Shown one piece after another: positions 1-52,610 of a DNA stretch of 52,610 nucleotides. The notes below the pieces were generated by a model. That model made no database searches, was not told the DNA's origin, and worked only from the letters and a program-made list of their open reading frames with translations. Both the position numbers and the translations under genes were made by a program. Origin of the DNA: a virus (lineage: Duplodnaviria > Caudoviricetes); the IMG/VR virus record IMGVR_UViG_3300017767_000016, positions 1-52,610 of that record; one strand, 5' to 3'. How positions within the stretch are numbered: the stretch's first letter is position 1; each line of letters opens with the position of its first letter.

Positions 1-90
1 TATTTACAAAAGCTACGTGAAACTATGACAGAAGAACTTCAGCAAGCACTTCTAAATAATATTGAAGTCAATGAAGAGGAGACCATATAA
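1..90 (+). CDS. 3' end of an upstream gene (partial, hypothetical)
   Basis: Frame 1 is open from the window edge (YLQKLRETMTEELQQALL...) to TAA at 88-90 and overlaps the next start. Confidence 0.6.
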   Translation, partial: YLQKLRETMTEELQQALLNNIEVNEEETI

Positions 91-526
91 GAGACGAAAG
101 CGCGGACCGGTACAAGCAAAGAGGATATCATATGATGGTATCAACTTTGCTTCCGGTTTAGAGCGCTATATGTATATGGCTTTGAAAAAAGCAAATATCA
201 AAGCTAAGTACGAGGGCGAAACGTTTGTGTTGCTGAATGGATTTCACTTCCCAAACAAATGCTATGCACGTCAAGCTAATGGTAAAGGTGATTTTAAAGA
301 TCGAGGCAGCAAGCGCATACTTCCTATAAAATATACACCCGACTTCATTGGTGATGACTTTATTATAGAAACAAAAGGTAGAGCTAACGAATCTTTTCCA
401 ATGCGTTGGAAATTATTTAAAAAGCTAGTAACTGAACAGTTCCCGCAGTACACATTATATAAACCACAAAATCAAGCAGAATGCGACAGAACAATAGAGC
501 TAATCCGCAACTCGCAAAAAAAGTAG
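71..526 (+). CDS. T7 endonuclease I-like Holliday junction resolvase (PD-(D/E)xK nuclease)
   Basis: Motifs FASGLE, KYTPDF and IIETKG; ATG at 71 preferred over the TTG at 62. Confidence 0.8.
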   Translation: MKRRPYKRRKRGPVQAKRISYDGINFASGLERYMYMALKKANIKAKYEGETFVLLNGFHFPNKCYARQANGKGDFKDRGSKRILPIKYTPDFIGDDFIIETKGRANESFPMRWKLFKKLVTEQFPQYTLYKPQNQAECDRTIELIRNSQKK

Positions 527-654
527 CGAGACAGAAATACAAGGAGCGGCAGATCGATAAGTTTGTTAAATGGGCTGCTGAGCAAAAAGGATATATAAAG
601 TATAAAGAGATAGTTCAACTGCATGAGCAGTACAATATAAAAGTGTATGGCTAA
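481..654 (+). CDS. small hypothetical protein (57 aa, not in ORF track)
   Basis: ATG481-TAA654, MRQNNRANPQLAKKVARQKYKERQIDKFVKW...; fills the gap and overlaps both neighbours; the true start may be further downstream. Confidence 0.5.
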   Translation: MRQNNRANPQLAKKVARQKYKERQIDKFVKWAAEQKGYIKYKEIVQLHEQYNIKVYG

Positions 655-781
655 AGTAAATTTATTCGCTTTTAAAGAAAAAGCAAAGGTGCGTAGACCA
701 GGTGTCCACGCAAAAACAAAAACCAGTAACAATAAACAAAGTAAAAATTATGTCAAAAAATACAAAGGGCAAGGCCGCTAA
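647..781 (+). CDS. small basic hypothetical protein (44 aa, not in ORF track)
   Basis: MAKVNLFAFKEKAKVRRPGVHAKTKTSNNKQSKNYVKKYKGQGR; start overlaps the previous stop. Confidence 0.6.
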   Translation: MAKVNLFAFKEKAKVRRPGVHAKTKTSNNKQSKNYVKKYKGQGR

Positions 782-911
782 AGATTGGTCGTTAAGTTTT
801 GGAACATATCCAGGTATATTATTTGGTATACGTACATACCACGGTGATACACATTCTCAAACTGTATTTTACTTACCGTTTATTGATGTTGCTTACGAAG
901 TTGAAAAATAA
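750..911 (+). CDS. small hypothetical protein (53 aa)
   Basis: ATG at 750 after AAAAATT; its TAA overlaps the nrdB ATG (TAATG). Confidence 0.6.
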   Translation: MSKNTKGKAAKDWSLSFGTYPGILFGIRTYHGDTHSQTVFYLPFIDVAYEVEK

Positions 912-1870
912 TGGGATTGTTTGATGAGCGCATAGCGTACAAACCATTTGAATACCCCGACTATTATACAGAAGGGTGGCTTAAGCAAGCTCAGGCGTTT
1001 TGGTTACACACTGAAATACCTATGCAAAGCGACATTAAAGATTGGAAAGAAAAATTAAATGACAAAGAGAAGAACTTGGTCGGAAACATATTACTCGGTT
1101 TCGCCCAAACAGAGTGTGCGGTATCAGACTACTGGACACAGAAGGTTGTCTCATGGTTTCCTAAACATGAGATACAGCAGATGGCAATGATGTTTGGTTC
1201 GCAAGAAACAATACACGCTGTTGCTTATAGTTATTTAAATGAAACGCTAGGTCTTGAAGATTATGAAGCTTTTTTACATGAGCCAGCAACTGCTGGAAGG
1301 TTTGACAATTTGGTTAGTTATAGCGGCACCGATCCTATTGGTATTGGCAAGTCTCTTGCTGTCTTTAGCGCTTTTGCTGAAGGGGTTAGTTTATATTCTG
1401 CATTTGCTGTTCTCTATAGTTTTCAGTTAAGAAACTTACTGAAAGGTATTGGTCAACAAATGAAATGGAGCGTGCGTGATGAGTCACTGCACAGCAAAAT
1501 GGGTTGTAAACTGTTCCGTGATATGTGTAAAGAAACACCTGGTTTATTAATAGAATGTCATCCAGATATAGTTGAAGCTGCCAAAACAATGGTAGATTTA
1601 GAAGAAAAGTATATTGACAAAATGTTTGAAATGGGTGATATTGAAAACCTAAAAGCATATGATCTTAAACAATTTATTAGAAAAAGAGCAAATGAAAAAT
1701 TACAAGAGCTTGGATATTCAGCCTTCTTCGATGTCAATACTGAAGCGGCTGATAACCTTGATTGGTTTTATCATCTTACCGGGGGTCATACTCACACAGA
1801 TTTCTTTGCTATTCGGCCAACTGATTATTCAAAGGCTAACGAAGGTGAGGACTTCGAAGATATTTGGTAA
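911..1870 (+). CDS. nrdB: ribonucleotide reductase class I beta subunit (class Id-like ligand set)
   Basis: KPFEYP, FW..E, QTE68, E99-T-I-H102...Y106, EGVSLYSAF, RDESLH, C-terminal DFFA.R..DYSK. Confidence 0.96.
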   Translation: MGLFDERIAYKPFEYPDYYTEGWLKQAQAFWLHTEIPMQSDIKDWKEKLNDKEKNLVGNILLGFAQTECAVSDYWTQKVVSWFPKHEIQQMAMMFGSQETIHAVAYSYLNETLGLEDYEAFLHEPATAGRFDNLVSYSGTDPIGIGKSLAVFSAFAEGVSLYSAFAVLYSFQLRNLLKGIGQQMKWSVRDESLHSKMGCKLFRDMCKETPGLLIECHPDIVEAAKTMVDLEEKYIDKMFEMGDIENLKAYDLKQFIRKRANEKLQELGYSAFFDVNTEAADNLDWFYHLTGGHTHTDFFAIRPTDYSKANEGEDFEDIW

Positions 1871-1914
1871 TTTAATGTCAGAAGATGAAATGTGGGACGA
1901 TTTAAGAGAAAGAA

Positions 1915-2145
1915 ATGAAAGAAAGTAAATTAATTGAAATGCAAAAACAGATTCAAGCACTTATAAGAGTGGTTGACTATATGCGCCAAGAACTGGAGCA
2001 AGTAAAAACAATGTCTGTTGGAACTTTCCAAACAATAAAAGAAATGCCTGATTATGAAGAAGCAATCGAAAAGCTTAAAGAGAAAGCTGTTGGAGAGCAT
2101 GGTGAAAGAGCGTCGTTTGACGCCGACGGAAAGATTAGCGAATAG
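1915..2145 (+). CDS. hypothetical coiled-coil protein
   Basis: 76-aa ORF in the operon between nrdB and nrdA. Confidence 0.65.
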   Translation: MKESKLIEMQKQIQALIRVVDYMRQELEQVKTMSVGTFQTIKEMPDYEEAIEKLKEKAVGEHGERASFDADGKISE

Positions 2146-2332
2146 GCTAGGATATATGGGGACCGGGTTTTTTGTAACTGCTCCCCATATGTTACCTGAT
2201 ACACCTGGCGTTGTAATATATTTTTTAGCAGGTTTATTTTGCACACCCCAAGTGTGGGTAGCAAAACAATGGAACTTAGTAATAGTAAACTTAAATGTAA
2301 TGATGGCGTACGCGCTACTATTTTTTAAATGA
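2099..2332 (+). CDS. small membrane protein (about 3 TM)
   Basis: Three hydrophobic segments; stop overlaps the nrdA start (ATGA); ATG2099 is more plausible than 2054. Confidence 0.65.
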   Translation: MVKERRLTPTERLANRLGYMGTGFFVTAPHMLPDTPGVVIYFLAGLFCTPQVWVAKQWNLVIVNLNVMMAYALLFFK

Positions 2333-4098
2333 TGTGGAATAATGAATGGAAAAAAGGTGTCGACTACCCATCTTGGGGAGACACGGAAGTATACAAGAAG
2401 ACTATATCCGGGGGATATCTACATATGGGAGAGTCCCCAAGAGACGCATACAAAAGAGTCGCAACAACAGTCGCGAAACGATTGTACAAACCAGAACTAG
2501 CAGATACATTTTTTGATTACATCTGGAAAGGTTGGTTATGTTTAGCGTCTCCGGTTTTATCTAATACAGGTACCGATCGTGGTTTGCCTATATCGTGCTT
2601 CGGTATAGATGTGGGTGATAGTATACACGACATTGGTACTAAAAATTTAGAAATGATGATGCTTGCCAAACACGGTGGGGGTGTTGGTATCGGAGTTAAT
2701 ATGATTCGTCCCGCCGGAGCTAAAATCACAGGAAATGGAACATCAGATGGAGTCGTACCCTTCTGCAAAATCTACGATAGCACAATTCTTGCAACCAATC
2801 AAGGATCAGTTAGACGCGGAGCTGCAAGCGTTAATATCAACATTGACCACGGAGATTTTGAAGAGTGGCTTGAAATACGAGAGCCTAAAGGAGATGTCAA
2901 CAGACAATCGCTTAACTTACATCAGTGCGCAGTGGTTGGCGATAAGTTTATGCGAAAGCTTGAACGAGGAGATGCAGAGGCTAGATCTAAGTGGAGTAAA
3001 CTTCTTAGAAAAAGGAAAAGCACCGGAGAACCGTATATCCTTTTTAAAGGAAACACTAATAAAACAAATCCAGCAGCGTACAAAGACAACGCTTTAAAAG
3101 TTCATATGACTAACATCTGCAGCGAAATAGTATTGCATACAGATGAGTCACATAGCTTTGTTTGTTGTTTAAGTAGTTTAAATGTTACTAAGTATGAAGA
3201 ATGGAAGAATACAAACCTCATCTACGATGCTATCTGGTTTCTTGATGGAGTCTTGGAAGAGTTTATTCAGAAAGCTAAGGGGCTTACAGGCTTTGGAAAC
3301 TCTGTTAGATCTGCTGAGAAGGGCAGAGCACTTGGCTTGGGAGTCTTGGGTTGGCATACGTACCTGCAACAAAACGGTGTACCCTTTGAAGGATTACAAG
3401 CACAGTTCCAGACAAGACGTATATTTAGCCAAATTAAGATTGAATCTGAACGAGCATCAAGAGCGCTTGCTGAGATTTATGGTGAACCTCTTTGGTGTCG
3501 TGGCACTGGCTTTCGTAACACTCATCTTAGGGCTGTTGCTCCTACTGTGTCTAATAGTAAGCTTGCCGGTAATGTTAGTCCTGGTATTGAGCCTTGGGCC
3601 GCTAATGTTTTCACTGAACAAAGCGCGAAGGGTACGTTCATTAGGAAAAACAAAGAGCTAGAAAAAGTACTTCGTAAAGTTGGTATCAACGTTAAAGAAA
3701 CGTGGGACAAGATTATGGCCGATGGCGGAAGTATACAAGATATTGAAGAGTTAGATAACTGGGGATATGTTAATGGTAAGCTTACGCTTATTGAGGACTC
3801 AAAATCGTACGATCTAACAGGCTTTGATAAAGTTAAAGATGTATTTAAAACCTTTAAAGAAATAAATCAATTAGAGCTAGTTAATCAAGCCGGCATACGT
3901 CAGCAATATATTGACCAATCTGTCAGTTTGAATTTAGCTTTTCCTTCTGAAGCGTCGCCTAAGTGGATTAATCAAGTTCACATGGACGCCTGGAAAAAAG
4001 GTATTAAAACATTATATTACATGAGGACAGAGTCTGTGCTGAGAGGCGATATAGCCGCGAGTGCTATGGACCCAGACTGTGTTGCTTGTGATGGGTAA
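2329..4098 (+). CDS. nrdA: ribonucleotide reductase class I alpha subunit, no ATP cone
   Basis: ASPVLSN, PISCF, GGGVG, RRGA, TNICSEI, APT, KTLYY and C-terminal CVAC. Confidence 0.97.
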   Translation: MMWNNEWKKGVDYPSWGDTEVYKKTISGGYLHMGESPRDAYKRVATTVAKRLYKPELADTFFDYIWKGWLCLASPVLSNTGTDRGLPISCFGIDVGDSIHDIGTKNLEMMMLAKHGGGVGIGVNMIRPAGAKITGNGTSDGVVPFCKIYDSTILATNQGSVRRGAASVNINIDHGDFEEWLEIREPKGDVNRQSLNLHQCAVVGDKFMRKLERGDAEARSKWSKLLRKRKSTGEPYILFKGNTNKTNPAAYKDNALKVHMTNICSEIVLHTDESHSFVCCLSSLNVTKYEEWKNTNLIYDAIWFLDGVLEEFIQKAKGLTGFGNSVRSAEKGRALGLGVLGWHTYLQQNGVPFEGLQAQFQTRRIFSQIKIESERASRALAEIYGEPLWCRGTGFRNTHLRAVAPTVSNSKLAGNVSPGIEPWAANVFTEQSAKGTFIRKNKELEKVLRKVGINVKETWDKIMADGGSIQDIEELDNWGYVNGKLTLIEDSKSYDLTGFDKVKDVFKTFKEINQLELVNQAGIRQQYIDQSVSLNLAFPSEASPKWINQVHMDAWKKGIKTLYYMRTESVLRGDIAASAMDPDCVACDG

Positions 4099-4138
4099 TA
4101 AAAAAAGGGGTTACTTTCGTAGCCCCTTAATTTTTTTT
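4099..4138. terminator. bidirectional intrinsic terminator between the convergent blocks
   Basis: Stem AAGGGGTTAC-TTTC-GTAGCCCCTT (4105-4128) with an A-run on the left and a T-run on the right. Confidence 0.85.
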
Positions 4139-4149
4139 GCTATACACAA

Positions 4150-4506
4150 TTATTTTTTTACTTCAAACTTAAAGTTTTTACCTGATACAGCAAGCTTATC
4201 AATTACTTCAGTTTGTGTATCACGAAGCAGCTTTTCAAGTTTATCTTTTTCAATAACCATTCCAGCTACTTTATCTTCTAGCGCTTCGTTTTTTGCTTTT
4301 AATGATTCTAACTCTTCAGGATTCTTACCTATAAAAGTATATATTACCACCGACAAACTACCGACTAGCATACCGACAATAACTTTAAATATATCATTAT
4401 TAGTTTCAGGTATTTCTTTAAATGCTAAAAATAGTAATAAACTCATTACCATTGCGAACACTGTAGCGGAGCCTATATAACCGCGCATTTCTTTATTTCT
4501 AAACAT
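4150..4506 (-). CDS. 2-TM membrane protein with C-terminal coiled coil (holin-like?)
   Basis: Two hydrophobic helices followed by a charged heptad-like tail; last gene of the late operon. Confidence 0.7.
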   Translation of the reverse strand: MFRNKEMRGYIGSATVFAMVMSLLLFLAFKEIPETNNDIFKVIVGMLVGSLSVVIYTFIGKNPEELESLKAKNEALEDKVAGMVIEKDKLEKLLRDTQTEVIDKLAVSGKNFKFEVKK

Positions 4507-4508
4507 AT

Positions 4509-4919
4509 CTAAAAATTACTTGCTAAATTAATTTCATTTATTGTTTCTTGTATTTCAGCCAACCCAACAGGAAGCGTAAGGTCAAGACCGGCTTTAAATA
4601 TTTTTTCCATACTACCAGACTTAAAAATAAGCACAGTAGGTACCATTCGAACCCTATACTTTTTTTTAGCTTGTGGCGCTGTAGATATATCAACTCTATA
4701 ATATGATGCATTTTCTATTTTGTCCCATTCATTAAAACAATTTGCTTCATTAAATTTAGCCCAGAATTCAACAACTATTGTGCCATTGTTATCATCGCCA
4801 AAAGCATTATCATTACTTATTATTTGGTCAAAGTTACTATCATCAATCCAGTATTTTTCTGGCACTTCGGATTGCGCGTGCGCTAAAGCGCTTATAAGTA
4901 GTAGTATTAAAGTTCTCAT
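4509..4919 (-). CDS. secreted thioredoxin-fold protein lacking CxxC
   Basis: Signal peptide MRTLILLLISALAHA; IVVEFWAKFN in place of VDFWAxWCxxC; YRVD; cis-Pro motif MVPTVLIFKSG. Confidence 0.75.
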   Translation of the reverse strand: MRTLILLLISALAHAQSEVPEKYWIDDSNFDQIISNDNAFGDDNNGTIVVEFWAKFNEANCFNEWDKIENASYYRVDISTAPQAKKKYRVRMVPTVLIFKSGSMEKIFKAGLDLTLPVGLAEIQETINEINLASNF

Positions 4920-5200
4920 TGATTTTTTCTTATTTCGTATAAACGCCCATCTATTTTTTCCAGTTCCTCAAGTATCTTATCAACATCTTCTTGCGTGTCC
5001 ATTATTGTTTGGCGCACAAGCTCATCTTTCAAATCATACTCGGTTCTTGAAATTACTGGCTCAGGTAGTTCCTTAGCAAGCGCTATATCAGATTTTAAAG
5101 TAAAATACATAGTAGCCAAAGAAATTGCGCCGCCTATAATTATACCTATCGTCTTTAAATCAAGAGTTATTTTTGTGCCTTCTCCTATCTGTGTAGCCAT
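4916..5200 (-). CDS. single-TM protein with C-terminal coiled coil
   Basis: TM segment IGIIIGGAISLATMYFTL followed by a helical tail; coupled to both neighbours. Confidence 0.7.
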   Translation of the reverse strand: MATQIGEGTKITLDLKTIGIIIGGAISLATMYFTLKSDIALAKELPEPVISRTEYDLKDELVRQTIMDTQEDVDKILEELEKIDGRLYEIRKNQ

Positions 5201-6393
5201 TACCTAAATGTTATATTGATTCCAAAATTAGAGTTAAATATTTCTGAGTCCCAAAATTTAGTATACTCACTTTCTACAAATATACCTATTGATTTAGTTA
5301 CTTTCCAACCGAACATTAAACCAGCTTGATAGTCGTCCCATTGTTCGCCGCTTATTAAATTATTGTGACCACCTTTACCCCAGCTATTCCGATGCAAATA
5401 ACTAAAATCCTCGTTGCCTTCTACATAACTGTGGTTAGGCATAATCCAGTTACCGTAAGCGTGTAACCAAAAGTTATTTTTATAATGATAAAAATCAAAT
5501 CCAACAATCGGAGCAATCTCAGCAAATGAGTCTAGCTCAGCCCATGCTTCCTGGTTAAACCTATTCATTAGGCTACCAAATATACGGTCTCTAAAATCTT
5601 CATCTGTATACGCAACTATATTCCCTCTATCGTTTGTCCATAAATAATTATATATTTGTGATGTGCTACCGTCGGGATTATAAACTTCTGAAGAATAGAA
5701 CGCATCTTGAAACCCATATTCATATCCTAAAGAATACCAAGGATTAGCAGGTATTTCTTGACCTGAGTATTCGTCTATCATTGTTTCATTAAGCCATATT
5801 TCAATAGGATTATAGCCATACGCTTTTTGGTGCGTGCGGTATATAATACCCGCAGATATACTAAGCTTATTACCTATAGGTAGTCTGGCTCTTACTTCAC
5901 CAGACATATATTCAAATCCAACATTTCCAGATTCTCTAGATTCAAACTTGCCTATATGATATTTACCTGTATGCCTTACAAATAAACGTCTATTATCAAA
6001 TTCGTTGCCGTCTATTCTTTGTTTTTCCCAGTGCAATAAATATTCTAAACCTTTTACCGCAGCTGTAGGCGCAGATAACCCTACGTTGTTTTCTGTACCG
6101 TTGTAAAAATTTGGTCTACTTTCATAGCCAAATCTTGCTAACTTACGAAGCCCAACACCAATACGATAATTATTCGGATGATACGTAGTTTGATCTACAA
6201 CACGAGGTATACCATATAAATCGTTAGGGTCTGTTCTAACAAAATACTTTGTTTGTTCTAATTTAGCATTACCTATATTACCCGCAGCATACACGGTGCC
6301 ATATTTTAAAAAGTCATCGTACAAGCCTTTAAGGAATTGCGATTGCACGTTAAAAGAAAATAGCACTGCTATCAGCAGAATTAATTTTTTCAT
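5200..6393 (-). CDS. signal-peptide protein, probable outer-membrane beta-barrel
   Basis: Bacteroidota-type signal MKKLILLIAVLFSFNVQSQ; aromatic-rich alternating strands; C-terminal NFGINITFR resembling a beta-signal. Confidence 0.6.
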   Translation of the reverse strand: MKKLILLIAVLFSFNVQSQFLKGLYDDFLKYGTVYAAGNIGNAKLEQTKYFVRTDPNDLYGIPRVVDQTTYHPNNYRIGVGLRKLARFGYESRPNFYNGTENNVGLSAPTAAVKGLEYLLHWEKQRIDGNEFDNRRLFVRHTGKYHIGKFESRESGNVGFEYMSGEVRARLPIGNKLSISAGIIYRTHQKAYGYNPIEIWLNETMIDEYSGQEIPANPWYSLGYEYGFQDAFYSSEVYNPDGSTSQIYNYLWTNDRGNIVAYTDEDFRDRIFGSLMNRFNQEAWAELDSFAEIAPIVGFDFYHYKNNFWLHAYGNWIMPNHSYVEGNEDFSYLHRNSWGKGGHNNLISGEQWDDYQAGLMFGWKVTKSIGIFVESEYTKFWDSEIFNSNFGINITFR

Positions 6394-6848
6394 ATCACCT
6401 CGTATTTTGTTTTGTTGTTAGAATCTCTGTAAGCTTTTAAGCATCTGTTTCTATTAGAGTCAGAACATACATAACTAACATGTAACCAATCAGGGTTGTT
6501 ATCTGTTCCAAACTCCCATATGAGTTGATCAAAATCAAGATTGTTTTTTATGTAATTATACATTTCCGCGTTTGTTTTATGACCATATGTGTCATCAATA
6601 TCAATTGCACGGCCTTCACAATGTTGTGATTTTGAACTACCTCCGATTGCTTTATTAAGCTCAACCGAACGAAAAAATGAATTAATTTTTATTGGACCAC
6701 CCACCCATTTACGTAGTGGCTCAAATATATTTTCCGCAACAACTTGCATATTAGTCTTTTCATACTCGTTAGGTATGTTGTTTATACCTTTTCTTTTAGC
6801 TGTGTATGAAAGCGTAGCTTCTTTGTAACTAATGTGATCGCTTATCAT
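6390..6848 (-). CDS. endolysin, peptidase M15 family (D-Ala-D-Ala/L-Ala-D-Glu Zn peptidase fold)
   Basis: INSFFRS..LN..IGG...SQH..G.AIDI...FDQLIWEF...WLHVSY. Confidence 0.9.
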   Translation of the reverse strand: MISDHISYKEATLSYTAKRKGINNIPNEYEKTNMQVVAENIFEPLRKWVGGPIKINSFFRSVELNKAIGGSSKSQHCEGRAIDIDDTYGHKTNAEMYNYIKNNLDFDQLIWEFGTDNNPDWLHVSYVCSDSNRNRCLKAYRDSNNKTKYEVI

Positions 6849-7120
6849 TTTCTTCTCTTTACAGATTTAACGCGACGAGGCTTACCCGCTGGCTGGCCTA
6901 GCCTTTTCTTTTCAGCTATTTTTTTACTTTTTTCAGAAGAAGACATTTCAGATGCTGTTTTTGGCGTTGCGCTAGATACGCGTTTTTTAGGGCGACAATA
7001 TGGCACACCTCTCTTTTCACCTTTTCTTCTGCCACATGGTTTGCCTGTTCGAACGTCAACCCATTCTTCTTTGAACCATCTACGCAGAGCAGCACCTTTT
7101 TTAGTTTTTCTTACTGCCAT
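6845..7120 (-). CDS. small basic protein
   Basis: LRRWFKEEWVDVRTGKPCGR...YCRP; K/R-rich. Confidence 0.8.
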   Translation of the reverse strand: MAVRKTKKGAALRRWFKEEWVDVRTGKPCGRRKGEKRGVPYCRPKKRVSSATPKTASEMSSSEKSKKIAEKKRLGQPAGKPRRVKSVKRRK

Positions 7121-7257
7121 TATTTATTTTTGCTTTTGTTGCCCCAATTGGCAGCGCCAACTTTACGGCACTTGCTTAATGCTCCACTTGCATACGCAGA
7201 AGGGAATACTTTATATCTTGCTTTTACTTTATGGTAGCATGCGTCTTTTTTTCCCAT
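7120..7257 (-). CDS. small basic protein (45 aa, not in ORF track)
   Basis: MGKKDACYHKVKARYKVFPSAYASGALSKCRKVGAANWGNKSKNK; TAATG coupling to the next gene. Confidence 0.8.
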   Translation of the reverse strand: MGKKDACYHKVKARYKVFPSAYASGALSKCRKVGAANWGNKSKNK

Positions 7258-7261
7258 AATA

Positions 7262-10200
7262 TTATCTTTTAACTTGTTTTCTTTCTACTTGTTTTCTTTT
7301 TGTTTGTTTTCTTTTATTTGATTTAGGTTTTTTAGCTTGGGATTCTATTAATCCAACATCCCATTTGCTATACCCTAATGCAAGTGATATTGCTTGCCAA
7401 GTTTCAACATCTTGACGCACAGGTGTAGAAAGGTTATCTAATTTACGTATTACGCGATCTGCAGGTAAATTAGTAGTTGCCGCTATAATTTGCCCAACTG
7501 CTTCAAAAGCAGGATTGTCCAAGCTCACACCTTCAGTTCTCATTTTTTCTCGTGACTGACGATACGTAAATGATCTACCGGCTGAAGCTAGCTTGCTTAT
7601 TTTAGAATCAATTGGAGGTGATAAACTTAAAGCCTCTAAAGCAACCTTCTCATAATTTGGTCTACCACTTTTGTATTGCCTTATTACTTCAAGAACCATA
7701 TTTTTGCCTGTAGCAACAGCAGCACCTGCAAATCCAATACCACGTAGAAGAGAATCAGCAGTGCTATTAGCAATCCTATAATATCTTTTTTCAGTTTCTT
7801 CGTCTTCTTCATCGGTAAACATTAAAGCAAACATTGCAGATTGCAAACTAGAAAATATAATGTTTTGAACAACACTATAATACATTAATTTACTAAGGTT
7901 TGTTTTCCAATCACCTCTACGATTAGCTAAGTCTAAGACAGCTTTTTTACTTAAGCGAGCGTATTGCATAGGGGTATTAGCAAAAGCTAATATAACGCGC
8001 CCTAAACCGCTTGCTTGCTGCATTGAAATACGGTCTGGTCTTGATGATTGCTGTGTTTCTTCAGCAACTTCCTGAAAATCTAAAAACGCTTTATCAGCTG
8101 CCTCTTGTTCTGTCATACCCTCTTTTATGTATCGCTTTAATCTGTTGCGATAAAACGAAGCACCACCCATAGCGATTGCATGAGAGTCAGCAAGCTGTGT
8201 TGGCAAGAATCCTTTCTTAAGTATCGATGCTATTACAGACCTAACAGGATTTGTACCCGATTCTGCTGCCTTAGCAATTTCGTCTGCATTTACATCTGTT
8301 TTTAATCCTGATCGTCTTTGCTTAAGAAAATCAGAGTTGAATAAGAACGTATAGTCTTTCCAAAACTGTGGTTGATTTACAAATGCTGCGCCCGCAGACA
8401 ACGGATTATTATCGCTAAAGTTTATAAAGTTAACCATTGATAGCTGCTGCAATAATGCTGATCTTGAGTTAAAGAACATAATAGCGCCAACAGAATCATT
8501 AACCCAGTTTATTAAAGAATTTGTAAGTTTATTTGCTCCAGCTGGTCTTCTTCTACCAGTCTCCATTCTGTAAAGAATATCCTCCAATGCTTCGGTATAG
8601 CTTTCCCCAAATGCAGCCTTTAACTTATTCATTGTTTTGTCGGTAAAGAAAGCGTCTTTAGCTGCTTGCCACGGTTTTAAGTACTCAGATCTTTCAGTTT
8701 TGTTCACATACGTTAAAAGATCAGTAGTCATTGAACCGGCATCCCAACCATTATCGGGCTCAGGGTAGCCCATAATAGATATACCTTGTACGTTTTGAGC
8801 AAACGCCAATAAATCTTCATTACCTTTAACAAGTTTTACGTGAGGTGCAATATCTTTCTTTTGCATACCAGGGACAGTATAACCTAAGCTATTCCATATA
8901 TATATTCTTACTGAATCCTCGTTTGTAAATCCTGTTTCGTTTTTCCTTGAAAGACGGGTAGGCGTTCTGCGTATTAACTTTTTAAGTTCTCTAAAGTCTG
9001 CCAGGCGCTTTTGCTTCGCTGAATCAAATTTTCTTATCGCCTTACCGAATGGGTCAAATAAGTTTTCTTTTAAAAACTTTAAATCGTTATTACCCTGCTT
9101 GCCTTTGCCAACCATATAGTACATAAGACCCGCAAAATCATCAGCTGAAGGTGGTATAAAAAATCTAAATCTACCTTTATTTTTACCAAGCATTGTAGCA
9201 ACCTTGTCAGATATTTGTTCGCGTGTGCCAAACCCAGTTGCTCGTGCAATCACTCTGTTAAATTCAGGAGCAGCTTTTGAACTAAGCTTTTCTGTTATTT
9301 CTTTTGGATTTAATGGTGTTAATCTTTCTTTTATACCGGTTTCATCATATCTAGATTGCTCGCTACCTACTTGTTTATATCCTAATTTAGTTAGTTCATT
9401 ATCTGTTTGTTTTGAAACTAATGCTACTTTGCTGTTTTCTAAATTTTTGAAAAGCAATTCTCTACTCACTAGCTTATCACTAATTAAGTATGACATGCTC
9501 ATACGTGCTAGCAATGAGGATGGGGTCATGTGCTCATATACTAAATTGTCAAAGTTACCTTTTTCAATGTAAGAAACATTACCCAATAATTTTAGGGCTG
9601 TCCGCATGTCCCCGGTTTCTAGCTGAAGATATGTTCTTGCCATATCAATATCGCCTATACTTTTAAAATAATCAATTCTAGACTTAAAATAATCTAGCGC
9701 TTTTTTAGATTGAATATCAAACTCTGGCTTAAACTCCTCAACACCCATTCTAAATTTTTTATTAGTAGGATCTTTTAAAGCAGTAATTTGCCCTTCGCCA
9801 ATATATATTCTGCCATTTTTTATTTTAAATACACCTTCAAATTCTGGAAACTTTTCAATTATTTTGCTATACACATTATCCCAAGCCTGTTTGTTTGTTG
9901 TAAAATACATAGAGCCTTGTCTTATGTTTCTACCTTCAAATCTTACAAAGTCTATAAATCTATCAAACATTTGGTCTTTTGGAGCATTGGTAATGTAATC
10001 TAAAGCAAAATTAATTTGTTCTTTGGCATAGGCCTGGCCGCTGGTTGTTAATTTTCCTTTTTTATTTATTAACCTTAATGTTAATCCCCCAGAAACAGTA
10101 GCAATACCGTCTATTACAGAAATTAAATTAAACTGATTATCGTTTATATATTCTATTTGAGTTTGTCCATATTGCTTTGTCCTGTTAGGAGGAAACTCAC

Positions 10201-13200
10201 TTTTTAATTTATCAATTATACCTGTCACGTAGTTTTCAGGTACATTTAATTTATTAGCAATACTTAAAGAGCTTTCGCCTTCCTGTATTAAATTAACAAG
10301 CTTTTCAGTTGGTACCTCTTTAATTTTTATACCTTTATTAGTTATTGAAAACTTTTGCCGTAAATCTCTATTTACTTTTAATGCTATTTTAGCCGCTTCC
10401 TGCTCTGTATAAGGCTTTGCTTGAATTACCCCAGGTGTTGCATCATACGCTGTTTGCAATCCTATATTAGCACCTAACTCTGATTTTCTGGCTGCTAGCG
10501 TGGAAGGGGAAACAGTGTAGCCAAGGATATCTGACATTGACTGATCGCCTACAGGCCCAGTAAAGAACGCTTGTATTTGTGCATCAGTAGGATTTAATAC
10601 CTGATAAAGTTCAGGACCATCAGCGTCATTTTCTGTATATACTCTGCCAAGAGCGGTGTACTTATCTATTTCTGCTTGCGTAGTTAATCTTTTAACATAC
10701 TTAGTAAAAATCTTTTGCGTATCTGGTAATAACCTTTCAATTTGTACCCAATAAGAAATAGGCAAGCCTTCTAATAAGTTTTGTTTGTTTTCTATAACAA
10801 AATCTGCTAATTTCTTTTTATTACCTAATGCTTTTTTAACAATAGGCATAAGCTTTTTCTTGTATGAGTCAGTAACAAACTTTCTAAAATCACGGCTATC
10901 TATAGGTGGCAAATCGCCTTCAAAAGTTTCATAAGCTGCTGTTCTAATTTCTTGCGCAAGCTCAGGTGTAATAAACGGTTGACCACCAACAGTAAGCGTA
11001 GACCTTAGCTGTGATTCAAAAGTTTGCTGCTCTTCTGTTAAACTCCTGTCTACAATTTCTTCTATCTGCGCAGACTCTGTGTCTACTGCCTCAAAACTTC
11101 TACCCTCTGTTTCAATGTCTGTAGATACGGTCCTGACTTGCTGAGCATATTTCTTTTTGACATCACGAAGTGCAAAATCAACTATAGGTTTTGACCCAAA
11201 CAAATAACCAAATAAACTTTCGTTTTTAGCTGGGTCAAAGTTCTTTAAAAATCTTTCAGTTATAACTTCTCTAACGTTACTTATAACTTCACTTTTTATA
11301 TTTTCGTCAAGCGAGCCTATATTTTTGTCGGCATTAACAAGGCCTCTTACATATTTACCTATAGCGTCGCCTTCCGCAACTTCATTATATGCATCAAAAT
11401 AATCTTCAGATTTTTTAAAAGCTTCTAGGGTTTTATATTTTGTTTTGCCATCTGGTGTTTGTACAAACTTATCAAATATACCTTTAAGATCTTTTTTATC
11501 AGGTGATACGCTCCTGCTAAACTTAGGTTTTAATCCGCCTTTGTCAAGTAAGTCTTTGATTAGCTCTAGCTTTTGGTCCGCGGATAATGCTTCATATGTA
11601 CTAAACTGACCAGATTTTACTTTATCTTCATTTGCAACATTTGGAAACATCGAGTTTGCCGCGACTTGTACAAAGTCGTATTGATCAAACGGAGATAAAT
11701 CACTTGCAAATATAGGCTTAGGGTCTTTGAATATTTTACTTGCTTTATTTGTAAACTCTTTAAACTGCGGCGATTTACTTTCTGGTGATACAATTAATTT
11801 TCCTTTTGCACCTTCTTTTGCTAATTTTTTAATACCTTCTCCCCATTTACCGGTTTGAAAACTTTTATTGTAGTTTTGGATAAATTTTATAACATCTTTG
11901 CCTTCGTCAAAAGTTATATCTTCAGTAACATTTTTACCAAATAATTTTTCAAAAAATTCTTTTATTTTTTGTATAAAAGATTTATTAGGCGTTTTAAATG
12001 CGCCATTAGCAAGCCCTTCGGCATAAAGAGTTAAACTTTCTTCCCATGCGTTCCCCTGTTGTTGCTCTGTTGTGGCTTCCTGTAAATAACTTGATAATCT
12101 ATCAAAATAATCAGAACTTACAATTTTATCTAAGCCTTCTTGTTTTATAAGTTCATCATGCAAAGCTTTTCCTAAATTAGTCTGCGCTTCAGGGTTATTT
12201 TTAATGGTTTGGTATAATACGGCATGTAAAAATTCGTGATCAGCTGTTGTTACAACTTTATCTTTAAGTTTTTGTTCTTTATTTATAAGTATTTCTTGTT
12301 CATTAGTATTAGGGTTTTGATATATTACCCCATATTTTCCATCAAACTTTTTTGTTCCTTTTGTTTTTGCTACGTAATCCTCAAGCTCGGATTGCTTATC
12401 AAAAGATCTTATTTTTAAATCCGGAATAACACCCTGCTCTTGTGCTTTTTTAAGCATTTCTTCTCTTTCAGCAATGCTTTGTCCAGCTTTATCTAGGTCT
12501 ATTGAATTTTTTATTTTAACTATACCGTTTGAAATTGCTTTATTTTGATTAGCAATAATTCCTTTAGCAAGCCCATACTGTTGCCCAGTTATTTTTTTAT
12601 CATTATAAGATTTTTCTAAATCTTTTAGCTTAGTTTGATTTTCTTCTTTTTGTTTTATGAAATTATCAAGCTCATTCCTTTGCTCTTTTGAAAGACTAGA
12701 TGTTTTTATATATGCGTCTTCAAGAAATGTTTTTAAAGATTTTTCAACATTTTGTATTTGTAAATCAATTGCGCTTCTATATGATTTATCTTTATTTAAA
12801 GATCTTTGTTTTTGCAAGGTGCCTATAGCGTCAATATGGTCCATAACTGTTTTCATGGACCCTTCATCACTTCTCAACGCTTTAGCTACACTAGATGGGC
12901 CAGCAATAACACCTGAGCCTATAAATCCACCTAAATAGCTTTCTAAGCCATCGGCGCTTGCCATCGCACTAAAGCCGTCAGCAATAGCATTATTTAAAGA
13001 TTTACCTTCAGCTAAACTAGTGTTTACTACTTCTAATCCAGTTTGAGTTACCTCTGTTATTCCTTCTTTATTTTGTGTACCTAGCAAAGAAACTAAAGGC
13101 TTAAGCCCGCCCGCTCTAGCTGCAATTTGCTTAGTAATTCCTTTAAAACCTACATATTCTAAACCACTTGCTAACGTGCCAAGAGCCAATGGAACCGCCA

Positions 13201-14062
13201 TTTCAGTTTGGTTATTTTCTACCAACTTTTTAATAGCATCAGGGTCATCGCCATATAATCTTTCGGCTTTTTGCACGTTGTAATCTATGTACATTGGCGC
13301 CGTGATTTGAGGCCCTAATGAAGCGCCTCTTGTTAAAACGGCGGGCACCATAGTAGTAACTAAACTACCAACTACATTTGTTATGCCATTAAATAGCTCA
13401 GGCCCTGAAGTAAACTTAACATTAAAAGGGTCTGTTATATCAAATTCTTCAACAATTTTACCCGCTCTTAAACGCTGAGATACTAGATTTTCAACTTCTT
13501 TATATTTGTCTACAATATATTTTTCAGCTTCTTTTCCTAACTCTGCAACATTTATAATATCACCCTTTTTGTATTTTTTATCTTTTCCAATTAAAAAATC
13601 TGCAGCATCTCCACCAGCTACGTCTTTAATGTAATCTACAGCAGCTCCCTTAACGCCTTCCCATGCCTCTTGCAAACCTAATGGAATATTTAAAGCAGGG
13701 TTAATGACCCCTCCTGCATATGTAAAAGGCTCTTCTGGTCTTTCTCTTTCGCTTTTAGCTAATTCACCTATATAATCCGAAAGCATATCATATTGGTCAG
13801 AAGATAGCTTTTGTGATTCAGTTTGTTTTGTTGGTTCTGGAGCTAAATCCAATAAAATATTTTCCGAATCTAAATCCATATTCGGTTGATCGGGCACTGC
13901 AGTTTCCTCCACAACCGCACCCGGAGTTGTGGGAGTTGTCTTTCCCGGCTCAATAGTTTTTAAGCCTGCTTTTTTAATATATTCCTCTAAAGAAAGATTT
14001 GAGCTTGCGGCCGCCTGTTCGACATCCTGCAAAGAATATTCTTTTCCGTTTAATTCAAACAT
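7262..14062 (-). CDS. giant internal virion/ejection polyprotein (2266 aa) with a zincin HExxH motif, a sigma region-2-like segment and an HTH
   Basis: Last of three internal-virion-type genes after the tail genes; HEFLH at aa 609; FDPAKNESLFGYL at aa 942; EGESSLSIANKLNVPENYV at aa 1261. Confidence 0.7.
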   Translation of the reverse strand: MFELNGKEYSLQDVEQAAASSNLSLEEYIKKAGLKTIEPGKTTPTTPGAVVEETAVPDQPNMDLDSENILLDLAPEPTKQTESQKLSSDQYDMLSDYIGELAKSERERPEEPFTYAGGVINPALNIPLGLQEAWEGVKGAAVDYIKDVAGGDAADFLIGKDKKYKKGDIINVAELGKEAEKYIVDKYKEVENLVSQRLRAGKIVEEFDITDPFNVKFTSGPELFNGITNVVGSLVTTMVPAVLTRGASLGPQITAPMYIDYNVQKAERLYGDDPDAIKKLVENNQTEMAVPLALGTLASGLEYVGFKGITKQIAARAGGLKPLVSLLGTQNKEGITEVTQTGLEVVNTSLAEGKSLNNAIADGFSAMASADGLESYLGGFIGSGVIAGPSSVAKALRSDEGSMKTVMDHIDAIGTLQKQRSLNKDKSYRSAIDLQIQNVEKSLKTFLEDAYIKTSSLSKEQRNELDNFIKQKEENQTKLKDLEKSYNDKKITGQQYGLAKGIIANQNKAISNGIVKIKNSIDLDKAGQSIAEREEMLKKAQEQGVIPDLKIRSFDKQSELEDYVAKTKGTKKFDGKYGVIYQNPNTNEQEILINKEQKLKDKVVTTADHEFLHAVLYQTIKNNPEAQTNLGKALHDELIKQEGLDKIVSSDYFDRLSSYLQEATTEQQQGNAWEESLTLYAEGLANGAFKTPNKSFIQKIKEFFEKLFGKNVTEDITFDEGKDVIKFIQNYNKSFQTGKWGEGIKKLAKEGAKGKLIVSPESKSPQFKEFTNKASKIFKDPKPIFASDLSPFDQYDFVQVAANSMFPNVANEDKVKSGQFSTYEALSADQKLELIKDLLDKGGLKPKFSRSVSPDKKDLKGIFDKFVQTPDGKTKYKTLEAFKKSEDYFDAYNEVAEGDAIGKYVRGLVNADKNIGSLDENIKSEVISNVREVITERFLKNFDPAKNESLFGYLFGSKPIVDFALRDVKKKYAQQVRTVSTDIETEGRSFEAVDTESAQIEEIVDRSLTEEQQTFESQLRSTLTVGGQPFITPELAQEIRTAAYETFEGDLPPIDSRDFRKFVTDSYKKKLMPIVKKALGNKKKLADFVIENKQNLLEGLPISYWVQIERLLPDTQKIFTKYVKRLTTQAEIDKYTALGRVYTENDADGPELYQVLNPTDAQIQAFFTGPVGDQSMSDILGYTVSPSTLAARKSELGANIGLQTAYDATPGVIQAKPYTEQEAAKIALKVNRDLRQKFSITNKGIKIKEVPTEKLVNLIQEGESSLSIANKLNVPENYVTGIIDKLKSEFPPNRTKQYGQTQIEYINDNQFNLISVIDGIATVSGGLTLRLINKKGKLTTSGQAYAKEQINFALDYITNAPKDQMFDRFIDFVRFEGRNIRQGSMYFTTNKQAWDNVYSKIIEKFPEFEGVFKIKNGRIYIGEGQITALKDPTNKKFRMGVEEFKPEFDIQSKKALDYFKSRIDYFKSIGDIDMARTYLQLETGDMRTALKLLGNVSYIEKGNFDNLVYEHMTPSSLLARMSMSYLISDKLVSRELLFKNLENSKVALVSKQTDNELTKLGYKQVGSEQSRYDETGIKERLTPLNPKEITEKLSSKAAPEFNRVIARATGFGTREQISDKVATMLGKNKGRFRFFIPPSADDFAGLMYYMVGKGKQGNNDLKFLKENLFDPFGKAIRKFDSAKQKRLADFRELKKLIRRTPTRLSRKNETGFTNEDSVRIYIWNSLGYTVPGMQKKDIAPHVKLVKGNEDLLAFAQNVQGISIMGYPEPDNGWDAGSMTTDLLTYVNKTERSEYLKPWQAAKDAFFTDKTMNKLKAAFGESYTEALEDILYRMETGRRRPAGANKLTNSLINWVNDSVGAIMFFNSRSALLQQLSMVNFINFSDNNPLSAGAAFVNQPQFWKDYTFLFNSDFLKQRRSGLKTDVNADEIAKAAESGTNPVRSVIASILKKGFLPTQLADSHAIAMGGASFYRNRLKRYIKEGMTEQEAADKAFLDFQEVAEETQQSSRPDRISMQQASGLGRVILAFANTPMQYARLSKKAVLDLANRRGDWKTNLSKLMYYSVVQNIIFSSLQSAMFALMFTDEEDEETEKRYYRIANSTADSLLRGIGFAGAAVATGKNMVLEVIRQYKSGRPNYEKVALEALSLSPPIDSKISKLASAGRSFTYRQSREKMRTEGVSLDNPAFEAVGQIIAATTNLPADRVIRKLDNLSTPVRQDVETWQAISLALGYSKWDVGLIESQAKKPKSNKRKQTKRKQVERKQVKR

Positions 14063-14067
14063 AATTA

Positions 14068-15420
14068 TTAATTAAATATTGGTAGATCGTTGCTAAAAGA
14101 TTGATCAAGTAGCTGTCTGATTTTTTGCATAGCTAAATCTTTTGTTGGGCTGCTGCTGTATCTGCTATCTACAATGCCTTTAAATAAATTTTCCTGCTGA
14201 TTTCTATTGCTTAAATCAAAAGGAAAATCTTCTTTATTGCCTTGACCCGTGGCTAAAGTTAATGTTAACACAGGCTTGGTTTTGCCGCTTCCTAATCCGC
14301 CAAATGGTTGGTCTTCTATTCTGGCATTTAAAACATTTTTGCCATTAAACTTTGAATTTTTAAAATATTTTATATAGTCTTCCGCGGTTTTTAAATCAGT
14401 AATATTTGTTAATAAGCTGTTTAAATCTCGCATAGCCGCTATATCTTTATTGTCGGCGGGGGTTTGCTGACTAGTGGTGTATTGTTTATAGAAGCCATCG
14501 TGCTCTGTAGATAACCCTTTAACAAGCTGATCAGCAATTAATTCTCTAGCCTCATTTAAATTGTTTTCTTCAATAGCCTTTAGTATTTCAGGAGTTTGAA
14601 GACCTGCGGCTGTAGTAAATCTAGGGTCATCATCATAAACAAGAGAAAGAACTCTTTCTTTGCCTCCTTGAGCTAGCGCAGTTTGTATTCTTCTTGCGTA
14701 TAAGTTTTGCTTTGAATCAAATGTTTTTCCTTTTAAAGCATCATTTTCAACCATAATAGCAACTTTATCAATTTCATTTTGAACTTGATAATCTGGTGAA
14801 TAAAAATTACTAATTTCTCCAGCTGAATAATTTACTGTTTTGCCGTCTACGGTGTTAAATAAAAGCTGACCGTTTTGAATATTTAATTTAGCAAGTCTCC
14901 CGCCGCTACCAAATATAGAAGACGCATTTCTGTAGTTGTCTTGCTCACCTATAGTATATCCTCTTGAAAGTCCACCTTGATCTACTGCCGTAATATACTC
15001 TTTAGTGTCATTTTGAAAATTATTTAACTCACCGTTTAACGTTTCAAAGCTATTTCGTATTGATTGCATTTCATTGAGAGTAGCCATATAAGCCTCATCG
15101 GAAGATGACATATTAGCTAATTCTCTAGCTTTTTCAGCGTACGATTGTTTTTGCTCTACTAAATAATTATTAACATCATCCCTCATCCAACCAGGAATTT
15201 TATTTATTGCATTTACATTTGGTATTTGGCTAATATATTGCTTTGTTTCTCTATCAATTTTTTCAGCTTTTTGTTTTTGCTTTTCTAAATTTTGTTTTTG
15301 GTTTTCCAAATAATTAAGAAAAATTGAAGTATTTTTTTCAATTGCTTTTCCAATTATAGAGCTGGTTCCTGCACTTCCTCCGGATGCGGCTTTTCCTATT
15401 TTAAAAAAATCTGTTGCCAT
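14068..15420 (-). CDS. probable internal virion/ejection protein
   Basis: 450 aa, helical and Q/N/K-rich, Gly-rich N-terminus; syntenic position. Confidence 0.6.
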   Translation of the reverse strand: MATDFFKIGKAASGGSAGTSSIIGKAIEKNTSIFLNYLENQKQNLEKQKQKAEKIDRETKQYISQIPNVNAINKIPGWMRDDVNNYLVEQKQSYAEKARELANMSSSDEAYMATLNEMQSIRNSFETLNGELNNFQNDTKEYITAVDQGGLSRGYTIGEQDNYRNASSIFGSGGRLAKLNIQNGQLLFNTVDGKTVNYSAGEISNFYSPDYQVQNEIDKVAIMVENDALKGKTFDSKQNLYARRIQTALAQGGKERVLSLVYDDDPRFTTAAGLQTPEILKAIEENNLNEARELIADQLVKGLSTEHDGFYKQYTTSQQTPADNKDIAAMRDLNSLLTNITDLKTAEDYIKYFKNSKFNGKNVLNARIEDQPFGGLGSGKTKPVLTLTLATGQGNKEDFPFDLSNRNQQENLFKGIVDSRYSSSPTKDLAMQKIRQLLDQSFSNDLPIFN

Positions 15421-15585
15421 TTTATTGTGATGTTGTACGTGTTGTTAATCCGCCAATTTGCGGGAGTGTTGAAATTTTTAATGGTTGTGTTGTAACATTT
15501 GCGTAAGGGTTGAGGACAGACTGTGTGCTTGGTGTGCTTTTTTCTAATCTTGACATTTGAGGTGGACTTACACTAGGAGTTGCCT

Positions 15586-16206
15586 CTACCCCCCCGGTGT
15601 CGGTTTAGCTCCCATAGCTAGTATTTGACCTGCGCCGGTAACCCCTCCTATCGCCGTGCTTAAAGCTTCTTGCCGTGCTTGATCAGCTCCTTGTTTTCTT
15701 CCCGCTGCCATTTGAAGCAGGTTACCTGTTTTTTGCATTTCTAGCTCTTGAGATCTTGCGTCACCAGAAGCAATTAACTGTTGGCGCTGTTGTTCTCCTT
15801 GAGCTGTAAGCATTTGATTTCTTTGTTCTTGCTGACCTATACTAGCTGATGCGGCTTGCGATGCCTGCGTTTGTTGATTGGCCAATGCCTGAGCCAATGA
15901 AGCTACTCCACTGCCTCCGGCGGATGAGGACATTGAACCTAATATATTTGCTGTGGACTGCTGATTTTGTTGAGCCGCAAACTGTGCTGCTTGTGTATTT
16001 ACAGTTAAATCTTCAAATGTATTTGATAAATTAGCATATGGATTAGAAGTATCTAAATTATTATAGCGAGCCTTCATAGCATCAAATTCAGCTGCTGCTG
16101 CCTTTTGCTCCGCTCTTCTTTTACCTCCACCGATCAACCCACCAGCAATTCCGCCGGCTGCTGATATACTTGCGCCTATAATAGCTGCTGTTGCTATTCC
16201 TGCCAT
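15586..16206 (-). CDS. probable ejection/pilot protein; may extend to 15422 through a -1 shift at a G7 run
   Basis: Gly/Ala-rich hydrophobic N-terminus and Gln/Ala-rich coiled coil, typical of podovirus pilot proteins. Confidence 0.65.
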   Translation of the reverse strand: MAGIATAAIIGASISAAGGIAGGLIGGGKRRAEQKAAAAEFDAMKARYNNLDTSNPYANLSNTFEDLTVNTQAAQFAAQQNQQSTANILGSMSSSAGGSGVASLAQALANQQTQASQAASASIGQQEQRNQMLTAQGEQQRQQLIASGDARSQELEMQKTGNLLQMAAGRKQGADQARQEALSTAIGGVTGAGQILAMGAKPTPGG

Positions 16207-16679
16207 AATTTTTCTTTTTTATTATATTCTTCTATGGTTATAGAATACAAAGATTCTTCAACCTCTTTCATGTCTTTAGTGTTAGTTGGGTTTTTATGTA
16301 CGTTTATAAATAAAGAATCTTCTAAAGACAATATTAATCGTTTTGCTCCTTTAATAGATTTTTCATAACATGGAGCTATATGTTCAACTTGTTCACCATT
16401 AGTTGTAACTAATATTCTACCATACATTAAAAACCAAAAATGTTCTGTATGATGATTAGCGCTAATAACAACACATTGCTCAGGCATATACATTTTTCGC
16501 ATATAAAGCTGATCAGCAAAATCATTTTCAATACGAAATACTTCGTTATTTACTAAATTTTTACCGTCACCATATATACCTTCAATATGGTTATTTTCTA
16601 TAAATACGTTTTGTAATGTTTCTAAATCAGAAAGTATTACGCTCTTTTCTTTATTTGATTTAACTAGATTTTTTGACAT
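16194..16679 (-). CDS. cupin-like protein
   Basis: FADQLYMRKMYMP...HHTEHFWFLMYGRILV...G.KR...FINVH. Confidence 0.6.
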   Translation of the reverse strand: MSKNLVKSNKEKSVILSDLETLQNVFIENNHIEGIYGDGKNLVNNEVFRIENDFADQLYMRKMYMPEQCVVISANHHTEHFWFLMYGRILVTTNGEQVEHIAPCYEKSIKGAKRLILSLEDSLFINVHKNPTNTKDMKEVEESLYSITIEEYNKKEKLWQE

Positions 16680-16700
16680 ATAATTATTATTACATGTTTC

Positions 16701-17045
16701 CTAGCTACTTAAAAAGACCTCACTGTTGACTGCAAATAATTCTTTTTTTGTTGTAGAAGTAACTTCCATATCAACTTCTGCAAAATAACCTATAATACCT
16801 GTAGTATTTATTTCTTTCTTTTTTGTAAAAAATATAAAATCACCATTGCCAGGTCTTTTAGCGTCATCTTCAATATCACAAGTTATTGTATTTTCTGATA
16901 TTGCTATACACGGCCCCACCTTATAAATTTTATTATCTTCGGAATCTTTAAAAAATACAATATCTGCGCCTGGATATCCATTAGTATTGTTTGCCTGCAA
17001 AGATACGTTTAGCGGATTTGTAAATGTTAATGTTACTGTTGCCAT
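16701..17045 (-). CDS. small virion structural protein (nozzle-associated?)
   Basis: ATG17045 (MATVTLTFTNPLNVSLQ) follows an AT-rich leader; C-terminal GYFAEV...KKELFAVNSEV. Confidence 0.65.
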   Translation of the reverse strand: MATVTLTFTNPLNVSLQANNTNGYPGADIVFFKDSEDNKIYKVGPCIAISENTITCDIEDDAKRPGNGDFIFFTKKKEINTTGIIGYFAEVDMEVTSTTKKELFAVNSEVFLSS

Positions 17046-17061
17046 AATTTTAAATAAAAAT

Positions 17062-20061
17062 TTAATTTGAATCTGGAGTCCAAATTGTTCTATATATACG
17101 AAAAGCAGTGAGGTCTGACCCGCCAAATATTCTTATAAATAAAGTAAAAGATTTTGTTGTTGCTGGTTTGTTATATTTAAGGGCTATATTACCGTCCCGA
17201 GGTTCTCTATCAACTGTGGTGGCGGTTGTATCTGTAGCATTTGTAAATACAGGATAAATTACGCCTTTTTGTCGAGTATTGCCGCTTTGTGAAAGGTGAT
17301 TTGTTTTACTGCTTTTTCTTAAATTTTTACCTGTATTTATAACGCGCGTGGAAGCGTCGCGAGCTATGCTATGGTTCACTACATCTCCATTTGCATCAGT
17401 TTCTGCATTAAAAATTGAAGCATTAGTGCCCTGTAGCTGCGCGCCATTTCCGTTAGCCCCAACATATGTATATTTTGGAGCTGAAAGAGTTGAGGTTGAA
17501 GGGTCAGTGGTAGTGCCTAAATCATCTCCAACAAATAAGGTGTCAGCCACAACCTGAGCCCCAGTCTCTGTGTTAGTTAAATCATTTTCATCAAATAAAA
17601 ACTGAAATCTATCAGGCTGATTAAAGGCTTCAAAATGAGCTTCAAAAGTGCCGGAACTAGTGCCTAATACTATTGGAAAAATAAAAGTACCTTCCATGTC
17701 ACTCACATTCTCAACAGTTATGCTTGTGCCAGTGGCAGGAACACCTACAGCTATACCTATTGTTGCTGGATAACTATCTCTTGAAGTATTGTTAACCTTA
17801 AAATCAAAACCATCATCAAGATTAGTACTGTTATCATGCCCATAATAAACTGTAGCGCTGCCCAAAGTATATGGTAATCCAGATTGAACTATTTGAGTTT
17901 GTTTAGCTTGATCAATGTATAAATCACCATGAGCCGGCAATGTTTCTATAATATATGAAAGAGTACCGCCTCCGTTAGAATCGCCTGTTAAAGTTATTTC
18001 TTTGTCGCCTCCTTTATTTACAGCAAAAGAATTAGGATTTGCTGTGGGCTTTTTTACATAATTTATCGTTATTGTTACGCTATCAGATAAATCTCCGTCA
18101 TTTACAGAAACTACTATTTGGGAACTATTATCAGTTGTTCCTGCGCCATCTGTAAAATTAAAGAAAAATTCAGAGTCATTATCAATATTTACGTTATTAA
18201 CACCTCCGTTTGCTGGCTGTGCAACGGTCCAATAAAAAAGATCATTGTTAGGGTCACTTGCTACAACTTTTACGAATAAAGTTTCGCCAGGAAAGTATTC
18301 ATCACTTAATGTTATTGCATTATTTGAAACCTCTTCCCCGTTAACAGTTCTAATTATAGGAGCATCATTTTGTATTGTTAAATCTACAGTGCCTATATTT
18401 GTGCTGTCTTCATAAGGGTCTTTAGCTTTAAATGTAAACTCGTCTTTATAATTAGTGCTGCCGTCGTGAGTATAGTCAATTTTTTTTGCTATTTCTTTAG
18501 TTCCGTCTGGCAAAGTTCTGCTATAAAAATCTACTATATTATAATTGCCGTTGCTATCAACTGCTAATGATCCGTTTTGGGGAGGTTCTACAATTTCAAA
18601 TGTTAAATTATCACCATCAATATCTTGTCCGGCTAAAAAAATTTCTTTTAAACTATTTCTTTTAACAGTTGTTTCAAAATCTTCAACAGATGATTTATTG
18701 TTTACTTTTATATTTGTATCTAAAGAGTAAAGTGTTGTTACATTTTGATCACCTATTACATCAACTTCGGCGTCTAAAGTAGCAGTTATTTGATTGTTGT
18801 TAACTTTTGTAAAAGTTAAACTTCCAAATACAAACTCTGTGCCGCCATTATTGCTTAAATTAGTAAACGTTGTTAAATCAACAGTTGTGCTGGTTAAAAC
18901 TAAAAATTTATCAGAAGTAATAGTAAAACTATGTGTTAGGTCCCCTTCGTCAGCTAAATCTCTATTTGCTCTTGCTGTTATTGATTTATTAGCAGATATA
19001 GTAATATCATTATCTGTATGTGTTAAGCCTGCCTGTACAGTAACATCGCCTAGTTGTTTTATACTAAATGTATGCGGCTTTTGATTTGTACCCCCAAAAT
19101 TTGTAGAAACTCCATCGCCGGTTAATACAAAATCATATTGGTCAGTTGCAGTTGCTAAAATACCAGGAAATTCTATTGTAAAAGAATGAGAGCCGGTAGA
19201 ATCTAATGTTTGATTAGATATAGACAATATAGATTGTGAAGCTTGGTTCTGAACAGTTAAACTAAACTGCGCAACAGGAACCCCAAAAACTGTCATTTTT
19301 CTTTCTTCTCCAATTGTTTCTATAACTATTGTTCGTAAACCATAATCCTGTATTTCAACAGTAGGTGAAAATATAGTAACTGTATTTACGGTAAATGCTA
19401 TTGAGTCGCCAGTTTCACTTTCATTTGAAAAAGTATATTTAACAGTAAAAGTGACTTGTGTAACATTTCCATCAGAATCAGACCCCGTGGTTGTTCTTGA
19501 TATATCATATCTGGAAGAGTTTTTTGCAGTTAAAACATAAGAAGGTAATGTTTCAAAATGAGTACCTGATTCTGCTGAAAAAACTTTTGTTAGTACAGTT
19601 ACTTGTTGCCCAAAATTTCCACTGCCACTATATGTGCTGGATTCTGAAGAAGGTGTTGCTCCAGAAACAGTAGTTGAGTAATTACCAGATAAACTATATG
19701 ATTGCAAATTTGCAACGCCATCAATATCAATAACCAAAGTAGTATCGGCATCTGGCATAACAAAACTATCTGTTAAATCAACTAATACTGAAATATTATT
19801 TTCAACAGAATTCGATGCACCTGTATTAGACAATGTTATACTGCTTATGCCGGTTGGCAAGGTAACTCCGTTGCTGCCGCTGGTCCACTGTAAGTTATTA
19901 CCGTTATTTGTATAGGTTACATCATCAACACTAAAATCTGCAGCATTTAAAACATAGCCCTGTGCCGGGGTTATTATTAAAGTAGCATTGTCCGCCCCAA
20001 TAGCAGTGCCACTTTGCCTAGAAAAACTCTGTGATGTTATGCTACAATTATTTAAAGCCAT
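17062..20061 (-). CDS. Ser/Thr-rich beta-sandwich virion protein with cadherin/Big_9-like Ig repeats
   Basis: D.DGDNLTFEIVEPPQNGSL...DEFTFKAKD; ASDPNND...V.VNDGDLSDSVTITI; LSYIIETLPAHGDL...DGFDFKVN. Confidence 0.7.
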   Translation of the reverse strand: MALNNCSITSQSFSRQSGTAIGADNATLIITPAQGYVLNAADFSVDDVTYTNNGNNLQWTSGSNGVTLPTGISSITLSNTGASNSVENNISVLVDLTDSFVMPDADTTLVIDIDGVANLQSYSLSGNYSTTVSGATPSSESSTYSGSGNFGQQVTVLTKVFSAESGTHFETLPSYVLTAKNSSRYDISRTTTGSDSDGNVTQVTFTVKYTFSNESETGDSIAFTVNTVTIFSPTVEIQDYGLRTIVIETIGEERKMTVFGVPVAQFSLTVQNQASQSILSISNQTLDSTGSHSFTIEFPGILATATDQYDFVLTGDGVSTNFGGTNQKPHTFSIKQLGDVTVQAGLTHTDNDITISANKSITARANRDLADEGDLTHSFTITSDKFLVLTSTTVDLTTFTNLSNNGGTEFVFGSLTFTKVNNNQITATLDAEVDVIGDQNVTTLYSLDTNIKVNNKSSVEDFETTVKRNSLKEIFLAGQDIDGDNLTFEIVEPPQNGSLAVDSNGNYNIVDFYSRTLPDGTKEIAKKIDYTHDGSTNYKDEFTFKAKDPYEDSTNIGTVDLTIQNDAPIIRTVNGEEVSNNAITLSDEYFPGETLFVKVVASDPNNDLFYWTVAQPANGGVNNVNIDNDSEFFFNFTDGAGTTDNSSQIVVSVNDGDLSDSVTITINYVKKPTANPNSFAVNKGGDKEITLTGDSNGGGTLSYIIETLPAHGDLYIDQAKQTQIVQSGLPYTLGSATVYYGHDNSTNLDDGFDFKVNNTSRDSYPATIGIAVGVPATGTSITVENVSDMEGTFIFPIVLGTSSGTFEAHFEAFNQPDRFQFLFDENDLTNTETGAQVVADTLFVGDDLGTTTDPSTSTLSAPKYTYVGANGNGAQLQGTNASIFNAETDANGDVVNHSIARDASTRVINTGKNLRKSSKTNHLSQSGNTRQKGVIYPVFTNATDTTATTVDREPRDGNIALKYNKPATTKSFTLFIRIFGGSDLTAFRIYRTIWTPDSN

Positions 20062-20062
20062 A

Positions 20063-23000
20063 TTATTCGCCGTCTTCTTGTATTGTTAAAGTAAATTGTG
20101 TTATATCTGTTGATCCAGATATTGATCCCAGTGTTCCTATACCCTGCGTTAAAAATTCTTTGCTATCAAATCCTCCGGTCTGTAATTGTTGATTCCAGTC
20201 TTCATGATTGCCTTTTATAAAGTTGTAGTACATTCCCTCTTTGTCTTTGAACTCCAAAACTTTGCCTTCTTGTAAATTTGTTTTAATTTTAGGAGCAACC
20301 CATTCGCTACTTCCTTCGTATTTAATTGTTTTAAAACTTTTTACATTTGAGGGATTTGCATTAAGCACTAACTTAACAGTAGACTTATATTGAACGCCAT
20401 AAAAATTATTTCTAGTTTCATTGCCATGACTCCATATAACACCATTTTTAAATGTATAATATTTATTGTTTAATGAAACTCCAGCTTCAGCAATAAACGA
20501 TTTTCTAGTTGGCCAACCTTCAAGACCTTGCATATAGCTGACTGTATCATCATTAAAAGATAAATTATAACAATTAGAATTATCATCATAATTACCAATA
20601 ACATTTGTAGCGGTGCTTAGCTTATCTTTAAAATAATCTCTCATTCCCTGTGCAGATATTTCTTCTAAGCCATTTCTTGAAAGCCTTAAAACAACACCTC
20701 TGTTTTTATCTGTAAAAAACGCTCTAAACCCATACGACGCAAAGCTTTCTGGATTTTTTGATATGCCATATTCACCAACATATGGTATAGTTTGGCCCAG
20801 CACATTGTTATTTGCTGTTATATTAGCATTACCATCTGCATTAAATAAAGCATCCTTTTGAGCTAATACTTTTAAACATTTGTCTTCACATAATGTTATA
20901 AGATCAGTATCTCTTGCGTGCAATTTCTGTATAGATCCGTATGCCGGATTTAAATCTTTTGTTATAGGTAAGCCTTGTATAAACTGATTTAAATTATTTA
21001 CACCGGAAGTTGAATTAAATATTTGAGAAAATATAAGCCCGCTTGCTCTTCTTTCTTCTTCATAAGGCTCATCTAAAACTGTAGAAACCTTAACACCTTT
21101 ATCAATAGTAGGCGCATTAAAGTCGTCATTTATTCTGTTAGACTCTACACCATTTCCAAAAGAATAACAATTAAACCAATTTAATATTTTAGGGGTTGCT
21201 GCTTCGGAAACAGGAAAAGCATCAGATGCTTCATAATATATATCTATATCAACAGCTTCTTTCGGCTCTGTTTCAAACACAGAAGGATTAGATGAAGCTA
21301 ATAACTGAAAACTATCTGTAAAAACCTCTTTAACAATTTCAATTCTATCAGAAGTATTTGTGTCTTGCCCTATTTCAAGCCCTCTTTCAAATGGTCTATC
21401 TAAAATTATTTCCATTTGTTTTCTCCAGTTACCAGCTTTTTTAGTTTTTTGCCGTCTATCAAATCTTCTCTCTCTTGATTGTATAAAGTCTTTTATAGTA
21501 TATATCTCGCTTTTTTGATTAGTAGTAACATTAACAAACCTTAATAAAGTGCCGACTTTATTTAAATTGTCGTCTAGCAAAGGCATTGTTTTGTTTACAT
21601 AATGACCATTTGAAAACGCGGTTCCTGCTGAATATCCAATTTGAAATCTATCGCTACCCGCTGTTGGCGGTCCCTTTGTGAATCTAAAATTTCTATCAAA
21701 CCACACTGTAAACTCGGCTTTTGTATCTCTCCAACCTGGTCCATTTTTTGTACTTTTTTTTCTTTCGCCAGCTCTTCTGTCAATTCTATAAGGAATTGCA
21801 TTGCTACTTTCTATAATAACTTGTTTTTCAACGCCTGAAAAAACATCTATAATATTTGTTTTTATATTTGAGTCTCTATTAATTTTAACAAAAAATCTTC
21901 CTTCAAATTCTTCGTTTTTTTCAATCTCATCTTTATAAACAATTATTTCAATTTGGTTTTGACCAGTTTCTATGCCACTTAAAAAATCAGCGTCTTCTTT
22001 TAATGGCGTTTCTAGTGTCACTTTAAATTTATTGCTTGACGTTAACCCTCCGCTCTCAATTTTGTACATAAGAGTTCTTTGTCCGCCGTTAGAATCATTT
22101 TCTATATTTTCTACAATTTTTAAATAATTCGGCGCTTTAAATTCTTTTACAAATTCAGGATTTTTTTCTATGCTTGCTGTAAAAGCAAAAGATATTGCGT
22201 CCGTTACAGGCTGATCACCAGTTCCAATAGTACAGTCTGTTCTGGCCACAGCATTTCTTTTCTTCGCTATAAAATCAGGAGCCTCGTTTGATATATCTAA
22301 TATTTTGTACTTAATTACTTCGTCAGGCATATCTTCAGAGTCATGCTTCTTTTTTAAGTACATATAAGTTTCTTCATATACTTTATTTCTTTCTGATGAT
22401 GGAAAACTAAGCCATATATTGCCATCTTCAGCAAAATAAAATCTATCTAAAGCAAGATTGTAATATTGATTTGAAGTTTCTTTTATGAAGTACTTAAAAT
22501 GGGTTGCCCAACTCGGTGGTTCAGAATTTATTGAGGCAGTAAGCTTATTTTCTTTATCAGCCTCTTTGCTTCCTATTTTTAAAGTAGAGTCTTTAGTAGT
22601 AAATATAGGCGTTTCTCTTCCGTATTTATCTTTCCAAACAATTCCTAATTGATATGTTCTTAAAGATTTTACAGAAGGTTTTGCTAAGCCCCTGTCGCTA
22701 TGTGCTTTTGAATCTAAATAAAAACTTGCAGATAAATTATCTGCTACATTGTAATTTTGCAAATAATTTCCATAAACTATTCTATTGCCTATAATTTCTT
22801 GAGATTTAGCTAAGCGAGGTACATTATCCCATGGTCTTAGTATTTGATTTGACTCAACAACTTTATGTATAAGCTCAGATTCTATTTCTATTTCTCTATT
22901 GTCTAATGGAAGAGTATCTACTGTATATATGTTTGTTGAAACGCTATCTTTATATAATACTTCAATTTCTTTAACGCCCAGAGGAGGAGACTCTAAATTA

Positions 23001-24145
23001 TGCACTCTAAGAAATCGCATATTGTTTTTCATGCCCTCATTAAAACCATCTGTAGAAAGATATCTAAATTTGCCAGGAAAAAACGCCACAGTTGAAAAAG
23101 GAGAAAAAGTTGAATATTGATTATCTTCATATCTCCATCTATACGCAAATCTGCCAAACGAGTTTTCAAATATAGGTTCGCCTTCTTTGAGCACAGTGTC
23201 CCAGGTTAAGTATTCATTTGGCACATTATCTGGAATACTTAAAATTTTAAATCTTGGTATTATAGCACCTGAGCCTGTACCTAAGCTTAATATAACTGTA
23301 GAAACAATTAATTCTTCAGAATTTCCATCTTCATCTACAAAATTGTTTGTCCATGTTATAACATCTCCCACTTTCCAGTTTGGCTTTACATAGTAACTTC
23401 CGTTAAACTCGTACCCTGCAGGTCTTGATTCAAAATCGGGACCACCGTCTACTTCAACCGCAAAATTAAAGCTCTGCGAAATAGAATTTATGCCGGTACC
23501 ATTACCCTCTCTTTTAGAATCTTTTACTTCTACTGAGGGAGCTGTTAAAGGTGACTTTTTAATTACAACAACATCATCTTCAATAAAATCTCTACCGTAT
23601 ATTTCCGTATGAGAAGTGTCACCGCTTAATGCAGTTGCATCTTTAAATTTTTTTATATTTATTGATTTTGGCTCGTTTAAATCATCTGTAAAAAACAGCA
23701 AGCCATCAATAATATTTATACCAGTTATTAAATTATTTTTTGAAAAATTTAAAACATTATTTTTATCTATAAGTATAGGAGATATTACATTAGTAGTTTG
23801 GTCTAATTCTAATATGCCATCCTGATTATCGCCTGTTATAAACCAATATATTTTTTCTTCTTTGTCGTATTTAATAACACCAATAGTAATAGCATTGTCA
23901 AAACCATAATAGTTTGTATCACTGTCATTTAAACCCCATAGGGTATATGTATTAAGGCTTGGATTGTAGGATCTATTAAATATTGCAGTATTGCCCAATA
24001 TGTTTTCTATAGCACCAACATCGCTGCCCTCAGAGCTGGCAACTTGGATGTTTAGCGCGTCTCTATATTGATTATTAGGAATAAGTCTTTCGTCTAGGTC
24101 TTTATTCATTTTCCCAGACGTAAATAAATTCTTAATTTCAGGCAT
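20063..24145 (-). CDS. tail nozzle / phage stabilisation protein
   Basis: MPEIKNLFTSGKMNKDLDERLIP..QYRDALNI and GEYGISKNPESFA motifs; follows the ring proteins. Confidence 0.8.
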   Translation of the reverse strand: MPEIKNLFTSGKMNKDLDERLIPNNQYRDALNIQVASSEGSDVGAIENILGNTAIFNRSYNPSLNTYTLWGLNDSDTNYYGFDNAITIGVIKYDKEEKIYWFITGDNQDGILELDQTTNVISPILIDKNNVLNFSKNNLITGINIIDGLLFFTDDLNEPKSINIKKFKDATALSGDTSHTEIYGRDFIEDDVVVIKKSPLTAPSVEVKDSKREGNGTGINSISQSFNFAVEVDGGPDFESRPAGYEFNGSYYVKPNWKVGDVITWTNNFVDEDGNSEELIVSTVILSLGTGSGAIIPRFKILSIPDNVPNEYLTWDTVLKEGEPIFENSFGRFAYRWRYEDNQYSTFSPFSTVAFFPGKFRYLSTDGFNEGMKNNMRFLRVHNLESPPLGVKEIEVLYKDSVSTNIYTVDTLPLDNREIEIESELIHKVVESNQILRPWDNVPRLAKSQEIIGNRIVYGNYLQNYNVADNLSASFYLDSKAHSDRGLAKPSVKSLRTYQLGIVWKDKYGRETPIFTTKDSTLKIGSKEADKENKLTASINSEPPSWATHFKYFIKETSNQYYNLALDRFYFAEDGNIWLSFPSSERNKVYEETYMYLKKKHDSEDMPDEVIKYKILDISNEAPDFIAKKRNAVARTDCTIGTGDQPVTDAISFAFTASIEKNPEFVKEFKAPNYLKIVENIENDSNGGQRTLMYKIESGGLTSSNKFKVTLETPLKEDADFLSGIETGQNQIEIIVYKDEIEKNEEFEGRFFVKINRDSNIKTNIIDVFSGVEKQVIIESSNAIPYRIDRRAGERKKSTKNGPGWRDTKAEFTVWFDRNFRFTKGPPTAGSDRFQIGYSAGTAFSNGHYVNKTMPLLDDNLNKVGTLLRFVNVTTNQKSEIYTIKDFIQSRERRFDRRQKTKKAGNWRKQMEIILDRPFERGLEIGQDTNTSDRIEIVKEVFTDSFQLLASSNPSVFETEPKEAVDIDIYYEASDAFPVSEAATPKILNWFNCYSFGNGVESNRINDDFNAPTIDKGVKVSTVLDEPYEEERRASGLIFSQIFNSTSGVNNLNQFIQGLPITKDLNPAYGSIQKLHARDTDLITLCEDKCLKVLAQKDALFNADGNANITANNNVLGQTIPYVGEYGISKNPESFASYGFRAFFTDKNRGVVLRLSRNGLEEISAQGMRDYFKDKLSTATNVIGNYDDNSNCYNLSFNDDTVSYMQGLEGWPTRKSFIAEAGVSLNNKYYTFKNGVIWSHGNETRNNFYGVQYKSTVKLVLNANPSNVKSFKTIKYEGSSEWVAPKIKTNLQEGKVLEFKDKEGMYYNFIKGNHEDWNQQLQTGGFDSKEFLTQGIGTLGSISGSTDITQFTLTIQEDGE

Positions 24146-24148
24146 ATA

Positions 24149-25279
24149 TTAGTGTTTAATCCATTTAGACTTACCTCTTAAAGTTTGTGTAAGTTCTTCT
24201 ATTTTAAGATTTGACAAACGTAATTTTGCTTGTCTTATTGCTGCAAATCTTTCTTTTTTAAATCTTGCTACAATATATTCCGGTGTATTTTGTCTAGTTG
24301 ACAATATTGAATGAGCGATGCTTTTATACATAGCCTCTTCTGCAAATTTATGTACAATTTTTTCTTCCGCAGTAGCAACGCCGTCACTTATGTATTTTAG
24401 CGTTACAACTTTATTAACCATATGGCCGGAAAAGAATATTTTACCTTTGATCATGTCTATAAAAAACGACCCATTAGAATTCATATGCTGAGGGTCAGCA
24501 CCGTATCTTCTCCCATGCAGCACCTGGAATGTTCTATTGTCTTCTATATAAAAATCTTTTATAGCGTCCGTGGTTGCATTTTGGGTTTTAAACTTTTTAA
24601 ATGTTTCAGATTGATCAGCTTTTAGCAATTCACCGCTACTGTCAAATAAATAGTTAAATTCGCTGTCTTGTAATAAAGCCGTAGGATTGCTTGTTTTTAG
24701 CGCAGGCATAATAGTATGCTCAATTCCTTTATCGTCACACCAGGTGAGCTTAATGTGGTTCACATAGTCGTGTGGTAGCTTCATTTCAAGACTAGATGGT
24801 ATTTCAATCTCTTGGGATTTTTCGCTTCGTAGCGTATCGTAGCTTAATTCTTGAATTGCTCTTTGAGCAAAAAACAATACATTACTTCTTTTTGCTTTTG
24901 GTATAATTTTTTCTTCACCAACATAGGCTATTATAAAATTATTTACAATATCTTTTAGCGTTAAATACTGATACCCTCCTAACTTGTTTTCTGCATTTAT
25001 TTGGACAATTGTAATTAATAAATCAAGCTTAGGGGCTCCTCCTGATTCTAATACATCTGTATTATTTGTATTTGCATCAAATACTATTGCTCCACCTGTA
25101 TATTCATAATTATTAACATTAATTAAATTACCGTCTACAAATACCTCTAATTCTCCTTTAGCTTGCGGCAAAGGGTTAAACATATCAGTAGTTAAAGGAA
25201 AAGACGTTCTGGCGCCTGTTCCAGTAAAATTAACACTGTTATTATAATAACGCTCGTGTGTTATATTAAATAATGCCAT
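24149..25279 (-). CDS. tail ring / tubular protein
   Basis: LPHDYVNHIKL and LKYISDG motifs; lies between adaptor and nozzle. Confidence 0.7.
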   Translation of the reverse strand: MALFNITHERYYNNSVNFTGTGARTSFPLTTDMFNPLPQAKGELEVFVDGNLINVNNYEYTGGAIVFDANTNNTDVLESGGAPKLDLLITIVQINAENKLGGYQYLTLKDIVNNFIIAYVGEEKIIPKAKRSNVLFFAQRAIQELSYDTLRSEKSQEIEIPSSLEMKLPHDYVNHIKLTWCDDKGIEHTIMPALKTSNPTALLQDSEFNYLFDSSGELLKADQSETFKKFKTQNATTDAIKDFYIEDNRTFQVLHGRRYGADPQHMNSNGSFFIDMIKGKIFFSGHMVNKVVTLKYISDGVATAEEKIVHKFAEEAMYKSIAHSILSTRQNTPEYIVARFKKERFAAIRQAKLRLSNLKIEELTQTLRGKSKWIKH

Positions 25280-25282
25280 TTA

Positions 25283-25978
25283 TTATGCTTTTTCTTGTTG
25301 AGTACTTTTTACTTCTTCAGCAGTCCCCATTTGATATATACTAGGATCTTTTATAGATACACCCGCTAACTGAAGAATTTTTATAACCAATTCAGTTTCT
25401 TCGGATTCATGTAGATGAAAATTTTCGCTACTTGAGCTATTCCAAAGGGCATTTCCATTAACCTCTGTAAAAGCCCACTCAACTTCATTAGGAGCGTTTG
25501 GCTTTTTAATATATTGAAATGTAACGTCTGCGGTTATTTCAGAATTGCCATATACTTTGATTCCACTTGCGCCTCTAGTGTATATAGGAAAATCATTTGT
25601 TGGTTTTGAAAGCGGCGATGAAGTAATGTATAAATATTCGTTTTTATTAACGTGTTCTGCTTCGCTTCCGTTATAAATAACTGAGCCAAGTCTATAAAGA
25701 TCAGACGGCTCTGGCCAATAGTTATTTGTGTATGTAGTTGAACCAGAAGTTTCAAATAAACTTATTTTTTCTTCAAGTATATCAACCATATCCGAGTACT
25801 CTGTGCTATTACCCGGCAATCTGCTAAACTGATTTAAATCGTAAAAATATTGTTCAAATATATCAAGTTCTGCTTGATTGGCGAATAAGTTATATTCAGT
25901 AGGTGATAAATACCCACGCTGTTCTTTATTAAGTATTGCCAATACTCTTTGATATACTGTATCTACACTTATTGCCAT
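25283..25978 (-). CDS. head-tail adaptor / ring protein
   Basis: LNKEQRGYLSPTEYNLFANQA, P.DLYRL, YIKKP, LVIKILQLAG. Confidence 0.7.
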   Translation of the reverse strand: MAISVDTVYQRVLAILNKEQRGYLSPTEYNLFANQAELDIFEQYFYDLNQFSRLPGNSTEYSDMVDILEEKISLFETSGSTTYTNNYWPEPSDLYRLGSVIYNGSEAEHVNKNEYLYITSSPLSKPTNDFPIYTRGASGIKVYGNSEITADVTFQYIKKPNAPNEVEWAFTEVNGNALWNSSSSENFHLHESEETELVIKILQLAGVSIKDPSIYQMGTAEEVKSTQQEKA

Positions 25979-25992
25979 ATTATTTTTTTAAT

Positions 25993-26021
25993 AAAAAAGG
26001 CCCACAAAGTTGTGAGCCTTT
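25993..26021 (-). terminator. intrinsic terminator
   Basis: Minus strand AAAGGCTCACA-ACTT-TGTGGGCCTTTTTT directly after the 26030 stop. Confidence 0.8.
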
Positions 26022-26029
26022 CACAACTT

Positions 26030-26785
26030 TTAAGCCAAACGTTTTTCTATTGTTTGGTAAACTTCAATACCCTCGTCCGTTTTAAAATATGCAGCTAATG
26101 CTGAATATGGATTTTCATCGAATGGTACTGTTATTAATTTTCTATTATTGCTAGCCCAAGCAAATGTTCTTTGATCATTTGAAAGCTTTATAATGCCTTG
26201 TTCGACTGACTTAATACCTATATTTCTAATATTTATATTTTCGTCATTTGCAAGCTCTATTAATAGCCCCGGGTTCTTTTTAGCGAATACCATCAAGTCT
26301 CTTTTAAGCTCTCTAGACGTTAACCCAACGACCTTAGAGCCTAATTCAGTTCTTAGTATTGCTTCGGCTTGATCAACTTCCATGCTCATTGCAATTTCCA
26401 TTGCGTCAAACTCTAACTCTATTTGAGATAGCTGATCTTCCGCTTGTTCTTCTGCATCAAACTCTTCGTAAATTTTACCCTTTCCAGGATGATACAGTGA
26501 TAGTATTTGTTGCAAAACTACTTTTTCTTTAGGTACAGATAAAACACCGTCTGAAAATACAATATGTTCTAATCTTGATTGCCCTTTAAACTCATCTGCA
26601 AAAGGAGTTTTTTGGTTCGCAGTATACTTTATTTCTCTTTCATACCCTAGTTCTTCGTCGTACCACATTATATTTTTTGATGAAATAGTATAAGTTAAAG
26701 GCGACTGATTGCCTAGTAAATAGTATGTTCTGTCTTTTCGCTCCCAACTTTTAACTGGGGCTGTTTTTGTTTCTTTTTTTGCCAT
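26030..26785 (-). CDS. conserved hypothetical protein downstream of the major capsid gene
   Basis: 251-aa ORF between two terminators, with an AT-rich leader. Confidence 0.75.
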   Translation of the reverse strand: MAKKETKTAPVKSWERKDRTYYLLGNQSPLTYTISSKNIMWYDEELGYEREIKYTANQKTPFADEFKGQSRLEHIVFSDGVLSVPKEKVVLQQILSLYHPGKGKIYEEFDAEEQAEDQLSQIELEFDAMEIAMSMEVDQAEAILRTELGSKVVGLTSRELKRDLMVFAKKNPGLLIELANDENINIRNIGIKSVEQGIIKLSNDQRTFAWASNNRKLITVPFDENPYSALAAYFKTDEGIEVYQTIEKRLA

Positions 26786-26806
26786 GATATAATAAAATAA
26801 AAAAAT

Positions 26807-26844
26807 TAAAATAAACCCAGGGCCAAATAAATGACCCCGGATTT
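26807..26844 (-). terminator. intrinsic terminator after the major capsid gene
   Basis: Minus strand CCGGGGTCA-TTTATT-TGGCCCTGG followed by GTTTATTTT. Confidence 0.75.
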
Positions 26845-26855
26845 AATGTAAAATA

Positions 26856-28307
26856 TTAAGCTTTAAACAACATAAAGTTATTAGCCGCTTGAGTTACTAA
26901 ACATCTTTCAGATAAATAGTGAACCTCCATTACGTCAAGGTCAGAAGTTGCTGCCCCACCAACTGAACCAGTAATCCAAGATTTCATTCTTCGATCATCA
27001 GCTTCAGAAGCTTTATAACGTACGTGTAAGAAAGGGCGACGAACGTTTTTACCTAACATTTGATCGTATACAGAAGAAGTACCAGCTGGAACTAATACAC
27101 CTTCAATATCTGAAAACAATCCACGAGTAGATGAGTTGTTTAGATATTTCCAATCAGTTTTGTAAAAATCATACGATCCTCTTCGGAAGCCTCTAAATCC
27201 AAGATTAAGAGCCATATCCTCGCTATTTTCAAAAATACCGAAAGCAGTACCACCAGCACTACCAGCAGAGATATTCGCAAGAGCGTCATCAACTTTTAGT
27301 GTAGATGTACGATTTAAGAAAAGTAAATTTTCTTCAATAGCACCTTGCTTATCTAGCTTTTTAAGTATTTCATCAAAATCAGAAATAAGGTCTGTGGCAT
27401 CGTCAAAAAGTTTTTCAGCTACGTGACCTCTTGCCTGAATAGCCGCGAAGAGCCCTTCGGTACCTGCGGTATTATCAGCTCCCTCAGTTCCTAAAATAGC
27501 GTCTACGCCTCCAGAAGATTTTGCAAATTCTGCTTCAACCATAGTCATTTCTAAGTAGTCTTCAAAGCGAACGCGAGTATCGCCTTCAGCCTTCATGTAC
27601 CATAAATAACCTGATTGCCCTCCTTCACCGGAAACTTCTACCCAGCCAATTTGAGAAGCGTCAGATCCTGATACTTCAAATTTATCTTTAAGAATAATTG
27701 GCTTGTTTGTAAAAGACTCAAATTCAGGTGTTACAGATCCTGTCATTCCCGCTTGGCCCTTTTTAAATTCAGAACCATAAACGAAAAAGCTACAGGTATT
27801 AGCTCCAGCGTCATCAACTGTGTCAAAACCAGTTACAGCCCCAACAGTTGCTCCCCCAGAATAAGGTACAACAGTTAAAGTAGTGTTATCAGCTGCAACA
27901 GCGCTAACATAACATTTGATAATAGTAGGAGTTGTTTGATTGTCTGAAAGAACAATTGTTTGTCCTGCTCTTACTGCATGCGTTCCCGCTGCGGCTCCAT
28001 TAATATCGATTACGCCTGCATTAGTAACAGTTGCTCCTTCATATGCTAAATGCAAACGCCCTTGCTCAGACCAAATAATTTGATCAGAAGCCATAGGCAT
28101 TTCTGCACCTACCATACGTAGGAAAGATGAGATTGAACGATTTCCATAACGCTCTACTTCTTGTTCGTAAAGCTCAGGAAGATATTGTTGGGACCAGTTT
28201 TTGCCGCCGCTCCCGTGAAAGTTTAGGTAATTACCAGCTGTTACAGTTTTACTTGCGTAAGGTGTAAACTCAGGTGGTAAATTGTTACCAAAATCAATTG
28301 CTGCCAT
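26856..28307 (-). CDS. major capsid protein (HK97 fold, crAss/phi38:1-like)
   Basis: Follows portal and scaffold and is followed by a terminator; WSEQGRLH, GTEGLFAAI, HYLSERCLVTQAANNF. Confidence 0.85.
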   Translation of the reverse strand: MAAIDFGNNLPPEFTPYASKTVTAGNYLNFHGSGGKNWSQQYLPELYEQEVERYGNRSISSFLRMVGAEMPMASDQIIWSEQGRLHLAYEGATVTNAGVIDINGAAAGTHAVRAGQTIVLSDNQTTPTIIKCYVSAVAADNTTLTVVPYSGGATVGAVTGFDTVDDAGANTCSFFVYGSEFKKGQAGMTGSVTPEFESFTNKPIILKDKFEVSGSDASQIGWVEVSGEGGQSGYLWYMKAEGDTRVRFEDYLEMTMVEAEFAKSSGGVDAILGTEGADNTAGTEGLFAAIQARGHVAEKLFDDATDLISDFDEILKKLDKQGAIEENLLFLNRTSTLKVDDALANISAGSAGGTAFGIFENSEDMALNLGFRGFRRGSYDFYKTDWKYLNNSSTRGLFSDIEGVLVPAGTSSVYDQMLGKNVRRPFLHVRYKASEADDRRMKSWITGSVGGAATSDLDVMEVHYLSERCLVTQAANNFMLFKA

Positions 28308-28318
28308 TTTTTAAATTT

Positions 28319-29557
28319 TTAATAATTTTTAAGTTTTAGTTTTAATTTAGAAGTATCATCTCCTGCCAAAACTTTTGCTTGCATACCGCTTTGAGTATTT
28401 TTTGTATGCACCCCTCTCGGATCCATATTAATATTCTTAGCTGTTTTCATGCTTTCTTTCATCGCGTCGGATTTTCCTTGCTGATAAAAGTGATTTGCAA
28501 TAGCATCTGCATTCATAGCTGTAAATAATGATTTGTGATAACCTTTTGCGTCACTCATAACCTGGTCCTCATTTAGAAACTTTCTAATGAAATTATTAAT
28601 GTCGCTCTGAGTTGTTTTAACCTCATCTGTGTCTTTTACATTAAATCTGTAGCGTTTATCACCGACTTTATATTCAAAACCTTTGAATTCGTCATTAAAC
28701 ACTTGATCTGTTTTTTGCAAAAATACAGATTTAGCTTTTTCAGCTATTTTTGATGATTCTTCGTTTTCTGTGTTATACCTATTGAAAAAATCTACAGCCT
28801 TTTGTTGATCTTGCGTAAGCCTAGACCCAGCTTTGATTTCTTCATAGTATTTGGTTTTTAGCCCTTCGAGTTCAGACTTAGCGCTCGCTACCTCTTCTTT
28901 GAATGCTAATTTTTTTCTTTTTACATCTCTTTCATCGTCAACTTCTTCATCAAATGTAAATTTATCTTCAATAAGAAAGTCGATTTCTTCGGATGACAGA
29001 TGTGGTTTAGATTGTTGATAATATTCTCTAAGTAATGCAAGATCATCTACATTTGAATAATCTTTGTTAAGCGCTACATAGTCTTCAAGCGATCCGCCCG
29101 TTTCGTTTATAAAATCAACAACCTTTTGAATATTTTCAGGAAGCTCTATACCTTGCTCCTCTTCTTTTTGAAATGCTTCTTCAACTTTTTCAGCAAGATC
29201 TTCAACTTCTTTAATAGTTTCTTCTTGCTCCTCTTGTGCTGGAAGTTCTTCTAAAACCGTTTGTTCAGTTTCTTCTTTTACTTCTTCTTCTTGTCGTACT
29301 TCTTGCAGTTCCACTTCGGCTTTTTCCCCAGCTTCTTCAGCCGGTTCATCTCCGCGTAGCACGCTGCCCTCTGCTTCTTGTTCTTGAACGGCATTTTCTT
29401 CTTCTTTATTTTGTTCGGCGGCAGGAGGCTGATTTAAATCAACTTTATACATACCGTCTTCAAATACAGTGCCTGCTTGTTCTTGCAGGGCTTCTTCTTT
29501 TTCTTGTATTGATAACTCTTCGCTTTCAATAGCTTTTGCTTCAACGTTTTCAGACAT
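28319..29557 (-). CDS. capsid scaffolding protein
   Basis: Very acidic low-complexity N-terminal half; lies between portal and capsid genes. Confidence 0.7.
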   Translation of the reverse strand: MSENVEAKAIESEELSIQEKEEALQEQAGTVFEDGMYKVDLNQPPAAEQNKEEENAVQEQEAEGSVLRGDEPAEEAGEKAEVELQEVRQEEEVKEETEQTVLEELPAQEEQEETIKEVEDLAEKVEEAFQKEEEQGIELPENIQKVVDFINETGGSLEDYVALNKDYSNVDDLALLREYYQQSKPHLSSEEIDFLIEDKFTFDEEVDDERDVKRKKLAFKEEVASAKSELEGLKTKYYEEIKAGSRLTQDQQKAVDFFNRYNTENEESSKIAEKAKSVFLQKTDQVFNDEFKGFEYKVGDKRYRFNVKDTDEVKTTQSDINNFIRKFLNEDQVMSDAKGYHKSLFTAMNADAIANHFYQQGKSDAMKESMKTAKNINMDPRGVHTKNTQSGMQAKVLAGDDTSKLKLKLKNY

Positions 29558-29588
29558 AATAAAATATTATAAGATTATACACTATACA

Positions 29589-32012
29589 TTACTTGGGTTC
29601 AAAAGAACCTAAGTCAAAATTACCGCTAAGTATATCGTTTCCTGCGGATTCAAATACTTTTGGTGGTAAATTATTTTTTCTTTGATCAATAAGTTCGCTT
29701 TGTTGCGATGCTTGTATTTTTGTTCGCTCATCTTTGCGATCTTCTTTTTCTTTAATTGCAGCTTTGCTGCCTTCAACCTCTATGCCTTTTAATTGCATAT
29801 TCATTTGAAATTCTAGCTGCATTAAATCTTTTTTAAGCTGAGCCTCGTTTGATAATTTTTGCATTTCAAGTTGTGACTCTAGTTGCTTAAGCTCTGCTTT
29901 TTGAGCGGTTAGTGCTTGCTGTTTTTGCACCTCCGCCTGAGCAGCTACTTGTTGTGATTGTGCGTTCGCTTCAGCTTGAACTTGTATGTTTTGCTGTTGT
30001 ATCATTTGGTCACGCTCAAGCTTTTTGCGTCTACGTATTTTTAGCATTTGATTTGCAAGCTGAATATTTTTAATTTCTCTTAAATCTATAGCATCTTCGA
30101 GATCAATTAAAGATGCTGACAATGCTGTCTGTATATTGTTTTCAAGCTTTTGGGCTTCTTCCTCGTCAGGCATTAAATCAATAAATATTCCAAAATCGTG
30201 TAAATGCAACTCATTCAATTCTGAAAGTGTAGCCACATTATGCACTCCTATTGCTTGTATAAACGCCTCCCTTGCAGGCGAGTACTCTATAATATCAGAT
30301 ATTCTTAAAGATATTTTTTCGGCAGTTTCGGCTGTTAAAAATAATCCAGCCTGTAATATATGTCTTGTAGCTGTATTAGAATTAGCAGCTGCTATTTTTT
30401 GTATACCAACTAATGCGTTTTTATCAGGCGTGCTACCGTCTCTCGCTTCATTAAGGCCTGTAGCGTCTCGCATCATTTGCAAATAATAATTATACGTGCT
30501 TATTAACGAGCCTATTTTATTATTACCAGAACCAGATGCAATTTCTTGAATTGGCACTTTACCTGGGTTCATATCGCCATCAGACGTAAACGATCTTCCA
30601 ATTACAGACCCTGTTTGAAAAAACATATTTAATGCTTCTTGCGGATTATAATTTGTTCCATTACCCAAATCTATTTCGGCAATACCATCAGCGTCTAAAT
30701 AAACACCATCCGGCACCATGCGCGATAACACCTGTTGCAGCTTTAAATGCGTTAACTGAATCATATCTGCAAAACCAGTTACTCTGCTAACTAAAGATTC
30801 GACCTTACCGTTATATATTCTAGGGGCTACTATAGAATAATTTGTTCTAATTTTAGTAGAGTCACTTTTTGGACGCAGCATGTTTTCAGCAAGTTTCCAA
30901 TCGAGCAGCATATTAGCGCCTGGAATATACGCGCCTTCATACAGTACTTCTATGTTTCTAGCTATTCTTTCAAATCTAGCCCTTGCGTCTATAGGTGGAT
31001 TAAACGTTTCGTCTTTAATTATAATTTTTTCTGCGCCTGTTACAGTGCTTTTTACTTTATAAACTTCGTTGTGAAAGGTTTTATAATTAAAATATAACAC
31101 ATCCACAGTGTTAGCGTCTTGCCTATTTGTTTCTGTATTAAATTTATTATATATTCTATAGTTTGAATAACCTTTTGAGCCAAGCTGCTCTAGGTCCTCA
31201 TTAGTTAAATTTGGAAACTGCTTTTTAAGTTCATTAACGGGTATTGTTTTTATTTCTCCAACATAATATATATCTTCAAAATAAGGTGATTCTGTAAAAG
31301 AATAAACTAAATTAGCGGGATCAACATAGCTAATTTTAATGCCTTCTGAATTATTATATTCAGTTTTAACACACGCAATACCTAATACAGCTAAATCATA
31401 ATAAAAACGTTTTTTGGTGAGCTCGTATCTATTTTTTTCTAAAGTAACAGATATAGCTTGCTCCTCTGCTATTTCAATAGCCTGTTTATAATTAAGCTGC
31501 ATGTGCAAAGCAAGTTCATCTTCATTTTGCGGTAACTCAGACACATTGCTTTCTCTTAAATTAATACCGAAGTTTTCAGCCGCAAAATCAGTAAGCTCTT
31601 TACTGCGAATATCATTAAGTATACTTTCCATATACTCAGTTCTTTTTTCGACGCCAAATGGATCTTGTGAATATGCGTTAACATCATATGTTCTTTGGGC
31701 CATGCCATTAACAACTATATCTACAAATTTTGGTATAATAGGCACAGGCTTCCAATCTAAATTAAGATAAGACAAATCTCCATTAATAGATAATTCGTCT
31801 TTATATTTTTGTACAGACTGCTCGCCGCGAGCATATAGTCTAAGTTTATGATAAGAATTCTGATTTATATAATATCTATTGCCAGAAGAATCTCTTTTAA
31901 ACCATTCGCTTTCTATAGCACGAGCAACATCAAGACCATATTCTGGGCTTGCTTTCTTAATATCGCTAGCCGTTTGGCTTGGAAAATAACTTTTTACAAC
32001 TGATTCAGCCAT
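29589..32012 (-). CDS. portal protein
   Basis: 807 aa immediately after the terminase; PIIPKFVDIVVNG, VDPANL, TGLNEARDG, Gln-rich C-terminal coiled coil. Confidence 0.88.
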   Translation of the reverse strand: MAESVVKSYFPSQTASDIKKASPEYGLDVARAIESEWFKRDSSGNRYYINQNSYHKLRLYARGEQSVQKYKDELSINGDLSYLNLDWKPVPIIPKFVDIVVNGMAQRTYDVNAYSQDPFGVEKRTEYMESILNDIRSKELTDFAAENFGINLRESNVSELPQNEDELALHMQLNYKQAIEIAEEQAISVTLEKNRYELTKKRFYYDLAVLGIACVKTEYNNSEGIKISYVDPANLVYSFTESPYFEDIYYVGEIKTIPVNELKKQFPNLTNEDLEQLGSKGYSNYRIYNKFNTETNRQDANTVDVLYFNYKTFHNEVYKVKSTVTGAEKIIIKDETFNPPIDARARFERIARNIEVLYEGAYIPGANMLLDWKLAENMLRPKSDSTKIRTNYSIVAPRIYNGKVESLVSRVTGFADMIQLTHLKLQQVLSRMVPDGVYLDADGIAEIDLGNGTNYNPQEALNMFFQTGSVIGRSFTSDGDMNPGKVPIQEIASGSGNNKIGSLISTYNYYLQMMRDATGLNEARDGSTPDKNALVGIQKIAAANSNTATRHILQAGLFLTAETAEKISLRISDIIEYSPAREAFIQAIGVHNVATLSELNELHLHDFGIFIDLMPDEEEAQKLENNIQTALSASLIDLEDAIDLREIKNIQLANQMLKIRRRKKLERDQMIQQQNIQVQAEANAQSQQVAAQAEVQKQQALTAQKAELKQLESQLEMQKLSNEAQLKKDLMQLEFQMNMQLKGIEVEGSKAAIKEKEDRKDERTKIQASQQSELIDQRKNNLPPKVFESAGNDILSGNFDLGSFEPK

Positions 32013-34224
32013 AATTTTTTATTAGTTTTGATTTTTGCCCTTCATTTTTATACCTTGCGATATTAAAGGATAATTTTAATTTTTGTCGTTCTTGGTTAGG
32101 AGCATACAAATGCCTGTTGCATGCCATAATAGCTAATCCCGAACTAATAGCGGCGTCGAATTTTGTTCTTTTATTTAGATCAAACTTAGCCCAATCATTA
32201 AGTGTGCCATTAAAATACATTTGACCGTAAGTTCCATCTTCTACTAATCCTACATATTTTTGTATATAGGATTCTATAGCGGCTGCATGAGCCTGCTTAA
32301 TATCTTCACTTGAGTTAGGCATTCCGCCTATTTCTTTTTCAGTAACAGACAATTTATTAAATGCTTTATCAGGTCTGTTTATTGAAAACTTCCTATAGCC
32401 TCTGCGCTTTAAATAATATAATAATCTAGGTTTATTGTTTTCTGCGAGTATCGGCATACCGTAAAAATGTAATGCCATTAATACATCTTCAAAAAACATT
32501 TCAGCAGTTTGAGGCCGTGCAATATATTCAAGAAAAAACATATTCGCAGGGGCTTCTTCCATACTAAATTTAGTTAACCCGTGCAACGCGCCTTTAGATC
32601 CTTGCCCATCTGTTGTTCCTGATATATCATATGAGTCACAACCAAATGCGCCGACGTGCTCGTTTCCGGGGTACAACACCCCTCTTTTCTCTATTACGCG
32701 GTTTTGAAGATTTGTAGGCGGCACCCAACTTACTTTAATCCTGCCGTTTGGGTTTGGGGTGAATACAACACTGCTGTCCTTTATACCGTTTGCCCAACTA
32801 AAGCTACCTTGCGTTACACCTGCTGACGAATATATATCGTCGTTGTAATCTATTTGTTCGTATATTTTTGCAAGGTTAAATATGCTATTTTGTGTCTCGT
32901 CTCTAAAAGCATGCTCCTCCGTACGTGGAAACTGCCTGTACATTTCGTTTAAGGCATCCTGGTCTCCTTTTAAGCCATCAACTTCATTATTCCAATGATC
33001 TATGACTCCGACCTCAATAAGGTCTCTATACGGGCCTTCAATCGGCTTTTTCGGCGTATCAAAGACAGGGTTTCCAAAAGAATCAATGAATCCTTCGTAG
33101 TTCCATTCCATAGGTATGAACAAAGAATATAATCCTGAGCGAGTCTGTCCATTTGCGTTTCGCTTTGTAACGTCCGAATCATAATATAGTTTTTTAAAGT
33201 TTTCGCCACCTTTGTCTAAAGCATTGCTTGTAGACCCCATCAAACATTTACCAATAACCCGACTACCTAACCTTAGCGTTGTTTTTGTGACTCGCCAGTT
33301 GTTGAGGATGTTGTCCGGCCGTTCCCATTTGCCCGATTCGTCGTGTACGAGGAGTTTGAGTTTTTCGCCGTCATAGGAGTTGTCACCCGTGTTCTTCCAG
33401 TCGATTGTCGTGTCAAGTCCCTGCAGCTCTTCCCGCGTCTGCCCTGACTGTATAGATTTACGTGTGAGTTTTGAAGCGGGTACTCTATATGCAAGCTCGG
33501 TTTTGGGACGATCCATACCGTCTTGTATTGGTTTAAAAAAGAACGGGTAGTTAACGGATATTGGAACAACTTTATCTGTGAACATTTTCTTAGCGTCAGC
33601 TCCAGATTTGGAAAGTATGCCAAACCGTGAATCGGACGATATTGTTGCCATATTAACAGCTTCTGATGATGCCATAAATGAAAAGCCAGAGCGTCTGTTT
33701 TTGAGATAGCACATTCCATAACACCGTTGATCGGCTTTACATGCTTCCCAAAATATAAAGAATAATCTGTTTGCTTCTCTAAATTCAGGGGCCCCAACGT
33801 CAATCTTACTCCACTGCAAGTACATGTAATGAGTACCGGTAATATAAGTAGGCTTGTCCTTGTTATGGAACCAATGACCCTCATCGCGTCTTTTAAACTC
33901 TTCATCTATATATGGTTCCCATTGATCTTTAAATTCTTCTGGATAACTTTTCCAATCAAAGATAGTTTTTATTCTATTTAACTCTTTAGGGTATTCGCTT
34001 TTACCCCATTTATTTTTGCCTTTAGTAATCTTGGTTGGCATAGGAGGCAGTGCAATCTTTAAATTTTGTATGCTATACACATCGCCAATTTGCCCTGTCT
34101 TACTAATGACTACAACATCATTTTCTTTATCGTAGCCGTACTTCCATCGCTTTGCTTTGTTGTGACGTTTAAGCGTATTTATTTTAATCGGTTGAATAAC
34201 CTCAAATAAAGTTTGCTCGTACAT
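32005..34224 (-). CDS. terL: terminase large subunit
   Basis: Walker A variant KNRRSGFS, Walker B LLVHDESGK, QFP, nuclease motifs GCDSYD, ENN and DAAIS. Confidence 0.92.
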   Translation of the reverse strand: MYEQTLFEVIQPIKINTLKRHNKAKRWKYGYDKENDVVVISKTGQIGDVYSIQNLKIALPPMPTKITKGKNKWGKSEYPKELNRIKTIFDWKSYPEEFKDQWEPYIDEEFKRRDEGHWFHNKDKPTYITGTHYMYLQWSKIDVGAPEFREANRLFFIFWEACKADQRCYGMCYLKNRRSGFSFMASSEAVNMATISSDSRFGILSKSGADAKKMFTDKVVPISVNYPFFFKPIQDGMDRPKTELAYRVPASKLTRKSIQSGQTREELQGLDTTIDWKNTGDNSYDGEKLKLLVHDESGKWERPDNILNNWRVTKTTLRLGSRVIGKCLMGSTSNALDKGGENFKKLYYDSDVTKRNANGQTRSGLYSLFIPMEWNYEGFIDSFGNPVFDTPKKPIEGPYRDLIEVGVIDHWNNEVDGLKGDQDALNEMYRQFPRTEEHAFRDETQNSIFNLAKIYEQIDYNDDIYSSAGVTQGSFSWANGIKDSSVVFTPNPNGRIKVSWVPPTNLQNRVIEKRGVLYPGNEHVGAFGCDSYDISGTTDGQGSKGALHGLTKFSMEEAPANMFFLEYIARPQTAEMFFEDVLMALHFYGMPILAENNKPRLLYYLKRRGYRKFSINRPDKAFNKLSVTEKEIGGMPNSSEDIKQAHAAAIESYIQKYVGLVEDGTYGQMYFNGTLNDWAKFDLNKRTKFDAAISSGLAIMACNRHLYAPNQERQKLKLSFNIARYKNEGQKSKLIKNYG

Positions 34225-34499
34225 TATCTTGATCTTTTTTCCGCAAAGCCGCTAAATGCTTCTTTTTTTTCTTTTTTAGGCTTGTTTAGCAGTATTGATT
34301 TTTCTTCTTCTATTCTATTTAGAATTTCAAACGCATCAAATATTGCAAGCTTTTTAGTTGCTGCCGCATTCTTAAGCCTATCTGCAGAAACATCATCTTC
34401 TGTATTTGTTATGATTTTTTCTTCTGCAACATGTATAAGCTCATCAACCGCCTTGTAGCCAGCTCGGATTATATTCTGTTTCGTCTCCTTGATATTCAT
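34224..34499 (-). CDS. putative terminase small subunit
   Basis: 91-aa helical protein coupled (TAATG) directly upstream of terL. Confidence 0.5.
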   Translation of the reverse strand: MNIKETKQNIIRAGYKAVDELIHVAEEKIITNTEDDVSADRLKNAAATKKLAIFDAFEILNRIEEEKSILLNKPKKEKKEAFSGFAEKRSR

Positions 34500-35049
34500 A
34501 TTTAATAGAAATTGAATTGGTTAACACCCTATACATTCTTTCACCATCAACAACGAATTCATATTCGCTGCTAGGTGTAAAACCTACAAGGTCATTTTTA
34601 TTAATACCGTTTTTCTGAAGCTCTCTGTCAACAAACTTTATTACACCCATCAAAGGCCTTTCAAAATTTGTGTCAAACTTATCTATTGATTCAATTGGCT
34701 TGACAAAACAATATCCTTTAGGTGCGCACCATTCTTTATTTCTTTTATAAAGAAATATTTGATCAGTGTCAACAAAATATTTATTTTCATTTAAAAACCC
34801 TGCTGAGTTTTTCTCGCGTCCCTTCATGTCATACCATCTCCTAAAGACATTGTGATGCAATATGACTTCATCACCTTTTTTAATATCTGTTTTCACTTCA
34901 ACGGGCGTTTCAAGAACAACACCGTTTCTACTTACATATCTATGATCAGATATTTCGGTATTTAATATTAATTCTTTATTGCCTATAGATTTTTTATTAT
35001 TGTATCTATCTTCTTTTGGGGCTATAATAAAATTAAATATACTTCGCAT
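34444..35049 (-). CDS. tandem double GroES-like protein
   Basis: Two halves, each with the pattern (F)IxP...GxV...IKxGDxV; the second ends VGFTPSSEYEFVVDGERMYRV. Confidence 0.55.
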   Translation of the reverse strand: MRSIFNFIIAPKEDRYNNKKSIGNKELILNTEISDHRYVSRNGVVLETPVEVKTDIKKGDEVILHHNVFRRWYDMKGREKNSAGFLNENKYFVDTDQIFLYKRNKEWCAPKGYCFVKPIESIDKFDTNFERPLMGVIKFVDRELQKNGINKNDLVGFTPSSEYEFVVDGERMYRVLTNSISIKYEYQGDETEYNPSWLQGG

Positions 35050-35267
35050 TAATATTCTAAGTTGTATTCTACAGCTATTCCCATGTTCTTATTAAAATCT
35101 TTCCATGGCAGCACATCGTTATTTTTTTTAATATATATACTATATTTATCGTCGACTTCAACTATATCACAAATAGTATGCCCTCCGTAGACCTCTTGAC
35201 CCACGGAGTAATGCATAGCTTCATTTTTATAGTCTCTACCGATACTAATCTTCCTTATCAGATTCAT
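35049..35267 (-). CDS. hypothetical protein
   Basis: 72 aa, coupled to both neighbours. Confidence 0.75.
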   Translation of the reverse strand: MNLIRKISIGRDYKNEAMHYSVGQEVYGGHTICDIVEVDDKYSIYIKKNNDVLPWKDFNKNMGIAVEYNLEY

Positions 35268-35496
35268 CTTCTTCGGTTATTTCTTCGTAAGTCCCATCTT
35301 GAACATTGATAGATACTTTGCCATATGTTTCTTCAAGTTCGTCCTGGAGTTCTTTCAATCCATTCTGTAAATCAGAAGACTGATGTAATAAACCGTGCTT
35401 TTGAATTTCAATACTTCCTATTTGTGATTGGACTTGATTTAATTGCTTAATTAGTTCTTGTAGCTTTTCAAGCTCTTTCTTTTTAATTTTTGACAT
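35245..35496 (-). CDS. coiled-coil hypothetical protein
   Basis: Heptad-rich 83-aa ORF with an AT-rich leader. Confidence 0.75.
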   Translation of the reverse strand: MSKIKKKELEKLQELIKQLNQVQSQIGSIEIQKHGLLHQSSDLQNGLKELQDELEETYGKVSINVQDGTYEEITEEDESDKED

Positions 35497-35524
35497 AATA
35501 ATTTAATTTAATTGTGGTTAATGG

Positions 35525-35887
35525 TTATTCTTCGTTCTCTGTAGAGCTAGACGGAAGAAAAGATAATTCTTCTCCGGTCACCTCTACATTTGTTGGTGTA
35601 ATTATTCTGTTAATATCTTCTTCAATAACAGAATTCATGTGCCCTACAGGATGCGCTGCTTGCGCCCATTCAATAACTTTAGCCTCGTTTAGATCCGCTA
35701 ACGCTATAAATTCATCGCCTTCTTGAGGAGTGACTAATGGGCAAGCTCCGTGAAATATAGATGAATGACCTGAATCAGCATCTGTCCCCGTGTAGTTAAA
35801 ATTAACGTGTGTGATTACATTTGACAATCCGTCTAACGTGGGTGCTTTTTTCATAGCCGTAATCGCCCACTCGTAACTCATATTCAT
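35525..35887 (-). CDS. tail-fibre-associated hypothetical protein
   Basis: YEWAI....PTLDGLSNVI..V.F.Y.GTD...FIALADL.E..VIEW; lies after the fibre genes. Confidence 0.65.
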   Translation of the reverse strand: MNMSYEWAITAMKKAPTLDGLSNVITHVNFNYTGTDADSGHSSIFHGACPLVTPQEGDEFIALADLNEAKVIEWAQAAHPVGHMNSVIEEDINRIITPTNVEVTGEELSFLPSSSTENEE

Positions 35888-35943
35888 AATTTATAATTTA
35901 TTGGTTATATATATGTTAAATAATCACTTGTTTTAATAATTAT

Positions 35944-36822
35944 CTAAACTTCTAAAAAATAAACTCTCATAGTTCCCATGTTACTACCATACGCGCCATA
36001 CGTAAAATAAAACAACGCATTACCACTTTGTGTTGTAATGTGGGTCCACTCAGGGCTTCTCAGCCAAAAGTTTTTATTTGGATTACCAGAACTACTAGTT
36101 TCAGCGTATACGTGCATACCGCTAAAAGGGCTTGATGTTAAACCAGTACTTCCAGAAGGAGTTCCGTTGCTTCTTCCAACCCATCTTCCGTAAGAACCTG
36201 TGTTAGTTCCAATGCTACCAAACGTTGTTGTTGTGTAACTACTTGAATTGTTTGTACTTGTTTCCCAGTTTCCATTTGAGGTAAAATCTGGGTTTAATTG
36301 TAATGCGCTAAACGTACTACCTCCAAAACCAGTAACCATTGCTTGCCATTGATTGCCGCTTCCAAAAAAATTTCCATACCAAGGCATCATTATGGTATCT
36401 AGCTGGAAGTCGCCTCTGAAGCTAGTTCCTGAAACGTAATGAAATACAGCTCTGACCGTTTTACCTTTAAAAGCATTAACGTTTATTGATACAGTTGTTG
36501 GTGTAGCTGAAGATGATGTGTGTTGCTGGCCGGTTATTGTTTGGAGTAACGTTAAAGCACTAACATCGTGATCATATCCTCTAAATTCACCCATACCATG
36601 AGGCGTAGAGCCATCTGGTTTAGAAGATGATGCAGAGTTAATAGCGTCAAATCCACCCGCGCCTGTGCTCATGTTTTTTAAACTAATTGGTGTAGGATAG
36701 CTAAACGTGTCCCAGTTAGTACCTGATTGGTTTGGATTTGGTATTGTATTGCTGTAGTCATTTAAATGTATTTCTTTAGCAATACCATATAAAGAAACAG
36801 AGCCAGAACTAGGAACCGCCAT
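35944..36822 (-). CDS. fibre-tip adhesin with a MAM-like carbohydrate-binding/adhesion domain
   Basis: N-terminal MAVPSSGSVSL..I..E attachment motif; TPSGSTG, VYAETS, LRSP, YG..MG.MRV, GDFQLDTI. Confidence 0.6.
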   Translation of the reverse strand: MAVPSSGSVSLYGIAKEIHLNDYSNTIPNPNQSGTNWDTFSYPTPISLKNMSTGAGGFDAINSASSSKPDGSTPHGMGEFRGYDHDVSALTLLQTITGQQHTSSSATPTTVSINVNAFKGKTVRAVFHYVSGTSFRGDFQLDTIMMPWYGNFFGSGNQWQAMVTGFGGSTFSALQLNPDFTSNGNWETSTNNSSSYTTTTFGSIGTNTGSYGRWVGRSNGTPSGSTGLTSSPFSGMHVYAETSSSGNPNKNFWLRSPEWTHITTQSGNALFYFTYGAYGSNMGTMRVYFLEV

Positions 36823-39800
36823 TGATTATAGATTTAAGTTCATCAATTTGTTTTTGCTGTTCTTGAACTGCCCCTATCAAAGTTGAAACAAGATGCTCGT
36901 AGTCAACTTGTTTATATAATGTATCATCATCATCTGAAAGTCTTGTATTCTCTCTTACTACTTCAGGAACAACTTTTTCAACATCTTGTGCTATAAGCCC
37001 AATTTCTTTTTTACCATCTCTACTACCATCTTTCCAAGAGTATTCTACAGGCTCAAGTTTAAGTATTTTGTCTAAGTTGTCTGTAGTTGGCTTTATGTCT
37101 GTTTTTAATCTTTTATCTGAAAAACTATAATATGCAATAACATCACTAGCAGCGTATACATCACCAGTTCCTAATACTCTAAATATTACGTTACCTGTGC
37201 CTGTAGTATTGTTACCTATTTCAAATTTTTCGTCTGTGTTATTGTTATTACTGTCAATATTTATTCTTAAATGGTGATAAGAGTTTATAGTCATATCATC
37301 TCCATAGCTATCTCCGTAAGTAGATCTTATAGAGTGGTGTGTGTTCGTTCCATAACTATCAGAATCCCAGGTAAAATATATACCACCCATTCTGTATATA
37401 TTAGAATATTGACCATTTACAGATCTACCATAGAAATGTCCACGTGCTGTAACATTTGTTGATATATCAGCACTACCACTAACATATAATGCTTCTGTAC
37501 TAGGAGATGTAGCAGATTCACCTTGCCCAATAGATAATGATGTAGCAACAGTTAGTCTACCATTAGTAGTTAATGACATTGCACCTTGTGCATCAGTATG
37601 AGAATTATCTCCCCACCAAAACCCTCTATCATCTTCATTGTTCATTTGGAATGACATAGCGTAGTCATTTAAATGTCCAAAAGTAAAGCCGCTCTTCATA
37701 CCTATAGTATAAGCACTACTGTTCCAAACTCTTAATTTATCTCTTGTTTGGCTTGAGTTTCCGTCTATAAGCCCAAAATTATATCTAGTGCTATTAGCAA
37801 ACAAATCACTAAACGTTCCAGAGGTTATTTTAGAAGCGTCTAAATTGGGGATCCTTGCTGTTGCAAACGTTCCTGAAGTAACATCTCCAGCTGCATGGGT
37901 ATGTGAAGATGCTGCATAACTGCCAGCAGCTTGAGCACCTATTTCAGATAGGCTCCAACTCACGTTTCCTGATCCGTTTACTGACTTTCCGGTGCTTCCT
38001 ATAGTTATAGTTCTAGCTGTTGTCCAAGTGTCTGCATTTGGGTGGTAACCCGTGTGAAAAACCTGCTGGTTATTAACGAGGAGTTCTTTATTGAAGTAGA
38101 AGTTAGGTCTATCAGTATAGATATGAGCGTGGCTAGTGTTAGCAGGCCCAAAATCTATATAACCGTCGTTTGTTTGATGTCTTAAACCACCCCAGCTATT
38201 TACAGAGTTTGCTGTTTCACCATCTATATTAGCCCATGTTAAATCGTGACTATCGTCATTTACAGTTGCTGTTAATGTTACGTTAGCAGAACCATCTATA
38301 GATACGGATCCACTTAAATCACCAGCTAATGTTATTGTTCTTGCTGTAGTCCATTTATCAGCTTCAGGATGGTAATCAACATGATACAGCTGTCTCCAGT
38401 TTTTCCAAGTATTTGCGCCGTTTTCTGAACTAGAATTATCCGTACCCGATCTAAAATAAAGCTCATTCGACCCACCATACCTAGAGGCTAATTGTATTCC
38501 TTTAGTGCGGTCGCCAAAATTTACAGCAAACATATAAGATGTTGGCCATGTACCCCTGTCCGTTTGAGTAGATCTAGTTGCTTGGTATATTGCATTTGCT
38601 GTTGATGCGTCTATATTATAATCTTCTTTTGCTTGATATAGATATCCATTTGTAGTTAAAGCTGCTCCTGCGCTACCTGGTTCAATATAGTATGATGTAG
38701 AATCTATGTCATAAAATCTTTGAGCGCCCATACCCTGGCTGCCGCTATCAACCTGCACTTTTTTAGTCCATGAATTGCTGTCAAAATCCGATCCTGCATA
38801 AAAAGTTAAGTCATTACCGTCATGATGTATAAGCCATTTGTTATCGCCAGCGGTGTTTCTTAAAGCCAAGGACGGATATTCACCCACTATAGATAGCTGC
38901 TCTCTAGAATAAAAACCTTGCCCCCAGTTGTCGGCTATTTTAACTGAACCAGTAGTTGTCTCTATGTCGCCAGCCACATGAAGAGGGCGTGAAGGATTTG
39001 TTCCAATACCAACATTACCGCTTGAATCAATACGCATTCGTTCCACAGGGGTTCCACCGCTACTTGACGGTGTTGTTTTAAATTTTAATATTCCCCCACC
39101 AGAATTACCACCTCCAACTGTTGAAGCACTTTCAACTTCAATTTGAGCGTTACAATAGTTATTGTCGTCATCAACACTGAACTGAAGTATCCCAGTTGTT
39201 TCTCCAGCAGTTGCCGTTCCATCTTTTCTAAGTATATCTATAACCCCCGGGTTACCTGTACCACTAATAGAACCAACCCTTAAATCTGGGACAGAACCGA
39301 ATGTTGTAGTAAAATCCGTTACAGCGATGCCAACTTTGCCATTTAATACAGCCGCTGTTGTGCTATTATTAGGATCTACAAAATACGTTGTATTTCCATT
39401 GCCATGAAATCTATTTGCGTATACAGGTCCGTTGCTTGCTGCAATCCCACCCGTCTCTGTCGCCTCTAAATCGTTACAAACTATACTATTTGTAACATTT
39501 ACTTCTGAAGACGCTATCAATGAATACGGCGCTCCACTATCCAAATCTAAATACGAGCTTGTGCCGCTGGTGCCATAGTATCTACCGGATCTTACGGCGT
39601 TGCTATAAGTTGTACCATTTACATGCAAATCATAGGACGGAGAAGATGTACCAACACCAAGTCTATTGTTAGTAGTATCCCAGTGAAGATTTGTGTCGTT
39701 GGTTAGAGCTGTTGCTGAAGTCCATATTGCTAGTTTATTAGCTGAACCGCCGGAAAGGCTAGCGCCTCCAGAAGCATCTTCCCAAGCAATACCTGATCCT

Positions 39801-39907
39801 GTGGAGGTTAATACTTGCCCATCTGTACCTTGAGCACTGTCGATTGTTAAGTTACTTAAATCAACAGTGCCGGATACGTCTATACCTTTAAGAAATGGTA
39901 TTGCCAT
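36809..39907 (-). CDS. tail fibre with C-terminal intramolecular chaperone (peptidase S74)
   Basis: GVGTSSPSY.LHV.G, ERMRIDSSGNVGIGT, two A.KWTTARTIT repeats, SDKRLKTDI...GLIAQDVEKVVPEVV. Confidence 0.9.
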   Translation of the reverse strand: MAIPFLKGIDVSGTVDLSNLTIDSAQGTDGQVLTSTGSGIAWEDASGGASLSGGSANKLAIWTSATALTNDTNLHWDTTNNRLGVGTSSPSYDLHVNGTTYSNAVRSGRYYGTSGTSSYLDLDSGAPYSLIASSEVNVTNSIVCNDLEATETGGIAASNGPVYANRFHGNGNTTYFVDPNNSTTAAVLNGKVGIAVTDFTTTFGSVPDLRVGSISGTGNPGVIDILRKDGTATAGETTGILQFSVDDDNNYCNAQIEVESASTVGGGNSGGGILKFKTTPSSSGGTPVERMRIDSSGNVGIGTNPSRPLHVAGDIETTTGSVKIADNWGQGFYSREQLSIVGEYPSLALRNTAGDNKWLIHHDGNDLTFYAGSDFDSNSWTKKVQVDSGSQGMGAQRFYDIDSTSYYIEPGSAGAALTTNGYLYQAKEDYNIDASTANAIYQATRSTQTDRGTWPTSYMFAVNFGDRTKGIQLASRYGGSNELYFRSGTDNSSSENGANTWKNWRQLYHVDYHPEADKWTTARTITLAGDLSGSVSIDGSANVTLTATVNDDSHDLTWANIDGETANSVNSWGGLRHQTNDGYIDFGPANTSHAHIYTDRPNFYFNKELLVNNQQVFHTGYHPNADTWTTARTITIGSTGKSVNGSGNVSWSLSEIGAQAAGSYAASSHTHAAGDVTSGTFATARIPNLDASKITSGTFSDLFANSTRYNFGLIDGNSSQTRDKLRVWNSSAYTIGMKSGFTFGHLNDYAMSFQMNNEDDRGFWWGDNSHTDAQGAMSLTTNGRLTVATSLSIGQGESATSPSTEALYVSGSADISTNVTARGHFYGRSVNGQYSNIYRMGGIYFTWDSDSYGTNTHHSIRSTYGDSYGDDMTINSYHHLRINIDSNNNNTDEKFEIGNNTTGTGNVIFRVLGTGDVYAASDVIAYYSFSDKRLKTDIKPTTDNLDKILKLEPVEYSWKDGSRDGKKEIGLIAQDVEKVVPEVVRENTRLSDDDDTLYKQVDYEHLVSTLIGAVQEQQKQIDELKSIINGGS

Positions 39908-39925
39908 ATTTTATTTAATTGTTTA

Positions 39926-41362
39926 TTATGATATTGCAGGGAATGAACTAATTAAAACAACATAATCTTGCGTTGCACTCGGAGCGGATCCAAAAGAAAC
40001 ATCAACGCTGCTAGTTTCTGATCCCGATGTGGCAGTCACGTCGGCAAAAACTCTTTCGTAAGTAGCTCCAGTGCCGTTATTACCATAATCTAAAATTTCA
40101 ACACTAACAAGTGCATTGTTTAATCCATGCGACAGCGAAAACGTGGTTTCTGTTCCATCACCTGATATTTTTTTAGTCTTTTTGCCTGTATGAGCTAAAG
40201 ACGTTACGCCATCTAAAAGGTTAATTTCAGATGCCGTAGCGGTAACACCATCTAGTATATTTAATTCCGCTGTAGTGGATGTTACACCATCCAAAATGTT
40301 TAATTCAGCAGTAGTGGATGTTACTCCATCTAGTATATTTAACTCTGATGCGGTTGATGTTACACCATCTAATATATTTAATTCGCTGGTTGTTACAGTT
40401 GCACCGTCTAATATGTTTAATTCAGATGGGGTTGATGTTATAGTTGCTGTGGGAGCAGTTGAAAATAAAGCTACGTGACCAGCTAAATTAGGTAACGTAT
40501 ATGTTTTACTTGAACCCGCTACGGTTGAAACAAGAGTTGCATCATTTCCATCAGCAGCCGTTCCTTCAAATATAACGCCACTCGATGTGCTAACTGTTTC
40601 AACATTATTAGTAATGGTTTTTCCAATAACCGTTAAGTTACCTTTTATAGTAACTTGAGTGTCATCGCCTGAATCTCCAATAGTCAGCGTGTCGCTTCCT
40701 GTCATTACAGAAGTAACAGCGTTTAACTTAGTTAAATCTAAACTATAGTTGTTTGCGCCAGCGTCCACACCGTCAAGCTTAGTTTTATCTGAAGCTGTCA
40801 TTACCCCCGCTAAACTTTGTGTTGCAGCAGCGATAGAATCATTTGTGCCTGTTGAAGATTGAATTTCAACGGTGCTAGCGCCTTCTGATATAGTTATGTT
40901 TGTAGCATCAACTACAAAATCCATATTATTATTAGTATCGTCGTATGTGACGCTAATGCGAGTTTTTGTGCCGCCTGTAGCAACTAAAGGTCCGGCTATA
41001 TCCATAACCTCCTCGCTTGTTAAAGCAGAAGTATCAGTCCATGGTACATTTACGAAAGCCTTGTTATCGCCATCTAATTCTATAGGATAATTTTTACCGC
41101 TTTCGGTATAACCTATTTTTACACCTCCCAGTGCGCTATTTGTAGCGACTGGTAATGTGTAATCATTAAAGTTTGAAGTTACCCAGCTTCTAAAAGCAAC
41201 AGTTTCCCAGCTTGACCCGCTATGTACATTGACTGTTTTGCCAGTAGTATGAAAATAGATTTGCCCTTCTGCTGAAGTAGGTGTTGACGACGTTTTATGC
41301 AGTTTTGCGTTTTGCAGCTCGTTGTCTGATAAATTTATATTGTTAAGAAATGGAATTGCCAT
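39926..41362 (-). CDS. fibre protein with 13-aa ELNILDG repeats
   Basis: YTLPVAT..ALGGVKIG, AGVMTASDKTKLDG, six ELNILDG repeats, GDG..T.F...HGL terminal domain. Confidence 0.75.
   Translation of the reverse strand: MAIPFLNNINLSDNELQNAKLHKTSSTPTSAEGQIYFHTTGKTVNVHSGSSWETVAFRSWVTSNFNDYTLPVATNSALGGVKIGYTESGKNYPIELDGDNKAFVNVPWTDTSALTSEEVMDIAGPLVATGGTKTRISVTYDDTNNNMDFVVDATNITISEGASTVEIQSSTGTNDSIAAATQSLAGVMTASDKTKLDGVDAGANNYSLDLTKLNAVTSVMTGSDTLTIGDSGDDTQVTIKGNLTVIGKTITNNVETVSTSSGVIFEGTAADGNDATLVSTVAGSSKTYTLPNLAGHVALFSTAPTATITSTPSELNILDGATVTTSELNILDGVTSTASELNILDGVTSTTAELNILDGVTSTTAELNILDGVTATASEINLLDGVTSLAHTGKKTKKISGDGTETTFSLSHGLNNALVSVEILDYGNNGTGATYERVFADVTATSGSETSSVDVSFGSAPSATQDYVVLISSFPAIS
40196..40429 (-). 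repeat. six in-frame 39-bp tandem repeats (xxELNILDGxTxT)
   Basis: Read directly from DNA and protein; units differ mostly at synonymous positions. Confidence 0.9.
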
Positions 41363-41366
41363 AATT

Positions 41367-42041
41367 TTAATTCATATATGCTTTGCCCGATTCAGCACCG
41401 GTAAAGGTTATTGTTAAACTGTTTTTTGATGTGTAATTTACGTCGCCATAACCTTTTTGCCCTGTTGACAATACAGCCGACACCGACGGGTATTTTCCTA
41501 AATTATGCTGAATAGTCCACGTTTGGCTAGCCTGACCTTGATTATGTACAAAATGCTTATCCCCTGCTCCAGCAAAAGATATCACATAATACTTATCAAA
41601 AGTCAAAACCCCGTTTGTAGACTCAGCAGTTAATGTTATATTAAAAAAATTCTGCCCAGAGGGCTTTGTTACGGAATCAACATTATATATACCGTAAACA
41701 TCTTTATCGTCTGTTTGAGATAGTATAATTTTATTACCTGAATATTCTTCTATAAAATTACTTATATCTTGCTCAGACTGGTCTATTTGATTAAATTTTA
41801 ATAATGTAACAGAAGAAAATGCCGTATTACCTGCAACTCCTGTAAATTTTCCAGCAGACTGTGCTGTTCCAAATTGGTACATTACTTGACCTCCTACAGC
41901 AACAAGTCCTTTGCTGCTTAAAAAATTAGCCAAGCTATCTAGTGTATAATTTATGGTCACTGAACCAGATGAATCCGTACCTAATATTTTATCTCGTCGG
42001 GTAAGATTAACATCATTTGAATATGTACCTATTCTTGCCAT
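41367..42041 (-). CDS. virion structural protein (fibre anchor-like)
   Basis: MARIGTY N-terminus shared with the 50869 gene; C-terminal WTIQHNLGKYPSV...GKAYMN domain. Confidence 0.65.
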   Translation of the reverse strand: MARIGTYSNDVNLTRRDKILGTDSSGSVTINYTLDSLANFLSSKGLVAVGGQVMYQFGTAQSAGKFTGVAGNTAFSSVTLLKFNQIDQSEQDISNFIEEYSGNKIILSQTDDKDVYGIYNVDSVTKPSGQNFFNITLTAESTNGVLTFDKYYVISFAGAGDKHFVHNQGQASQTWTIQHNLGKYPSVSAVLSTGQKGYGDVNYTSKNSLTITFTGAESGKAYMN

Positions 42042-42044
42042 TTA

Positions 42045-42431
42045 TTATTGTTTTTTAGACTTTTCCCAAGTTCTGCCTACAAAATATGCACCATACACTG
42101 TAATAAGTAAAGACTGAAAAATAGGTATATATTCTTCAGCCACTTGAAAACCGCCTATGTTACCGTCAAAAAACGACAAGGCGGTAAATATGAATGTTAA
42201 ATAAATTAAAACTAGAGGTCTAATGTTTTTAGAAAGAAAAGAGTCGGATTGCATGTCAAGCTTCCAGCGCTCAGTAATTTGACCTTGCGCGTCTTGATCT
42301 GCCTTTTCCAAAAGCTCTTGTAATTTCTGCTTAGCCTCTAGTCTTTCTTCTTCTGTGGTTGTTAAGCTATCAATAACTCCCCCAACGTCTTTTATAAGCC
42401 CCCCAGTTATTAAACTGAGTAATTTTTTCAT
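42045..42431 (-). CDS. holin (GTA 3-TM holin-like)
   Basis: RW..DM.SDSFLSKNIRPL, two TMs, AYFVGRTWEK. Confidence 0.75.
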   Translation of the reverse strand: MKKLLSLITGGLIKDVGGVIDSLTTTEEERLEAKQKLQELLEKADQDAQGQITERWKLDMQSDSFLSKNIRPLVLIYLTFIFTALSFFDGNIGGFQVAEEYIPIFQSLLITVYGAYFVGRTWEKSKKQ

Positions 42432-42790
42432 TTTAATGCTATTGATTTATATTTATAAAAATTATTTCTAACATCCACATAAAATGAGTCAATAGTTTTT
42501 TCTCTTGTTACTTCTAATAAAAAAGTGCCATCAACACAATATGCTGTTATTAAATATTTTTTTACTTTATCTTTTGGGTCCTTTCTATTAAAACTTTTAA
42601 TTCCTGTCCTTCCGTGATATTCCTCTATTTCATGAAACATATCAGTAACATCTGTGGTTTCAGACTCGCAGCTTATTATATAATCAGAAATTGTTTCGTC
42701 ATAAGAATTATAATGGTATTCAGCCATGTCAGGAGCCTGTGAAAATGATAAAAAAGATATTAATAAAAAAATGGTATTTAGGTATTTCAT
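42428..42790 (-). CDS. secreted hypothetical protein (moron-like)
   Basis: Signal peptide MKYLNTIFLLISFLSFSQ; AT-rich gene with its own 60-bp upstream gap. Confidence 0.7.
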   Translation of the reverse strand: MKYLNTIFLLISFLSFSQAPDMAEYHYNSYDETISDYIISCESETTDVTDMFHEIEEYHGRTGIKSFNRKDPKDKVKKYLITAYCVDGTFLLEVTREKTIDSFYVDVRNNFYKYKSIALK

Positions 42791-42851
42791 TGTATTTAAT
42801 TTAAGTTATTTATATAATATACATATTACATAAATTTTTCTTAAATTACTA

Positions 42852-43685
42852 CTACCTAATCCCTCTTGATTTTACTTTTTTATAAGTTAATCGGTCCACC
42901 CCAAGAGCAATAGAACTTGCAGCATCACCTATACCTTCACCAACGCTAGATATTCCTGAGCCAATACCTTTCCCAACTGAGCCTATAGCGCTGCCAACTT
43001 TATTTAAAAGAGTTTGCTTGTTTCTCCTTGATCTTGAAGTTGTTGATTTTTTTGTTGGTTTTGAAGGTTTTGTTGAGGACGAAACATTGTAACCAAAGCT
43101 CATATCAATACCCTTAGACTTCAGAGTGCTAATGCTACCGCCTGTTTTTTGCATTGTTTTAGCTGCTTCAACTGCGCCGCTATACATGTCAGCCGATAAC
43201 TGCTTCTGTTTTTTGATAGCTCTATCGAAACCTTGTTTTTTAACCTGAGTATTTGTAGCTTTTGAATCAACAAAATTAAACATACGAGATGACCCTTTAC
43301 CAAATTGACCTTCAAACTTTTGTTTTTGTTCTAAAACTCCCCCTTTGCCTCTTACTTTGCCAAAACCACGCACATCATATGCACTATGAATTTGTTCGTC
43401 TGGAGATAAATCTGAATATGATTTTCCAAACATTCTTTTCGCACCTTCCCCTTGCTCATATTCATAAGCACTCGGTCCTTTTCCTGAAAACTGAAAAGAC
43501 TTTGCTGGTTTTGGCGAAGTTAACCCCTTACCTCCTTCTGGAAACGCCGCTTTTTCTAGCTGGCTACCGGCATTAAAAGCCATATTGTTTAAGCTTTGTA
43601 CAGTACCTGTATCAAGAGAACTAAAAGAACCTGGCGAGTCGGCATTTGCGGTGCCTTTACCGTTTTTCATTTTAAATTTTGACAT
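42852..43685 (-). CDS. basic Gly/Ser/Lys-rich hypothetical protein
   Basis: 277-aa low-complexity ORF with GSAIGSVGKGIGSGISSVGEGIG repeats. Confidence 0.75.
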   Translation of the reverse strand: MSKFKMKNGKGTANADSPGSFSSLDTGTVQSLNNMAFNAGSQLEKAAFPEGGKGLTSPKPAKSFQFSGKGPSAYEYEQGEGAKRMFGKSYSDLSPDEQIHSAYDVRGFGKVRGKGGVLEQKQKFEGQFGKGSSRMFNFVDSKATNTQVKKQGFDRAIKKQKQLSADMYSGAVEAAKTMQKTGGSISTLKSKGIDMSFGYNVSSSTKPSKPTKKSTTSRSRRNKQTLLNKVGSAIGSVGKGIGSGISSVGEGIGDAASSIALGVDRLTYKKVKSRGIR

Positions 43686-43690
43686 AACCT

Positions 43691-43852
43691 TTATTTTTTG
43701 TATCTGCGAGGAAATAGAGTGTTCATAGCCTTACGACGTCCCTCACAGCCGCACGGTATGTTTAAACTTGTTGACATGAAATCTACAGCTTTTTTAATGC
43801 CTGTCGCTTTGGTAAATTTATAAATATCATCACCTAACCCTTTTGATTTCAT
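43691..43852 (-). CDS. small protein with CGC motif (53 aa, not in ORF track)
   Basis: MKSKGLGDDIYKFTKATGIKKAVDFMSTSLNIPCGCEGRRKAMNTLFPRRYKK. Confidence 0.8.
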   Translation of the reverse strand: MKSKGLGDDIYKFTKATGIKKAVDFMSTSLNIPCGCEGRRKAMNTLFPRRYKK

Positions 43853-43962
43853 TTTCTTTTTTTTCTTTTTTTCAAAGCTTTAAAATCAGCTCCGGTAATT
43901 TTATTATACGGCTTAGCTGCTTTAGCAATTCTTTTTTGCCCTGTTGATAGTTTCTTTTTCAT
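43849..43962 (-). CDS. small basic protein (37 aa, not in ORF track)
   Basis: MKKKLSTGQKRIAKAAKPYNKITGADFKALKKRKKRK; ATGA coupling to the next gene. Confidence 0.75.
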   Translation of the reverse strand: MKKKLSTGQKRIAKAAKPYNKITGADFKALKKRKKRK

Positions 43963-43966
43963 AATA

Positions 43967-44254
43967 TTAACAATTCCATTTTCTTCGCGCTGCCTTACCC
44001 CTTTCAGAAGTCCAGCTTTTTGATCTTGCGCAAAATGATTTTCTACGTTTCCAAGCTTTGCTTCCTTTTTTAAGTTTTGAAGGAGGTGTCGTCACAGCTG
44101 TTTTTAGCTTGCTACCCGGGTTATCTTTACGGTATTTTTTAACGCCTTTAGCTGTCATTCCACCACCGGCGCTCTTGCCTGTACCTCTGCCTTTTTTTAC
44201 TTTGGCGTAATATCCTTTAGATTTTTTTCTTGATGGTGCGTTTTTACTAGGCAT
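43967..44254 (-). CDS. small basic protein
   Basis: GGMTAKGVKKYRKDNPGSKLK...RRKSFCARS...ARRKWNC. Confidence 0.8.
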   Translation of the reverse strand: MPSKNAPSRKKSKGYYAKVKKGRGTGKSAGGGMTAKGVKKYRKDNPGSKLKTAVTTPPSKLKKGSKAWKRRKSFCARSKSWTSERGKAARRKWNC

Positions 44255-44256
44255 AA

Positions 44257-44352
44257 CTACTTTTTCTTTTTAGTCATAGACTTTTTACCGTAAGATTTTT
44301 TATAACCTTTTTTTACTGTAAGGCCTCCGCCTTTTTTGCTTTTACCTGGCAT
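44257..44352 (-). CDS. Lys-rich micro-protein (31 aa, not in ORF track)
   Basis: MPGKSKKGGGLTVKKGYKKSYGKKSMTKKKK; fills the gap exactly. Confidence 0.7.
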   Translation of the reverse strand: MPGKSKKGGGLTVKKGYKKSYGKKSMTKKKK

Positions 44353-44363
44353 AATAATAAATT

Positions 44364-44804
44364 TTAACGTTCTGGATCTTTGATCATATCATCAATAGCC
44401 TTGTTGTAGACTTTATCTGTATATGTTTTATTTTTGAAAAATATGCTACGCTCAGACGTTGGAAGGTCTTCTTCGCCTAGCATTATTCTATATATTCTAC
44501 TTACTAAGTGTTTGCATTTAAATGAGGTTTGAAATATAGAATATTTAATTGAAGTACGGTTACGATGACGCCAAACCTCAATCCAGCCATCGCGGCGAAG
44601 GCGCTCCCACCTATCTTTATCCCAAGAATATGTGTATTCACCTTCTATAAAATCATTACGTGTAAAACGCTTTTTGCAATCTAAATATATTAAAAGTTCT
44701 AAATCAGCATCTTTTAAGTTATGAGTTTTACAGGCCCATTTGCGAATGAGCCTATAATACTTCATTAAATTTAGTTCTCTAAAGTCGTCCGCGCTTATTC
44801 TCAT
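44364..44804 (-). CDS. hypothetical protein, possible winged-helix fold
   Basis: L..ADLELLIYL...FT......L.RDGWI.V pattern; coupled to groS. Confidence 0.65.
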   Translation of the reverse strand: MRISADDFRELNLMKYYRLIRKWACKTHNLKDADLELLIYLDCKKRFTRNDFIEGEYTYSWDKDRWERLRRDGWIEVWRHRNRTSIKYSIFQTSFKCKHLVSRIYRIMLGEEDLPTSERSIFFKNKTYTDKVYNKAIDDMIKDPER

Positions 44805-45058
44805 TCAACCATAACTATATCGCCGAGCTTTAGCACATGATACAGCTTATTCTTCCATTCTATACCGTGCCCATTATGCTTGTCGTAATAAACAATATCG
44901 TCTTTTTTAAGGGATTCAACTAAATTACCTGCAGATATAACCTTACCCTTCAAGTACCTAACGTCGCTGTTTTGCGATTCCGTAAGCTCAAGCCCACCTA
45001 CTGTCTTCGGTGCTTCCTTTATTTTTTCAATAACTACGAAATAATTAATTGCTTTCAT
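44801..45058 (-). CDS. groS: co-chaperonin GroES
   Basis: Mobile loop KTVGGLEL, GKVISAG, LKKDDIVYY; overlaps the groL stop. Confidence 0.88.
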   Translation of the reverse strand: MKAINYFVVIEKIKEAPKTVGGLELTESQNSDVRYLKGKVISAGNLVESLKKDDIVYYDKHNGHGIEWKNKLYHVLKLGDIVMVE

Positions 45059-46616
45059 CTAATCGTATATTATTGATTATACAGTCAGCAGATATAATTG
45101 TATTAACAACTGATACCGCATTTTTAAGAGCAGTTTTTGTAACAAACGCCGGATCAATAATTCCAGCTCTAATCATATTAGTCGGCTTGCCTGTTACAAC
45201 ATCACGTCCCCAGCCTTTGCGTTCCATGCTTAAATTATCGCTAAGTCCTGCATTATTAAGAATAGTTCTGTATGGCGATAGTATAGCGCCTAATAGGACC
45301 TCTTCTCCTTTACTTTTTGGATTTATTTTTTGAGCTGCGTTCATAAGTGCGACACCACCACCTGGCACTATACCCTCTTTAAGCGCGGCTTTTACGGCAA
45401 ATAAAGCATCTTCAACCCTATCTCTTTTTTCTTTAAGCTCAATTTTAGAATCAGCCCCAACTTTTATAACGCCGACAGCACCGTTTAGCATTGCTAGTCT
45501 TTGCTGTAATCGTTTCTTAAAATATGGATTAGTTTCGTTTTTAATTTTTTGTTCAACTTGCAAAACTCTTTCTTTTAAATCTTCACCTAGCTCTAGAGTT
45601 TGCAAAACTGTTGTTTTTTCATCAGTTATAGCTTTTGTAACTTCGCCTAATACTGATGGCTCTATAAGATCTAAATCATCACCTAGTTCTTCATTTATAA
45701 CAGTTGCACCTGTTAAAAACGCTAAATCTTCGATTGTGTCTTGTTTTGACGGCCCAAAGCCAGGAGGGTCAATAACATTAACTTTTATATTACCTTTTAC
45801 TTTATTAGCTAAAAGAGCTGCCATTGGCTGCTGCTCAATTGAAGAAACAATTAATAAGGACCTATTCTGTTTTATAACATGCTCTAGCACCCCCTGTATT
45901 TTTCTAATATTAGGTATAGGAGAAGATACAATAAGAACATACGGGTTATCTAAAACAGCTCTGTTTTTGTCTTTATCTGTAATAAGATGCGGAGATTTTA
46001 ATCCTGACTCTAACTGTACGCCTTCTACGAATTCAACATAAGTTTCGCCGGTATCGGATTCCTCCATTAATACAATTCCGTCTTTGCCGACTTTTTCAAA
46101 TGCATCACCTATTTTTTCACCAAGTTCTGTATCATTGTTACAACTAATGGTTGCTATTTGTTTTAACATAGAGTCTTTTACAGGTACAGCTATTTTATCA
46201 ATATATTTAGCTACATTTGTCGCAGCTTTTTCCACGCCTGCTTTTAAAGAGCGAACATCTGTTTCGCCTTTATCTAATTCTTTACTGGCATTACTGAGTA
46301 GCCAGTGAGCGAGTACGGTAGCCGTTGTGGTACCGTCACCCGCTTCTCTGACCGTGTTTTTAGCTGCCTCTTTTATAAGTGTCGCTCCGATGTTTTCAAC
46401 TGGGTCTCTTAAGACTACGGATTCCGCAACCGTTACACCATCTTTTGTTATGACCGGTTTTCCTAACGCATCTTCATATATAACGCACTTACCTGAGGCA
46501 CCTAAAGTAGAGCTCACAGCTTTTGCAAGCTTCTCTACACCTGCCATTACTTTATCTTTACCTTCACTCCCGAATGATAAAGATTTTACTATCTCGCTTG
46601 GGTTATTATATTCCAT
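45045..46616 (-). CDS. groL: chaperonin GroEL (no GGM tail)
   Basis: ITKDGVTVA, AGDGTTTATVLA, PGFG, RVEDAL, GIVPGGGVAL, GIIDP. Confidence 0.97.
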   Translation of the reverse strand: MEYNNPSEIVKSLSFGSEGKDKVMAGVEKLAKAVSSTLGASGKCVIYEDALGKPVITKDGVTVAESVVLRDPVENIGATLIKEAAKNTVREAGDGTTTATVLAHWLLSNASKELDKGETDVRSLKAGVEKAATNVAKYIDKIAVPVKDSMLKQIATISCNNDTELGEKIGDAFEKVGKDGIVLMEESDTGETYVEFVEGVQLESGLKSPHLITDKDKNRAVLDNPYVLIVSSPIPNIRKIQGVLEHVIKQNRSLLIVSSIEQQPMAALLANKVKGNIKVNVIDPPGFGPSKQDTIEDLAFLTGATVINEELGDDLDLIEPSVLGEVTKAITDEKTTVLQTLELGEDLKERVLQVEQKIKNETNPYFKKRLQQRLAMLNGAVGVIKVGADSKIELKEKRDRVEDALFAVKAALKEGIVPGGGVALMNAAQKINPKSKGEEVLLGAILSPYRTILNNAGLSDNLSMERKGWGRDVVTGKPTNMIRAGIIDPAFVTKTALKNAVSVVNTIISADCIINNIRLDESN

Positions 46617-46640
46617 TTAATTAAATTTTTTATAGAGATA

Positions 46641-46934
46641 TTATTCAAATGTTTTAACCACTACTGGACCTTTAGCAAAGTCAAGCCGTTTGTTATAGTG
46701 TTCTAATGAAGCATCAATTGCTGCTTCTGCACCTTCAACGGTTTCTCTTCGCGTTACGTCAACCCAGTTATTATCTTTATTTGGATCGAGGTACTCGGTT
46801 TGGTAATAACCATTTGGTAATTGGACAATTCGCCAGTTTTTCTTATCGGTTAAATGTGTAAGAAACTGGACTTCTTCTTCGGTTATTTTTGGAGATGATG
46901 TTCCCCAAGAATAGGTTCTATAATATAGTGTCAT
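46641..46934 (-). CDS. hypothetical protein
   Basis: 97 aa, WRIVQLPNGYYQTEY; A-rich leader; directly upstream of groL. Confidence 0.75.
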   Translation of the reverse strand: MTLYYRTYSWGTSSPKITEEEVQFLTHLTDKKNWRIVQLPNGYYQTEYLDPNKDNNWVDVTRRETVEGAEAAIDASLEHYNKRLDFAKGPVVVKTFE

Positions 46935-46994
46935 AGGTTTTGGTTTTAAATTAATTATTGGTTTGCCCTACCCGGACCGGGTGTATTTTATATA

Positions 46995-48452
46995 TTACGT
47001 AATATTAACTATTTTAGGTATTGATGTTAAAAATCGGTGGTGTTGTGGCCACCATCCGTACCCATATCGGGTTAAAAGAGACGTATACGTATGATTTTGA
47101 TGCAGACTAAGGGTGTCTAGTATAGGGGTGGTGCCTTCTAGCACTATAGGGTAATAGGGGTATAAAATAGTAGATGTAAATTGGCCGTTAGAGCTTAAAT
47201 ACCCTGCCTCCAATCTTGAAACACTAGACTGACCCTCATTAATTCCCTGATCAAACTTAATTTGGCCTCGTAGCTCTCCCGCTTTAGCAAGATCGCTGTG
47301 TGTTAAAGATCCATAAGCACTTTCACTTATCCCACTTATTAAGGTCATATACTCATCATTTCCATCAGTAGATTCAAATATAGCTTTTGTACCTTCATAA
47401 TCTGCATATGCTTTCCTACTATATCCTGCCCCTTGGTCTAAAACAGGATTAGCAAAAGGGCCTACAAGCCTAAATGTTTGACCATAATCATTAGAAGCAT
47501 AATATCTTCTAGTGGTTATTGCATAGTAGTCAAAAAGAAATACTCTTTTACCATTTCCTGAAACCGCAACGCTGGTCAGTAGTGAACGAGTGCTATATTG
47601 GCTATCTGATAAACCTGAAGATATTGTTATGTAATTAAAGGTTTTTCCAAAATCAGAGCTTCTATAAACATGTAAGCTGCGGAATTTTATTATGTATATG
47701 TATTTACCTCCCGCTGATATTGATATTCCAAAACCATATTTATCATTATCAGGTATTCCTACTGATGAAATTGGTCTAGTACTATTTTGCATAAAAAAAT
47801 AAAATAAATCTGCAACTTTTTCCCAAGTAACACCATAATCTCTAGATATTGCAATGCCATAATAGCTAGAGTCAGAAGCCGTGCGAGGTCTATCTTTATA
47901 AGGTACACATATAACTTTTCCGTTTCTAGACGCTGTCATGAGAGTGGGGTAAGTATCAAAATTTGAATTATAAATAGCCGGATCTGTGATTTCAATCCAA
48001 TTTTGTCCAAAATCCTCTGTCCTCACTATAGATTGAACCCCTTGCTGGTTTCTTCCCCATGCATACATATATTTATAGTCATCACTAACTTGACATATCC
48101 TATATTTGTCTGTTGTTTCGGCAGCAGGCAATGAATCTGGTAAAGCGCCAAAAGGATGGGCTGGGTTTACCATTTCAAAACCCACTGCTATTCCGTCAGG
48201 CGGAAATAGTTCAGGGGCTATTTTTTTAATTTTAAGCAATCCAAATCCGTTAGTACTACCAATAGGACTGCGAGTTGAAACATTTGAAATAAAATAAGGT
48301 TCAGCACCTGGAGACGCCTGTGGAGGTATATACGAGTCGTCCTCGGGTGGCCACACCCAATTTTCTCCCTTATATATTCTTTTTACATTAGTGTCTCCAA
48401 CTTTTATATTACCAACATCGGGCACGGTGTCTAATACTTTAAAGTTTCCCAT
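46995..48452 (-). CDS. Asp-box (BNR) beta-propeller protein, probable fibre-tip adhesin or glycosidase-like protein
   Basis: Four Asp-boxes (TEDFGQNW, SRDYGVTW, SSDFGKTF, SNDYGQTF); N-terminal IKVG...VKRIYKG...VWP docking motif. Confidence 0.7.
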   Translation of the reverse strand: MGNFKVLDTVPDVGNIKVGDTNVKRIYKGENWVWPPEDDSYIPPQASPGAEPYFISNVSTRSPIGSTNGFGLLKIKKIAPELFPPDGIAVGFEMVNPAHPFGALPDSLPAAETTDKYRICQVSDDYKYMYAWGRNQQGVQSIVRTEDFGQNWIEITDPAIYNSNFDTYPTLMTASRNGKVICVPYKDRPRTASDSSYYGIAISRDYGVTWEKVADLFYFFMQNSTRPISSVGIPDNDKYGFGISISAGGKYIYIIKFRSLHVYRSSDFGKTFNYITISSGLSDSQYSTRSLLTSVAVSGNGKRVFLFDYYAITTRRYYASNDYGQTFRLVGPFANPVLDQGAGYSRKAYADYEGTKAIFESTDGNDEYMTLISGISESAYGSLTHSDLAKAGELRGQIKFDQGINEGQSSVSRLEAGYLSSNGQFTSTILYPYYPIVLEGTTPILDTLSLHQNHTYTSLLTRYGYGWWPQHHRFLTSIPKIVNIT

Positions 48453-50869
48453 TATATAATTACGTACATTTTGTCAGACTCAGGGGTAATATTGTTATAT
48501 TGCGTTTGTGATAATGTTACAATTTCTGATACAGCCGTGTTATTTGTTTCAGCGGAACCAAATACAATATTGCCTGGTACGTTTTGTATAAACGTAGGGC
48601 TTAATGGATCTGTCTCATCAAAGTTTGCTTGAGCATTAATATCTGCTTCTACCCAAGGAACATTAACAACCAGTTGATCGGTATTATTAACTTGAACCGC
48701 GTATGTTCTATTTGTATTGTTCGAAACGGCATTCGCAGCTACAGTCTGTTCTGTACTGCTTCCTAGTTTAATAAGGCCTAATGTATTTACAGTCGCTGTA
48801 GAATAACTTGATGTTGCTGCAGACACAACTCCATTTGAGTCTATGCTTAAGTTATTACCTATTTTTATACCACCTAAAACCGCATCGGATGCAGTTGGTA
48901 AAACGTAATCTGGGGTACTATCTTCTATATTTGTCCAATTTGTTCCGTCCCATGTAAGCACATCCCCGTATTGCACATTAGTTACAGATACGTCACTTAT
49001 TGTATTAACTTGTATATCTTCCACAGTTTGTGTTGTAGCATAACCTGACAAATCCGCCGGCTGGAATGTGAATGTACCATTGGTATTATTATAAGATAGA
49101 GCGCCACCGCTAGACGCGTCCCCTGTTGAAACACTCAAATCTGCTAAAGTTATACCGCTACCACCTGACCCACCCACATTATCGGTGCCGGGGTACCAGT
49201 GCCCATTTGCATTACTCCACTTTAGCACTTGCCCGTCTGACGGTGTTGCAGTACTAACATCCGATAGATCGCTTAAATTATCAGGAATATTAGAAGATAG
49301 TGCATAGTTTGAAAGATCAGGAGGCGTATATGTAAATGTACCCGCATCATCATAAGTCAGACTTGTGTTTCCTGCGTCAGCAGTTACTGCGGAAAATTGT
49401 GTAAAGTCAACTCCGCCACCGCTTACGCTTGTATTATTGTCGGTTCCAATAACCCAACTTGTGCCATTATATTTTAACACGCTGCCTGAAGCTGCATTTG
49501 TGGTGTCAACGTCTGTTAAATCGTTTATCGACACCGACGTTAAGAAAGATGATAGGTTTGGGGGTGTATATGTAAATACACCGTTAGTATCATCATATAT
49601 AAGACTAGCAGCGCCAGAAGTAAGAGTATTTACTGAAAAGCTGCCAAGCGATGCCGCAGAGCCTGTATCATCCGCAGAAAGTGCCCAGCTATTACCATCC
49701 CACTTAATTATTTGGTTAAGTGAGGGAGTTCCATCGTCTACATCTGATAGATCCTGTAAAGCTGTTGGTATAGCTGAAGTGGTTGCATACCCAGACAGAT
49801 CTGGCGGAGTGAAAGTGAAAACACCGGTTGTATTATTATAGGATAAGCTTGCTGTGCCCGTAGCTCCTACTGATACGCTTAAATCTGTTAGCGTAATACC
49901 TGAGTCGGGTGTAGCTGTTAAATCCGTGCTTGGCTCCCATTCTGTACCACTCCATTTTAACACTTGACCTGTGGTTGGGGCTGTTGCTGAAACGTTGGAT
50001 AGACCAGTTGTTGATAGTGTCGCCCAAATCCCGTCTTTTCTTAAAAACGCGTCTCCGTGTGTTGCATTACCGGCTAGTACTAAACCTGCGGCGTAGGAAT
50101 TACCAACTCCCATTATGGAATAGTTAGTATCGTTATCTACACCAAGTTCCCATTTGCTAGTTCCATTATTATATTTTAATACCGCGTTAGCGGTCGGATT
50201 TGAAAAATTGACATCCGTAAGGCTATTTAAGTTAAGGGCACCGACTTCTGCGGATGTTGCTAGACCTGATAAGTCGGCCGGTTTAAATGTAAATGCCCCA
50301 CTTGCACTAGCATAAGACAAAGAGCCGCCACTTAAAGCAGCGTCTGTAGTAACTGATAGGTCAGTTAGTTCTATACCGCCTCCAGATCCTGCTCCTTGTA
50401 GATCTGCACTAGCTTGCCATTGGTTATTAGAAGCACTCCATTTTAAAACATGCCCATCGGTTGGGGAATCTACCGATACATTACCTAAGTCCCCAAGATC
50501 CATTATAGCCCAGCTACCGTCTTTACGCAAGTATGTTTGGTTATGTGTAGCAGATCCCGCAAGCACAAGCCCGGCTACATAGCTATTGCCACTACCCATA
50601 ACATCGTATGTAGTGTTTGTGTCAGTTGCAGATAGCACTCCGGATTCGGTAATACTTAAGTTAGCACCTACTATAATACCACCTAACTTGCTTGTAGTAG
50701 CAATAGGTAACGTATACTGGTCATTAATAAACTCAGCTAGGCCTCCTAGTTTGAAGTTAGCTGTTTGGTATATTTCATTTCCCTGGGTGCCGGAAACATA
50801 ATCCGAACCAATTACAATATCTCGGTTATTAAAACCGGACTCTTTTAAATACGTACTTATCCTAGCCAT
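48452..50869 (-). CDS. modular repetitive fibre protein
   Basis: Alternating L.DL.DV....P..GQVLKW and SL.Y....G.FT(F/Y).P.DLS repeats; two LP.A....LGGI..G.NLSI motifs. Confidence 0.75.
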   Translation of the reverse strand: MARISTYLKESGFNNRDIVIGSDYVSGTQGNEIYQTANFKLGGLAEFINDQYTLPIATTSKLGGIIVGANLSITESGVLSATDTNTTYDVMGSGNSYVAGLVLAGSATHNQTYLRKDGSWAIMDLGDLGNVSVDSPTDGHVLKWSASNNQWQASADLQGAGSGGGIELTDLSVTTDAALSGGSLSYASASGAFTFKPADLSGLATSAEVGALNLNSLTDVNFSNPTANAVLKYNNGTSKWELGVDNDTNYSIMGVGNSYAAGLVLAGNATHGDAFLRKDGIWATLSTTGLSNVSATAPTTGQVLKWSGTEWEPSTDLTATPDSGITLTDLSVSVGATGTASLSYNNTTGVFTFTPPDLSGYATTSAIPTALQDLSDVDDGTPSLNQIIKWDGNSWALSADDTGSAASLGSFSVNTLTSGAASLIYDDTNGVFTYTPPNLSSFLTSVSINDLTDVDTTNAASGSVLKYNGTSWVIGTDNNTSVSGGGVDFTQFSAVTADAGNTSLTYDDAGTFTYTPPDLSNYALSSNIPDNLSDLSDVSTATPSDGQVLKWSNANGHWYPGTDNVGGSGGSGITLADLSVSTGDASSGGALSYNNTNGTFTFQPADLSGYATTQTVEDIQVNTISDVSVTNVQYGDVLTWDGTNWTNIEDSTPDYVLPTASDAVLGGIKIGNNLSIDSNGVVSAATSSYSTATVNTLGLIKLGSSTEQTVAANAVSNNTNRTYAVQVNNTDQLVVNVPWVEADINAQANFDETDPLSPTFIQNVPGNIVFGSAETNNTAVSEIVTLSQTQYNNITPESDKMYVII

Positions 50870-51102
50870 TATTCTTTCTTTGTTCCTTTGCCATGACCTG
50901 AACGGTTTTTCTTAACTGAAACAAACCTTTTTGTCTTATGGTCATAGTCTTTGCCTTTAATGTTTTTGCCAGCCTTTATAGCAGCTCTTCTGCGACGCTG
51001 GTTTTCTGCACGCATAGCTTTCCTTCTAGCACCATTTGCGGTAGCCAAATCTCGCTTCTTCTTTGCAGCAGCGGCTGTACGTGATAGTTTCTGTTTACCC
51101 AT
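50869..51102 (-). CDS. small basic protein with a degenerate HNH-like motif
   Basis: KGKDYDHK...VSVKKNRS; first gene of the late strand. Confidence 0.65.
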   Translation of the reverse strand: MGKQKLSRTAAAAKKKRDLATANGARRKAMRAENQRRRRAAIKAGKNIKGKDYDHKTKRFVSVKKNRSGHGKGTKKE

Positions 51103-51361
51103 ATCTATTATATCACTGATGTTTAGTGTTTTTTACTTTGTAAGATATATAGGGGTAACGGGTTATATATACATTTTTTTTATAACGTATGCAAAACTAA
51201 AGCTAATTCTTTTTAACCAGCCCCCGTGCCGTTTTACGGTTACTGCCTGGGGTTCTCTGGATCCGAACAGCCGGGTCAACAAGAGTCGGACTCGGAACTC
51301 GACCGGATAATTCAGCTTTTTGTACAGCTGCAGCGCAGCGTGCATAGCAACGCGTATAGCA

Positions 51362-51401
51362 TTTACAGTCTAGTCACGATCCCGTACCGATAATATATTT
51401 G
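51362..51401 (+). promoter_or_regulatory. 40-bp conserved early-promoter motif, copy 1
   Basis: TTTACAGTCTAGTCACGA-N9-GATAATATATTTG; ends in an exact Bacteroidota -7 element (TAnnTTTG). Confidence 0.75.
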
Positions 51402-51419
51402 AATATTAAATTACCAGTT

Positions 51420-51548
51420 ATGAAACGTAAATTCAATCACAAACAAATAATCGTCGGAGTAATCGTAACCACGTACCTGACTATGTTAATCGGTGGTATC
51501 ATCACCGTATTGTCCAACCTTGATTCCGCATCGTACGGTATCTACTAA
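51420..51548 (+). CDS. small single-TM protein (42 aa, not in ORF track)
   Basis: MKRKFNHKQIIVGVIVTTYLTMLIGGIITVLSNLDSASYGIY, directly downstream of motif 1. Confidence 0.7.
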   Translation: MKRKFNHKQIIVGVIVTTYLTMLIGGIITVLSNLDSASYGIY

Positions 51549-51593
51549 ACCTAAGGGCACCGCCCTGCGGTGTATAGCACCGCGTATAGCATT

Positions 51594-51633
51594 TTTACAG
51601 ACTAACCACGATACTACTTCGATAATATATATG
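51594..51633 (+). promoter_or_regulatory. 40-bp conserved early-promoter motif, copy 2
   Basis: TTTACAGACTAACCACGA-N9-GATAATATATATG. Confidence 0.75.
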
Positions 51634-51670
51634 AAACGAATTTAAAAGTATAACTATTAAAATTAAAATT

Positions 51671-51811
51671 ATGAGTATAAATGACAAATTAAAACAACTG
51701 TACAATCGCTACGACTTCTTAATTGATAACGATAGATGGGTACAAGCTAAGACAATTCAAAATGAAATAAGAGAATTAGAATTGTTACGTGAAGAAAGTT
51801 ACACAAACTAA
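51671..51811 (+). CDS. small hypothetical protein (46 aa, not in ORF track)
   Basis: MSINDKLKQLYNRYDFLIDNDRWVQAKTIQNEIRELELLREESYTN with leader AATTAAAATT-ATG. Confidence 0.7.
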   Translation: MSINDKLKQLYNRYDFLIDNDRWVQAKTIQNEIRELELLREESYTN

Positions 51812-51839
51812 ACACGAAGTAAAGTAGATAATATAAATG
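51800..51839 (+). promoter_or_regulatory. 40-bp conserved early-promoter motif, copy 3
   Basis: TACACAAACTAAACACGA-N9-GATAATATAAATG. Confidence 0.75.
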
Positions 51840-51862
51840 TAAACAAATTAAAATAAATAATT

Positions 51863-52114
51863 ATGAGTAAATTAAATAACACATTAGTAAGTAAAAGATT
51901 TATCATTCGAAAGTCTTTAATCGGTAAAAACATCAATGTCTCATTCACAGACTACGATGGTAAAGTACACAAGTATTCACATGACAAAGTATATGAGTTA
52001 TGTAAAGAAAGATTCGACAACATGAAATGTTTCCAAAAATACAAGTACTACTCTCAAACATTCGCACTGCCGAAGTTTGTACGCGAGTTAGGTGATGAGG
52101 TTCTAGTCAAATAG
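51863..52114 (+). CDS. hypothetical early protein
   Basis: 83-aa ORF downstream of motif 3. Confidence 0.8.
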   Translation: MSKLNNTLVSKRFIIRKSLIGKNINVSFTDYDGKVHKYSHDKVYELCKERFDNMKCFQKYKYYSQTFALPKFVRELGDEVLVK

Positions 52115-52260
52115 AACTTCACCCCTAGCGGGGGCTACCGCCCTCGTGTACAGCATATGTATAGCAACGCGTATAGCACAGTGCGGTGAAGTAATAAAAA
52201 GTAGCACCTTCCCAAAAAAAAAGTAAAGAACAGATCAGTGATGAAGAGATTAGTAACGAA

Positions 52261-52313
52261 AAGTGCGACACTAGCCTGTTATTAATAATACTTAACTAGC
52301 TAATGTCACATTT
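52261..52313. repeat. imperfect inverted repeat with an AT-rich spacer
   Basis: TGCGACACTAGCCTGTTA (52264-52281) and TAACTAGCTAATGTCACA (52293-52310). Confidence 0.7.
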
Positions 52314-52390
52314 CTTGGTAACTCATGCACAGAGAGGTGATGTTATACCTACAACACTTTTTTATACTACAAACACTTTACCTACTTTTA

Positions 52391-52430
52391 TTTACAAATT
52401 GAACACGAATCGGTGACGATAATATATATG
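52391..52430 (+). promoter_or_regulatory. 40-bp conserved early-promoter motif, copy 4
   Basis: TTTACAAATTGAACACGA-N9-GATAATATATATG. Confidence 0.75.
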
Positions 52431-52450
52431 AAACTTTAAAACACATTACT

Positions 52451-52610
52451 ATGAATAAATATGATTTTCATTGGGATAGTGATACTATCAATTACTATGC
52501 TACCGGCTTTCTAAATTGCGAGATTAGTAATGGCTGGGCAGGTACTGCACTTGTAATCTACAAATACGTAGCAGACGAGTGTGACTATGACTACGAGAGT
52601 GATTTTCGAA
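52451..52610 (+). CDS. hypothetical early protein (partial, runs off the window)
   Basis: MNKYDFHWDSDTINYYATGFLNCEIS..., open to the window edge, downstream of motif 4. Confidence 0.65.
   Translation, partial: MNKYDFHWDSDTINYYATGFLNCEISNGWAGTALVIYKYVADECDYDYESDFR

Follow-up and report, generated by a model that had tools for sequence, protein, structure and literature searches.

A gp55-like sigma domain-2 fold predicted in an exchangeable cassette of a giant phage protein, and an early promoter-like motif independent of it

Introduction

Whether a phage may carry a sigma-like module inside a giant virion protein, and whether such a module reads the early promoters of that phage, is the question raised by one open reading frame (ORF) of the window, by which we mean the whole stretch of 52,610 nucleotides, from an uncultured marine phage, analyzed here. 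Phages are known to bring a whole RNA polymerase (RNAP) or a polymerase-modifying enzyme into the cell. The ORF in question, located at 7262-14062 on the minus strand according to the ORF list, encodes a protein of 2266 amino acids without cysteine. A first-pass annotation had quoted from it a segment resembling sigma-70 region 2 and had proposed that this segment is injected and directs the host core RNAP to a repeated motif at 51362-52430.

The giant protein and its gene context

Upstream of the giant ORF are the terminase, portal, virion-protein and muzzle-like genes, and downstream of it is an endolysin gene. A crAss muzzle C-terminal domain was detected in the virion gene block (E = 1.6e-13). 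The giant gene stands at the end of this block, a position where head cargo genes are located, in a podovirus whose muzzle protein is of crAss type, and its 2266-aa product is probably a virion cargo or ejection protein of the polyvalent type. Packaging of the giant protein and its DNA-coupled delivery are predicted from this gene position.

Proteins of this family are encoded on at least 549 viral contigs. Neither Pfam nor PHROG contains a family for the whole 2266-aa protein. Sequence searches of the PDB yielded no match at E ≤ 1 among solved chains with the full-length protein, and none with profile A1. When the protein was compared by tblastn with 50,697 phage records, a single weak match to the C-terminal part was obtained, and aa 850-1300 gave no match at E ≤ 1; among the same records and at the same threshold, there was no cultured relative carrying the cassette described below. 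A virion RNA polymerase was considered and rejected: the 2266 residues hold no D-x-D-x-D motif, and the protein matches neither a solved chain nor a Pfam polymerase family.

Two features lie outside the variable middle part of the protein. The first is HEFLH (aa 609-613; 12224-12238, minus strand), a zincin-type HExxH motif found by motif scan, whose H, E and H residues are invariant in all seven proteins of alignment A3; no Pfam metallopeptidase model matched the 2266-aa protein at E ≤ 1. The second is a conserved C-terminal region of roughly 650 residues (about aa 1625-2266; 7265-9190, minus strand), common to the whole giant-protein family, with hydrophobic stretches at aa 2064 and aa 2109. 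This region is 57-86% identical between giants even where their middle parts are unrelated.

Cassette organization of the middle part

The tripeptide K-F-S occurs at aa 847-849 (11516-11524) and at aa 1237-1239 (10346-10354), both on the minus strand, forming the upstream and downstream boundaries of a cassette. The same tripeptide ends 14 of 19 homologous pieces of the second module of this cassette, and the K-F-S peptides are probable processing sites. Between the two boundaries, and also on the minus strand, lie three parts: module A (aa 850-982; 11117-11515), predicted from models and structure searches to be a sigma domain-2-like helical domain; an acidic linker (aa 983-1011; 11030-11116) of low model confidence (pLDDT below 50 over model residues 126-164); and module B (aa 1012-1236; 10355-11029), a conserved alpha/beta module that contains RLTTQAEIDK and VENxAQG and is modeled at pLDDT 85-95. 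A search of the ESM Atlas with module B reached a best score of 0.81 and retrieved no named family; by structure, module B was otherwise searched only within the 451-residue model of aa 850-1300, in which the parts other than module A are barely tested.

Cassette exchange is observed across the family, in which unrelated middle parts are joined to the shared C-terminal region and the module after module A is of at least two unrelated kinds. Module B is present in 94 of 208 family proteins. Counted per locus, module A occurs in 8 of 80 and module B in 20 of 80, and module A is found in 4 of the 19 related genomes that are at least 90% complete. Most relatives of the giant protein do not have module A, which is thus dispensable. 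One relative gave a weak match to LPD14 (E = 0.004).

The cassette that follows contains a helix-turn-helix (HTH; aa 1253-1288; 10199-10306, minus strand), which weakly matches Pfam HTH_SB (E 0.07-0.1) and, by VIA-align, the HTHs of resolvases, GcrA and LuxR-type proteins (Z 5.0-5.9). It aligns only in relatives that are at least 54% identical. A complete sigma factor, with sigma-2 and sigma-4, was not found in the protein, the sole HTH lying beyond the K-F-S boundary and being kept only in close relatives.

Sequence conservation of module A

The segment quoted in the first-pass annotation is real: EVISNVREVITERFLKNFDPAKNESLFGYLFGSKPIVDFALRDVKKKYAQQVRTVSTD corresponds to aa 925-982 (11117-11290) and lies within 11100-11420. 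The lack of the WW pair of region 2.3, which had been noted at the outset, was borne out as well, F-G-[W/Y] occupying this place in the module A family. This family is represented by 249 clusters in a set of 1.84 billion proteins. Its core motif, N-F-D-P-A-K-N-E-S-L-F-G-Y-L (aa 941-954; 11201-11242, minus strand), is supported by conservation counts. In the form KNFDPxKNESLFG[YW]L it is retained by 64 homologues, and FDP...L..[Y/W] is conserved in relatives. Among 182 aligned module A copies, 154 have F and 26 have Y at position 942, N947 is shared by 167 and G952 by 168, and all 181 residues present at position 953 are aromatic (W, Y or F). Conserved aromatics of this kind could also be mere core residues of the domain.

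Sequence profiles of sigma factors do not recover module A. Pfam Sigma70_r2 (PF04542) gave no match at E ≤ 10 to the segment or to pieces of 251 and 601 aa, nor to any of 20 family members, and a six-frame scan of the window with this model was empty, with controls matching in 11 of 14 genomes; these null results are limited by the HMMER filters, which drop many weak matches. An hhalign comparison with six E. coli sigma region-2 sequences was not significant (E = 0.26, probability 0.24), the alignment falling in the register proposed by the first-pass annotation. A search seeded with E. coli RpoE to widen this target profile listed at least 120 matches, all at least 86% identical, and brought no gain.

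Predicted fold of module A

AlphaFold models were generated for aa 850-1300 (pLDDT 78.6) and for the domain only, aa 850-985 (pLDDT 88.4, pTM 0.80). The helical bundle of sigma domain 2, the fold expected if the initial reading of the segment was sound, is the fold predicted for aa 850-982, and structure searches place sigma domain 2 first. In VIA-align searches of 48,161 solved chains, rows 1-16 for the long model and rows 1-12 for the domain model are all sigma factors, at modest Z values of 6.4-8.1 and with 78-104 residues aligned. The best row of the long model is 7d7d_F, the late sigma factor gp55 of phage T4 (Z 8.1, rmsd 3.2, 98 aligned residues, 17% identity), with SigB (Z 7.7) and sigma32 (Z 7.0) further down. 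The domain model is led by ShbA (Z 7.6, rmsd 3.6, 97 aligned), with SigH (Z 7.1), SigB (Z 7.0) and gp55 (Z 6.4) among the other rows. All Z values for module A are at most 8.1, and values under about 13 are common for helical bundles. Only 27 chains reach Z ≥ 5 with the domain model; three of these are clearly non-sigma, namely two Set2 SRI domains and AcrR (Z 5.3-6.3), and 9n9q_C is unplaced. Foldseek, run against 350,542 chains, ranks gp55 chain 7d7c_F first for the domain model; neither model obtains a PDB row at E ≤ 0.001, the best E values being 0.24 and 0.34.

Residue-level comparison with T4 gp55

The protein that module A most resembles is T4 gp55. When a profile of 182 module A copies was aligned by hhalign with one of only nine gp55-family proteins, the match covered 34 columns at E = 7.2e-4 and a probability of 26%, pairing KNFDPAKNESLFGYL with HNFDETKYKNPHAYI of the gp55 family and placing the core motif on gp55 N85-F86-D87...Y97-I98. 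According to the published description of gp55, binding to the clamp helices of the polymerase involves residues E70, D74 and E77, and the base pockets are lined by F86, H95, Y97 and T99 (PMC7892883). In the hhalign register, E70, D74 and E77 pair with positions 925 (D/E in 56%), 929 (40%) and 932 (70%). F86 pairs with F942, which is F or Y in 180 of 182 copies, and Y97 with the aromatic position 953 (181 of 181). H95 pairs with 951, and T99 with 955, where T is the commonest residue. Within the register of this 26%-probability alignment, the most conserved residues of the family coincide with the clamp-helix and base-pocket residues of gp55.

These comparisons bear on the possibility that module A resembles sigma factors in structure only, being a helical bundle that serves another purpose in the capsid or ejection channel and has no relation to RNAP. 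The low Z values, Foldseek E values above 0.2, the lack of a Pfam match, the non-significant alignment with E. coli sigma factors and the presence of SRI domains and AcrR among the matches are all compatible with such a bundle. However, the top rows are filled by sigma factors in both searches of 48,161 chains, gp55 is recovered by two different aligners, and the match to the gp55 profile lies in the structural register, on the functional residues of gp55. We consider a look-alike unlikely on balance, though still deserving of attention.

Proposed role of the cassette

The explanation that we favor, with confidence somewhat below even, is that of a modular, head-packed giant protein with a gp55-like sigma domain-2 cassette acting on the host core enzyme. 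The giant protein would be packed into the head and ejected with the phage DNA. Its layout would consist of a conserved N-terminal part, the HExxH domain, exchangeable middle cassettes bounded by K-F-S, at which the chain may be cleaved, and the conserved C-terminal region. The cassette at aa 848-1237 would open with a very diverged domain 2 of the sigma-70 family. In the cell, module A would dock on the beta-prime clamp helices of the host RNAP through the acidic side of its long helix (E925, N929, E932 and E936), while F942 and Y953 may keep a pocket for a flipped non-template base. As infection begins, the cassette would serve as an accessory sigma-like factor of minimal type, or would at the least compete for core enzyme; it is not the reader of the YACGA-N9-GATAATATA promoters described below. 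It is doubtful, but conceivable, that a widespread group of marine Bacteroidota podoviruses delivers in this manner a gp55-like sigma, freed at K-F-S, so that the incoming genome could use the host core RNAP without delay, at another class of promoter.

The same fold and acidic-helix evidence would equally fit a protein that docks on the clamp helices only to block the host sigma, a virion-delivered mimic acting in host shut-off. Module A is optional and fast-evolving, as expected of a host-takeover accessory, and other cassettes of the family are effector-like, with Zeta_toxin/AAA_33 kinase cassettes in 5 of 16 giants scanned. A pure blocker, however, would have no need of the near-invariant F942 and the aromatic residue at 953 in their gp55-like 11-residue spacing, and the few copies injected would hardly titrate thousands of polymerases, which leaves this mechanism rather improbable.

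The early promoter-like motif

The repeated motif was found in four copies on the plus strand by motif search: copy 1, CACGA-N9-GATAATATA, at 51375-51397, and copies 2 to 4 at 51607-51629, 51813-51835 and 52404-52426. Its consensus is YACGA-N9-GATAATATA, and the four copies in the window compare with 0.66 expected, none of 100 shuffles reaching four. A small plus-strand ORF begins 23-42 nt downstream of every copy. At the end of the motif is a host-type -7 box, for which the consensus TAnnTTTG has been described (PMC7641319): TATATTTG fits this consensus perfectly, and the other copies have one or two mismatches.

The relation between domain and motif was examined in the 19 related genomes at least 90% complete, comprising 15 without and 4 with module A. 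The motif is present at 4-9 copies in 11 of the 15 genomes without module A, and is nearly unchanged in relatives whose giant protein does not have the domain; an HMM scan of the giant ORF in five of the domain-less genomes found no module A. Three of the four genomes with module A have the motif, whereas G042, which holds the strongest domain match (E = 8.6e-26), has none. The co-variation between domain and promoter that had been suggested as a check is not observed, and the early motif is independent of module A.

The earlier proposal that an injected sigma-like module directs the host core RNAP to the early motifs fits several observations: the four motif copies are real and sit just upstream of small ORFs, all three cassette-bearing contigs at least 90% complete carry 5-8 copies, five more distant relatives have neither motif nor module A, and module A, in the gp55 register, keeps residues like those of the base pockets. 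The joint absence follows phylogeny, however, terminase identity being at most 62% for these relatives against 73-78% within the clade, and the helix after FG[YW], which would be the one to read a -10 element, differs by insertions and substitutions among genomes that share the same motif. Together with the domain-less genomes that keep the motif, the domain-bearing genome that has none, and the host-type -7 box at its end, these points make the proposal very improbable.

With the motif independent of module A, the early promoters must have another reader, and the simplest candidate is the host holoenzyme, acting through the -7 box with help at the upstream element. Module B was also considered as a promoter reader and rejected, the motif being kept where module B is absent or has left only a weak trace. 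A second repeat, TATAGCAnCGCGTATAGCA, was considered as a site specific to the domain; only the window, G003 and G051 contain it, and it is uninformative. No gp55-type late promoter set was seen in the gaps upstream of late genes, TATAAATA occurring seven times per strand.

Significance

In the literature searched, we found no description of a particle-carried sigma-like handle on the host enzyme, and the best ten full-text matches listed include no report of packaged or injected sigma factors. If true, delivery of a gp55-like sigma freed at K-F-S would add a third immediate-early route to those provided by injected polymerases (N4, crAss-like) and modifying enzymes (T4 Alt). With 249 clusters of the domain and at least 549 contigs of the giant-protein family, a function of module A would have a bearing on host takeover by abundant ocean phages of Flavobacteriia. 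The negative result is of interest too: in this phage group the early promoter is strikingly conserved, and it needs a reader other than module A.

Comparison with known systems

The virion RNA polymerases of N4-like phages and of the crAss-like phage phi14:2 (gp66, PDB 6VR4) are thought to enter the cell with the DNA and to start early transcription (10.1101/2020.03.07.982082). The giant protein resembles them as a very large protein encoded beside the virion genes of a podovirus, but offers a sigma-like domain in place of a polymerase and its DxDxD motif. A second parallel is found in the polyvalent proteins of phages (Iyer, Burroughs, Anand, de Souza, Aravind 2017), for which a zincin-type HExxH domain has been proposed to process the chain into units (PMC5512222). 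Shared features are the giant multi-domain architecture, an HExxH motif, cassette exchange and the kinases of relatives, whereas no Pfam polyvalent-protein domain was found in the 2266-aa protein of the window; the word "sigma" is absent from the main text of that survey (PMC5512222).

Module A is similar to domain 2 of the sigma-70 family (PF04542; ShbA, SigH, SigB, SigW) in the arrangement of its helices, over 78-105 residues at an rmsd of 2.7-3.9, and the KFEYRRGYKFSTY stretch of E. coli RpoD likewise has an F-D-P loop with an aromatic residue 11 positions later. It differs in scoring below profile thresholds, in having neither the WW pair nor a conserved sigma-4, and in being placed inside a giant protein.

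From T4 gp55 (7d7c and 7d7d, chain F), module A differs in context: gp55 is produced during infection as a free protein of 185 aa, acts together with gp33 and the gp45 clamp and binds the clamp through a C-terminal motif, whereas module A is a cassette within a 2266-aa late protein, with a disordered acidic linker and an unrelated module of 225 aa behind it, and shares only 12-19% identity with gp55. The likenesses concern the domain itself: a predicted fold comprising sigma domain 2 only, for which gp55 is both the top Foldseek match and the top VIA row of the long model; an NFD...aromatic motif with 11-residue spacing (F942/953 corresponding to F86/Y97); and acidic positions at i and i+7 on the preceding helix.

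Sequence and structural evidence for a sigma-like module

Judging from its predicted fold, module A (aa 850-982 of the 2266-aa giant protein) is best described as an embedded, optional and new variant of sigma domain 2, with gp55, the minimal late sigma factor of T4, as its nearest counterpart. The string that the first-pass annotation had read as sigma-like exists as written at aa 925-982 (window 11117-11290), and the AlphaFold models and structure searches agree with that reading. At the sequence level, the whole giant protein matched no Pfam or PHROG family and none of the solved chains, Pfam Sigma70_r2 matched neither the segment nor larger pieces nor any of 20 family members, even at E ≤ 10, and a six-frame scan with PF04542 left the window empty while matching 11 of 14 control genomes. 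An hhalign comparison of 182 domain copies with six E. coli sigma region-2 sequences was not significant (E 0.26), its best alignment falling in the register first proposed. Against a profile of nine gp55-family late sigma factors taken from phage records, the same copies gave E 7.2e-4 (probability 26%, 34 columns), pairing KNFDPAKNESLFGYL with HNFDETKYKNPHAYI.

A homologue search with aa 850-1320 found 64 proteins of 1431-3820 aa, and a profile of aa 850-985 retrieved 249 representative clusters from a set of 1.84 billion proteins; giants of 1200-3966 aa make up the majority of the 150 clusters listed, and the shorter proteins may be fragments cut at contig ends. AlphaFold models were obtained for aa 850-1300 (pLDDT 78.6) and for the domain, aa 850-985 (pLDDT 88.4, pTM 0.80). 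Foldseek returned no match at E ≤ 0.001 for either model; among 350,542 chains it ranked the gp55 chain of the T4 late open complex first for the domain model (7d7c_F, with E 0.34, TM 0.40 and probability 0.80). In VIA-align, which searched 48,161 representative chains, sigma factors occupied rows 1-16 without exception for the long model, led by gp55 (7d7d_F, Z 8.1, rmsd 3.2, 98 aligned), SigB (Z 7.7) and sigma32 (Z 7.0), and rows 1-12 for the domain model (Z 7.6 to 6.4), modest values of a kind that, as the tool warns, is frequent among helical bundles. Just 27 chains reached Z 5 with the domain model, of which three were clearly non-sigma (two Set2 SRI domains and AcrR) and one, 9n9q_C, was not placed. 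The sigma-fold reading carries weight because one small family tops both searches and the two aligners converge on gp55.

Conservation of functional residues

The T4 structural account describes E70, D74 and E77 of gp55 as contacting the beta-prime clamp helices, N13, L54, R57, F86, H95, Y97 and T99 as forming pockets for flipped non-template bases, and A-12 as stacking on Y97 (PMC7892883). Residues were paired following the hhalign register, and conservation was counted over the 182 copies. E70, D74 and E77 correspond to residues 925, 929 and 932 of the giant protein, where D or E stands in 56%, 40% and 70% of the copies, respectively; position 936, which prolongs this helix face, is acidic in 52%. 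F86 corresponds to F942 (F in 154 copies, Y in 26), Y97 to Y953 (W, Y or F in 181/181 residues) and T99 to position 955, where T is most frequent. The aromatic residue comes 11 positions after the phenylalanine in the domain, as it does in gp55 and in the stretch KFEYRRGYKFSTY of E. coli RpoD. Given these pairings and the shared spacing, the best-kept positions appear to be those that a sigma-2 domain requires; the alignment is weak, and the same positions could instead be core residues of the fold.

The early promoter motif and its relation to module A

The window contains four copies of CACGA-N9-GATAATATA, all of them plus-strand (51375-52426), against 0.66 expected by chance; 0/100 shuffles reached four. 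Each copy finishes in a -7-like box and is followed, 23-42 nt downstream, by a small plus-strand ORF; TATATTTG fits perfectly the TAnnTTTG consensus, whose conservation in Flavobacterium and Bacteroides has been described (PMC7641319). A second repeat, GTGyATAGCAnCGCGTATAGCA, a doubled TATAGCA, occurs at 51340-51364, 51570-51594 and 52157-52181 (plus strand), and two of these three copies immediately precede early promoter copies. It recurs in exact form in the related records G003 and G051 but in none of 20 others. A G+C-rich stretch of ~120 nt (51218-51340, plus strand; the genome is 36% G+C) precedes the first early promoter where the late and early gene blocks diverge, and is a candidate for a structured RNA, an origin or a packaging site.

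It had been proposed that module A reads these 40-bp early motifs. Relatives bearing the cassette (module A, an acidic linker and module B), at ~30% identity within it, keep the motif in 8, 7, 5, 5-6 and 5 copies, and five more distant relatives have neither motif nor domain; this joint absence follows phylogeny, since terminase identity is 73-78% within the clade and ≤62% outside it. The informative comparison extends to the wider giant-protein family and uses 37 of its long records, 19 of them at least 90% complete. The motif occurs in 26/37 (16/19 of the near-complete records) and the domain profile matches 7/37 (4/19), a count that may miss very diverged copies, the one in G022 scoring just E 0.06. 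Among the four near-complete records with the domain, three carry 8-11 motif copies each and G042, whose domain match is the strongest of all 37 (E 8.6e-26), carries none. Among the 15 without it, 11 carry 4-9 copies each and the remaining four 0-2; in five domain-less genomes (the records of loci L053, L061, L062, L068 and L082), scanning the giant ORF itself with the HMM likewise gave no domain. The helix after F-G-[W/Y] also varies by insertions of up to ~ten residues among motif-sharing genomes. Domain and motif are thus not coupled, and the proposal is not supported: because the motif persists without the domain and is missing from G042, and because the helix is variable, we conclude that module A does not determine early promoter recognition. 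Module B was likewise rejected as promoter reader, the motif being kept where module B is absent or a weak trace. The G042 match (G042:C1:62385-62738) lies in an open frame at a contig end, apart from the located giant gene (21610-28398).

Genomic context

The window is a phage and spans its whole record: 52,610 bases, linear, with a completeness estimate of 83%. Genes on the minus strand include those for the large terminase and the portal, several structural proteins of the virion, a 1360-aa protein that matches the C-terminal domain of the crAss muzzle (PF25729, E 1.6e-13), tail fibres and an M15 endolysin, and the plus strand carries ribonucleotide reductase genes; the giant ORF (7262-14062, minus strand) has the tail genes on one side and the endolysin on the other. 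A GroEL-like chaperonin (Cpn60_TCP1, E 1e-56) and a protein with a match to a phage co-chaperonin GroES family are encoded at 45045-46616 and 34444-35049 (minus strand). By terminase, the nearest deposited phage is MW202828.1, an uncultured podovirus from a spring (62% identity), followed by Flavobacterium elemo phages (45%) and Cellulophaga and Tenacibaculum podoviruses (32-37%). The syntenic giant of MW202828.1 (L001, 741-12320; 3859 aa) carries a pair of HExxH motifs but no module A; its annotation as a reticulocyte binding/rhoptry protein looks like a mis-transfer. G003 (92,966 bases; loci L019 and L048) carries eight early promoter copies and a giant protein that shares 88% identity with that of the window in the cassette; the terminase of G003 is just 76% identical, and the genomes are therefore mosaic.

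Modular architecture of the giant protein

The giant protein contains zero cysteines, and its HEFLH (aa 609-613) is unchanged in seven aligned relatives. The cassette, made up of module A, the acidic linker and then module B (aa 1012-1236), is flanked exactly by K-F-S peptides (aa 847 and aa 1237); K-F-S also terminates 14/19 homologous module B pieces. The next cassette opens with a helix-turn-helix (aa 1253-1288, window 10199-10306, minus strand), recognized by a weak Pfam HTH_SB match and by VIA-align (Z 5.0-5.9 to resolvase, GcrA and LuxR-type HTHs) and alignable in close relatives only (identity ≥54%). Cassettes are exchanged: module B is present in 94/208 family proteins examined, a different module follows module A in others, and among 80 related viral loci, 8 have module A and 20 have module B. 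A Zeta_toxin/AAA_33 kinase cassette, likely a further host-directed module, occurs in 5/16 giants scanned (P0040, P0045, P0057, P0060, P0075). The C-terminal 650 aa are 57-86% identical between giants even where the middles are unrelated. This region (aa ~1625-2266, window 7265-9190, minus strand), the truly conserved part of the family, matches no known family and has two hydrophobic stretches, at aa 2064 and 2109.

In the mechanism we propose, the giant protein would be packaged, cut at K-F-S and injected, whereupon the sigma-like domain would bind core polymerase. The modular architecture fits the pattern of the polyvalent proteins named by Iyer and colleagues, in which a zincin domain is proposed to split the chain into units (PMC5512222); the window's giant, however, matches no Pfam polyvalent-protein domain.
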